From Octopus bimaculoides (Eukaryota), in assembly GCF_001194135.2 (NCBI RefSeq), contig NC_068995.1, positions 4,741,973-4,805,972 on the forward strand: 64,000 nt of DNA, in the 5' to 3' direction. This document shows, piece by piece, positions 1 through 64,000 of the stretch (within the stretch, counting starts at the first letter, position 1; every line of letters starts with the position of its first letter). Made by a program: the position numbers and the translations under genes. The notes beneath the pieces are model-generated. The model searched no databases, was not told the DNA's origin, and saw nothing but the letters and a program-made list of their open reading frames with translations.

Positions 1-222
1 ACAGGATAGGGCAGTGGATCCCAGCTATTCCACTACCAAGGGCCTCTTTTATTTAAATGAGTTTTCCCATTGACCCCAGGATAGGGCAGTGGATCCCAGC
101 TATTCCACTACCAAGGGCCTCTTTTATTTAAATGAGTTTTCCCATTGACCCCAGGATAACATGTTCACTGACCCCATTTATGGACCACCAGGGTTCTGCG
201 GACCACAGGTTGGTAACCACTG
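1..222. mobile_element. End of a hAT-type non-autonomous DNA transposon
   Basis: Terminus GGTTGGTAACCACTG (reverse complement CAGTGGTTACCAACC) resembles hAT CAGTGGTTCCCAAC TIRs; the other end is outside the window. Confidence 0.5.
2..158. repeat. Tandem duplication with a 75-bp period (2 copies plus part of a third)
   Basis: CAGGATA recurs at 2, 77 and 152, with identical intervening sequence. Confidence 0.95.
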
Positions 223-476
223 GCATAAGGTCTTAGTTAATTAAGCTTTAATCTCTTATGTTTCAGTCATCAGAATGTGGTCATGCTGGGGCACAGCCTT
301 GAAGAGTTAGGGTCAACCCCAGTACTTTTTTTCTTTTTAAGCCTCATACTTATTCTATCAGTGTCTTTTGTCAAACTGCCAGGTTATGGAAATGTAAACA
401 AACCAACACCGGCTAGCTGTCAAACGATTTTGTGGGTCAAACACAAAGAAATACACCAACACACACACATATATAT

Positions 477-1115
477 CATCATCATCATGATCATTTAACG
501 TCCGTTGTCCATGCTGGCATGGGTTGGACAATCTGACTGGGCTAGCATGCTGGAAGGCTACACCAGACTCCAGTCTGATTTGGCATGACTTTTTCTATGG
601 CTGGACGCCCTTCCTAACACCAACCACTCCAAGAGTGTAATGGGTGCTTTTACGTGCCACCGGCACAGGTGCCATTTGCGTGACACCGGGGTGCCTTTAT
701 GTATCACTGGCATGGGTGCCAATTTGTGTGACATCGGTATCTGTCACGACTGCGATCTTGCTCAGCTTGATGGGTCATTTTCTCAAGCACGACATAATGC
801 CAAAGGTCTTGGTCATTGCCTCCGTGAGGCCCAACGCTTGAAAGGAACTAAGCCACTTTGGCTCCATGAGGCTCAACGTTCAAAAGGTGTTCTTTACATG
901 CCACCAGCATGGGTGTACTTGGCTTGATGGGTCCTCTCAAGCACAGCATATCACCAAAGGCCTCGGTCACCAGTCACTGCCTCTGTGAGGCTCAAAGTTC
1001 AAAGACCATGCTCCACCAGCTCATTTTGTGTCTTCCTGGGTCTACCCCTACCACAGGTTCCCTCCACAGTTAGAGATTGGCACTTCTTTACACAGCTGTC
1101 CTCGTCCATAGGCTT
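477..1115 (-). mobile_element. Decayed RTE-clade LINE 3' end
   Basis: The - strand encodes MDEDSCVKKC..TVEGTCGRGRPRKT (RTE ORF2 C-terminus); (ATG)n tail and CCATGC-AGCATGG hairpin. Confidence 0.8.
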
Positions 1116-1992
1116 CTTTCAGTATCCACTGATCAAATCCATTCACAGGACCTTGGTCAGCTCAGGGTTATAGAGGTGGACACTTGCCCAAGGTACCACA
1201 CAATGATACTGAATTTGAGACCATGTGGTTGAGAAACAAACTTTTTACCAAACAGTCAAGCCATTTTTTCTTTTTTATTTTAGAATCTTTTTACCCCCCC
1301 CCTNNNNNNNNNNNNNNNNNNNNNNNNNNNNNNNNNNNNNNNNNNNNNNNNNNNNNNNNNNNNNNNNNNNNNNNNNNNNNNNNNNNNNNNNNNNNNNNNN
1401 NNNNNNNNNNNNNNNNNNNNNNNNNNNNNNNNNNNNNNNNNNNNNNNNNNNNNNNNNNNNNNNNNNNNNNNNNNAGGAGGAGGAGGAGAAGGAGGAGGAG
1501 GAGGAGAAGAAGAAGAAGAAGAAGAAGAAGAAGAAGAAGAAGAAGAAGAAACATACTCTTTGTTGTTGAAACATATGATTGGATATGATTTAATTCCTTC
1601 GCCTGATTTGATATAGAAGGAATACTGGTTCCGTGGACAGGAGACGATACACTTATTTGCTAGAATTTAAAACAAGACAAAGAAATACTCAACTATTTCT
1701 GGAATTAAACATAATGAGTGCAAAATACTTAAATAATTCAATAAATTACATTTCCAAAATATCAGAAAATCAGTTTTGTGTTATCTTTCCTTTAGCTCCA
1801 GTTGATGGCAGTATGGTACAAGCATTTTAAATGATTATGGTAGTTTAAGATTTACCGTTTAAATCAGTCACATTTGGCTCATATATTTTGTTTAAACCAG
1901 CTAGATCTGGCCTCTCATGCCTATCCTACAATGTCAGTCTAAACATAATCTCATCATCAAAATCTTGAAGTTACAAGATAATGCACGATTAA

Positions 1993-2215
1993 CCCTTTTG
2001 TTACCATATTTCTGTTGAGATGCTCTGTGTTTCTTTCAATTAATTTTAAAATATAACAAAGAATTTAGCAAAATAACTTAGTCATCATTAAGCTAGTGTT
2101 AGGAACATAAATTGTGACTAAGGTTTGATGGAAGATTTTAATTTAGAACTTTTGAAAACAAGACATTTGTACTACAGAGCCAGAGGCAGTTTCAGTTGGG
2201 TTGGTATCAAAAAGG
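1993..2215. mobile_element. piggyBac-type MITE
   Basis: TTAA|CCCTTTTG…AAAAAGG|TTAA: short TIR with a TTAA target duplication, inserted in another MITE. Confidence 0.65.
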
Positions 2216-2995
2216 TTAAGTTTTCAGCATTTAAATCAGCCATATGCAACCCTAATATTCTACCTGGTTTATGTTCAAATTGGCCAGATCCAGCCTCTCA
2301 CACCTACCCTACAATGTCATTCTAAAACTAATCTCACCATCAAAATCTCAAGATAATCTGAAGGCCAAAGAGTTAATTACAATCAACCTCATTGTTTCTG
2401 CATTTCTATTAATGCTTTCTGCTCAATATTTGGCGTTTACAAAACTTTGATCCTTTGTGTTTTATTTCACACATGGAGGCTTAGATAAACTTTGATAAAC
2501 CATGTGTGAGGAAAAAAAGGGTGGGGCATTGTACCTGGTCTGTATTGTGATGAGGGCAGACAAAAAGGAAAGGTATCGATGTTTGAATTGCTATAAGGCT
2601 TTAAATCTACCTTTTAACTTTTACCTTTTACTTGTGTCAGTCATTTGACTGTGGTCATGCTGGGGCACCACCTTGAAGAATTTTGAGTTGAATGAATCGA
2701 CCCCCAGTAGTTATCTTTTGTTAAACCTGGTATTTATTCTATCAGTCACTATTGCTGAACTGCTAAGTTACAGGGATGTAAACAGACCAACACCAGTTGT
2801 CAAGCAATGGTGGGGGACAAACACAGACACAAACACATTGAACACATAGATGTATACACAGATATGTATATATACAAAAAAAAAAGAAAACATCAAGTAC
2901 TGAATATTCAGTTGAATAAACTTTATACATAGTATTCAGTACCATACTATTACAGTGTTAGTAAGTGTGTATATACATATATACATATATACATA

Positions 2996-3031
<36 letters not shown>

Positions 3032-3104
3032 TGTATATATACACATTACTGTCCAAAAGTTTAGGTACAGTTAAATATTTTTGTTCAAAAGCCAATTTGT
3101 AGTC

Positions 3105-3495
3105 TTTTACTTGTTTCAGTCACTTGACTGTGGCCATGCTGGAGCACCACCTTTAATTGAACAAACTGACCCCAGGACTTATTCTTTGTAAGCCTAGTAC
3201 TTATTCAATTGGTCTCTTTTGCCGAACTACTAAGTGACAGGGACGTAAACACACCAGCATCGATTGTCAAGCAATGGTGGGGTGGACAAACACAGACACA
3301 AATAACAAACACACACATACATATACATACATAACAGGCTTCTTTCAGTTTCTGTCTACCAAATCCATTCACAAGGCTTTGGTTGGCCTGAGGCTATAGT
3401 AGAAGACACTTGCCCAAGGTGCCATGCAGTGGGCTGAACCTTGAACCATGTGGTTGAGAAGCAAGCTTCTTATCACACAGCCAGTCCTGCGCCTA
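3105..3495 (-). mobile_element. tRNA-headed SINE, family A, near full length
   Basis: Head GGCTGTGTGATAAG…GGCACCTTGGGCAAGTGTC, tail CAGTCAAGTGACTGAAACAAG. Further partial copies at about 255-480, 1115-1260, 2620-2830, 8010-8140, 15722-15880, 19185-19300, 21050-21245, 22870-23045, 24955-25070, 31670-31925, 34865-34990, 35270-35400, 37180-37370, 56935-57425, 58350-58500, 59040-59220, 60750-60900, 62395-62490. Confidence 0.85.
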
Positions 3496-3921
3496 TTTAA
3501 CTTTCATGATTATTTATGGCATGTCAAACATGACACAAATATCAATGTAACACTGGTTGTAAATAATACAAATATAGTCATTTATTTACACTAATTTTAT
3601 CTATTCAAAGGTTACAAAACATATATGTGTCAATATCATTTGAACAGAAATTGTTTTGCCGTTTAAAAATTATGTCAAATGCTCTAAGGCAATTTCTGAG
3701 AAAGCTGAAAGAAACTTATGTTAAATATTGTTATTTTAGATTATGATAAACACTAAAGATGGAAATAATATTTTTGAAATCCTGAATTAGCCCCATTCCA
3801 GTTCCCCAACATCAATTCTTTTCGGGTATTATGTGATGCATTGGACAGAACAATGAAATCAAAACTGCCAAACAGTTCTAACCACATGTAGGAACTATTA
3901 CAAGAAACAAGGAATGTGTCA

Positions 3922-4135
3922 ACCCTTTAGCATTTTAACTGGCCATATCCAGCCCAAATATTCTACCTGTTTTTTGTTAAAACCTGCCAGGTTTGGCCTC
4001 TCACACATATTCTACAATGTCATTCTAAAAATAAACAATCGTGTTCATCAAATTCTTGAAGCTATGAGATAATTCAAAACTATGTGGATAAATAAGGATT
4101 ACATTTGACAGAGTAATCTGAAGGCTAAAGGCTTA
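3922..4135. mobile_element. piggyBac-type MITE, family with a GGCCTCTCACAC…CTACAATGTCATTCTAAAA core
   Basis: AACCCTTTAGCATT…GCTAAAGGCTTAA ends; related copies at about 1895-1990, 2220-2380, 43189-43390 and 43400-43480. Confidence 0.65.
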
Positions 4136-4407
4136 AATCCCCAAACATTTAACATCACAAATTAAAGGATTACCAAGAATATGTGATGCTGTTATTGCGT
4201 AAAAAGGTGGTTATTTTGATAAAACTAATATCGAATTCTTATACAGATATTTTTAGAAGTTATTTTGTTAGAAATAATTTGTTGGTGAAAGAATGTTATA
4301 TATCAATCTAATTAATAAATGGTCATGATTAATATCATGATTTTAATTATCTTTTTTCTCTATAATTTCATAATGTACTGAAACTTTTGGACAGTATCAT
4401 GAGTGTG

Positions 4408-4452
<45 letters not shown>

Positions 4453-5499
4453 AGAACTTTTTAGGTCTTAATAGACACAAAATGTGATCTATTTCTAGCG
4501 CATTAATTGTCCATGTTAGTGGTCGACGTTATTTTTTAAAATGTACCTTAATCCACTGAGATTGCAGATAATATTTCTGAATCTCTTTGATTCTTTAAAT
4601 GTGCTGGCCCCCTGATAATTAATCGATATTAATTAATATATTAATATATGACTAATTACCAGATCTTATAATTATATAGATATATAGATATATAGATATA
4701 TAGATATATATACATAATACATATGGGTGTTAAGGATATGTGTATGTGCATCAAAGACTCACTTGATAGAAGTTGTTTAAGTTTTGCTGCAACGAAAAAC
4801 AAACAATAATGAAAAAAAATAACAGAAAATTAATGAAACAGGTAATAACATTGATTTGAAATGTTGGTTCAATTGTTAAAAATTATGTGCAATAAATTTG
4901 GTTATGCTTTTACAGCACATAATATATTTTTTAATTTTTTTAGGCAATTTCTAATATTTAATTATAAGAATATAATAGGGTTTTTTGTTAAAAAAGTTAA
5001 ATGGTTTATTGGGTCCAGTGGAGGGATCCATAGATAGAAAATGGCTGAGAACCCCTAATCTAAAATTTTCACACCAAACCTTTCGTTATTGGATTTTCGG
5101 CGGGGTTCCTTTTTCTTTCCTTTTTTTTAAATTTTATTTATTTTTTTTTTATATTTCCTTTGTCTCTGAAAGGTCTGACTTGAAACATTAGAATTCTTTT
5201 CTTCACAGCAAAATAATTTAATTCCATTTGTGAACTTTAATGAAACTTCACTTGGATTTCCATGTTTTTTTCTTTGACATTTAAGCTTGAGCCCAGCTGT
5301 TCGAGAGTTGAGTGTCGAATTGCACAGGGCATCCATATAAATTAGTTGTAATAAGACTCATGTAGCAGGCATGTGCCGGGAGTAATTACTCAGGGTAGGC
5401 AGTTGGTGACGCTTATGTAGTGAAACACACAAGAAAAAAAAAGTGAAACACAGACGCACAACTAAGTTGAAGGCAGATTTACTTCTGCCTTTATAGTGC

Positions 5500-5770
5500 G
5501 TAAAGAAAACATTGATAACAACGATTATAGTTAATGATGACAACAATGGTTGATGATGACGATGATGGCTGATGACAACGACGGTGTTTGAAGACGACAA
5601 CAATGGTTGACAACGATGATAATGGTTGATGACGACGACGATGGTGGTTGATGACAACAACGGTGTTTGAAGACGACAACGGTTGATGACGATGATGATT
5701 GATGACGGCACAATGGTCGATGACGACGATGATGATTGATGACGACAATGATTGATGATGACAATGACGA
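5500..5770. repeat. Degenerate (GAT/GAC)n compound repeat
   Basis: Visible trinucleotide periodicity, with two GATGACAAC.ACGGTGTTTGAAGACGACAAC units. Confidence 0.9.
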
Positions 5771-5779
5771 CAAGGATAT

Positions 5780-5901
5780 CTTTCAATTTCGTAACATTCT
5801 CCAAGATCTTTCAGCAGACAATAACTTTCTTCAATGTCTCCAGACATATATTGCCATAAAATATACACCACCTGATCGACATTCCAGCCCATGTATAAGG
5901 A
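5780..5901 (-). CDS. Possible gene X exon SLYMGWNVDQVVYILWQYMSGDIEESYCLLKDLGECYEIE
   Basis: Protein-like open frame ending at ATATCCTTG; phase does not reconcile with the 6514-6595 candidate. Confidence 0.25.
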
Positions 5902-6513
5902 CTGTATTAACTACCCCATACAGTAATTAAAAAACTGATCCAAGTTTACTAAGCCTGCTTATTTGAGGGAAAAATTTAAGTGATACTTTTCAAACCCAAG
6001 CTACATGACAACATCTAAGAGATGATCCCTCAAAAATTATCACCGTAAGCAATAAAATGCTGACACAGTTTTAGGAGTGTATGATGTTTTTTCCAACCTT
6101 ATTTTTGGTTCCTGTAATTCACACAGTGCAAAATCCTATTGAAAGGCTCCTAACAGGTCCCTTGGGAGTACAAGAGTTCATGTTTTATCAATTGTAGTAC
6201 AGCCAATTGCAACATAAATCTTAAGGCTATAGACTCTTCATACAGAAATTTTTAGCAAGCTATTCATATAAATTGGCTTCTGTAAATAAATGGTAAGCTT
6301 TAAGGAGAAGTAATTGTTATTTTGACACAAACTTGTTTTAGAGACATTTGACCTACTTTTCACAAAAACACACATAAAGTAAATTTTTCCTTAATACATA
6401 TAGCTGACTGTATTCCATTATACAAGGTCAATTTAGGTGTGTCATAATAATAAGGCACTAACTAACAAAGGAGCCTTAAATGATTTCTGAATGGCACACT
6501 AGCAAGAAATTAC

Positions 6514-6595
6514 CTTGATTTTTTTACAAATGGAGCCCATCGGAAGATGAACCAAGTCTCATATGGCATACTTCTCAAATAAAGGTTGACTATGC
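6514..6595 (-). CDS. Possible gene X exon (G)IVNLYLRSMPYETWFIFRWAPFVKKS
   Basis: Good AAG|GTAATT donor and an open phase-1 frame, but a weak acceptor with no pyrimidine tract. Confidence 0.25.
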
Positions 6596-7269
6596 CTGCC
6601 ACATCAACTGCCAGAAATAGCAACTAAATGTTCTAAAATCACACTTTAACATGTTTAAAATGCAAAAGGGCATATCAGAGAATAGAGTTGTCAATACATA
6701 AAAAAAAAAAAAGGTTAGATGGCCAAAAGTGAAATGGCTTTCTTTATTGGTCTGCTCAATCAGAAGTGCTGAAGCATCCAGTCTGTCTCTCTAAAAGAAC
6801 ATACACACACACACACACGTATGTATATTCATTCATGTTTCAGATATCCCTATTTTTCTAACTTCTCCGTTCAGATATAAATATACAAATTTCTTTCACA
6901 TAAGCAGAGACAATCTGACAGTGAAGCCATACGCAGACAGACACAAATTCACAGTGAAACGAAAATCATCGACACATCTACAAAGAAACAACCACACAAT
7001 GCCTTGCCCTGCATTTCTGTAATATGGTGTTGGAATTTCAGCAAGAACACTGACACCATTCAGCTTTTCTAAATTCATTTCACTATTACTTACTGATATT
7101 CCTTACCAAAAACATTTCTCATTGCCTTAAGCTATTCTTCAATTTAATATACCTATTTTCCTTGCATTACAGTAACATGGCATCTGAATTTCATTTCAAT
7201 ATTACTAAAAAATGTCTCATAAAAAAAGACTGTCATAAAACGAACACCAAACAAATGCAAGATGTGCAT

Positions 7270-7600
7270 CAGAAAATGACAATGAGACATGCACACAGCT
7301 TACAGATCAGCAACAGAGAAAGAAAGCTCGACGTGCATCTGAAATGAAACATCAATGAAATGTACCACTTGCAGATAGTGAACAAAGAATGGCAGCTCGA
7401 CATGCAGCAGAAAATGAAGACGAAAGTCATGCATGACTTGCAGCTGATCGTCTTTGAAAAGCATCACATCGTATGCAAGAAAGAACACAAGAAACTGCAA
7501 AACTTCAATAGCTTTGTCTTCTAAAAATGCGCACATACAGGAGGAGTAAATTATACATATAAAAATATACCCAATGCGGCTCCTGATAAATTGCAAAAGT
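7270..7600 (+). mobile_element. Probable decayed Helitron N-terminal coiled/repeat region
   Basis: Translates as QQQRKKARRASEMKHQ*NVPLADSEQRMAARHAAENEDESHA*LAADRL*KA, resembling the RASETxEQRxxRLxxDR repeats at the start of Helitron Rep-helicase proteins. Confidence 0.35.
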
Positions 7601-7667
7601 AATTAGCCAATCAACGACAGGTTTTCCTGCTAGTATATATGTGTGTGTGTGTATATACATACATGTC

Positions 7668-7886
7668 ATCATCATCATCATCATCATTTAACGTCCGCCT
7701 TCCATGCTAGCATGGGTTGGACGATTTGACTGAGGACTGGTGAAACAGGATGGCAACACCAGGCTCCAATCTAATTTGGCAGAGTTTCTACAGCTGGATG
7801 CCCTTCCTAACGCCAACCACTCAGAGAGTGTAGTGGGTGCTTTTACGTGTCACCCGCACGAAAACGGCCACGCTCGAAATGGTGTC
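7668..7886 (-). mobile_element. RTE LINE 3'UTR fragment (young family)
   Basis: Near-identical to 8838-9067 and 12287-12510; (ATG)n tail. Confidence 0.85.
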
Positions 7887-8837
7887 TGTGTTTATATATA
7901 TATATATATATATATATATCTGTGTGTGTATACATACATATATATATATATATATATACATAGAAACACACACATATATATAGGGGCTCATACAATTTCC
8001 TTTTCATAAATTCTACTCAGAAGGCTTTGCCCAACCCAGGTTAAAATAGAAGACACGTACCCAGAGTGCCTCATGGTAGTATTTGAACTCAGAACATCAC
8101 AAATGTGAAGCAAGTTCCTTAGCCACTTAGCTATACACTCACCCTACCCATTTTTAAAACAAGTTTTTACTCATCTGCAGGATATATATTTCACATTATT
8201 ATTTAATTAAGTACAAATGTTATAGAAATAAAATACACAGAATACGGAAGACCTATAAAACATGACCTATAAACTACACTTTAGCCTGTGCTTCAGATTG
8301 ACAGCAGACACTAGTGTATACACAGAGCTGCAATATCTGTGCTTCAATAATATGTAGACTGTCTCAGAACACATTTCTTTTATCATGTGGGTAACAGCTG
8401 TTCATATCTTGTCTACACATGTGACAGAGAGAAGTTTTTTTAACATCCGGAGACATGTGAGCCATATTGAAAAATTGAGGCCCTACACACACACACAATT
8501 GTCATCGTCGTCATTTAATGTCCTTTTATTGCTATGCTGACATGGGTTGGACAGTTCAACTCAAACTGACAGGCCAGAGGGATGTGCTAAGCTCTAGTGT
8601 CTATTTGGCATGGTTTTTCATTTTTTTTTCATAGCAGGATGCCCTTCCTAATGCCAACCACTTCAAATTGTCGTGTTGGTGCTTTTTGCTTTAGTTTTAT
8701 TTTTTTCATAACACCAGCACTAGTGACATCGCTAAAAAACTATGAGAGAAGACTTGCCACTGCTCAAGTGAGTAGGGCATGGTATTGAGGGATATGAAAG
8801 TGTAGGAGCATATATATGTCTGAGAGAGAAAGCTATT

Positions 8838-9990
8838 TATCATCATCATCATCGTTTAACGTCCGCTTTCCATGCTAGCATGGGTTGGACGATTTGACTG
8901 AGGACTGGTGAAACCGGATGGCAACACCAGGCTCCAGTCTGATTTGGCAGAGTTTCTACAGCTGGATGCCCTTCCTAACGCCAACCACTCAGAGAGTGTA
9001 GTGGGTGCTTTTACGTGTCACCCGCACGAAAACGGCCACGCTCGAAATGGTGTCTTTTATGTGCCANNNNNNNNNNNNNNNNNNNNNNNNNNNNNNNNNN
9101 NNNNNNNNNNNNNNNNNNNNNNNNNNNNNNNNNNNNNNNNNNNNNNNNNNNNNNNNNNNNNNNNNNNNNNNNNNNNNNNNNNNNNNNNNNNNNNNNNNNN
9201 NNNNNNNNNNNNNNNNNNNNNNNNNNNNNNNNNNNNNNNNNNNNNNNNNNNNNNNNNNNNNNNNNNNNNNNNNNNNNNNNNNNNNNNNNNNNNNNNNNNN
9301 NNNNNNNNNNNNNNNNNNNNNNNNNNNNNNNNNNNNNNNNNNNNNNNNNNNNNNNNNNNNNNNNNNNNNNNNNNNNNNNNNNNNNNNNNNNNNNNNNNNN
9401 NNNNNNNNNNNNNNNNNNNNNNNNNNNNNNNNNNNNNNNNNNNNNNNNNNNNNNNNNNNNNNNNNNNNNNNNNNNNNNNNNNNNNNNNNNNNNNNNNNNN
9501 NNNNNNNNNNNNNNNNNNNNNNNNNNNNNNNNNNNNNNNNNNNNNNNNNNNNNNNNNNNNNNNNNNNNNNNNNNNNNNNNNNNNNNNNNNNNNNNNNNNN
9601 NNNNNNNNNNNNNNNNNNNNNNNNNNNNNNNNNNNNNNNNNNNNNNNNNNNNNNNNNNNNNNNNNNNNNNNNNNNCATTACACATCCAACGGAGCATACT
9701 GGCTTCATTCCTTGCGAGCTTACGTATGTCCTCAGCAGTTACAGCCCATGTTTCACTGCCATGTAGCATGGTTGTTCGTACGCATGCGTCATACAGTCTG
9801 CCTTTTACTCTGAGTGAGAGTCCCTTTGTCGCCAGCAGGGGTAAGAGCTCTCTAAACTTTGCCCAGGCTATTCTTATTCTAGCAGCTACACTTTCAGCGC
9901 ACCCACCCCCACTACTAACTTGGTCGCCCAGATAGCGGAAGCTATCGACTACCTCTAGTTTTTCACCCTGGAATGAGATAGAAGTTGTTT
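8838..9990 (-). mobile_element. 5'-truncated RTE LINE (spans an N gap)
   Basis: 9676-9990 encodes FQGEKLEVVDSFRYLGDQ…RIRIAWAKFREL…MLHGSETW…NEASMLRWMCN (end of the RT domain of RTE ORF2); 3'UTR and tail at 8838-9067. Confidence 0.92.
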
Positions 9991-10085
9991 CCTGTTTGTT
10001 TGCAGTCTTTATTGCACCTTTATATTGTTAGTATTCCATAGGTACCAATATATGACAATAAAAGATATCAAACTTTCTGACCAAC

Positions 10086-10121
10086 CTGTGGTATTGATGA
10101 TGTCCCAAACTTGATGTTTTC
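10086..10121 (-). CDS. Gene X exon (G)KHQVWDIINTT
   Basis: ttttttcaacag acceptor; CAG|GTTGGT donor; 36 nt, phase 1/1. Confidence 0.5.
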
Positions 10122-10431
10122 CTGTTGAAAAAAGAAAATAAAGATTGAAAACAATTATAACTATCAAAGTATTGCTTATATCCATGCAAACACATGTGTA
10201 TATGTGTGGGTGTGAGTGTGTGTGTGTGTGTGTGAATATTAATAACATTTGTGTCTAATATGTACGCATGTAAGTATGCACAAGATTAAATAAAGTATTC
10301 AATAAAAGTTTATAATCAATATTTCCACTTGTTTGTTGATAGTGGCTTTCACATGATTTCTGGAGACACTTTATGCTACCATCCACAAAGCTATGAACAC
10401 TTTGAAATCATAAGTATGTGTTTGAGTGAGC

Positions 10432-10469
<38 letters not shown>

Positions 10470-10821
10470 TATATATATATACNNNNNNNNNNNNNNNNNN
10501 NNNNNNNNNNNNNNNNNNNNNNNNNNNNNNNNNNNNNNNNNNNNNNNNNNNNNNNNNNNNNNNNNNNNNNNNNNNNNNNNNNNNNNNNNNNNNNNNNNNN
10601 NNNNNNNNNNNNNNNNNNNNNNNNNNNNNNNNNNNNNNNNNNNNNNNNNNNNNNNNNNNNNNNNNNNNNNNNNNNNNNNNNNNNNNNNNNNNNNNNNNNN
10701 NNNNNNNNNNNNNNNNNNNNNNNNNNNNNNNNNNNNNNNNNNNNNNNNNNNNNNNNNNNNNNNNNNNNNNNNNNNNNNNNNNNNNNNNNNNNNNNNNNNN
10801 NNNNNNNNNNNNNNNNNNTAT

Positions 10822-10985
10822 ATATATTGACGTTAGGAAGGGCATCCAGCTGTAGAAACTCTGCCAAATTAGATTGGAGCCTGGTGTAGCCATCCGGTTG
10901 CACCAGTCCTCAGTCAAATCGTCCAACCCATGCTAGCATGGAAAGCGGACGTTAAACGATGATGATGATGATGATGATGATGATA
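10822..10985 (+). mobile_element. RTE LINE 3' tail
   Basis: GGAAGGGCATCCAGCTGTAGAAAC…CCATGCTAGCATGG…(GAT)n. Confidence 0.85.
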
Positions 10986-11491
10986 CATTCCTTTCAAGCA
11001 TCGGGCCTCATGAAGGCAAAGTGGTTGAGTTCCTTTTGAGTATTGGGCCTCATGGAGGCAAGGTAACTGAGTTCCTTTCAAGCACTGGGTCTCATTAAAG
11101 ATTCATATGCAAAGTGCCTAACTGACAGTGATTATTTCAGGAAATATCAAACAGATTCCAATGAAACGTTTTTTCAGTTGTTATTTAGGTCAAAATAACA
11201 TTATCTGTGAATTTTCAGGCAATTTCATTCACTAGTTAAAATCTCAGCATGAATGGGTTAAAAGTATTTTTTAACATAAAAACTGTCTTAACAGTTATGG
11301 ATATTTTACAACATAAAATGAAATCTGTACAACAACTGTCTGTACACAATCATACATGTTTATATAGTGAGGAATGTTTGCACCAGGAACACATAAATAA
11401 CATTATTTGTATGCAATGACATCTAAAAACTGTTTGTGCACAGTGACACAGATATTTAAAGACACTTAAAAACACAGACATAAACGTACAT

Positions 11492-11493
<2 letters not shown>

Positions 11494-11562
<69 letters not shown>
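11494..11562. repeat. (TG)n microsatellite; many other (AT)n, (AC)n, (ATG)n and (GAA)n tracts, e.g. 1476-1550, 4410-4448, 21646-21710
   Basis: Direct reading. Confidence 0.98.
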
Positions 11563-11565
<3 letters not shown>

Positions 11566-12161
11566 GGGTGTTCAATTCATGATCTAGCAATCATGAGTTC
11601 AATCCCTAGACCTGGTGGTGCATTGTGTTCTTGAGCGAAACACTTCACCTCACATTGCTCAGCAATCACTTCGACACCTGATATACGCAGTACACAGTGC
11701 ACACCTGTTCAGACAGCGTCGGTTTGATAGAGAGAGTGAGCTAATTGCATGGCACAAACACTTGATCACTGTAAACAAATCGTTTGTGCAGGTCATTCGA
11801 CAAAAAGGCTGAATGATTATGTATCATCTTTGATGGGAGAATCCATGTCCTACATTATGGTGACATATTTCATTGTCCCTGTGGGACTGACCCGAACAGC
11901 ATACATTACTGACTGAGTCAGTCCATTATTTATTAGTAGTGGACCAGCCGTCTGCCACAACACACAGACACACACACACACATATATATATATATTTATA
12001 CTATAAACATATAAACACAAAGATACATCCCACACACAACCAAATGTACACATATATACACAAACACATAGATAGATACATGTACACACAAATCCACACA
12101 TAATATATAAACCTCCCACAGACACAGACAGTAAAGCTTATGAAGAAAACTTTATTCTTAC

Positions 12162-12236
12162 CGTGGACAGTGTCAGAATTGAGAAAATAAAAAAAACAAA
12201 CAACAACCAAACTACAGAGCAGGAGCAGTTTGTAAT
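12162..12236 (-). CDS. Gene X exon encoding a transmembrane/signal anchor, (N)YKLLLLCSLVVVCFFYFLNSDTVH
   Basis: ttctaattccag acceptor; G|GTAAGA donor; phase 1/1; about 17 hydrophobic residues after a basic tail. Confidence 0.62.
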
Positions 12237-12286
12237 CTGGAATTAGAAGAGAACAAAATATTAGAAAGACACACAGACAGACATAC

Positions 12287-12715
12287 ATCATCATCATCAT
12301 CATCATCGTTTAACGTCCACTTTCCATGCTAGCATGGGTTGGACGATTTGACTGAGGACTGGTGAAGCCGGATGGCAACACCAGGCTCCAGTCTGATTTG
12401 GCAGAGTTTCTACAGCTGGATGCCCTTCCTAACGCCAACCACTCAGAGAGTGTAGTGGGTGCTTTTACGTGTCACCCGCACGAAAACGGCCACGCTCGAA
12501 ATGGTGTCTTTTATGTGCCACCCGCACAAGCCAGTCCAGGGGCACTGGCAACGATCTCGCTCGAAAATCCTACGGGAGCCAGTCAGGCGGTACTGGCAAC
12601 GGCCACGCTCAAAATGGTGCATCTCATGTGCCACCCGCACAAGAACCAGTCCAGGGGCACTGGCAACTATCTTACTTGGCTTGCCGGGTCTTCTCACGCA
12701 CAGCACATCATTTGA
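12287..12715 (-). mobile_element. RTE LINE 3'UTR with internal tandem duplications
   Basis: Same young family; CACCCGCACAAG…CCAGTCCAGGGGCACTGGCAAC is repeated. Confidence 0.85.
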
Positions 12716-12914
12716 GGGATCTTCATGGAGTAGGGGGTAGATGTTTTCAAGAAACAACTCGATCTCCTGCTGTCCAACTTCCCAGATGAGTTTATGTCAA
12801 GGCAGGAAACTCAAAAGAGGGCAGCAGTGTTGAACTCCCTCCTTCACCAAAAGCTAATCGCATAAGGTTGGCAATTGAAAAGGTGATCACACTGGATGTG
12901 TGATTATCAATGAT

Positions 12915-13270
12915 CCCAGGTTCAGTCCCACTGTGTGGCACCTTGGGCAACTGTCTTCTACTATAGCCTTGGACCAACCAAAGCTTTGTGAGTGGATCTG
13001 GTAGAAGGAAACTGAAAGTAGCCCATCATATATATACATGTGTGTGTGTGTGTGTGTGAGTGTGTGTGTGTATCTGTGTTTGTCCATCCCATCATCGCTT
13101 GACAACTGGTGTTGGTGTGTTTACATCCCTGTAACTTAGGAGTTCGGTAAAAGACACCGATAGAATAAGTACTAGGCTTACAAAAGAATGAGTCCTGGGG
13201 TCGATTTGTTCAACTAAAAGGTGGTGCTCCAGCATGGTCACAGTCAAATGACTGAAACAAGTAAAAGAAT
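12915..13270 (+). mobile_element. SINE family A, near full length
   Basis: Same head, internal (TG)n and tail as the 3105-3495 copy, in the opposite orientation. Confidence 0.85.
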
Positions 13271-14004
13271 AAAACCAACATTTTTAAACAATTCTTTTTT
13301 AATAATCTTGTCTCCGTTTTTCTTTCTTTTTTCTCTTTTTTTTGTCTATAAAATTCTTTCTATTTTATATATATATTTTATATATTCTTTCACATGCAAT
13401 TGTTTTTACTTTGGACTTTATACCCGACCACTTCACAAACCGAGGAAAACAAGCAACAAAACGACCTTAAGATGTTGTGTGCCAGAAAAGACATCTTGCA
13501 CTTCGTTGTGTTTGAAAAGATATACCATATGTCCATTCCTCTTGACGTGTCATACACTCATGCCACCCAAACACACACACACACACACAATCTGTCGCTC
13601 ACCCCTTCCCGATATCTCCTTCCCAACACCCCCTTCCCACCGATGGATGATGATGATGGTGGTGATGATGACTATTTGTTAACTTTGTAACATTTCCTCT
13701 CACCTCTACACCTAACTTTATAGTATTAGATTTTTTTTTTGTCTCATTGTATCGCTCTCTTCACTGCTTTCCCCATCCCTTTCTTTCCATGGCACCTCCT
13801 CGCCTACATCACATGCACACCCATTCACTTTCCACCCCAACACCTCTTATCGTAATCTTGAACAATTCCACCCACAACCCACACACCAAACGCTCCTCCA
13901 GCTCCTCCATGCCATGCTTATCTCCCTCCAAAAATATCTGTTTATACATGCGCACAACACCTCAACGCTCCTGCCTCATCTCGACCTCTCTTCCCAATAC
14001 AAAT

Positions 14005-14869
14005 TTGTGTTTAGGTGATCACGTGTTTGCTGTAGTCTGCTATTTTTGTCATGGGCAGGAAGTTGGAACAAAGAGCCAATGTAAAATTTTGCCTTAAACT
14101 TGAGAAGTCTGCTACAGGTACATTGAGCATGCTTCAGTGAGCTTATGGTGATGAGGCAATGGGTCGTACATAATTTGTTCGTCGCTTCTCCGTAACCAGA
14201 CTGATCCATTTCTCGACCGTATTGTAACTTGTGATGAAAAATAGATTTTGTACAATAATAAAAAAAAGACGTTCTTCAGAGTGGTTGGACCAAAATGAAT
14301 CATCGAAAACCTTCTCTAGACCTTTTCTTCAAGAAGAAGGTTATGGTGACAGATTGGTGGTGTACTGATGGACTCATCCACTATAACTTCTTAAAACACA
14401 GAAAAACCATCACCGCAGACACATATTGCCATGAAATTGCCAAATGAACGAAAAACTGCTACTCCTCCATCCCAGAATGGTCAGCAGAAGAGTGCCAATC
14501 ATTCTTCATGACAATGCTCGACCACGCGTTTCACTAATGACACTCCAGAAGTTGAGGGAACTTGGCTACACCACCCAGCTTATTCCCCAGAACTTTCTCT
14601 TACCAACTACCACTTCTTCACGCACCTTGATGGTTTCCTGCAAGAGAAGGAGTTCAAAAATCATACCGATGCTGAAAGTACGTTCAAAGAGTGCATCAAC
14701 TCCAGAACTCCAGATTTTTATGTTATTGGAACAAACAAACTTGTAACTGGTTGGTAAAAACGTGTTGACTGTAATGGCACTTATATTGATGAACAAAATT
14801 TCTGTAGTGTTGAAATATAATGTGATGGATTTCATGTTTCAAAACGTTGCTTACTTTTTACTCAGCTAG

Positions 14870-14870
<1 letters not shown>
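14005..14870 (+). mobile_element. Mariner (Tc1/mariner) transposase remnant
   Basis: FLDRIVTCDEK*ILYNN, KKVMV..WW, IILHDNARP and YSPxL..xYHFF motifs; multiple stops and frameshifts. Confidence 0.92.
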
Positions 14871-14910
<40 letters not shown>

Positions 14911-15050
14911 NNNNNNNNNNNNNNNNNNNNNNNNNNNNNNNNNNNNNNNNNNNNNNNNNNNNNNNNNNNNNNNNNNNNNNNNNNNNNNNNNNNNNNNNNN
15001 NNNNNNNNNNNNNNNNNNNNNNNNNNNNNNNNNNNNNNNNNNNNNNNNNN

Positions 15051-15096
<46 letters not shown>

Positions 15097-15159
15097 TTAC
15101 TGGACATACATACATACATTGAAATGCAGTTACTTAAATAAATATACAAATATACTTAC

Positions 15160-15202
15160 TGACAAGATGTCGAAGAAAAAGACGTCTGAGGTAGCGTAAC
15201 AT
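15160..15202 (-). CDS. Gene X first coding segment MLRYLRRLFLRHLV (whole exon 15160-15239)
   Basis: Long polypyrimidine tract with ctctcag acceptor; A|GTAAGT donor; ATG at 15202 gives phase 1, matching the next exon. Confidence 0.6.
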
Positions 15203-15396
15203 TTTCACATGTGTTTCTTTTTAAATCTGATTGTATGAGCTGAGAGGGTCACAGAAATAGAGAAAAAGAAACAATATACTTTAAACTGTTATCTACAGGT
15301 AATTTAAGACACGAAATGTTACAATATATCAAGATATATCATGATATGTCATCATTGTCACAGCCGTCGTTAAAGCGTCCACAGAGATTGGGTTAC

Positions 15397-15452
15397 TTGG
15401 CATTGCAATCTAGATTTAAATCTTGCTAAGTTCAGCTTTAAATGTTCTTCTT
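15397..15452 (-). other. Possible additional gene X 5'UTR exon
   Basis: gaccacag acceptor and CAA|GTAACC donor only; no independent support. Confidence 0.25.
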
Positions 15453-15883
15453 CTGTGGTCAGTTGATAAAATACAGAACCAGTCATGTGTGTGTGTACAT
15501 GTGTCATGTATGTACGTGTGTGTGTGTGTAGATATAAAGAAAACAGATGTTAAAGGATGATGATGATGAGGAGGAGGAGGAGGAAGAGGAGGGAGAGAAA
15601 GTAAACAAAGAGAGATAGACAGATAACTACATACATGTATATATGTGAGGCATTGTGTGCATATGTTTATATTATACATACATACATACATACATACATA
15701 CATACACTCCACCTCCTATCAGGAGTGGCTGTGTAGTAAGTTGCTTGCTTACCAACTACATGGTTGTGGGTTCAATCCCACTGCACAGCACCTTGGGCAA
15801 GTGTCTTGTACTATAGCCACAGGTCAACCAAAGCCTTGTGAGTGGATTTGGTAGATGGAAACTGAAAGAAGCTCGCTGTATAT

Positions 15884-15936
<53 letters not shown>

Positions 15937-16824
15937 NNNNNNNNNNNNNNNNNNNNNNNNNNNNNNNNNNNNNNNNNNNNNNNNNNNNNNNNNNNNNNNN
16001 NNNNNNNNNNNNNNNNNNNNNNNNNNNNNNNNNNNNNNNNNNNNNNNNNNNNNNNNNNNNNNNNNNNNNNNNNNNNNNNNNNNNNNNNNNNNNNNNNNNN
16101 NNNNNNNNNNNNNNNNNNNNNNNNNNNNNNNNNNNNNNNNNNNNNNNNNNNNNNNNNNNNNNNNNNNNNNNNNNNNNNNNNNNNNNNNNNNNNNNNNNNN
16201 NNNNNNNNNNNNNNNNNNNNNNNNNNNNNNNNNNNNNNNNNNNNNNNNNNNNNNNNNNNNNNNNNNNNNNNNNNNNNNNNNNNNNNNNNNNNNNNNNNNN
16301 NNNNNNNNNNNNNNNNNNNNNNNNNNNNNNNNNNNNNNNNNNNNNNNNNNNNNNNNNNNNNNNNNNNNNNNNNNNNNNNNNNNNNNNNNNNNNNNNNNNN
16401 NNNNNNNNNNNNNNNNNNNNNNNNNNNNNNNNNNNNNNNNNNNNNNNNNNNNNNNNNNNNNNNNNNNNNNNNNNNNNNNNNNNNNNNNNNNNNNNNNNNN
16501 NNNNNNNNNNNNNNNNNNNNNNNNNNNNNNNNNNNNNNNNNNNNNNNNNNNNNNNNNNNNNNNNNNNNNNNNNNNNNNNNNNNNNNNNNNNNNNNNNNNN
16601 NNNNNNNNNNNNNNNNNNNNNNNNNNNNNNNNNNNNNNNNNNNNNNNNNNNNNNNNNNNNNNNNNNNNNNNNNNNNNNNNNNNNNNNNNNNNNNNNNNNN
16701 NNNNNNNNNNNNNNNNNNNNNNNNNNNNNNNNNNNNNNNNNNNNNNNNNNNNNNNNNNNNNNNNNNNNNNNNNNNNNNNNNNNNNNNNNNNNNNNNNNNN
16801 NNNNNNNNNNNNNNNNNNNNNNNN

Positions 16825-16867
<43 letters not shown>

Positions 16868-17740
16868 ATCCAAACAAAGAAGAACAAACAAGAAAAACCA
16901 TCACCGCGAGGACATGGTACAAGTACTGTATTATCAGACGCTTAGGAAAGGAAAGAAAGAGGATTTTTATGTTTTGATCAAAGCTCTTCTTCAGAAATAG
17001 AGGAACGTCCAAAAGAAGGGAAGACGGGGAAAGAAAATCACCAATGATACACACACATATATATATACATATATATATAATAATACAAAGAATATATATG
17101 CATGTATACCCACATATATGTACATACTTACATGTACATGTGCATATAGATGCATATCAAGGTACAGGATGTTAGAAAAATGAACTACAGACAACAGAAC
17201 GAACACATAGGAAAACAGATAGCCACTTGGAATTATTCCTTCATCAGCTGCCTCTATTCTAACTAGGTGTTTCGAAGAGAGAGAGAGAGATGAACATATT
17301 TGCATGTGTATTTATGTGTTTGTGTGCAAATGGTAACAACCTACATAGACATCCATTATTATACATGTAGGTATATAATATTGTTTTGTCTTTTTTTTTT
17401 TTACAGTTAGAAATTTTCATTTAGTAAAGTAATTCTACGAGCAGAAAAGAAAGAAAAAAAAACCATTAGATGTATAAACAATTAAATCGTTGAGAGAAAA
17501 ATACCCTGAACCACAGTGAGGAAACAATGAACGAAGGAAATGGTGGGGAAATTATGCAGCAGATGGGGTGGGGAGTAAGAGGTTGTACCTTACAAAGTAA
17601 GTTGCTTGTTCAGCCACACCTTGTGAACAAGATTGCAAAGGTGTAGTCATGGAGATTAGCCAGTTACACCATTTATATGGATTGCAGAAGTGAATTATAG
17701 GTTGTAAACCTGGTGGACAGAATCTGTCTCAAAGCCTGTC

Positions 17741-17819
<79 letters not shown>

Positions 17820-18845
17820 GAGGGTAGAAATTGATATTAATCAATTNNNNNNNNNNNNNNNNNNNNNNNNNNNNNNNNNNNNNNNNNNNNNNNNNNNNNN
17901 NNNNNNNNNNNNNNNNNNNNNNNNNNNNNNNNNNNNNNNNNNNNNNNNNNNNNNNNNNNNNNNNNNNNNNNNNNNNNNNNNNNNNNNNNNNNNNNNNNNN
18001 NNNNNNNNNNNNNNNNNNNNNNNNNNNNNNNNNNNNNNNNNNNNNNNNNNNNNNNNNNNNNNNNNNNNNNNNNNNNNNNNNNNNNNNNNNNNNNNNNNNN
18101 NNNNNNNNNNNNNNNNNNNNNNNNNNNNNNNNNNNNNNNNNNNNNNNNNNNNNNNNNNNNNNNNNNNNNNNNNNNNNNNNNNNNNNNNNNNNNNNNNNNN
18201 NNNNNNNNNNNNNNNNNNNNNNNNNNNNNNNNNNNNNNNNNNNNNNNNNNNNNNNNNNNNNNNNNNNNNNNNNNNNNNNNNNNNNNNNNNNNNNNNNNNN
18301 NNNNNNNNNNNNNNNNNNNNNNNNNNNNNNNNNNNNNNNNNNNNNNNNNNNNNNNNNNNNNNNNNNNNNNNNNNNNNNNNNNNNNNNNNNNNNNNNNNNN
18401 NNNNNNNNNNNNNNNNNNNNNNNNNNNNNNNNNNNNNNNNNNNNNNNNNNNNNNNNNNNNNNNNNNNNNNNNNNNNNNNNNNNNNNNNNNNNNNNNNNNN
18501 NNNNNNNNNNNNNNNNNNNNNNNNNNNNNNNNNNNNNNNNNNNNNNNNNNNNNNNNNNNNNNNNNNNNNNNNNNNNNNNNNNNNNNNNNNNNNNNNNNNN
18601 NNNNNNNNNNNNNNNNNNNNNNNNNNNNNNNNNNNNNNNNNNNNNNNNNNNNNNNNNNNNNNNNNNNNNNNNNNNNNNNNNNNNNNNNNNNNNNNNNNNN
18701 NNNNNNNNNNNNNNNNNNNNNNNNNNNNNNNNNNNNNNNNNNNNNNNNNNNNNNNNNNNNNNNNNNNNNNNNNNNNNNNNNNNNNNNNNNNNNNNNNNNN
18801 NNNNNNNNNNNNNNNNNNNNNNNNNNNNNNNNNNNNNNNNNNNNN

Positions 18846-19140
18846 CAGCACATTTCCAAAGGTCTCGGTCAGTAGTCATCGCCTCGGTGAGGCCCAATGT
18901 ACGAAGGTCTTGCCTCACCACCTCAGCCCAGGTCTTCCTGGGCCTACCTCTTCCACTGGTTCCCTCAACTGTTAGGGTGTGGCACTTTTTCACGCAGCTA
19001 TCCTCATCCATTCTCACCACATGTCCATACCAGCGCAATCGTCTCTCTTGCACACCACAACTGATGCTTCTAATGTTCAGCTTTTCTCTCAAGATACTTA
19101 CACTCTGACGGGTATTCACATTGACATTACACATCCAACG
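18846..19140 (-). mobile_element. RTE LINE ORF2 C-terminal fragment
   Basis: …ERRLRWYGHVVRMDEDSCVKKC…GRGRPRKTWAEVVRQDL…DRDLWK; the remainder runs into an N gap. Confidence 0.92.
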
Positions 19141-19480
19141 GAAAGCTCATCATTCCAGTCAGTTGTTTATACGCACAGCCAATGAGCTTCTTTTAGTTTC
19201 CATCTACCAATTCCACTCACAAGGCTCTGGTCAGCCCGAGGCTATAGTATACACTTGCCCAAGGTACCGTGCAGTGGAACTGAACCTGAAACCGTGTTGT
19301 TGAGAATACACACACACAAGCACACACACACACACACATATATACACCCATACATCANNNNNNNNNNNNNNNNNNNNNNNNNNNNNNNNNNNNNNNNNNN
19401 NNNNNNNNNNNNNNNNNNNNNNNNNNNNNNNNNNNNNNNNNNNNNNNNNNNNNNNNNTATATATATATATATATATATGA

Positions 19481-19659
19481 ATACACACACATGCACAGCT
19501 TTACTCATATTTACATACATAAATGTGCATCCATACACATGTATATATATGCATACACATATATATGTATGTGTGTGTACATTTGTATATATATATATAT
19601 GTGTGTGTGTACGTTTCCATCTATATATGTATACATATATATGTATATGTATGTATGTG

Positions 19660-19699
<40 letters not shown>

Positions 19700-19875
19700 C
19701 ACACACATGCACAGCTATACTCATATATACATACATAAATGTGCATCCATACACATGTATATATATGCATACACATACATATGTATGGGTGTGTACATTT
19801 GTATATATATATGTGTATGTGTGTACGTTTGCATCTATATATGTACACATATATATGTATGTATGTATGTATGTG

Positions 19876-19945
<70 letters not shown>
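19481..19945. repeat. Tandem duplication (about 216-bp period) of a compound AT/AC microsatellite
   Basis: ATACACACACATGCACAGCT starts at 19481 and 19697, with colinear sequence after it. Confidence 0.85.
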
Positions 19946-19947
<2 letters not shown>

Positions 19948-20204
19948 CCAACTAGATGTGGCTGTCCCACAGAGGACAATGTTACTGTTGCTTTTAGATG
20001 TTACAAAAGTAACATCATCATCTATGGGACCACCACATTTAGTTGGCAAATATATTTTATGATTCCCTACCGTTACTGTTTACCCCTTGCACAGAGGTTT
20101 AATATATATATAAATTTGATTAGATGCTGTGTTAACCTCATGAAGGGGTGGTTTTCATCCAAGGATGAATGTATATGTGTGGATGGATGTATATGTGTGT
20201 GTGA

Positions 20205-20500
20205 AGGTGTGTAGCTTTGTGGTTAGGGCATTCAGCTCACGATCATAAGGTTCTGAGTTCAATACCGGCGGCACGTTGTGTCCTTGAGCAAGACACTTCA
20301 TTTCACATTGCTCCAGTCCACTCAGGTGGCAAAAATGAGTTGTACCTGTAATTCAAAAGGGCCAGCCTTGTCACACTCTGTGTCATGCTGAATATCCCCG
20401 AGAACTACGTTAAGGGTACATGTGACTGTGGAGTGCTCAGCCACTTGCAGATTAATTTCATGAGCAAGCTGTTCCATTGATCGTATCAGCTGGGACCCTC
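20205..20500 (+). mobile_element. tRNA-headed SINE, family C (GTTGTGTCCTTGAGCAAGACAC core)
   Basis: A/B-box-like head and shared core; related copies at about 11575-11830, 35028-35190, 36975-37100, 40140-40300 (-), 40948-41215, 61760-62095 (-), 63250-63560 (-). Confidence 0.85.
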
Positions 20501-21641
20501 CTTATGTATGAGTATATGCATGTGTCTCTGTGTATGTATATGGACGTATGGATACATATGTGTGTGTATATGTATACATGTGTGCTTGCATACATACAAA
20601 TTTTCATAACTTTATTTCTACCTTATAAACGAACATTCCATTCCTTTATCAACCATAAACTCACCTTATTTATATTTAAATTTCTTCTATTATCTCCATT
20701 TAATTTATTCATTTATTCTTGTAATTCTATTTACCTACTCTACCTTATCTCCAATCAACCTGTAAACCCCTCACCCAAACACATTACAATACAAATCTTA
20801 AACCGTATCATTCAATCTGCTATAATGAGCCTATAAACACATACAAGACATTCAAGGATATATTTTTACGGTCTGAAAATATTATACTCAGGTCTTATAA
20901 ACAAAAATTTAATATTTACTGAGTAATAATTGAAACAGCTATAAATGAAGATGATTAATTTGTTATTAATAATAAACAATTATTAACTTCCCAATCTCTA
21001 TTTTCCTTTTCTTCTCTTATATATATATATATTTATATATACAGACACACTTGTTTCAGTCATTGGAATGTGGCCATGCTGGAGCAGCACCTTGATTGGT
21101 TTTAGTCGAATGAATTGACCCAAGTACTAATTTTTTTCAAAAACCTGAAAATTATTCAATCAATTTCTTTTCGCAAACCCCTAGGTTACTGAGAGGTAGA
21201 CATACTGTATGTGTGTGTATGGGGCCGTGTTTGTCCAACCACCACCACCCTAAAAACCAGTATTGGTGAAACAAGTAAAATAAAATGTGGTGTGCTTATT
21301 AATATTTTCATATATTTACACACATACGTAAGTTATACATTAAATATCATACATGTATTTATGAGCGTGTATATATATTTATGTGTGTGTATAAATATTT
21401 ATACACACACACACACACAAGAGTGTGCCCTATAGTATTTATCTATTGACAGCAAGTTAGAGCATAAATAGATCCGAATTAGGCATCTAGAACTGTGGGG
21501 TCACAGGGTAACTGCCCAAAGGGCCCCTGCCTTTAGACAGGATGGAAAAAGAGTACTCAAATACCAGAAGTAGAGTAATGTACTTTATTAAAAGCAGCAG
21601 AAATATAAATATAGGTAAAGCATGGAGGTGTGATTGTAAAA

Positions 21642-21713
<72 letters not shown>

Positions 21714-22366
21714 AATTGTATATTTACTCAATTTCCCAAAATAAAAGGGAGTTACACCACAGTCATTTTCTGATCTTTGCTACCCTGGCATCTATTAACC
21801 AATTTATTTTGTCAGAGTTAATTATTAACTAAGAGAAAATAAATACATATAATAAAATATAGATAGATAGATAGACAGATAGATAGATAATATAATATAA
21901 TATAATATATATATATATCTATATCTATATATATATATATATATAGATATAGATATATATATATATATATAATATAATATAATATATATAAACCCATGCT
22001 AGCATGGAAAGCGGACGTTAAACGATGATGATGATGATATATATATAAATATATATATAATATAATATAATATATATATACACACACATATGTGCTTGTG
22101 TGTAAGTGTGTGTATATATATTTATATATAACGCAGAGATATAAGATGCATATTTTATATTAGTCATATACAATCGTTATACCAAACTGTCAATAGTAAC
22201 GATTCTTTGGTGATTATATAGCTATTCATTGTCATTCCGTTTAATTTATCTCCATAATTCTTTGTTTTTATAATCATCCAACTAAATACACAGCCTATAT
22301 TAATCCTACACACACTAAAAATTATATATCAATTAAAGAAACGGGATAATTATACGTCAAACTTAC

Positions 22367-22481
22367 CGTACATTCATCTTCGTTCGTGAGAATCTATTCA
22401 GAATTATACATGAATCGTCTGGTACAGGTGCTTTGTTATGCGGTGTAGCAGGAAAAGCTGTCTCTACTATAAAAATCGAAT
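22367..22481 (-). other. Gene X 5'UTR exon (115 nt)
   Basis: tttttag acceptor (confirmed by the spliced copy); CG|GTAAGT donor. Confidence 0.82.
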
Positions 22482-23451
22482 CTAAAAATTTAAAAAAATC
22501 TCTAGTTGAATTTATTTTATTAATCAATAATCGGTCTTTACTTGGCAATTTAACTCAAGGATCGTGGATTTCGAGTGTTAGCACTTACGAAAACTATAAT
22601 TAAATTTAATAATCACCCACAAGTTTACGTTTTTTAAGCAGTTCGTTTTTTCATTCTCCATATTAATTATATAACAAATACATTATCTTATTAATATATC
22701 ATTTTAGCTATTTTCTTTATCACTAACCATCCAGTGATATGGGCGATTACTTATTTACCCAGGAGAGAGATGCAATTACTCATTCGATGTATTCGACTTT
22801 ATTTATCTATTGGGTAGTTAAGGGTTCGGGGTCATTCCAGATCTAATCTTCCACGTTTCATCGTGCGTGTGTAGGCGCAGGTGTCGCAGTGTTGTAAGAA
22901 GTTGCTTTCTAACCAACATGGTTCTGGATTCAAGCCCACCGCGTGGCACAGTGGGCAAATGTCATCTTCTGTAGCCTCGGGACGACAAAAGCCTTCTGAG
23001 TGGATTTGGTACACGGAGGCTGAAAGAAACCCGTCGTATATATGTAGCGTCGGCGTCCCTAATTGTAGCATGTTTTAGCGTAGGGGTCACCAATTGTAAC
23101 AATGTGATTACCAGAATGTAACATGCGTGATGTTGAAGAAAAGAAAGTTGATGTGAATGTGTGTGTGTGTGTTTTTTTGTTGTTTTCCTATGTTGAAGAA
23201 TAAGGACATTGGTCGGAAGTTGTAGATAACATATTTTATTTACCGTTACTTAATATGTATAGCCACACCACGACGAGCAGGCGTGTATAATATAATCGAG
23301 AGTTAATTTTTCCTTGTATAAAGTGTGTATTAATGTTCCTGTCATTGTAGTGGTAAGAAAGAGATAGACAAAATGATGTTTGTTAGAAAGGAAATGAGCT
23401 ATTGAGAAAGTGAAAGACAGTAGAGGGAGTTGTATCATAGCGTTTGCTTAC

Positions 23452-23518
23452 CCTCTTGCTCTGGCCGTCTGTCTCTTGTGGTTTGCTTAGAGATACTTGT
23501 ATTTATTAGAATGCAGAC
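23452..23518 (-). other. Gene X 5'UTR exon (67 nt)
   Basis: ttttctggcag acceptor; G|GTAAGC donor; boundaries confirmed by the spliced copy at 32039-32105. Confidence 0.85.
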
Positions 23519-25289
23519 CTGCCAGAAAAAGAGATGGATAAATTAATGTAGGTCACTTCAACTTATCGTGGGACAGGAAAGTTTATCAGTCAAGTGGAAA
23601 ACACATAAATCTGCGTTCTTCTTTAGACTGAACAATAGGCCATATGGCTAGGGAGAATTTCTAGATTCGATTTCAAATCTTAGGTAGAGCCAAACGAGGT
23701 CTCTACACATATGTGGGTGGGTGGGTGTGTATGCATATATATGTATATATGTTACCGAAATGAGAGGGCCAATCCACATTCCATATCTTGTTTCTTTTTT
23801 CTTCCTTTTCAAAAACAAATTCTAAATTTTAATTCATCAAAAGAAAATCTTTTTCTCATAGAGTAATCAGATCATTCATCAATTAAAAAAAATGCGTCTG
23901 AAACAGCTGTTGTGAACCTTAACCCATTTTTGTTATTTGTGTGTGTGTAATGAATCACTTCCAAGATCCTTAGTTGAGATTCGAAACCAACTCTAAATCT
24001 TCCTACAACTTCCTCTCTATCGTTCTCGATATAAGTGCTTAGAAATTTACGAGTGTCAGTTTTCAAATATAGATAAGTTCTCTTCTTTAACAGACAGTTT
24101 CAAGTCAAACTTTCTGTCAAGGCAAATAACAGACGGAAAAATCTTTTGTTTAGCCTGACCTCATTCTGTTAGGAGAAAATATAAATACAGAACCAAAGTT
24201 ACGTTCTTCATCCTTTCGTTTGGCGCCGGTAAAAGAAGCACCTTCTGCGAAGGGCTACACAACTTTTATACTTTCTATTTGTCAATACAGAGAGGTAAGG
24301 TTCTTTTACCCTTTCTCTCTCTCCTTTCAGCCGTTCCCCTAGGAGTCAAAAAGAAGATGAACTTAACTACTTACAAAATGAATAACAGAACTGCAAATAA
24401 TGTGTACAACAATAACTTGAAGAAGCTGTATGTTACATTGTAACAAAATAAAAGTCATATTAACTATAAATATTTTGCCTCTCATTTATTTCACACATGC
24501 ATACACACACACACTTATATATGCATGCGTGCATAAGAGTTGGTTTGAGGGTTGAAAATGTACCTGACTCTTTACAATGAATCGTACTGGTTTCAACATT
24601 TCTTCTTTTCAGTGGTAGATGACAAAAAGTTTAAAAGAAAGTGAAGGTGTGAGAGAAAAAAAATGGTAAAACATGCTTAATATATCAAATGTTTATAAAA
24701 ATTTCAGTATTCTATAAATTTCACAGTAACAGAAATTAATAAAAGTTGTACATTTAGGTATCAGGAACTTCTTCAGCACAATTCTAATTAAATAAGGAAA
24801 GTTTGTTTATTAAGTAATATAAACCACTGCGGGAAACGTTATAACAACACAACAGAATGAGAAAACTCAGTTTATTCAACCCAATTAAAAACGACCAAGA
24901 ACTAACATTAGTAATAAGATGCCTAAACTCTCTTCTGTATTGTTTTCTTTTTTTTCTGTTTACTTGTTTCAGTCATTTAACTGTGGCCATGCTGGAGCCT
25001 TGAAGGGTTTCGGTCAAACAAATCGACCCTGGGACTTCTTTTTTTAAAAGCCTAGTACTTATTTTATTTGTTTATCTCTCTATCTCTGTTTGTCTGTCTC
25101 TCTCTCTATATATATATATGTACTCAGTTATGCAATGGGTGAAATAGCCTCCATATAAGCTAGTTTTTTTTCTACAGAAGTAGCACCACACTGATGTACT
25201 GTTTTATTCACATCAAATTCCCCCACCCCACTCTTTCAGGAATAAATATGGATAGTGACTGACTTATACCTTGGACAAGAAGACAGGTG

Positions 25290-25560
25290 AGAGGGTAGAC
25301 CCCCTATTATAATGACTAACACCACCAATATCACAGGCAACACTAACAACAACACCATGAAAACCAACAAAACTACCACCATCACCACTAGCACCTCTAC
25401 CAGCACACCAACAACAACAACAGCAGTAACAACAATAAACATCATTACCAACAACAACATAAGGAATATCAACAATAACAACTCTAATAATATGACCACC
25501 ACCACCACCAACAACAACAATAGCAAAAAAAAAAGCTACACTATCAACGCCACAGACATC
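25290..25560. repeat. (CAA/CAC/ACC)n low-complexity tract
   Basis: Degenerate trinucleotide repeat producing spurious T/N-rich and V/L-rich ORFs. Confidence 0.9.
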
Positions 25561-26960
25561 AATAAATAGATTTATTAGCACACCAGGCAAAATGAAGTAC
25601 CAGTTGCGTACTGGGGTTGATCTAATCAACTGGACCCCTTTCCAAAAATGTTGAGCCTTGTGCCTAGAGTAGAAAAAAATAAATAGATTTTTAAAAATAA
25701 CGTTGATCTCCATCTTTAGCACACTGAGTATATGCTGAACAGTATTTCTTTTGTCATTACGTTCCGAGTTCAAATTCCGCCAAGGTCAACTTTGCCTTTT
25801 GGCCTTTCGGGGTCGATAAAATAAGAAGCAGTCGAGCATTGAGATTGGTGTCATTGACTTACTCTCTTCCTTGAACTTGCTGATCTTGTGCAAAATCTTA
25901 AAACCGATATAGATCTCCATATGTCACAGTCAAATCATGATATGTCTCAAATATAACATATCAATTCCTTCTTTGTAAAGGGTAAAATGGTGAACTGGAT
26001 ATTTGATCAGCATTTACTTCACAATCTTTGAAAGGATTGCATCATTTGATAGTAAAAGTGTAAACAACACAAAATAGCGGAGACTTGGTGGTATAGTTCT
26101 TTGCAACTGCATTCGTCGGGTGCTGTCTGCTGTAGTTTCGTGTTAAAGAAAGAATTCTGAGTGGAATTTGGTAGTGAAATGGAAGCTAGTTACATGTTTG
26201 TGTGTGTGTGTGTATGAACTGGTATGTCAAGTCGCATGACTCAATAAAATAAGTGCCATGCAAAAGTTAGTATTTAGGCGGGTTCGAAAAAAATCACTTG
26301 GAGGCATTTTCCCTGCTCGGCTGTAATCCAGTGAATGAATCCGGTAAAGGATTCTCTTCTTTTATAATTCTAATCACATCTAGAATGCAATATAGAGGTG
26401 ATTCTTAACTCAGAGAAACTGATTTGGCACAAGTTTTCTACACAGACATAGTTCTGCATGCTAACAAAAAATCTCACCGGGGGGGGGNNNNNNNNNNNNN
26501 NNNNNNNNNNNNNNNNNNNNNNNNNNNGGGGGGGGGGGGAATTAATCACTGTTACTAATTTAAGAACAAAGTTAACAATTCTGATGAGATGGGTTAACCG
26601 ATTACACCGATCTCAGTACTTGACTGGGACTTTATTTAACCAACCTCAGAAATGTGAAAGGTGGTTTGTGTTGTATTTCCTTCGGAAGACTCCCAGAGAA
26701 AACACGAGTTATATAAATTTAATTATTACATTTATTATTCAATTACATACAAAGAACGCACTCACCCAATGTTCGTTATGAATAAACAAAAGTCATGTCC
26801 GCCATACATATATCAATGACATTTTACTACGACAGTCACACAAAACAACAACAATGAAACAATGAACTCAGACGAAGCACAGTGACACACGGAATGTCAG
26901 ACGAATTACATATCTAACAGTCCATATAACAGGTTGACATGCAGTTTATGGCAGTGAATA

Positions 26961-27215
26961 ATAATAAATAAATGCGCCCTTTTAAAGCCTAGCCAGGCTC
27001 ATGGGCCCGGTTTCTATGGTGTATTTGTTCCCCAGCTGGACGGGATGCCAGTCCATCGCAGCGTTACTCATTTTTGCCAGCTGAGTTGACCGGAGCAATG
27101 TGAAATGAAGTGTTTTGCTCAAGAACACAACGCGTCGCCCAGTCCAGGATTCGAAAACACACTCTTACGATCATGATGCTGACACCCTAACCACTCAGCC
27201 ACGCGCCTCCACTAC
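26961..27215 (-). mobile_element. Full-length family-C-related SINE with target-site duplication
   Basis: Flanked by an 11-bp direct repeat GGCAGTGAATA (26950-26960 and 27216-27226); simple (TTA)-type tail. Confidence 0.9.
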
Positions 27216-28194
27216 GGCAGTGAATAGCGAAAGTAAATTGTCCTAAAAATAACAGAATTCTATTGCAACAGAAACTGAAATTGACAACTGTGGTATCCCT
27301 TAATTTCATGCGAACAATGTATGTGACATAAGCAATGTATAGAACGAATATATATTTTCATTTCTTTATTGTCCATAGGGGGCTAACCATAGAGGGGACA
27401 AACAAGGACAGACAAAGGGATTAAATTGATTACATTGACCCTAGTGTGTAACTGGTACTTATTTAATTGATCCCGGAAGGATGAAAGGCAAAGTCGACCT
27501 AAGCGAAATTTGAACTCTGAACATAATGGCAGACGATTTACCACTAAGCATTTCGCTCAGCATGCTAACATTTCAGCTAGCTTGACGAATATATATATAT
27601 TGAATATAACATGAAAAACTTACATATATTTTATATAAGATGAAAACAATCATACAACTCAATAATGTTCATTGCTGGGTGTAGTACAAGGAAATGGTGT
27701 ACCTCAGCTACTATTTCTGAAATACTTAACATATCACAAGAAGGATACTAAACTTGGTGCCTGTGGCCATTGCATAATGAGGGAGCTTTTTTGTGTATTT
27801 TATGAAATTTACTTTCACTTTTTCAACAATTTACTCTCCCCTTTTTTTTTTCACCATAATCACTTCAATGTTAATATAAAATAGAACATCAAAAATCACT
27901 AGAGCAGAAATAATCGACTCTCTTGTCCCCTGTCTCCTGTCACCATGTTTGCATGTGTAACACAGTAGGAGATCGATAACCAAATAACAAGCATGGATGT
28001 CATCTAATATCTATGACTTATTTCTCTAATGGAGGTTCTTTTCACTTTAAAAGATAAGATAAATAACAAGCGTCAATGGATAATTGATTTCACGAGAAAA
28101 TAAATACGTCCATGGATCGATAAAACACGAGGTAGGTTGGGTTGGTTTGGAGAAAAAAAAATTAAATTAAAGTAATCCTTCGGTATTGGTATAC

Positions 28195-28410
28195 AAAGGT
28201 GGCGAGCTGGCGAAAACGTTAGCATGCCAGCCAAAATGCGTACCGGGATTTCGTCTGTCTTTATGTTCTGAGTTCAAATTCCTCCGAGGTTAACTTTGCT
28301 TTTTATCCTTTTGGGGTGGATAAATTAAGTACCAGTTGCGTACTGGAAACGATCTAATTGACTGACCCCTTCCCCAAAGATTTCAGGCCTAGTACCTAGA
28401 GCAGAAAATA
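28195..28410 (+). mobile_element. SINE family B (GGCGAGCTGGC…GCCTTTCATCCTTTCGGGGTCGATAAA)
   Basis: Recurrent; copies at about 25575-25860, 27365-27590 (-), 38290-38390, 44205-44410, 44540-44860, 58000-58095 (-), 58135-58290, 62115-62330 (-). Confidence 0.85.
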
Positions 28411-28498
28411 TTAATAGACAACGTCGTTAATCCTCTTTTTCAGCCTAACCTCTTTATTTACGTCAGGAGAGAACGTTGTGTGCGTGAACGACGTGATA

Positions 28499-28803
28499 CG
28501 GTACGAGTCCAAAATATCGGCCTTTTCCGTAAAAAGTGTCTTCGGCGATCTTTACCAAAGATCGGCCTTTTCCGTAACACCCGCACGATCTTCATTACGG
28601 TGTTAGGGTTAGTAGGGTTTTAATGTCAGGGTTAGGGTTAGGGACGGAACTCCCTAACCGATCGCGCTTTCTGTATCTCTTTCGCTTTTAATGACATTGT
28701 TTCTCTGTTTCTCTCCATCACTTATTACGGAAAAGGCCGATCTTTGGTAAAGATCGCCCTAGACAATTTTTACGGAAAAGGCCGATATTTTTGACTCGTA
28801 CCG
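28499..28803. mobile_element. Palindromic MITE with about 70-bp TIRs, TA flanks and a central TTAGGG tract
   Basis: TA|CGGTACGAGTCCAAAATATCGGCCTTTTCCGTAAAAA … TTTTTACGGAAAAGGCCGATATTTTTGACTCGTACCG|TA; two subterminal ATCGGCCTTTTCCGTAA repeats per arm. Confidence 0.88.
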
Positions 28804-30133
28804 TAATATCAAAAAAAATATTCTAAGGGGAACAACTTAGTCTCTCTTATTAATTCAATCTTCGGCATTTGGTTTTGTGGATAAAAAAGATGCTATCTTT
28901 ATAAATATAATTCTTATTTTCATAAAATTTTTAAATAGTTATTTGAAACTAGTTTATCTATAGTAAATTAAATATTATTTTTATAGATTAAGCATTTTTT
29001 GGTTTCAAATTTTCAGTTCTTTAAATTCGAAGTTTTTGCTAAATTCTAAGCCCATCATTGATGGCCAATTTTTACAATAGAATGTCTTATATAATTTTTT
29101 GTTTATTCCACGTCAGACCATGCCTTCCCCGACAGATAGGCCTTTTGAACAGGATAAATTTGTGCAATTTTTCGCAAAATAAAACTTCGTTGAGGTGTTT
29201 TTTCCTTTTAAAATCATTTACATGTCTGTTCGACCGATTCATATGACTTTATTCACTAGAATTTATTAAAACTTCAGAAGTTCTTACAACTTTGGTCGTC
29301 GTAATGCTTAGCTTTCGTTTATTTAATAAAAATTCCCCTTCCTAATGATTTTGCATCCATTCTGTGATAGCTATCATGCAGAAAATGCCAGCTTTCAAAT
29401 CCTGTTTTGTGATTAGGTAAAATTGATTAAACTTTAAACCTCAATAACATTTTAGTGCAATTTTTCGGGAACAAATAACTAACAAAATCGGATTTAATGT
29501 GGAAAATAATTTCAATACACCAAATTTGAAAATTTTGACGTAATTTTAAAATTTCACAGTATGTGACAGCAACAGGAAAGACCTTAAAATATAGACAGTT
29601 ATAGGGACGTTATACACACACACACGCGCCGAAGGAGATAATCTATTAGTGACATCAGATCTTATGAATAAGATGAAAACGACCTGTTGTCTCTAAAGTG
29701 TCCAAAATTTGATAAAATTGTTCTCAGAAGGGATATAAAGAATTTTGTTTTTAATAACTCATTCTTGAATTGCCCCCTTTCTCTATTGGGGTACTAAACA
29801 TTGTGTACAAAAGGTATAAAAATTCGGTACAACCCTACGCATGTCCTACGTTGGGAATCACGGGTTTAAGGTTAGGGTCTGGGGTTAGGGCTATGCAGGT
29901 GCGCCGGGACATCTGTATTTAAGTAGTACCAAATTTCTACGTGTTTTTCCTCATAAGAACTCCGAAAAACGTGAAACGTGGAGAAATTGGGTGAGATGGG
30001 GGTATAATTGAAATTTTGAAATGTCGATTTTTGCCAAGGGTATCGGGTGGTGTCGAGTTGGAGAAAAAGAGGTACCCCAATAGAAAGTTTAAACATTTAC
30101 GTGTTCAAATAGGTAAGCAATATAGATTTTGAA

Positions 30134-30274
30134 GGTACTACTAAAGCAGCACGGTCCCGAACGCGCAGTCGCGCGTCCGCGCTAGCTAGTCGTGAGTGGT
30201 CGATCCTAACCCTAACCCTAAACACGTATTCATTTGCACACGCGCGTTCGGGCCCGTGCTGCTTTAGTAGTACC
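30134..30274. mobile_element. Merlin-type MITE (141 bp) with a 9-bp TSD
   Basis: TIR GGTACTACTAAAGCAGCACGG / CCGTGCTGCTTTAGTAGTACC; GATTTTGAA duplicated at 30125-30133 and 30275-30283. GG-starting TIRs and 8-9-bp TSDs are Merlin features. Confidence 0.85.
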
Positions 30275-31969
30275 GATTTTGAACTCATACAAATGCGCGA
30301 TTCATATTAATTGTAAATTTCGAGTTTCATTTTGTAGAAAAAAGCACTTTCAGTTACAAAAAGAAAAGAAAAAAAGTGAAACACTTTCATTTCACTTTTT
30401 GTCACAGTAAACCTCATTTTCGAGAAATTTCTCTGAAAGACATCTTTGCAGAAAGGTGAGTAGATTGATTACATATTTCTTTTATTATTCTGAAATTTTG
30501 AAATGCCAATTTTCTTTCACGGATCCGGAATCTCCGGAGCCGAAAACGTGGGTGTTGTAAAAAAAAAAAAAAAACGGAAGTGGGTGTGCTGTTTCTAAGA
30601 AAACAAGGGTCTGTTTTTTTTTTAGAAATAAAGAGAGAGAGAGAGAGAGTGCTCTTAAGTCATTCTTCAAATTTTCCAGGCAAAGAAAGGTCGCATGCAA
30701 CGCGTGTCTCATCGAAAACCAGAAACACTGGAAGCGGTAATAATTTAAAGGTATTTTAGAGATAATTTATTTTAACATAATTTTCTGTTAGTAAATGTTT
30801 TTTTTTCTTACACAAACACGCAAGATGCGATAATGGCAAGTTTTGGAATTTAGGGTATGGAGTAAATTATTAAAAGAAAAAAAATTATTGGATAATCGTA
30901 TATACTACACGGGCACAAATTGTACCGATAACCAAGTGAAAAGATGCTTTCCTGAGGCTAACTAATATTAACATTGTCTTTGTATAAGACTGCCACATTA
31001 TGTTGGCAAATAAACTTTCCTAATCGTATTAATTCCATTGTGAAAACCAAGCGTTAAAAAAATCGAAAAACAGTGAAAAGTTTTGGAATTAAAGGAGTAG
31101 AGGGGAATAGTCATTTTTTTTTCAATAGGGTAATCGTATTTATTCTATTATGCTGATCGAAAAAAATTATCAAAAATAAAAAAAAGTTGCGAAGGGTTTT
31201 AGCACGTGAGAAATTAATTTCTCTTTCAAAGGGAGATTGGCATTATCTTTTTAATTTAATGTATCTAGACATTACATTGTCACAAAACTGCTAAAACTTT
31301 ACTAACATGATCGATAAATGACTAAACCTGGATTTAATTGTATTTTATACAACCTTAGCTATCAATAGATAAATGCAAACTTTTATGTGTACATCTTTAT
31401 AAATATTTCTCATGTGCGATGACTACAACAAACGCGTGCGCGCGCAAGATTCTTTGGGTTTTAACCATAGCTGAAGTCCGCCGCATGTTTTTCTTTTGGA
31501 ATTGATAAAGATTTGTAAAAGTAACTTTTTGCGCACACACATTCTCTCTCTCTCTCTCTCTCTAGGTCAGGAGTCGCCAAATTTTTTCGACCATCGATCC
31601 CGTTTAACCACGTCTTCGTCATCGACCCCTTTTTAGCCACTTCATCTTCTGCACCGACCATTCTTGTGAACGTGTTTGGTAGACGGAAACTGAAAGAAGC
31701 CTATATATATATGTGTGTGTTTGTGTATTATGTCTGTGTTTTTCCCTCCTCTATCACTTGACAACCGATGTTGGTGTTTACGTCCCCCGTAATTTAGCGG
31801 TTCGACGAAAGAAACCGATAGAATAAGTACTAGGCTTACAAAAAATAAGCCTTGGAGTCGATTTGGTCGACTAAAGGCGGTGCTCCAACATGGCCGCAAT
31901 CAAAATGACTTGAAACAAGTAAAAGAAAAAAAATGCTGGCTTAACCCTAACCCCAACCCNNNNNNNNNN

Positions 31970-32105
31970 AATCGTCTGGTACAGGTGCTTTGTTATGCGG
32001 TGTAGCAGGAAAAGCTGTCCCTACTATAAAAATCGAATCCTCTTGCTCTGGCCGTCTGTCTCTTGTGGTTTGCTTAGAGATACTTGTATTTATTAGAATG
32101 CAGAC
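31970..32105 (-). other. Intronless (spliced) copy of gene X exons 23452-23518 and 22413-22481
   Basis: 31970-32038 = 22413-22481 (one T>C difference); 32039-32105 = 23452-23518; the junctions fall exactly at the GT/AG boundaries of the genomic exons; abuts an N gap at 31960-31969. Confidence 0.92.
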
Positions 32106-32230
32106 CTGTTATTTCTAGCACATGTCACGGCTGCCTGTTGCCCTCCTTGTTTCTTTCTCGCTTTGCCATATTGATGTTTTTCAATATAGTTCACCACATA
32201 GACATTGCTTGTATTTAAGCAAAAAATTCG
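32106..32230 (-). other. Gene X putative first (non-coding) exon; 5' boundary approximate
   Basis: Ends in …AACAG at 32106, joined directly to a copy of exon 23452-23518; stop codons in the frame of the downstream exons. Confidence 0.55.
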
Positions 32231-32647
32231 GATTGTCAGTATCGTAAACAATGATTTTTTTTAAAAAACAAATCTGAAAAATGTAATTTTAACTAATCGG
32301 TCGCCTCTCGATGCGGTCCGTTTTTTTGAAAAAAGGTTGCCTGAGCCTGGTGTAAGTTGTGAATAGGAACTTAACTGCTATTTCTAGTACATCGAGCAAC
32401 CAGTTAGTGGATCAATATAAAGGGGAGTAACTCTGTTATTACAGTTTCCATGAGCTTTCCCAGAATGCATCATTCTTTTCGGCGCGAAACTTGAGTTCGT
32501 CTTCCGATCAGTTTAAATGGAAGACATCAAACAACGATACATCGTATAAAATATCTCAAGCATCACGGAAAATAGAGATAATCTGAGTGACGTAGGAGTA
32601 AATCATCAGCTTATAACACAGATATTTATTTATATTTGTGTTTATTA
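32230..32647. promoter_or_regulatory. Putative bidirectional promoter of DONSON and gene X, with an E2F-like site GGCGCGAAA at 32481-32489
   Basis: About 400 bp separate two divergent first exons; locally CpG-richer; TTTCGCGCC E2F consensus on the - strand. TSS positions unknown. Confidence 0.5.
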
Positions 32648-32944
32648 ATGGCAGAGACATCGCCGAATTGGAAGAAACCTTCGGAGGTGATGAAGTTGAG
32701 AAGGAAGAAAAAACGGTTATTAGAAAATGAGAATTCTTCATTAAGGAAAAGATTAAAGCTGGATGATTTATCTAACAGAAACGACCAGATTTCACCTTGT
32801 GCCAGTCTTTCTTCGTTCTATCAACATAAGAATCCTTTTAGAAGAAATCATTCCACACCAGTTCGAACCATTTCTTCGACAACGGAAGAAATTCGACCGA
32901 AAACAAATTCTATTCGACTTTTCGATACTTTAGATACTTCTGAG
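32648..32944 (+). CDS. DONSON: DONSON exon 1 (MAETSPNWKKPSEVMKLRRKKKRLL...DTSE)
   Basis: ATG at 32648; open frame to the GAG|GTAAGG donor; 99 codons, phase 0; basic NLS-like N-terminus; joins in frame to conserved downstream exons. Confidence 0.85.
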
Positions 32945-33689
32945 GTAAGGAAAAATCTTATTTAGGTCTGCTCCTTAATTGCTTTTTGCTTCGTTGTCTT
33001 TTTATATAGACTAATTGTGGGTGTTTATGAATTCTTGTTAATAAAAGACTTGGTGTCTCGAAGAATGGTAGATTCGGACTCCGTATTTTAAAACAACGAA
33101 TTAGATTTTAAAGGCGGTGCTGCAGTATGGCCACAGTCAAATGACGGAAACAAGTATAAAGAGTAATCGTATTAATTCTTCTTTATGCAGAAGACCGAAT
33201 CGAAAAAAATATCGTTAAAATTCCCTAATATACAAATTAAGGGCTTTTAGCCCGTGTTTGCTTTTATTTAAATGAGTTTCCCCTCGGACCTAGGGATATT
33301 GAGGGGTTTTTTTTAAACAAGCTAAATAAGACACAAAGTAAATAATTTGTACTCGTGACCTCCACTCGTGACTGTTTCCTCTTAGATTTCAGAAAATGGA
33401 TTTTTTTTTTTTTTAAATTGAAATTTTCGACATACATGCTTTAGATAATGTGGATTCTAATTAAAGCGGGATTTGTTTTAAAAAGAAAGGGTTTTCTTGT
33501 AGTCGGGCATCGGTGTTATCGAAGATTCACATGAATCTGCCTTCAGATGCTTTTTATTTATTTTGTAACGAAGTTTCCTACAGTTGCCTCTTTGACTGTG
33601 CTGAATACGATTCTATCGGAATTTAATGTGGGGAGAAGAGGGGAAGAAAAAGAAATTAACTCGAACTAGTCGGTCCTAGTATCAGTTCA

Positions 33690-34107
33690 TGTAGGACATT
33701 GTGTAACCCCTACCAAATTGGTGGACTTGGGCACATCGCAGAAATAGATGAATCTGTGATGTGCAAATGGAGAAGATAAAAATAGGTTTTTAGTATTTTG
33801 ACCGTTCTTCTGAAGCTCTTCTACTACTTAGTTAAAAACTTTATCCAACCATGGACGACTTTATATTCTGATTGTTGAAGTGCGTACAATGAATGGGATT
33901 ACTGAAATAGATGTGACACCAAAGTACACCCTGGAAGAACGTAAAACGACGTTCTATGAGTAAGATGGGGGAAGATTCAACAAAACAAAATTATTTACTT
34001 TGTTTACATGTTTTGCGCATTCGCGCTAGATAGTCGTTGTAGGATCGACTAGTCACGACTAGCTTGTTCGTGTGCGCGCACCGGGGCCACTCTTCTTGAA
34101 TAGTACC
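33690..34107 (+). mobile_element. Internally deleted Merlin element in DONSON intron 1
   Basis: IGGLGHIAEIDESVMCKWR and NFIQPWTTLYSDC*SAYN match the IS1595/Merlin DDE motifs; the right end TAGTACC and its subterminal sequence resemble the 30134 MITE. Confidence 0.75.
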
Positions 34108-34415
34108 CTTTTTCTCTCTAAAAGTTATAGGGAAGCAAAGCAGACTCGTGAATTCTTACAAACCACCTGTTGAACTTTTTTTTTCTCCCATCTTAAATTC
34201 CGTTATAATTGTAATCTACACGACAGGTATTTGTAGAAAATTTTTAGAAGTTAATTCGTGTTAAGATTGTATTTAGGTAATTTTAGCTTTCTTTAACTGA
34301 ATGAATATACGTTGACTGGCTGGAATTAACTCAAATATGACAACTTTGTTATCGCAGTTTTGTGAGGTTTGGCTTTTATTTCTAGCAAGTAAATAGCCTG
34401 CTTGGGGTGGGGGTG

Positions 34416-34449
<34 letters not shown>

Positions 34450-34670
34450 AAATTTTACTTTTTACTTTTTTTTTTTTCCTTCAGAATCATAATCTCCGTA
34501 TTTTATACGTATTTCGTTACAAAAATTTTTCCTGAAAAATGAAGAAATAGGGGAGGGGGAATTGAATTTTTAAAAATATTTTTTCATAATCGAAATCTTC
34601 ATAGCCTAAAACGTGACATTACTGGTACTTATTTTTTTTAGCTCCTTTTGTAAAACTTTTTTTTTTCCAG

Positions 34671-34778
34671 ACAAATAATGTTAAAGATTTCAGAAGCAAA
34701 ACTACCGACCATGGCATTCACCATTTACTTTCCAAAGATTCCTGCAAAGCGAAGAGAAATGAAGACTGTGCTGAACGG
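34671..34778 (+). CDS. DONSON: DONSON exon 2 (TNNVKDFRSK...DCAER)
   Basis: Polypyrimidine ttttttccag acceptor; CGG|GTTTGT donor; 36 open codons, phase 0/0. Lies in the poorly conserved N-terminal region, so support comes from splice signals and phase only. Confidence 0.7.
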
Positions 34779-35723
34779 GTTTGTTGCTATTTGTCTCTCA
34801 ACCACAGTAATTTCTGCTGTACTGCAATGAACGAATGGCTAAGCCAATCTTGGTTTAAAGGGTCATGAATCAGTAAATACCATAGGCAATGGGTTTACCT
34901 GTCAACTTCAAGGTTTCAGGTTCAGTTCCATTGCTTGGCACCTTGGCCAAGTGTCTTCTGGGTGGATTTGATTGGCAGAAGCTGAAAGAATGGTGTGTGT
35001 GTTAATATATTATATAAATGTGTGTGTGTGAGGCTGCATGGCCTAGTAGTTAGGGTGTTGTACTCGTGGTGTCAATTCCTAGACCAGCTGGTGCGTTGTG
35101 GTCTTGAGCAAAACACTTCATTTCATGCTGCTCTGTCGTGTGGTACGGTGTGCACCTGTTCAGGCAATGTTGATTTGATTGGAGAGAGAGGGTGAGCTAT
35201 TTGTGCAGGTTATTGGGGTAAAAAGCTGAACTCTCATACATTGTCTTTGATTATTCTGTTTCTCTCTCTCTCTCAAATATGAAAGGTTTTCAATTTCTGT
35301 TTACCAAATCCATTTGCAGGGTTTTAATCGACCTAAAGTTGACCCTTGTACCATCTGGTTGGGAAGCAAACTTCTTACCTCACAGCAAGACTATAAAAAC
35401 AAATGTTTTTATTTTGATACAGGCTGGGTGTAATATGATGCAGTGCTTTACAAGATGCCCTTTTTGTTGACCCTCCCCAACACCATGCAGGAATATAATG
35501 CACCTAGTCTACAAGCCGGTGATTTATTGACACATGTATTGCATGACAGTTTTTCAGTTTTCATTCGCATTGATAAACCTGAAGCTGTGGCAGGAAAAAT
35601 GTCCTTGCCCAAGGTCCTTTCCTATGACATTGAATTCAGAACCATGTAATTTTGAATCTAAATTCTTTACAAGGATGTTATGTGAGTTACTGTGACATTG
35701 TCTTTTCATTCTCCTTTTTGCAG

Positions 35724-35918
35724 GTGTCCGATGTTTCAAATGTAACTAAAAAGGAAGATTTTTGTCAAGATATACCTTTTGATTGGAGTTTAAAACTGAA
35801 GATGCGGTTTATTTCTTTGTCTTTTGATTGGTGCAAGAATTTAAGGAGCTCCGAAGAAGCTGAAGGTGTGAGCAATTATTTAGCAAGTCAACTTCCTGAA
35901 ACGACGCCCTCTGCAAAT
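35724..35918 (+). CDS. DONSON: DONSON exon 3 (…IPFDWSLKLKMRFISLSFDWCKNLRSSEEAEGV…)
   Basis: Matches the DONSON PxDWS(I/L)K…F.W…EEA.G motif; ttttgcag acceptor; AAT|GTTAGT donor; 65 codons. Confidence 0.93.
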
Positions 35919-36547
35919 GTTAGTACCCTCCTCAAGAAGGGGGCTTATTGTTGGGTTTTCCATAGATTGTTGTCATTTTGTCCCAAACTATTCCAGTCAT
36001 GGTTTTTGCGTCTTGTATTTCTGCAACATTATTAACCAATGCAGTGGAACCTTATAGACTGATCTAATTTGTTCCTAGAGGTTATTTGTCACCAGAGATG
36101 TCTGCAAACCGAAATTGAGCAAAAGTAAAATGGCAACTAATGCTCTCTTATTGATACCCTCAGCTTGTCATCAATTATTCTTATGCAAGATACCATTCAT
36201 TTCCTAGGATGTTTTCTGGTTCATAAACTAATTGGTTTGTGATGAGAGGTGTTCGTAAACTGAGCAATGCCTGTGCGTGCATGTGTGTGTGTGTATATAT
36301 ATATATATATACATACATACATGCACACACATACGTACAGGGTTGGGGAAAGGTCACCTGACAATTAATCTAAGTTCCATAAATACTATCTGTAATTCTC
36401 AATTGGTTTGAATGGAAAAATGTCGCTCAAGGACTTCAGTTTGAACAATTTTCATGGTGTTTCATATATTTCAATGCTGTCATTAGATTTGTTCATAAAT
36501 ATATCTTGGAATTAAATGGCTTTGATTTACTATCGGGCGGCCGACTC

Positions 36548-36578
<31 letters not shown>

Positions 36579-36786
36579 GCACATGCACTGTTTGCTGGAG
36601 ACTTTCTCTATTGGTAGAGACATGGTGGGGGGTGCTTAAGGAAAGAGGATCACTTCAAATTTTCATATTATTTTTTCCCTTGGTTTTAAGCAGGAAAGTT
36701 CTTGATAGGAAAGAGCCTGCATGTTTTTTTTCATATGATCCTTTTAAATATGTAATATATATTTATATATGTTTTCTACATTTTAG

Positions 36787-36899
36787 TTGAAGAAACTTCC
36801 AGAGAATTCCTGGCGATCCCATTTTCACAGAGAGACTTTGTATTGGGTTCACCCAAATCTTCCCTGGGTGAAATTATTCCCAAGAATTACTCACGAAAA
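36787..36899 (+). CDS. DONSON: DONSON exon 4 (…TLYWVHPNLPWVKLFPRI…)
   Basis: YWVHPNLPWVKLFPRI aligns with vertebrate YWLHPALSWLPLFPRI; ttttag acceptor; AA|GTAAGA donor; phase 0/2. Confidence 0.93.
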
Positions 36900-37956
36900 G
36901 TAAGAACTTAAAAACTAGGCTTCACTCTTTGTTGTGTAGAAGCATTTGTTTGGTTAATGTGTCTGTATGTAGACAGTGTGGCCTAGTGGCTAGGGTGCTG
37001 GGTTCATGATCATGAGTATGTGGGTTCAATTCCTGGATCATGCAGCATGTTGTGTCCTTAAGCAAGGCATTTTATTTCCTGTTGCTCTAGTGATTTCAAC
37101 TGTGTGCCCAGCCAATGCGGGTGCAACTGTCTCTCTCCTTCCGACTATGACCTCCTGAATCTTCTGCTGGGTCAACTGATACTTCACAACAGCAGCAACT
37201 TGTCAACTGATGTTGGTTTGTTTACGTCCTTGTAATGTAGCAGTTTGGCAAAAGGATATCTTTGGACTAAGTATCAAGCTTATTCTACTGGGGTTGCTTG
37301 ATTTGATTAAACCCTTGGAGGCGATGCCCCAGCATGACCTTGGTCCAATGACTGAAACCAGTAAAAGAAAATGGTAAAGGATCCACCTAAATAAGGGATA
37401 GAAATGATGTCATACTGTGTTGTGTAATTGTTATTTGTGTGGATGGGTTGAAATGGAATGGGTTTTTTTTTTATCTGTAAATAGAATGTAAGTGTTTTAT
37501 AGGTGAAGAATTGTTATATACTGTCATTGTTCTTTCTTTAATGTCCCTTTTTCCACGCTGGCATGGGTTAGGCTATCCAACACCAACAGATTAGTCAAAA
37601 GGTTGCACCAAGTTTCAACGTCTGGCATGGTTTCTACTGCTGGGTGCTTTTCCCTATTGTCAGTTACATCTCAGATTATACCGAGTGCTTTTTTTTTCCC
37701 CATGTCATCAGCACTGGTGAGGTCTCCCAGTAGCTAGGAAGACTGACCCTTTAGCTGAGTGAAGCAATATGATGGGATCAAGTGTCTTGCTTAAGAGGTG
37801 AATACAAAGATAGAAATGGTTGGTGTGTAGCTGAGCGTGCTCGAGTGAGACAAATGTAAGTTGATTAGAGTTTAACGAGTTGGTGTGACTAATTAAACTT
37901 ATCACAAACTACCATATTTCCTTGTCTGTATTGTGCTGTTTGTTGTTTATTTCCAG

Positions 37957-38013
37957 ATCTTCGAACAGCATCAATCTTGGAGATCAAGTATACTCATCGC
38001 TGTTATCTGATTG
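37957..38013 (+). CDS. DONSON: DONSON exon 5 (…DQVYSSLLSDW)
   Basis: LLSDW aligns with vertebrate LMSDW; ttccag acceptor; TG|GTTTGT donor; 57 nt, phase 2/2. Confidence 0.88.
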
Positions 38014-38699
38014 GTTTGTATATTTCTTGTATCTGATTGGTTATTGACTCAGTGTTGTAATGTGGTACCCTGTAGTATTTGGCCTTTTTATGTATAAGGT
38101 TTAAGTGGTTGGAAAGTGGGGTTGTCAACATCCAGTGGAATAAATACCAGTCATACATTCAGGCTAATTTAATTGATTCTGCTCCTCTTTTCAAATTTGT
38201 GGCTTTGTGTCCCCGTCACGACGAACATACAAAATTGTAACCCATTAGTCATAATAGCAAGATGGCATCAAATGGCAGTAACAACAACAGCGAAGGCAGT
38301 GTGCTGGCACCTCAAGCGAAATGCTTAGTGGCATGTCTTCCAGCTTTGCTCTTTATCCATTGGGGTCAATAAAATAAGTACCTGTCACACACACACGGGT
38401 GTGTGAGTGCTCTAAGTTCTTTTAGTTTCTGTGTAACAAGGCTTTTGGCCAGCCCAGGGCTATAATCGATGTGTCCCAGGTGCCATGCAGTGGGACTGAA
38501 CTTGAAGCCATGTTAAATCGAGGAAAGAAATCTCCTTAACCACAAGACCATATATGTGTGTGTGGACACAGTTTGCCACCTTGTTACCACATGGTCTTAA
38601 GTTCTATCTCACTGTGTGGTGACTTGTGAGTGGAATTGATACACAAGAACTGTATGGATGGAAGCCTGTTGTAGGTATATATGTATACATATTTACATA

Positions 38700-38945
38700 C
38701 TTCCTACCAGGGCCTTATTCTCGTTCAACACAGCAGCTGTGGGCTGGAAGAGGTCCCATGCCAGCCCCGGCACCAGATGGCTGAATATAAGGAAGATCTC
38801 CAGAAACTCAACATCATCTTGGAGGATGCAGAAGGGCTGGGACAAGACTACTGGCAATGGCGGGTGGCGCTAATGGACCTGGCTGGTTCTATGCACGGCG
38901 ATGCCTTTGAGCCTGCTGACCTGGGATAACCCCAGCCCTGTCAAG
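38700..38945 (+). mobile_element. Decayed LINE ORF2 C-terminus in DONSON intron 5
   Basis: Frameshifted GWKRxxxxPGTRWL…EDLQKLNIILEDAEGLGQD.WQWR, the typical RTE-like terminal motif. Other decayed RTE tails at about 8500-8780, 21990-22038, 37530-37750, 39100-39320, 40305-40400, 41420-41600, 45575-45612, 56415-56560. Confidence 0.6.
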
Positions 38946-39369
38946 AAAGAGCATACATGGAGAAAGATAGAATGTTTACATATTTTGAAGAGTGTTAAAC
39001 TAAAGACACCAACATTTGTTGACATTCTTGCACCTTCAAGGAGGAGTGGAATAAAATTTACATTACTTACGAAAGCAGGTAGGGGTTAACAACAGACCTC
39101 AGTCTATACTTCTCTAACCCATTGTGGTGTGGCAATGTGCTGGTGGCATGAAAAAAGCAGCCAGTACACTTTGTAGAGTGATTGGCATTACGGAAGGGCA
39201 TCCAGCTATAGAAACCATGCCAAAGCAGATATTGGGGCTCGATGTGGTCCTGCTGCTTGTCAGGTCTTTTTAAACCATCCAAGTCATGCCAGCATTAAAA
39301 AAAAGGGTGTTAAATGATGATGTCTGTGTGTGTGCTCATTTTTCAATAGTTTCTTCTGTCTGTCTCCAG

Positions 39370-39551
39370 GTCGGAGAGTTTCCTGTCGGCGTTCGGTCAG
39401 TTACGGTCGGGCTATTGCCCTTACCTGTACGTCTGTACCCACCAGTTCACTGTGCTCTTCAAAAGGATGAAGACTTCAAAGAATGACTCCACCCTCTCAG
39501 CAGTTCTTACTCCGACAACTCGAGGACTCAGGGAAGCTCTCAAAAAGGAAG
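39370..39551 (+). CDS. DONSON: DONSON exon 6 (SESFLSAFGQLRSGYCPYLYVCTHQFTVLF…PTTRGLREALKKEG)
   Basis: CPY.YVCT.QFTVLF and PTTRGLREA are DONSON hallmark motifs; ctccag acceptor; G|GTGTGT donor; phase 2/1. Confidence 0.96.
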
Positions 39552-40529
39552 GTGTGTTCATTGTTTCATATCCCCTTATTGCCAAAGTGTGTGATATTAT
39601 CATCATCATCATATGAGTTGTTTGTTACCAGCATCTCGTGTCTGTATGTTTGTGTTTGTCAGTAAGTATTCAATTAATGAATTGTAATCTCTCTCTCCCC
39701 CCCCTTTCTGTCTGTCTATGCATATTTCTGTATGTGCAGACATGCTTGTTTCAAGTCCCAAAACGGTACTGTTTCCACAGTGGAGAATGCCTCCAGTTAG
39801 CCATTCGAAATCACCAGCGTCCAAAGAGTTTTTTGTTCAATTGTCTTGTCCTATGATGGTAGATAATCAGAATAGATGTTGACTGATGGCAATAGGCCTC
39901 GTGGAAGTGACGACGAAATAAGCAACAACGATGGCAAATGTGCTGTGCTGCAAACTTATCCAACCCACATTGATAGAGAGAAGCCAAATGTTAAATCATT
40001 GGTGATAGTGACGACTTACCACTTGTCCTTTGCAGTTAACCTCCTTGGATATTACACTCATGAGTCCTAGGACTCAGAGCGGATGGGGCAATTTGCCTGG
40101 TTTCCATGGTGTATAAAATGGCAAGAGATCACCACAGAATGGGACCCTGGTCTGTTGAGTTAGTCATTTACAGCTGAGTGGACTGAGGCTATGTGAAAGG
40201 AAGTGCTTTGTTAAAGAACACACAGCACCGTCCGGTCTGGGAATTGAAACCACGATCATAATATGTGGTTTCAACACTCTAAATCGGCCACACACCTTGA
40301 TAGATGGTGATGATCATTTAATGTCTGTTGTCCATGCTGGCATGGGTTGGGTGTTTTGGCCAGCTGGAGGGGGGGGTGTTGCACCAGGCTCCAGTTCTGA
40401 TTTTACATATTCTAAAACTTTTATAAAATATTTTCCTTTAATTTAAAACAATTTTTTTTTTTTTTTTTTCGAAAATATTTAAATTTTAAAACCATCTTTT
40501 CTAAGTTAATTTTATTTATTCATTGGCAG

Positions 40530-40632
40530 GGATTGAATTCAAGATGCCGTGTAATCCAAAAGGCACTGAAAGGACCTCCCTGGAATCTGAAGACTCCAAT
40601 ATCAGTGGGGGTCCAGTATCTAGAAATTCTAG
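40530..40632 (+). CDS. DONSON: DONSON exon 7 (GIEFKMPCNPK…SRNS)
   Basis: GIEFxxP continues the conserved EGIEFSLP motif; ggcag acceptor; AG|GTGAGG donor; phase 1/2. Confidence 0.9.
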
Positions 40633-42035
40633 GTGAGGAGGTGATGATTGATTTCTTATGAAAGGACAACCCCAGATGGGGGAAGAGAGAGATTGGATGA
40701 CAGTTGTGCCTCTCTTGTAAGCAATTAACAGCTTAATTGAAACAACCACAATGAATCTTAAGTCCTTGTTTCATATTTACATACTAGTGGGCATTTTAAT
40801 AGAGGATGTGGTGATATTCATGCCATCCTCAAAATCAAAATTGTATGAAATGAAATGAGTGGTTACAGTTAAGGATTGAAACAAGATCCCAAAATCTGGC
40901 CTTCTGCATATCAAGCTGACAAAGGAATCTATGTGGTTGCTCTGTGAAGGTGTGTGGTGCTGTGGTTAGGTTATTCAACTCCTAATTGTTAGGTCATGAG
41001 TTCAATTCCTGGCAACATGTGTTCTTGAGCAAGACACTTTATTTCACGTTGCTTCAGTCCACTCTGGTGGCAAAATGGGTTGGATCTCCCTGAGAACTAC
41101 ATGCAGGATGTTCATGTCTGTGGAGTACTCAGCCACTTGTACATTACTTCACAAACAGACTGTTCCATTGATCAGATCCACTGGAACCTTCACAATTGTA
41201 ACCAATGAAGTGCCAGTTTATATGGTTGGTCTATCTGCTAGATATAGCAGTCAAATCTTCCTCAACCCACTGTCTTGAAACAAAAAGTATGTATATATAT
41301 ATAAAATGATGCATTTGTCCTACATTAGTTCATGCCCGGTCCAGGAAATGAAAGCATGACCTCGTAATCGTGTGTCCAACAACCTTACCACTAGGCCATG
41401 CATCTTCACATGCACATACATCCTCGTCACATGTCTGGTTTCCATGCTGGAATGGATAGATGGGTTGCATGGAAACTGGTAAGCTGGAGGGCTGCACTAG
41501 ATTCCAGTCTGATTTAGCATGGTATCTATGGCTGGATGCCCGTAACGCCAACCACTCTGACAGTGTAAAGGGTGCTTCTTACACGACTGCAGCAACACAT
41601 GCCCCTGTGTTAATGTCTTAAACTGTGAGGCCATAAGAGTAGATATCTATTCATGGAAGGGTTGTTTCTCAAAGTGGTTTTGGGACAAATTGCAATGACA
41701 GGACTCCATGGAAGTATTTGATCTTTGTACAGTGCTGTCAACTTCTGAAACACCTTCCGTCATTGTTTAGCTCTTCAGCATTCACATTACTCTGTCTGAT
41801 GTCCTGCTTGTTTCTCTATTCGTATTGTTTTTAGTTAATCATGCATTTATCCTGTCGCTGTTGCTATTTCAATAACGTTATTGTTTTTAGAATGATGTTG
41901 CAAGGTAGGTTTGAAAAGTCAGGTTGGGCTAGTTTAAATGTGGAACGGTTAAAGCTGTTAGCCATTGTCTTCTCTTGTGTCTTGTTCAATGATGTCTGAA
42001 CACTTTTTTTTTTTGTTTTTCTTTTACTCCTGTAG

Positions 42036-42299
42036 CATCAGTTCACATAATTCCTCAGTTGATGATGATGGCGATGACGACGGTGATATTGATGGTGAAG
42101 CTGATTTATTTGAAGAGCAAGAGAACATAGTACCGAGTTCCGATCCTGAAGAGTTGAAACGGAATTTCCAGTCAAATGGAGAAATAGAGGAGGAGGAAGA
42201 AGATGGCTTCATAGCAGACGAGGGCGCTGCTGTATGGTTGGAAAGTATTGGGCTTGATAAGAAAAACTTCCCTTCATTGAATCCAAACAAAGTCAGACT
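42036..42299 (+). CDS. DONSON: DONSON exon 8 (acidic tract…AAVWLESIGLDKKNFPSLNPNKVRL)
   Basis: WLESIG aligns with vertebrate WLEEMG after an acidic run; tgtag acceptor; ends at the U12-type donor CT|GTATCCTTT; phase 2/2. Confidence 0.9.
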
Positions 42300-42653
42300 G
42301 TATCCTTTTCCTTATGCTTTACTCAGGGCTAATGTGAACTGTGATGTCATCACTGCTTTAACGAGGTTTTTAAAAATTTGTTTGTATGAAGGTTGTCCAC
42401 TGGGCCATTGCGCCTCCACAATATATATATATATATATAGGCACGCATGGGGTTGTATGGTTCAGAAGTTTGTTTCCCTACCATGTTGCCTCTCTCTCTC
42501 TCAGTGTGGGCAGGTGGAAGTTTTATGATACACTATTTACTCAGCTGAGCAATCACTTCATCACCCCCTCCCCTTCTTATATGTCCTTGTCATGCCTTTC
42601 CCTCATCGCCCTCCAGCTTCTTCACATTTTTTTCCCTTAATAAAAGATTTCAG
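42300..42653 (+). other. DONSON: U12-type (minor spliceosome) GT-AG intron, DONSON intron 8
   Basis: 5' end GTATCCTTTT; branch sequence TTCCCTTAAT at 42632-42641, 12 nt before the end of the CAG; both boundaries are independently fixed by protein homology. Confidence 0.9.
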
Positions 42654-42852
42654 TCATCGTGAAGGTTTTAAGCAGATTGACTGCCGCCCTGAATCGGTGA
42701 TAGTGCTAGACCAAGACGTTGACGTACAAGCACTGTTTAATTTCCTCCTCAACTGGAGAGCCTGCATCGCGGCTGTTGGTCCACAACATGGCATCCCGCC
42801 AACCATTTTATCACCAAATGCTTTCAAAGGGGCTACCTTGAAATCACTGAAG
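42654..42852 (+). CDS. DONSON: DONSON exon 9 (HREGFKQIDCRPESVIV…GPQHGIPPTILSPNAFKGATLKSLK)
   Basis: Aligns with vertebrate MDHRPESVVLV…[34 protein letters not shown] donor; phase 2/0. Confidence 0.96.
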
Positions 42853-43748
42853 GTAATTGGAAGTTTTTTTTTTTCTTTTTTTTCCATCCCATGTTAGTTT
42901 TGTCTAAGCAGAACTGTGATCAAGGGTGTTAATACTGTGGAACCACATGATCAAATGTCTCCTTCCTTTTCTAATAATATAAGGTGTGATTTGGTTGTTA
43001 GTTCTTTGCTGGTAAATCAACAATGTTTTTTTTTTTTATCTAACTTTTAGTTGAGAGGAAAGACAGTTTCCATCGGCTCTTACTCTGAGGCTGATGGAAA
43101 GAGTGGGGCAAGAAGGAGGGAGTTATCTCCCAACTGGGGGCCTCACCTGAATGCCTGCAAGGTGAGGTATTAGGCTGGTTGCCAGATTAACCATTTGGCA
43201 TTTAAACTGGTCTATATATTGTACCTCCTTACTGCACATACTGGCTAGATCTAGTCTCTCACACCTACCCTACAATGTCATTCTAAAAAAAAAAAAAACA
43301 TATTTAAATCTCAAAGCTACAAGGTTATGCATGATTAATTCAAGACTGAATTAATGAATTGAATAAATAATCTGAATGTTAAAGGGTTAGACTGATCATA
43401 TTCAGCCAAAATATTCTACCTGTTCTGTGTTCCAGCTGGTCAGATCCAGCCTCTCACACCTGCCTTAAAAATATTTTAAAAATAAACCATTAACTTTTTT
43501 TTTTTTTTTTTGTCTTAAAGGATTTCAGTTATTGTGGGGGTTTTAAATGGATTCACTGCCATCCTAATATACCATACCATGTGAGAAAAAGGGACATGTT
43601 TAATATTGTATGTCAGAAAATAAATGAGCACACTATTGTAGTCCAAGGTATACTATGTCAGAAAATTGGACGTATTATATATTGTAGTGCTAGGCATACC
43701 TCACTTTGGCAGCAATTCTTTTAGTGTTCCTTAATTCTTCCACCCCAG

Positions 43749-44075
43749 GTAAAACACAGCACAGCCTTACAGAAGGACCGACAGAAAATCAGCGTGCTGG
43801 AGATGGCTGGACCGATCTTGCCCACACATGTCCAGAGGCTAGTCAAGTTGATCTGCCAGACACAGGACCAAAACTTCAGCTTATCTCTTCACACTCATGA
43901 ACCAACATCAGCTCTTAACGTTCGAATGACGGATGCTTCCTTGAATCAGCCTCCCAGCAAATGCTCAAATAACAAAGTCGGTTCTGCTTTTTCTTCTACT
44001 TCTCTCGTTTCGGCATTTAAACATACTGTTTCAGACGTCACTTGTACTCCAGATGGTTTTGTCTGGTCGAGATGA
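43749..44075 (+). CDS. DONSON: DONSON exon 10, terminal (…LEMAGPILPTHV…HTHEPTSALN…FVWSR*)
   Basis: LE..GPI.P and HEPT..N motifs plus a terminal W, as in vertebrate DONSON; cccag acceptor; TGA at 44073-44075. Total CDS 1845 nt = 614 aa plus stop. Confidence 0.93.
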   Translation, partial: VKHSTALQKDRQKISVLEMAGPILPTHVQRLVKLICQTQDQNFSLSLHTHEPTSALNVRMTDASLNQPPSKCSNNKVGSAFSSTSLVSAFKHTVSDVTCTPDGFVWSR

Positions 44076-46417
44076 TGACTTTTTTTTTTTGTTGATTTTA
44101 ATTTTCTTGTTTGTGTTTTTTAAATTTTTAAATTGATATCGTTTTTTTTTAAATTTAATATTGATATCAGTTTTTTATTTTTAATATCAATTGATATCAA
44201 AGGTGACATGCTGGCAGAAACATTAGCACACCGGGCGAAATGCTTGGTGGTAATTTCATCTGTCTTTACATTCTGAGTTCAAATTCCGCCGATGTTGACT
44301 TTGCCTTTCATCCTTTAGGGGTCGATAAATTAAGTACCCGTTGTGTACTGGGGATTGATCTAATTGACCCCACACACACACAAAAAAATTAGGGCCTAGA
44401 GTAGAAAAGAACGTCAATTTTTACCCACTTTTTCCTCAATTTTTAATATTGATTTAATTTTTAAAAATTTAATATCAATTGATATCATTTTTTTTTTTTC
44501 CCCCCAATATTTTAACTTTATAAAATCTACATTGGGTTATAGATCGGCACACTCATTAGAGAATCAGAGTAAAATGCTTTGCAGACTTTGTCCCGTCTGT
44601 TTATGTTCTGTGTTCAAATGTCACCAAAGTCAGCTTAGCCTTTTATCCTTCTCAAGCAAACAATTTGACTAAAACTTTCCCCAAGTTTGTGATTTTTTTT
44701 TTTTTTTCTCGTTAGTAATTATTATTAATATTATCTAAGTTTAAATTCCACTGATGTCAGCTTTACCTTTCATCCTTTCGGGGTTGATAAAACAAGTGCC
44801 AGTTGAACACTAGGGTTGATATATTTACCTACCCCCTATCCTGAACTTGCTGGCCTTGTGTCTGAATTTGAAAGCATTATTATTATATTTGCTGTGGAAT
44901 GCATCAGATGTTATTAAGAACACCAGGAATCTCTTGACTGGTGTTCTTTGGTTGTTTTGCCCTTTAAGGGGCAATATTTTGTTTTCCGAAAGAAATGCTC
45001 ATTTGCATTTTTAAAAATTACTTGTAAAAGGTGTCAACACCTTCCAATGGATAAACGATGTTTGAGCAATCTCTTTCTCGGTGTTGGTGTCTTCAAAAAA
45101 AAAAAAATACACTGTGGAGAGACTTTTTGAAGTTTGTAATAAGAATCTGCTTTTCCTAACTACAATATTTGTTCAAAATTTTTACCAACAGACATGGTTG
45201 GTAAAAGCTATCATTCAGTATTTTATATTACCTAACTCATTAGTTGCAAGTGATTTATGATTTATTGTACTTTTTGAGATGTCTTTTATTTTCTGAGGTC
45301 AGGTTTCATATTTCTTTATCTCATAAATCGTGAAAGATCCAGTGCTATATAAATTCTCGTAGACTTTTTACAAATGCATCACTGTCGAGTTTTTGAGTTG
45401 GTCTTTTTTCAAAAGTTTGATTTTGTCTTTAACAATGTCTTGTAGTGTTGTAGTTTTCTTTATTCATTGGAACCATTGGCTGAGGCTAAAAGGAAACAGG
45501 TTATAATAATAAATAGAACACGACAAAGCCCCCAAAAAAGAAGTCGATCTTGTAAGTAATGTTGACCATATAAGTCCAACCCATGCTAGCATGGAGAGCG
45601 GACGTTAAACGATAAGTATCAGCAAGTAGCACCATCTAACTTAAGTGACAGATTGATGTAGAAACCTGGAAAATTTATGATAGAAAATTTTTATTGAAAT
45701 TCGTGTTGGATTAGCAATGGACATCATGTTTCAAAAGTTCTTTGTTGTTCTCTAAGTATTGGTGAGTGAGTAAGTTGTGATGTTGGTACAGGCAAACCAA
45801 CAACATACTTTACATTGAAGGACCACAAGCCAACTTTCAATACACTGCCCAAATGTGAACTCATTAATCTTGCCAAAAGTCATTTTGGTATTGTAATTAA
45901 AACAGTCTTATAGTAAATAGTTGGTCTAAAGAAATCTGGGCAATGGAATCTTTTGGAGTGACAGTTTCTGTGTCTGTTGAAAAGTTCCTCATATTTTTGT
46001 ATTTTCCAGTATATGTAGCATCTCTGATTGGAAGTTGCTCTGCTTTGGTTATAACATTGTAGATGGCTGGTGAAGGATGTAAGAAATATGTATAAGCACC
46101 TTTTCTTCATTAATCTACATTTTATTTTATTTGCCCTGGATAGACAATGCAAAACGTTTTAAATTGACACAACAGATGTAATCGAAAAGGCCATGTTTAC
46201 CTTCTTTTAATTTTAATCATTGCTAAATTGCTTACCTCCATACGACTAATCTTTGGAAGATATAGTGTGTGTTGACAAGGACTGATTGAATGCGGCATTA
46301 ATTGTATCAGTGGGGTCTGTAATAACGCCTGAAAGAAAAACTTGATGCTTTGCTATGAGATTTTGTAAATAGATTCATGGGTGTCTTAGTGAAACTTACA
46401 ATGATAATGTTCTCTCA

Positions 46418-47580
46418 CTATAAGTTTGGGCTTATTTGCACAAGACCTTGTAGACAATGTTTTTTTGTTTTCCCACGTGGAATGGACGTGAAAAGATTGT
46501 CTTTACTTCCTACTCTAGAGCAGCCTACGTAGAGTTGCCCATGGAAGAAGCAGGACTCTGCCAAATGCAGTCCAGCTAATGACAGTGTTTGCCCCCTGGG
46601 ACTTGTTGATGGACATGGCAAAACTGATGCGTAGGGGGAATTGAAGTCGCAGAAATTGGAAAGGGATGTCAGCATCAGATGGGGTAAGTGGAATCCTTGG
46701 TATGAAGACATCCTCTCCTTTTCCACATCCAGAAATGATGGTGGCTTTGATGACGTGCTGCATGGCAGTCTTAATGACAAGACGCGTAACCTTGCAGAGT
46801 TTTAGAAGACTTAGATTCCTCAGAAGCATAACTGGAGTTCCAACTTTCACTGGCAATATGAGGGAGCAGTCCTTGTGGTTCCAGTGAATTAAGAAATTCA
46901 ACAGGATAGTTGACTGCCTGATCAGGGTCAGGGATCAAATCAATTGATTTGTAGACATGAAGCCTACCAGGAATGACTTGCACCAGTTGATGGTGTTAAC
47001 CATGCTGTTTTTTGGAGCTAAAATAGCTCTTTCGCACAGCCAGTTAAGGTCCTGGTAGTTTTCATGCAGACGGGAAAAGACTTTTCCTTTTAGGTCTTCG
47101 AGGGTGTCGACATTTGTTGAAATCGAGGACAACGTAGTTTCTCCATCATCACTGAGAAGTGATTTTCCATCCCCCAGTGATGAAAGGTTTGCTGCGAATT
47201 CTGCTGCCTGTTGGTTGCTATGCAGTCTGGCTCGCATATTCATTGTAAGGGTCAGCGTTGTTATGTTTTGCCATAACAGACGATTTGAGGCACGCATTAA
47301 CTTCGTCTGCCCTGGTTCCTTTGAGAATAACTGGTAGAGTCTGCCGAAAGTCACCAGAAAGTAGAATCGTAAGCCCCCCCCCCATTGTAGTCGAGCAATC
47401 TCTGATATCTTGTAGTGTAGCGTTGAGGGCTTCAAGAGTATGCCTATGTGCCATGGTGCATTCGTCCCACACGATGAGTTGGCACTTCCGTAAAAGCAGG
47501 CCCTTGTCCGACATTTTGCTTATGTTGCAAGAGGGCTTGTCACATTTCGCCGATAATTTGATTTCACATGAGTCCACATC
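46418..47580 (-). mobile_element. Helitron PIF1-type helicase, C-terminal remnant
   Basis: LIVWDECTMAH, GDFRQTLPVI, LCERAILAP.N, LKVGTPVMLLRNL, FPLRISFAMSINKSQG and LYVGCSRV motifs; frameshifted. Confidence 0.95.
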
Positions 47581-47830
47581 CCTTCCATGATGTTTGTGTG
47601 TACAGAGCGATCATTGGGATCCACAAAGGTGACACTGTGGTTGACAATGGAATGGTTTGGTAGGCTGTTATATGCTCTCCAGGAATCTGTGATAATCTTA
47701 GTTCCTGGCAAAACATGGCGGGTAACAATGTTTATGCACTTCTATTTTCCACAGAAACTAAGACACGTCTCAGATTTCCCCGTTCAACCATTCCAAGAAC
47801 CCAAGCACATCCAAGACTTCTTCAAAGCAA
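47580..47830 (-). mobile_element. Merlin/IS1595-like transposase fragment
   Basis: RHVLPGTKIITDSWRAYNSL…VNHSVTFVDP…HTNIMEGMW. Confidence 0.9.
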
Positions 47831-49049
47831 ATAGTTCAGTGACTCAAAATTGTAGGGCTGTATTGCAAATTGGCACGTGAAAAATTTTGAGACGATTTTT
47901 TTTCTTTATCTCTCTCTAGCTCTCTATGTGGTGTCCTTTCAATCTACATGGTGGGCTGCTTTGGTATGTTCCCAAATTTGAGAAATACGTTGGCTCCCAG
48001 TCGGGGAGTCTGATGCCTCTTGCATGTAATTCACATTCTGAACAATCTTCAGCCATATTTTCGATTTGTGTAACTGTAAGGGTTATTCTGTGTTTACTAT
48101 ATTTTGTTCTGAATCTATATCACTGTCATTAAATCGTCCAAAAGTAGTTTTACATTGTCTCTAGAGAAAATGTGTCCACTTGCCCCAGTCTCCCCTACTT
48201 TCAAATCAAAATTGGGTGCACTCGGCAGAGATGTAACCCACCCGTTTCTGTTCATTAAAGAAGCCTTCAAGCAATCTATCCACATGCAAGAAATAACAGC
48301 CAAATCTCACACATTCTTTTTTTGCCTATATTCTTAATAAAAAAATTTTACATACCTGCTTCGTATGTCCTAGAAGCTGGTTATATCAGGACTTTTGTAA
48401 AAAAAAAAAAATTATTTCTAGGGGTGGGGAGGAATTTCTAAAAAAGATCCCATACTGGCCGGCTTTTTTCCTTGGCGATAAAGATTTTGGAAAAATTTCA
48501 CATGGTAAAAAGATGCTTTATGCATATATACTGTATGGCAAAAAGTTAAAATGCTTTTTCTTTTTTTTATACAAAATGCAACATGACAGTTACAAAAATT
48601 ATGAGTACTGGAATAACAGCCTGTTCTCCAAATTCTCTTGACACCCACCCACATTTGTATGTAATACACATAGAATACAAATTTGTTGAAAATATAAAAG
48701 AAATTTCATGTTACATACCATTGGAATTTACGAAGGATAAACCTTGGGATTATGTTTTCAACATCGTATTCCATTTTGTGTACTGACAGTTCCCAGAAAT
48801 TTCTTTAAGATCATAATTTGTGCTATCCAAATCGTATTTCTATATAACATTTCATCACTATATATCCATTTTCCTGAAAGTTATGAGGGAAAAATTGAAT
48901 CTTGTGAATTTTCTGAAAGTCCTCTCCTTAACCACCCCTGTTTGTGCAAATTTGTTTTTTCATATTCGTTTTCTACACATTTTTTAAAACCTAGCAGGCT
49001 ATTTGTTTTTTTGTTGTTGGGCCTCAAGCTTATAAAATATTCTTACCTG

Positions 49050-50345
49050 TCTCTGTGGCTTACAAAGTTCAGCAGCATCCTGCATTAATGTTTGGAAGAG
49101 GTTTACATGCCGTGTGTGCATCTCATTTGGTGTTGGATTTGCCACCGCAGGTTTTCGCTGTCGTTTGTGTGAGCTCTGGTGAGAGGATCCACGGCAATGT
49201 AAATGCGATTGACATTGAGATGCTTGAAACTTTAAGCTCCAAGACTATGTTTTCCAGCCGTCACATATTGTTGTTGTTCCAGGTTTAATATGCTGCAAAA
49301 TTAATGGTTGTGGCCCTATCCCGCTTGTTATTTAGCAATGCAATTAGTACATTTTGTTGGCTGTCACGGCATATGCCTCCAAACTCACACTGTCCTTCAG
49401 ATCTTTGATATTTTGTTTTCCTGAATTTCAACTCATCGATTTCCACTAATTCCTGGGATGCCAATGTCTGTATGTAGTTTTTTTGTCTCTACTGACCACT
49501 GACAGACTACGAATGATATTCTCTTATGGTTTCTGTGGATGTTGCTAACACGTTCTCATCAGTCACTGTCGGCCAATGAAAGGCTTGCTACGTGCACGGT
49601 TTCATTATGCAGCAACTGGTAGGGACGGGGGTGTTTACTACTCCACAAGTGGACCATTATAGGCGGTTACAGGATTATTTTTCGGTGGTAGTAAATAGAA
49701 TAATACCGAAAGATGTCGCAATCTTTACGGAAGTGTCGCCTCTATTTCGATACTTATCTCCATTGCTAGGGGTTACGTTGAAAAGATTCGTTAGTGTAAC
49801 GTCGTAGGTACTTGAGATTCATAGCTATTTTGGTCGCTGGTGTATAATTTTCCTTTGTGGTAATAATGAGACGTAAGGAGTAATTCCATTTAGTTGCTGT
49901 TGTTTACGGAAATCTTTTTTTAACAATGTTATCTAATGCATTAGCCCTTTTCGGTGATTTCGAAAGTTATGTCCCCAGTCTATTTATTATGGACTGGGTA
50001 GAAGAAAAAATAGCTTGCATTCTTTCATCGCAGAGCATGATTGTGAAAGAACTAAATTTAGGATATGGGCACAACAATGAATAAAGGTCGCACATTCATA
50101 TTTCTTTCTTACTTTTGCCTGTAACCCATTTAATTGTCCTGCCGTTGTAGCGGCACCATCATATTAAGTGTAGCACTTCCAGTTAACCATTTTTTCATTT
50201 CATACAAATTAACCTGAAATTGTCTCGTAAATTTCTTGTAACTTCACAAATTAGGTGAATTCGGTGTTGGTCTCCCACTGTTTATAATTGTTTTCCATCG
50301 AAGTCTCTTTTCGAAAGACTATTTCTCAAAATATCGTTTCTAACA
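49050..50345 (-). mobile_element. hAT (ZMYM1/Tip100-like) transposase remnant
   Basis: The - strand encodes YDGAATTAGQLNGLQAKVRKKYECATFIHCCAHILNLVL…KRANAL…ATKWN, containing the hAT D…CxxH…(R/K)W signature; many stops. Confidence 0.85.
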
Positions 50346-50434
50346 CGCACTTCACTCAATTCGAGTGACCACAGGCTGGAGAGTGAGAAAGGGAGTGTGT
50401 CGCTGGGTGCTTGGGATGTGCTGCCGTCACGTGT

Positions 50435-51330
50435 TTAGCAACTCCTACAAGGTACTGCTTGAAGAAAGAGAATTCGTTCCAATAACTTCCTGAAGATTTC
50501 GTCCTTAAATTCATAATGCCACATGAATTCAATCAGATGCATCTGCAGTAAACTTCGGACTGTTCCATTTTCTCTTTTGTTGAGATTCTTTACATGCTTC
50601 CATAAGCATTCTATGTGGATGGTTGTGGCAAATGTTACCGGATCAACAAAATTTATAGAATGGTTTACAGTCAAATGTCTATATCCTAGCTGATTAAGCG
50701 TATTATACGAACGCGAGAGGTCAGAAATTATAGTTGTACCAGGCAGTATATGGTCTTATATAATACCTAAAAGAGTGTCCGCAGACCGGTCTTCCACTGC
50801 CACCGAAACACATCTTTTTGTATCCCTTTCNNNNNNNNNNNNNNNNNNNNNNNNNNNNNNNNNNNNNNNNNNNNNNNNNNNNNNNNNNNNNNNNNNNNNN
50901 NNNNNNNNNNNNNNNNNNNNNNNNNNNNNNAATTATATAGCGGGTGTACATACTTCTTGCACATAACTGTTATAATCCACAGCTGTATTGGGGCTCATCC
51001 CCAGTTCGTTTTCACAATAGCGGACTGTGGTCAGTCCCCTGACCCAACAGTACAAGAATAATGACTACCGCCCACAGAGGAAGTGTGCTACCTTCCAGCC
51101 AAGTTTCCTTTCCAATAGAAACTTTAACACAACAACCTCTGACAGTACACCGCCACATAATACGATTACTCAAGGATTTTGTCTTCATTAAGTGCCCATT
51201 TACACATTTTTTTGTGGACAGTATAATACCCTTCTCTGTTAAGTACTCCACCGCATCCTCTTGCGTTTTTATTACACTAAACAACTTGCATAGACTAGTC
51301 ATTTTCACAATGTAATGTAAAATACAAACA
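50435..51330 (-). mobile_element. Merlin transposase remnant, copy 1
   Basis: N-terminal zinc ribbon (C.NGH…WRC…C..KVSI.KETW) and C-terminal VNHSINFVDP…IECLWKHVK…EFMW; contains an N gap. Confidence 0.9.
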
Positions 51331-52029
51331 ATTAAGCACAAGAAAAAATGAACGTGTTTACACACAGTCAGAACAAAATAAAAATGAAAGAATAAGCAAC
51401 AAAATATGAACAAATAGCAATTAAATTATACGTCGAAAATAAAATGATAAAATAAGCAACACACGTGTTTATGAACAGTCTTGCTCATAGCTCATAGAAA
51501 ATGTCAGAACTAACAGGGATAAATAGCATATACAGCAGTAACTGTATTCAATTGAATAGACGTCAGTGATTAGTTGAAATTATCGAAATAAGACAATTTT
51601 TTTTACCTGAAATAACTTTGAATACGAAAATTTTTAACTGTTCTATAACACAAAATATAGAAGTGTACGAAGTTTGAAAGTGTTTCGGTACCAAAAACAC
51701 TACATAAAACATAAATGCAAAGTGGCGCCCGTCAAATCAGAAAGATCTACTTTTTCCATGAGTAAGTTTAAGTAAACTGGACCCCTGACAGTTTGGTCAA
51801 AAAAAAAAGAAAGAAGGTTCAAAGATACCCAATGTTGGCATCCTTCACCATTTTAAGGTATTTAAACTCTTTTAAAGTATCATTAGTACTATTCCAAAGT
51901 TTAAGGTGATTAAAATTATTTAATCTAGTGATATATTTATCTAAAATAATCTTAATTTACCTAGATCTGATTTACTTGGACATATAAGTCTAACTTTGGG
52001 GTCAGAGTAAAAATTATCCGTGTGGTCCC

Positions 52030-53075
52030 TTTTTTCATGTCTGCGCTGCCACATCAATCTGCAGGTACCTCACCATCATTTGTTACCCTGTTTTAAACAC
52101 GCCCAAGTACTTCCTCTCATCGGTCACTGTCGGCCAATGAAAGGCTTGCTACGTGCACGGTTTCATTGTGCAGCAACTGGTAGGGACGGGGGTGTTTACT
52201 ACTCCACAAGTGGACCATTATAGGCGGTTACAGGATTATTTTTCGGTGGTAGTAAATAGAATAATACCAAAAGATGTTGCAATCTTTACGGAAGTGTCGC
52301 CTCTAATTCGATACTTATCTCCATTGCTAGTGGTTACGTTGAAAAGATTCGTTAGTGTAACGTCGTAGGTACTTGAGATTCATAGCTATTTTGGTCGCTG
52401 GTGTATAATTTTCCTTTGTGGTAATAATGAGACGTAAGGAGTAATTCCATTTAGTTGCTGTTGTTTACGGAAATCTTTTTTTAACAATGTTATCTAATGC
52501 ATTAGCCCTTTTTGGTGATTTCGTAAGTTATGTCCCCAGTCCATTTATTATGGACTGGGTAGAAAAAAATATCTTGCANNNNNNNNNNNNNNNNNNNNNN
52601 NNNNNNNNNNNNNNNNNNNNNNNNNNNNNNNNNNNNNNNNNNNNNNNNNNNNNNNNNNNNNNNNNNNNNNNNNNNNNNNNNNNNNNNNNNNNNNNNNNNN
52701 NNNNNNNNNNNNNNNNNNNNNNNNNNNNNNNNNNNNNNNNNNNNNNNNNNNNNNNNNNNNNNNNNNNNNNNNNNNNNNNNNNNNNNNNNNNNNNNNNNNN
52801 NNNNNNNNNNNNNNNNNNNNNNNTTCATATTTCTTTCTTACTTTTGCCTGTAACCCATTTAATTGTCCTGCCGTTGTAGCGGCACCATCATATTAAGTGT
52901 AGCACTTCCAGTTAACCATTTTTTCATTTCATACAAATTAACCTGAAATTGTCTCGTAAATTTCTTGTAACTTCGCAAATTAGGTGAATTCGGTGTTGGT
53001 CTCCCACTGTTTATAATTGTTTTCCATCGAAGTCTCTTTTCGAAAGACTATTTCTCAAAATATCGTTTCTAATAC
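52030..53075 (-). mobile_element. hAT remnant, second copy
   Basis: Colinear duplicate of about 49553-50345. Confidence 0.85.
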
Positions 53076-53158
53076 ACACTTCACTCAATTCGAATGACTA
53101 CAGGCTGGAGAGCGAGAAAGCGAGTGTGTCGGTGGGTGCTTGGGATGTGATGTCACGT

Positions 53159-53830
53159 TTAGCAACTCCTACAAGGGACTGCTTGAAGAAAGAGAATTCG
53201 TTCCAATAACTTCCTGAAGATTTCGTCCTTAAATTCATAACGCCACATGAATTCAATCAGATGCGTCTGCAGTAAACTTCGGGCTGTTCCATGTTCTCTT
53301 TTGTTGAGATTCTTTACATGCTTCCATAAGCATTCTATGTGGTTGGTTGTGGCAAATGTTACCGGATCAACAAAATTTATAGAATGATTTACAGTCAAAT
53401 GTCTATATCCTAGCTGATTGAGCGTATTATGCGAACGCCAGAGGTCAGAAATTATAGTTGTACCAGGCAATATACGGTCTTGTATAATACATAAGAGTGT
53501 CTGCAGACTGGTCTTCCACTGCCACAAAAACACATCTTTTTGTATCCCTTTCCAAAGCACCAAACACCCACTGCATTTTAACCTGATGGCCAACATTATA
53601 ATTTCTTGCATCTATCTCCACAATTCAGTTTGGCCCTCCCAGCTTAAAGTTTTGTGCAACATAATATTCTGCACATATATCACAGCAAAAAGTTCTCCAA
53701 TCTGAGACTGCTATATTCGCTATGCGACATTCCTGGGATATTCCCTTTGCTAAATCTTCTTTTGCCCAATAATACAATATATCGATCATTTGTTCACATT
53801 TCAATTTACTATTTTCTAAAATTGTTCCTT
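53159..53830 (-). mobile_element. Merlin transposase remnant, copy 2
   Basis: EID…QWVFGALERDTKRC…ILPGTTIISDLWRSH…VNHSINFVDP…NHIECLW. Confidence 0.92.
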
Positions 53831-53899
53831 TTCTAATGTATTGGGGCTCATCTTGTCATTGCTTCTGGTGAGTCTTCTTCCAGGTTTTCTATATTAAAA

Positions 53900-54480
53900 G
53901 AAGAAGCAGTGTTAGCATTGTCAGGGTTTTTTGCACTCTTTGACTCTCTGAAGTATTTAGCAAATCCAAGATAATGCTTTGCAGTGATTGCGCCTGCCGC
54001 AAGTTCTCCTCTAGGTCATTCTCATATGGTTGTTTTGGATGAATCAGATGTCAATTTCCCAAGTATCTTCGCGTCTTCATACCTCCTGCACCACATACTC
54101 TCAGATACGAGTCAACCATGGATCTTGCAGCTTCGTTTATTGCTTGTTTTACCCTGGCCCACGTGCTTACACTAGTTTCATGTTGGTGCCATCTTTGGGG
54201 TTAATAAACTCAACGTTGTGCTCGACTGTTCTGTGGTGAACATTTTAACCGTTGATTTCAGGAATGTGAGAATCGACTGTTAAATGCATTCCTCCAGTAT
54301 GTTGCAATCTTGCCATAAAGAAAAACATGTTTGGTCTCACGATGCACTTTGAAAACCCATTGTTCATGTAGCACCCCTTTTTTTAGTTGTATTTGCTGTT
54401 AGATTTGAGAGAACGTTAATCTATGTCAACAATCGTCCAAGCTGGTCCACATGGAACATAGCTGTTGTGATCAGGAGCTA
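53900..54480 (-). mobile_element. Divergent Merlin transposase remnant
   Basis: EQWVF…RET and HRTVEHNVEFINPKDG motifs; heavily decayed. Confidence 0.6.
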
Positions 54481-54874
54481 TGCAGTGGCTCATCCCTACT
54501 TTTTCAATGCAACACAACAAAAGTGAAGTTGTCAATTTAAACAGACTATATGTCTGGTTTTTTGATTGGCTAAAATTACCCAAAATGTGCAAACATTAAA
54601 AACTATTAACTTTTTATTAATTTATGGCAAAAATGAATTTTATTTCCTGAATTATCATACAAAACTAGAATCGGCACATGAAATTTTTAAAAATCAAAAA
54701 CTGACAGCAACAGAAATACTAATGCATAAGGCTCATATTTTTGAAGATACTTTCTGTACAATACAGTTGATTCAATTCTTGGTTTTTTCAATCTTGTCAG
54801 AATTTCTGGACAAAGTAAATACAAGTTATCAGCTAGTCATCCTATGTGATTTTATTATTTCGTAATAATTACTG

Positions 54875-55700
54875 TTAAGGGCAGCGAGCTGGCCGAAATT
54901 CTAAGTGCAATGTCTTTGAATGTGAACCATTCTGAAAGGGGCTTCCAAATGTTTTCAATTCCAGCTTTTCCATACTGTTCTTTCCAAAGTAATTCGTCGA
55001 GATACGATTCAACCATGTCCGTGTGTACCCCATCATACCCTTAAATCGTCGTTTTACATTCTTCCAACAACATTCAACCGAATTTCTATGAACACTTGTT
55101 ATAGGGTCAACAAAATTTTCCGAATGGTTCACTTTGAAATGGGTAGTAATCCCATTGTACAAGTCTTTTTTGTTTAATATAGCCATATCCACCATACACT
55201 AGTCTCTATTTTCCTCTAGCTCTTCAGATAAATTCCATGCTGCTTAAGGGATCTCAAGTCTTCTTATCATTAGAAACAGTTGTATTTGACACAAATGTTA
55301 CATAAACAAGGGGAAATAATGCAAACTAAAAACATGCAACAGTTATTCCCCCTGCTTCATCGATGTTTTTTTTTTTTTTTTTTTGTAACGCATGATATTT
55401 TCCAGTCTATAAAATACATCGATATTTAAGTCACAGGGTCGAATTTATCATAAAAATTTTTGTCCTCCGCACCGCCATACAAATCCATCCACCGATCTGG
55501 CCAATGTCTTCAAAGTCATATTGTGTGTGCAAACACACATTTTACAGGTGGCAATAATGCTGTTGGCTTTCAAAGATTCTATTATTCTTTCTGGAGCAAG
55601 CTGCTTCAATACTTCAAGTGGCAAACACATTTTCAGTTTCATGAACACAATGTTTTGTGCTGGTCGACTGATTCCTTGTCGCTGATCAAATGATTTTTTT
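54875..55700 (-). mobile_element. Divergent Merlin transposase remnant
   Basis: CKMC…DGFVWRC (zinc ribbon) and HFKVNHSENFVDPITSVHRNSVECCWKNVKRRF. Confidence 0.85.
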
Positions 55701-58700
55701 AGGGTTGTGCACAAAAGGGAACAATTTGACTGTTGGAATGATGGTCAAATGATTCTCTTCGACACAAAATTCCTTTTGTTTTGCGTTGGTTGCAATTTAA
55801 ATCTGAATTTACATACGCACTATGTTTCAACTTCAAATGCAACTCAAGATGATTTGGTTTCAGCATAAAAGCTGACCGTTTATCGTGGATAGTGAGTGAC
55901 AAACTTTCTTTGCTTTACTCATTTTATGCATAGGGTTTGTGACTGAAAGAAATAGAAATTTATTGATAACAGAGATATTGGAAGGATTTAATACAGCTTG
56001 TCGGCTATTTTTTGAAATATTTAATTGGGACATAAAAAGTTTAAATTCCATGGATAATGGACTTTTCAGTATCCACTCGTTCTGTTGCAAGTCTGTGTCC
56101 CTCCTAAGATGCATTTGGCGTCTTCGATGTTGTGTTAGACCACATCTCGTCTGTATGAATCAATGTTTTATCCATGCAGCTTCCGAATGTGAAATTATCG
56201 TAGAGGCCTGACATCTCGTGCTTCCACTGTTCAAGTTTGAGATAAGAATTCACATTTCCGCCAGTTTGCGAGCATCTCTATAGGTAATCTCATCTGACCA
56301 AGCCCCCGACCCTTATGTGTCCCGTGTATTGCCCCCGCTTTATTTAGAACCCTTGTGGTTTTAATAAAATCATTGTGAGCATGTTCATTCATCCAGACTT
56401 TGTCACCCTCTATATACACCATCATTTAACGTCCGTTGTCCATGCTGACCACAGCTGACAAGTCTTTGGTCTGATTTCTATGGCTGGATGCCCTTCCTAA
56501 CACCAACTGTTTACAATGTGTTTTTTTTACATGGATTGGCACCCAAGCTCTGCAATGTAAAAAATCTAGCTGAAAGGGAAGCAACGCACCTTTTTTTTTT
56601 TTGGTCTCTCTACTCATGAAATGTGTCGAGTTTATGAGACTATGGATAAAGTCCAAAAGTGCATCTGGTAAATGAAGTGTGTGTGTTGTTGAAATTTACA
56701 GAATGCAAAGAATATGGATGTAATTTGTTTAACGCTGTGAGTTCATTTATATTCATATTGTTATGTTATTTTGTTTTTATGCTGTAATAAAACGATTGTG
56801 ACTTCGGAATTAAATAAAAATTAATAATACCCTAAATTTCAGTCTCTGTCTTTATTTACATATTCTTTATTTGTTCCTTTTACCCAGAATTATGAACTTT
56901 CATTCCAGGTTCTTTATATCTCTTAATCTCTCTCGGGCGTGGCTATGTGGTAAGGAGCTCACTTTCCAATCACATGGTTTTTGGTTCTGTCCCTCTGGAT
57001 GACACCTTGGGGCAAGTGCCTTAAAGTATGGCCTCAGGCCGCCCAAAGCTTTGTGAATGGATTTAGTCGGCGGAAATTGAAAACAAAAAGTGGTGCGCGC
57101 GCATGTGTATTTATATATGTGGTTGTGTGGTAGGTAGCTCGCTTCTCAACCAAATGGTTCCGAGTTCAGGCCCACTTTGGGACACTGGATTTTGGTGGAC
57201 AGAAACTGAAAGAATCCCGTCGTATATTATGTATATATATATATATGTATTTATGTGTGTGTGTGTATATATGTACATATATCTACCAAATTCACTCACA
57301 ATGTATTGGTCGAACCGGAGCTTTATTAGAAGACATTTTCTCAAGATGCCAAACAGTGGGTCTGAATCCGAGACGATGTACGTGGTCGCTAAGCGACCTT
57401 CTTAATCATACAGCCATGCCTGCACCTATCGTGATTGAGGGAGATTAGCTGCTTTTTCTAGCAACCATGGGTGGCTATATATTTGCTCAGCCATTGATTT
57501 GAAAGAGGAGCTATGTCTAGCAATTTGATCGACCCTCGTTGGTTTGACTACTACCATGTGGTACCTATTGGCATCCAGGTGAAGTGGGCCATATTAACTA
57601 ACGATTCTGGCAGTTGCCGGCTGGGAGTGATAGGAGATGAGGGAACACAAAGCGATTGTTCTGTTTGAAGTCACTGAAATGAAACGGAACAGTAAACATG
57701 AAAGAAACCAAGAGAAAAAGTTTAATGTCTGGCTTCCACAACGGAATAATTTACGATACCTTAAATTTCCATTATTCAGTGGGGGTGAAAATTTATTTTT
57801 TGTAGTTTTGATAAGTTTGTTTTTGCTTTCTTGCCATATTAGAAGTAAAGCAATTTTCAAGTGGAATATATGTGAACACACACAATTACACGCGTGTATG
57901 TGTGTAATGTTCACATTAGTGTTTGCACACTCCTAACTACACACAGATATCTGTATGTGTATGTAGATATTCTTTTCTAATCTAGGCACAAGGCCCGAAA
58001 TTTTTGGGGAGGAGGCAGGCGATTAGATCGACCCCAGTACGCAACTGGTACTTGATTTATCGACCCTGAAAGGATAAAAGGCACAGTCGACCTCGTATGC
58101 GATCGAAATGCTGGCCTTATTATTGCGATACTCTAAGGCAGCGAGCTGGCAGAGTCGTTAGTACACCGGATCTAATGCTTGGCGGCATTTCGTCCGTCTT
58201 TACGCTCTGAGTTCAAATTCCACAGAGGTCGACTTTGCCTTTTATCCTTTTAGGATCGATAAATCAAGTACTAGTAAAACACTGGTGGTGCAGTCGTGTG
58301 GGAAGGGCGAGAACGCAATCAAAATGAAATACGCACACATATATCCTATATACACGACGGTCTTCTTTCAGTTTCCGCCTACCAAATCCACTCACAAGGC
58401 TTTGATCGGTCCGAAGCTATAGTAGAAGACACTTGTCCAAGGTGCCACGCAGCGGGGCTGAACCCGGAACCATGTGACTGATAAACCAACTGCCACGCCT
58501 GTACGCACTTAGATGCGTACATGTGTGAGAGTGTATATAGAGACTCTTTTGCCGTCTCTTTTTATCTCTGCTATTATAATAACGATGTTGGAAGATGCTT
58601 GATGTGATCCCCTTGGGAGTCATTTAGACCTTCTTCAGCGCAAATGTGGTCGGCTTTTTCTTTCTTTTTCACTTTTGTACACAAAAAAACAATGAGAATC

Positions 58701-59967
58701 ACTACAGACGGCCAAGACTGATGCGCACGCACTCTATCTATCTCTCCATTCATCCCTCCGTCTATCTAGTTATCTGTCTATCCATCCATCCTGCTGATGA
58801 TGATGATGACAGACTAAGGGAAATAACTCAGGATGGTGAGCAGCATGCATCTGAACAAGACGCAGAAAAGTTTAATAAACACAAAATAAACTCGATTTCT
58901 CGAAATTATCTTCTTGGAGATGCGTGGCCCAGTGGTTAGGGTATCTCTCTCTCACACACACACACACACAAAGTGCTTGTAATTTACTTTTGTGAGGCGG
59001 CGAGCTGGCAGAAGCCTGTCGTACATATATATATATGTATCCCCCCCCCCCGATGTTGGTGTGTTTACGTCCCTGTAACTTAGCGGTTCGGCAAAAGGGA
59101 CCGATAGGGTAAGGACTAGGCTTACAAGGAATAACTCCTGGGGTCGAGTTGTTCGACTGAAAGGCAGTGCTCCAGCATGGCCGCAGTCAAACGACTGAAG
59201 GTAGTTAAAGAACAAAAAAAAGGATACATACATACATACACGTGTGTGTGTGTGTGCCTAACACACACCACACTAGGGCACAGTTCATTAAACTGACATA
59301 TCACTGGAAGTTGTTGGTGGGGTGGGTGGGTGTGTTACCCTAATCCCGCAAGAAAGATAGGGGTTTTGTTACTGATAAATTTAACATCGTCTGAGAAGCT
59401 CAAGTGTACTTCCATCAAGCGTACCCCGTTGGGTGTTATTTGATTCGACCCCCGCCATCCTCAACCCCACCAAACCAAGACACTAACAGCAGGTAAAAAA
59501 AAAAAAAAAATGCATCTGTTTATGTTTACTGATTGCAGGGAGCAAAATATTTTTTATGAAGTTCTTGTCTGCAGCAAAGCTTTCAGAATTCTATCAAAAG
59601 AAGTCACAAGAGGGAATCGAGATAGCCTATTGAATTCACGTGTACGCATAAGATCATCATCATCATCATCATTGTCCTGGTCGTCATCTTTTCATTCTTC
59701 ATCGGCAAATACCAACCGATTGACTGAATTAGATTAAAAAAAGAAACTTGTTCTTCTGCCTCCAAAATGTCCAAGAGTTTTAACTGAGCGAAAGTCTGGT
59801 GCAGTTTCCCTTCCTCCTGGAACAGCTAATGCCTAATCGCGACTGTTATAAGCCAAAAAGTATTTTGGTTTATTCAGGTGCCAGCACATTTCAGGTCAAT
59901 AGAAAACTTTTACAATGTTATCGATTTACTTGGACCAGATCGATAGATGCAATTATAAATTTTATCC

Positions 59968-60192
59968 AGGCGTGGTTGTGTGGTGAGAACTTTGTTTCCC
60001 AACCACGTGGTTCCGGGTTCAGTTCCACTGAGTGGTACCTCGGGCAAGTGTCTTCTACTATAGCGTCGGTCTAATCAAAGCCTTGTGAGTTGATTTGGTA
60101 GATGGAAACTGAAAGAAGCCTGTCGTATATATATCCGGTGTATGTGTAGCTGTATCTCTCCCTCGCCACTGCTTGGCAACCGGTGTTGGTGT
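59968..60192 (+). mobile_element. SINE family A, 5' half, ending just before the hammerhead-bearing segment
   Basis: GGCGTGGTTGTGTGG…GGGCAAGTGTCTTCTACTATAGC head; stops at CGGTGTTGGTGT. Confidence 0.8.
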
Positions 60193-60260
60193 GGACAAAA
60201 TGAGATAACAAAGACAAGGCTAGGAGGAGTTTTCAGGACATTTATAAGGAAAAAGACATA

Positions 60261-60308
60261 GTCTTACAGCTGTTTCTGGGATATTATGGATATCCCTTCA
60301 TCAGAGAC
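60261..60308 (-). ncRNA. Minimal type-I hammerhead ribozyme motif (Penelope-like element type)
   Basis: The - strand reads GTCT-CTGATGA-A-GGGATAT-ccata-ATATCCC-A-GAAA-CAGCTG-TA-AGAC: full catalytic core, 7-bp stem II, palindromic stem III, GUA cleavage triplet, stem I GTCT/AGAC. Confidence 0.8.
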
Positions 60309-62329
60309 GATGTGAGATGGTTAAATATTTGAGTTCGAAATAAGGAATTATTATGGAAAAGGATATATATGTATGTATATATCAGGTACGTGCCGTCAGT
60401 AATTATTAAAATAAGGTCACTGGTGGTGGTCGTCGTCGTGGAGGCATTGCTGGAAATGTTGATGGCGATGGTAACTTCACAGTAAATTGCACTAAATATT
60501 CACTAATAGTCACACAGTAAATGGAGCATGACGAAGAACAGGTTCCACCTGGTTGCATACTCTGTGTGTATAGAATTATATTTAAATCTGCATATGTAAA
60601 AGACAGCTAGCAGGCACAAACACACACGATCAAGAAGGTCTCTTCACAACCACATAGTTTTGGGTTCGGCCCCACGCAATGGCATCTTTGTCTGGAGTTC
60701 TCTCTCTCTCTCTCTCTCACACAACATATATATATATATATATATATCCACGACGGGCTTCCTTCAGTTTCCGTCTACCAAATCCACTTACAAGACTTTA
60801 GTCGACCCGGATACTTGCCCATGGCATTGCGCAGTGTGGCTGAATCGGAAACCACGTGCTTGTAAAATGAGTTTCTTATCATAAAGTCATGTCTGAGATT
60901 ATTATTATTTTTCTTTTTCGGTGAAGTTCCGATAGGCAACCACAGCCTCGTTTTATAAGCCTCCGAGCCTCCAGACCCCCTATACTACCTGAACCGTCCT
61001 CTCTCTCTCTCTCTCTCTCTCTCGTACACGATTGGCGCATGCCCAAAAGAAACAACACGCATAGGTATTATCTCACATAACCCCAGCTAAAGTCCATTTG
61101 AAGCTAGCCAAAACACAGTGGCAAAAAACCCTTGGTGACACACACTGGGATCGAACTCGTGATCTAATACTTGCGAAAAGTACTTGTTAACCATTCAGCA
61201 ACGCCTGCGTCCACACACACACACACATTTATATTATTGGTAACGAGAGTCTATCGTCTACTCAGCATCTGTTTATTAGACGCGTGGCTGATCTTTAAAG
61301 ATTACGAGGATATTGAGTGGGGAAAGAGAGGAAGTGTATTTTAGTTGTGTGTGTGTATAATATTGTTAATGGTGATGTTGTAAATAGCATAAAAATATAC
61401 CGGAAGTATTTCCGGAGTGTTCTCCCTCTACCTTACACAGAATTAAAGGCTAAAAGTGTAAACTAAGGGTTTTAATTACAGAGAGAGAGAGAGAAGGCAC
61501 TGGCTGTCGACACAGATTATAAATAGGGATTCATGGGAAGACAGAGGGTGTGTGTGTGTGTGTGAGTCGGGGCAATCTTGTTAGGATAAAGAATGGCACG
61601 AAAATTTTTTATAACTGTTTGGTTGGCACCAAAGACATACAAAGCGTCTGCCTCTCCTCCCTCTTTTCTTTGTGCCAGTTTGTGAGTATACACACACATT
61701 ATGTAAATGCTAATGCACGAAACTCGGCCCTCGAATCACTCTAATTTCTATCTATCAATGATAACTGGCACGCCATGGGTTACGACGACGACGAGGGTTG
61801 CAGTTGGTTCGATCGATGGAACAGCCTTCCCGTGAAATTCACGTGCAAGTTTGATGAGCATTCTGCAAACACGAGTTCTGTTCACGTGGCCTTCAGTGAG
61901 AGTTAGCGAGATACAGAACGAGATAAGGCTGGCCCTCTGAATTACCGGTTCAACTCATTTTTGCTAGCAGAATGGACAGGAACAACGTTAAATTAAGTGC
62001 CTTGCTCAAGGGCACAATGCACCACCGGTAACCGAACTCACGACGTTATGATCGGGAGCCGAATATCTTAATCTCCAAGCCACGCGCCTTCACAACCGAT
62101 GAATAATAATAATAATCCTTTCCACTATAGGCAGAAGGCCTCAGATTTGTGGGGAGGGGACTAGTCGATTACGTTGACTCCCAGTGCGTAACTGGTACTT
62201 AATTTATCGGCCCCGAAAGGATGAAAGGCAAAGTCGACCTCGGCGGAATTTGAACTCAGAGCGTAAGGACAGACTAAATACGGCTAACCATTTCGCCCGG
62301 CGTTCTAACGATTCTGCCAGCTCGCCGCC

Positions 62330-62365
<36 letters not shown>

Positions 62366-64000
62366 CGTGTATATATGCGTGTGGATGTAGGCATTACTGA
62401 ACGGAAACTGAAAGAGGCCCGTCGTGTATATGTGTTTGTCTCCCCACCATCGCTTGACAACCGATGTTGGTGTGTTTACGTTCAAGTAAAAGAATAATAA
62501 AAATATATCATAAAATAAATAATATAATGAAAAGTAGAAAATTACTTCCAGAAAGTACACTGGGCTCCCTTAATCTATCCCTTAATCACTGCCAGATCCG
62601 CCAATAACAGAGTTTTGATTTTCTTCGACTTTGTTTTAATATAATCGATTTCCTTCCTCTGTCGCGAGATCGACAATTATGACAATGGAGTAGTGTTGTG
62701 GGTGGGTCGGGTTCAGTCTCATGAAGTGGTTCCTAGTCCCCTCCCTCAGTATATAGCAGGTATTTGTTTTATCTGCATCGGGTAAAAGAGAACGAAAGGT
62801 AAATTTAGCCCCAGAAAATAACTCGGAAATCAGGCAATTTCTCCCTCGAGCCGTTTCTTTCCAGTATTGGGAGGTCTCATCTCTGGGATTACTATGGTCA
62901 CGTGATTTGAATGTCACTGGAAAGAATTGCAAAGGCCCCTTAGGTCTCCTGCCAACCGTAAGGAGACCAAGGTGGAGATGTTTGGATAACATCCATAGTC
63001 TCGGATGGTCACGTTTGGGAATCCAACCGGAACCTCTAATGACCGTGCGTGTATATACATACATACATACATATATATATATGTGTGTGTGACCCAGCAC
63101 CGCTTGACAACTGTTGGTGTGTTTATGTCCCTGTAACTTAGCGGCTCGAGACCACCAACCCTCGTCACAACTATGACTATTAAAGCAGACACACACCACA
63201 TGTATGCTTATAGACACAAGAAACAGAAACATGCGAATATACATCTATTGTGCGCTCAGTCAGTTAGGACGCCGAGGGTTCCAGTTGATCCGATGAACGG
63301 AACAGAGTGCTCACTAAATTGAAGTGGAAGTGGCTGAGTAGTCCACGAACACGCATGCCCTTAACGTAGTTCTCAGGGAGATTCAGTGTGACAAGGCCGG
63401 CCCTTTGAAATACAGGTACAACTCATTTTTGCCAGCTGAGTTGACTGGAGCAACAGGAAATAAAGTGTCTTGCTCAAGGACACAACGCGTCGCCGGGAAT
63501 TGAACTCGCGACCTTACGACCGTGAGCCGAATACCCTAACCACTAAGCCACGCGCCTTCACTGATACACACACACACGTATGTATGTATGTATGTATATA
63601 TGCACACATACTCAAAAGCGTATAATTATTTATATAGAGGTGTATGTACCTTGTACATGCATGCATACAGACAGACAGACAGAGACGCACGCACACCACA
63701 CACACACCCGAACACAACCATATATGGTATGAACAAGGCCCACCTATCATAGCCTCATTTCTTCACAGAAACCCACCATCGTCTTCTCTCGTTAATTACT
63801 CGCTGCTGTTATCTCCATTACCGGCAACCATACTCTTTCTTAATCTGCCACACACTTTCAAACAAAGACACGCGTAACCCTGTTATTGTTGGCTTCGTCT
63901 TCTTCTTCTTCAGTTTTGGATGGGTGAGGTGAGGGATGAAGGGCGAAGGGGTTCTGTTGCCTAGCAGAATAGAAGGGACTTCGTATTCTCCCCTTTGTGA

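What the first reader, a model, noticed from the sequence alone, without database searches (positions are those of the whole stretch)
31970..32230. Precisely spliced mRNA sequence sitting in the genome next to its own promoter
Seen: 136 bp immediately right of a 10-N gap are exon 22413-22481 plus exon 23452-23518 of gene X, fused exactly at their GT/AG boundaries. They join, again at a perfect …CAG| boundary, an exon (32106 onward) with no intron-flanked copy elsewhere in the window. One T>C difference separates copy from source. Inference, three explanations: (a) the assembly was gap-filled with cDNA/RNA reads (most parsimonious given the adjacent gap); (b) a very young retrocopy of the 5'UTR inserted at the DONSON promoter; (c) reverse-transcription-mediated intron loss on one allele. 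A young RTE family is present locally as a possible RT source.
Basis: partly seen in the sequence, partly recalled or inferred. Interest (0 to 1): 0.75.

Follow-up and report, generated by a model that had tools for sequence, protein, structure and literature searches.

The report
Spliced exon copy at contig end
A 136-base intron-free copy of two 5' exons really does sit beside a gap, joined to the gene's first exon, but it is most likely an assembly join made from intron-less reads, not a true structure at this place in the genome.

Summary
Window 31970-32038 copies 22413-22481 with one T>C change at 32020. Window 32039-32105 copies 23452-23518 exactly. The gene lies on the minus strand, and there both fusion points are canonical GT..AG splice junctions. 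A third junction joins the copy to a unique exon whose 3' end is at 32106 (..AACAG|).

The copy is the first 136 bases of the contig right of a 10-N gap. It stops in mid-exon: 46 nt of exon C are missing. Its first 50 bases match the source exactly and base 51 is the only variant. A de Bruijn contig built with k = 51 would end in just this way. So the assembler, not biology, probably set the left limit. The layout also fits a published scaffolding rule that slots a short contig into a larger estimated gap.

The intron-containing source exons lie 8.6-9.6 kb downstream on the same scaffold. I conclude this is a contig-end chimera built from intron-less reads. Those reads came either from cDNA carried over into the genomic libraries or from a young retrocopy elsewhere; I cannot tell which. 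No independent sequence of this species was reachable, so a real local RNA-templated event is unlikely but not excluded. The piece still documents the exon A-B-C splicing of an unidentified gene that lies head-to-head with DONSON.

The parts
31960..31969 (.). 10-N scaffold gap, the smallest of 11 gaps in the window
   Evidence: N runs of 10 to 999 bases, two of them exactly 100
31970..32038 (-). Intron-less copy of the 5' 69 nt of exon C. It is the first sequence of the contig right of the gap and is cut in mid-exon.
   Evidence: 69/70 identity to 22413-22482; the first 50 nt are exact
32020..32020 (-). The only difference from the source: C here against T at 22463. On the sense (minus) strand this is A>G in the context TAG[A>G]GAC.
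32039..32105 (-). Intron-less copy of exon B (67 nt), identical to the source
   Evidence: 70/70 with 23452-23521, which includes 3 nt of shared CAG
32106..32260 (-). Exon A, the unique upstream (first?) exon of gene X. Its 3' end is defined at 32106 (..AACAG|). Its 5' end is not defined; 32260 is only a working limit.
   Evidence: no other copy in the window; the join falls exactly at exon B's acceptor boundary; no pyrimidine tract lies upstream, so this is an exon end and not an intron end
23452..23518 (-). Source exon B, flanked by acceptor AG 23520-23519 and donor GT 23451-23450
22482..23451 (-). Intron 2 of gene X (970 nt, GT..AG), absent from the copy
22367..22481 (-). Source exon C (115 nt). 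It holds a candidate start codon, ATG at 22377-22375, just before the donor GT at 22366-22365. Only 22413-22481 is represented in the copy.
31704..31938 (+). SINE-like repeat ending in an A-run, inside intron 1 of gene X. It forms the right end of the contig left of the gap.
   Evidence: six or more copies in the window at 70-81% identity
31939..31959 (.). Unique tail of the left contig, ending in the degenerate telomere-like CCCTAA run cttaaccctaaccccaaccc. It is a plausible reason for the contig break.
32648..32962 (+). Putative first coding exon of DONSON: an ORF starting MAETSPNWKK, which reads on into the intron. It is divergent from gene X and lies 540 bp from the 3' end of exon A.
   Evidence: one search gives the ORF. 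It has no homologue, so this is inference. Conserved DONSON exons on the same strand are at 35769-35882, 36802-36897, 39356-39586, 42214-42300, 42655-42855 and 43746-43922.

Best explanation
The fused sequence is a contig-end chimera, not the true local genome.

Exon A at 32106 and rightward is the native upstream exon of a minus-strand gene (gene X) that lies head-to-head with DONSON. In the animal it should be followed by a GT intron of roughly 8.5 kb that leads to exon B at 23518. The start of that intron was not assembled. The neighbouring contig ends in a SINE followed by a G/C-rich telomere-like run.

The read set also held intron-less molecules of gene X, reading A-B-C and carrying one variant base. 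Their unique k-mers formed a short contig. That contig ends at the last k-mer that still contains the variant. This accounts for the first 50 nt matching the source exon exactly, and for the cut in mid-exon. Reads spanning the 67-nt exon B tied this short contig to exon A. The scaffolder then slotted it into the small estimated gap between exon A and the next intron contig, leaving the minimal 10-N gap.

The intron-less reads were RNA-derived. They came either from cDNA carried over into the genomic libraries or from a very young processed retrocopy elsewhere in the genome. I rate the two as about equally likely.

Shown: the identities, the splice boundaries, the position at the contig end, and the 50-nt terminal identity. 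Inferred: the type of assembler and k = 51, the scaffolding step, and the source of the reads.
For: 1. Exact exon-exon fusion at three canonical minus-strand junctions shows the template was spliced RNA.
2. The copy is the very start of a contig next to a gap and stops in mid-exon, 46 nt before exon C's donor.
3. The contig's terminal exact match to the source is exactly 50 nt, and base 51 is the only variant. This is the expected end of a unique-extension de Bruijn contig with k = 51.
4. The Meraculous paper describes these rules: contigs end at forked k-mers; a short contig is accepted into a larger estimated gap; overlapping ('negative') gaps between contigs are closed by reads that span both contig ends, called splints (PMC3158087).
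5. The 70-nt identical stretch at exon B is longer than k, so at least one of its two copies must have been joined by such reads.
6. The intron-containing exons B and C are present on the same strand of the same scaffold, 8.6-9.6 kb downstream. The assembly therefore holds two mutually exclusive continuations of exon A.
7. As assembled, exon A has lost its donor site. The fusion reads CAG|GTCTGC and is followed by no usable donor before the gap. That would break normal 5' splicing.
8. The window is a short-read draft with 11 gaps, many at homopolymers or microsatellites.
Against: - No reads and no second assembly of this species could be reached, so there is no direct test.
- The assembler and its k are not known for this window.
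- Exact repeats longer than 50 nt occur elsewhere in the window, up to 181 nt. The k = 51 reading therefore rests on this one clean contig end, plus a weak excess of 49-50 nt matches.
- A spliced path can enter a genomic k-mer graph only if it is well covered. That requires either substantial cDNA contamination or real genomic DNA.
- A 10-N gap could also mean that the left contig truly adjoins the copy.
Confidence: 0.7

Rival explanations
1. Deliberate finishing with transcripts. After assembly, a gap-filling or scaffolding step that used RNA-seq reads or assembled transcripts extended the contig end from exon A into the mRNA sequence.
For: The spliced sequence is directly next to a gap. Only RNA-derived sequence can carry these junctions.
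Against: The fill closes nothing. It stops in mid-exon, exactly 50 nt past the variant, whereas a transcript would run on through exon C and later exons. No other exon-exon piece occurs in the window. I found no record that a transcript-based finishing step was used, but the species and pipeline are unidentified.
Confidence: 0.1
2. A real, local RNA-templated event on one haplotype. A partial cDNA of gene X recombined with the gene at exon A. This could be reverse-transcriptase-mediated loss of introns 1 and 2, or cDNA-templated break repair. The diploid assembly then mixed this haplotype with the intron-containing one.
For: The fusion to the native exon A is precise, as cDNA gene conversion would give. 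The variant at 32020 could mark the second haplotype. LINE reverse-transcriptase fragments belonging to a family with 96-99% identical copies lie in the window. The same k-mer signature would arise from a heterozygous allele.
Against: Intron loss is far rarer than retrocopy formation. It is usually 3'-biased, whereas here the two 5'-most introns are the ones missing. The allele would lack a splice donor after exon A. Both versions sit in one scaffold. Continuity to the left is hidden by the gap.
Confidence: 0.1
3. A true processed retrocopy of gene X mRNA, including its own copy of exon A, inserted upstream of DONSON. The native exon A would then lie elsewhere.
For: The sequence is intron-less with exact junctions and is about 99% identical to the source. 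Young LINEs are nearby.
Against: No second copy of exon A exists between exon B and this site, and the only gap in that interval is 40 N. The copy lies on the same strand and in the position expected for the native first exon. No poly(T) run on the plus strand and no target-site duplication is visible next to the gap. With a gap of about 10 bases there is no room for the rest of the mRNA.
Confidence: 0.04

Closest known systems
De Bruijn-graph contig-end chimeras, and false 'processed pseudogenes' caused by cDNA in genomic libraries
   Same: The exon-exon junction sequence lies at a contig end beside a gap. The terminal identity to another locus has length k-1. A short foreign contig appears to have been slotted into a scaffold gap, following the rule described for Meraculous (PMC3158087).
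   Different: Neither the assembler and its k nor the presence of cDNA reads could be verified here. The source of the reads remains open.
Processed pseudogene / retrocopy (LINE-mediated retroposition of an mRNA)
   Same: The introns are removed precisely. The copy is almost identical to its parent. Reverse-transcriptase-bearing LINE fragments are in the neighbourhood.
   Different: No poly(A) tail or target-site duplication is visible. Only 5' exons are seen. The copy is fused in register to the single native first exon of its own parent gene, not placed at an unrelated site.
Reverse-transcriptase-mediated intron loss (cDNA gene conversion, the Fink model)
   Same: Two adjacent introns are deleted exactly, and the flanking exon stays in its native place.
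   Different: The intron-containing version is still present downstream on the same scaffold. The 5'-most introns are the ones affected. The fused version lacks a donor for further splicing.

Membership tests
Processed retrocopy | Exons joined exactly at splice junctions, with introns absent | tested here: met
   both junctions are exact, with canonical GT..AG in the source.
Processed retrocopy | Poly(A) tail at the 3' end of the copy | tested here: inconclusive
   The copy is cut by the gap in mid-exon. There is no T-run on the plus strand in the 20 nt left of the gap.
Processed retrocopy | Target-site duplications flanking the insert | not testable with these tools
   Neither end of an insert is visible. 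The left end is in the gap, and the right end is continuous with exon A and the promoter.
Processed retrocopy | Inserted at a site independent of the parental exons | tested here: not met
   The copy is fused in register to the only copy of exon A. It is on the same strand as its source exons and 8.6 kb upstream of them.
RT-mediated intron loss | Precise deletion of introns at the native locus | tested here: met
   The A-B-C junctions are exact.
RT-mediated intron loss | The intron-containing version is replaced, not kept alongside on the same chromosome | tested here: not met
   Exons B and C with their introns remain at 22367-23520 on the same scaffold. This could be met only if two haplotypes were merged.
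RT-mediated intron loss | Continuity from the fused exons into the rest of the gene | not testable with these tools
   The copy ends at the 10-N gap.
Assembly chimera at a contig end | Lies at a contig end next to a gap and contradicts another part of the same scaffold | tested here: met
   it starts at the first base after the gap, and a second, intron-containing continuation of the gene lies downstream.
Assembly chimera at a contig end | The contig ends where its k-mers stop being unique (terminal identity of k-1) | tested here: inconclusive
   The terminal exact match is 50 nt and base 51 is the variant, which fits k = 51. But k is unknown, and longer exact repeats exist elsewhere in the window.
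Assembly chimera at a contig end | No genomic molecule spans the join | not testable with these tools
   No reads or independent assembly of the species were found.

The most novel reading that the evidence does not exclude
The structure is real and local. One haplotype of the sequenced animal carries a very recent RNA-templated rewrite of the 5' end of gene X, with cDNA recombined into the gene at exon A and introns 1 and 2 removed. This would be an intron-loss or cDNA-repair event caught while still polymorphic, next to a young LINE family.
Probability: 0.08. Interest if true: 0.6.

Novelty: not a real feature. Interest (0 to 1): 0.2.

Why it matters
If this is an artefact, as I judge, it matters in two practical ways.

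First, gene models at this locus should not use 31970-32105 as genomic sequence. The 136 bases occupy the place of the true start of intron 1, and they would create a false duplicated 5' UTR.

Second, the piece is still useful evidence. It shows that an exon ending at 32106 is spliced to 23518-23452 and then to 22481 onward. That places the 5' end of an unannotated minus-strand gene about 0.5 kb from the putative start of DONSON.

If similar pieces are frequent in this assembly, they would point to cDNA carry-over in the genomic libraries, or to a population of young retrocopies. Either would be worth knowing genome-wide.

If the structure were real, it would be a rare polymorphic intron-loss event.

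Tried and rejected
**Independent sequence of the same species**
- The DONSON exon-1 ORF found no homologue and no exact record.
- Three ORFs across the fused region had no exact record.
- A six-frame translation of 31970-32560 gave no hit even at E = 10.
- The nearest related contig is Logan SRR11869394. It is only 80% identical in nucleotides and covers a distant DONSON exon. Its accession appears in no held paper.

**RNA editing as the cause of the variant**
- The change is A>G on the sense strand. However, the 5' neighbour is G, which ADAR disfavours (from general knowledge).
- The modelled 5' UTR shows only short local helices and no long duplex.
- One site cannot decide the matter, so I dropped this as evidence.

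**Identity of gene X**
- In the chiton Liolophura, DONSON has a head-to-head MAPEG (MGST3-like) neighbour and a SON-like gene downstream.
- tblastn with MGST3, a sequence recalled from memory, found the chiton exons but nothing credible in the window.
- No convincing minus-strand coding ORF lies in 1-22400. Gene X stays unidentified.

**Assembler parameters**
- The first octopus genome paper is not held.
- Other cephalopod genome papers show that Meraculous plus HiRise assemblies with roughly 5-kb contigs exist for several species, without giving k.
- The species of the window is not established beyond mollusc. I suspect a cephalopod.

**Global test of k = 51**
- Exact repeats of up to 181 nt exist in the window, so 51-mer uniqueness does not hold across the final sequence.

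**Other**
- Pfam gave no hit for the LINE C-terminal ORFs, so 'RTE' is unconfirmed.
- A literature search on retrocopies in octopus returned nothing specific.

Full report
**What is there**

Directly after a 10-N run (31960-31969), bases 31970-32039 match 22413-22482 at 69 of 70 positions. Bases 32039-32108 match 23452-23521 at 70 of 70 (sequence read). The BLAST E-values are about 1e-30. In a whole-window self-comparison, these are the only short high-identity duplicates that are not interspersed repeats or microsatellites. The single difference is T at 22463 against C at 32020.

**Anatomy**

The splice signals are on the minus strand.
- Exon B (23518-23452) is preceded by ..CTCTTTTTCTGGCAG| and followed by |GTAAGC.
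- Intron 2 runs from 23451 to 22482. It is 970 nt long and ends ..AAATTTTTAG|.
- Exon C starts at 22481 and runs to 22367 (GTACG|GTAAGT). An ATG at 22377-22375 could be the start codon.
- The copy reads ..GAAATAACAG|GTCTGC...GAGCAAGAGG|ATTCGATT... It is therefore exon A fused to exon B, fused in turn to the first 69 nt of exon C.

Exon A (32106 rightward) ends in CAG, the usual last three bases of an exon. There is no pyrimidine tract before that CAG, so this is an exon end and not an intron end. Nothing else in the window resembles 32109-32700.

On the plus strand, an ORF starting at 32648 is followed by clearly conserved DONSON exons at 35769-35882, 36802-36897, 39356-39586, 42214-42300, 42655-42855 and 43746-43922. 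The gene that owns exons A-C is thus head-to-head with DONSON, about 0.5 kb from it. The first DONSON exon is inferred only, because it has no detectable homologue.

The contig left of the gap ends in a SINE-like repeat (31704-31938). This is followed by 21 unique bases that end in a degenerate CCCTAA run.

**What limits the copy**

The copy is the very beginning of a contig. It stops 46 nt before the end of exon C, so its extent is not an exon boundary or any other biological landmark. Its first 50 bases are an exact match to the source, and base 51 is the only variant. In other words, the first 51-mer of the contig is the last 51-mer that still differs from the source locus. A de Bruijn assembler that keeps only uniquely extendable k-mers would end a contig at exactly this point if k = 51.

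The Meraculous paper describes the relevant rules (PMC3158087):
- contigs stop at forked k-mers;
- overlapping ('negative') gaps are closed by reads that span both contig ends;
- when a contig end has two candidate neighbours, a short contig is accepted if the larger estimated gap can hold it.

This gives a complete technical account of the layout. A short contig made of the spliced-specific k-mers was tied to exon A by reads spanning the 67-nt exon B. It was then slotted between exon A and the next intron contig, leaving a minimal gap.

There are caveats. I do not know the assembler or its k. Exact repeats of up to 181 nt occur elsewhere in the window. The k = 51 reading therefore rests on this one contig end and a weak excess of 49-50 nt matches.

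**Why the fused structure is probably not the local genome**

The scaffold holds two incompatible continuations of exon A. One is the fused B'-C' copy. The other, 8.6-9.6 kb downstream on the same strand, is the intron-flanked exons B and C. As assembled, exon A has no splice donor: the fusion reads CAG|GTCTGC and no donor follows before the gap. The real first stretch of intron 1 is missing from the assembly, and the neighbouring contig ends in a sequence that short reads assemble poorly. All of this fits a displaced intron start replaced by a foreign piece.

**Where the intron-less reads came from**

The template was certainly spliced RNA. Two sources fit about equally well: cDNA carried over into the genomic libraries, or a very young processed retrocopy elsewhere whose exon A is identical to the native one. 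I could not separate them.

The variant is A>G on the sense strand, which is the direction of A-to-I editing. However, it has a G on its 5' side and no long duplex around it, so it says little.

A deliberate transcript-based gap fill is less likely, because the piece closes nothing and stops in mid-exon.

A real heterozygous RNA-templated event, meaning intron loss or cDNA-templated repair, would give the same assembly picture and cannot be excluded. Such events are much rarer than retrocopies, and this one would remove the 5'-most introns and the donor.

A retrocopy carrying its own exon A, inserted upstream of DONSON, is unlikely. There is no second exon A between exon B and this site, no poly(A) tail or target-site duplication, and no room in a 10-N gap for the rest of the mRNA.

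**Attempts to obtain independent evidence**

None succeeded. Homology and exact look-ups for ORFs of the region found nothing. The nearest related contig is only 80% identical and lies elsewhere in DONSON.

Synteny in a chiton shows an MGST3-like gene head-to-head with DONSON and a SON-like gene downstream. No such exons are detectable in the window, so gene X remains unnamed.

The species is a mollusc by its DONSON relatives. I suspect a cephalopod draft assembly of the Meraculous plus HiRise type, because of the gap pattern and contig sizes, but this is not established. The point matters: for a species from which no RNA was ever sequenced, the cDNA carry-over option would fall away.

**Comparison with known things, and verdict**

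The piece works like a fragment of a processed transcript copy. It fails the tests for a locally inserted retrocopy, because it is not at an independent site and shows no tail or duplications. It also fails one test for intron loss, because the intron-containing version persists on the same scaffold. It meets the tests I could run for a contig-end chimera.

I rate it as most likely not a real local feature (confidence about 0.7) and of low interest. It has two practical by-products. It documents the A-B-C splicing and the divergent arrangement with DONSON. It also flags a possible source of intron-less reads that deserves a genome-wide check.

The read-level tests that would settle the matter are listed under decisive next steps.

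Noticed in passing
window 46421-47610 (-): Several frameshifted ORFs match the PIF1-like helicase family (PF05970, E = 6e-25; also the Pif1 2B domain). This looks like a decayed Helitron-type element downstream of DONSON.
   Followed up: partly
window 49554-50830 and 52115-53552: A near-duplicate of about 1.3 kb (95-97% identical), broken by gaps at 50831-50930 and 52579-52823. It carries ORFs with an ISXO2-like transposase domain (53162-53611, PF12762; paralogue at 50438-50755). It could be a tandem duplicate of a domesticated or transposon gene, or uncollapsed haplotypes.
   Followed up: partly
window 9677-10027 and 18847-19146 (-); 7657-7887, 8839-9066, 10827-10979, 12281-12520: Two LINE reverse-transcriptase C-terminal ORFs each start right at a gap. 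Four tail fragments are 96-99% identical to each other. This is a young, poorly assembled LINE family. The clade (RTE?) is not confirmed, and there was no Pfam hit.
   Followed up: partly
window 31704-31938, 13051-13274, 59050-59218, 3089-3325, 2619-2856, 259-476, 24948-25073: A SINE-like family of about 240 bp with an A-rich tail, at 70-81% identity between copies. One copy forms the contig end left of the finding.
   Followed up: partly
L002 (Liolophura sinensis CM072720.1) 2545-28475: In this chiton, DONSON is flanked head-to-head by an MGST3-like MAPEG gene and downstream by a SON-like gene (G-patch, dsRBD). The 'downstream neighbour of SON' arrangement is therefore conserved in a mollusc. 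No MAPEG exon was found in the window.
   Followed up: partly
window 1295-1303, 26479-26539: Gaps sit at homopolymers: C9 before the gap at 1304, and G9 and G12 on either side of the gap at 26488-26527. Other gaps sit at (TA)n runs. This is typical short-read dropout and supports a technical cause for contig breaks in this window.
   Followed up: no
window 2-158: An exact tandem repeat with a 75-bp period (2-83 = 77-158, 100% identical) at the very start of the window.
   Followed up: no
window 28497-28577 / 28725-28805: An inverted repeat of 81 bp at 95% identity, with arms about 150 bp apart, inside intron 1 of gene X. It may be the termini of a small DNA transposon.
   Followed up: no
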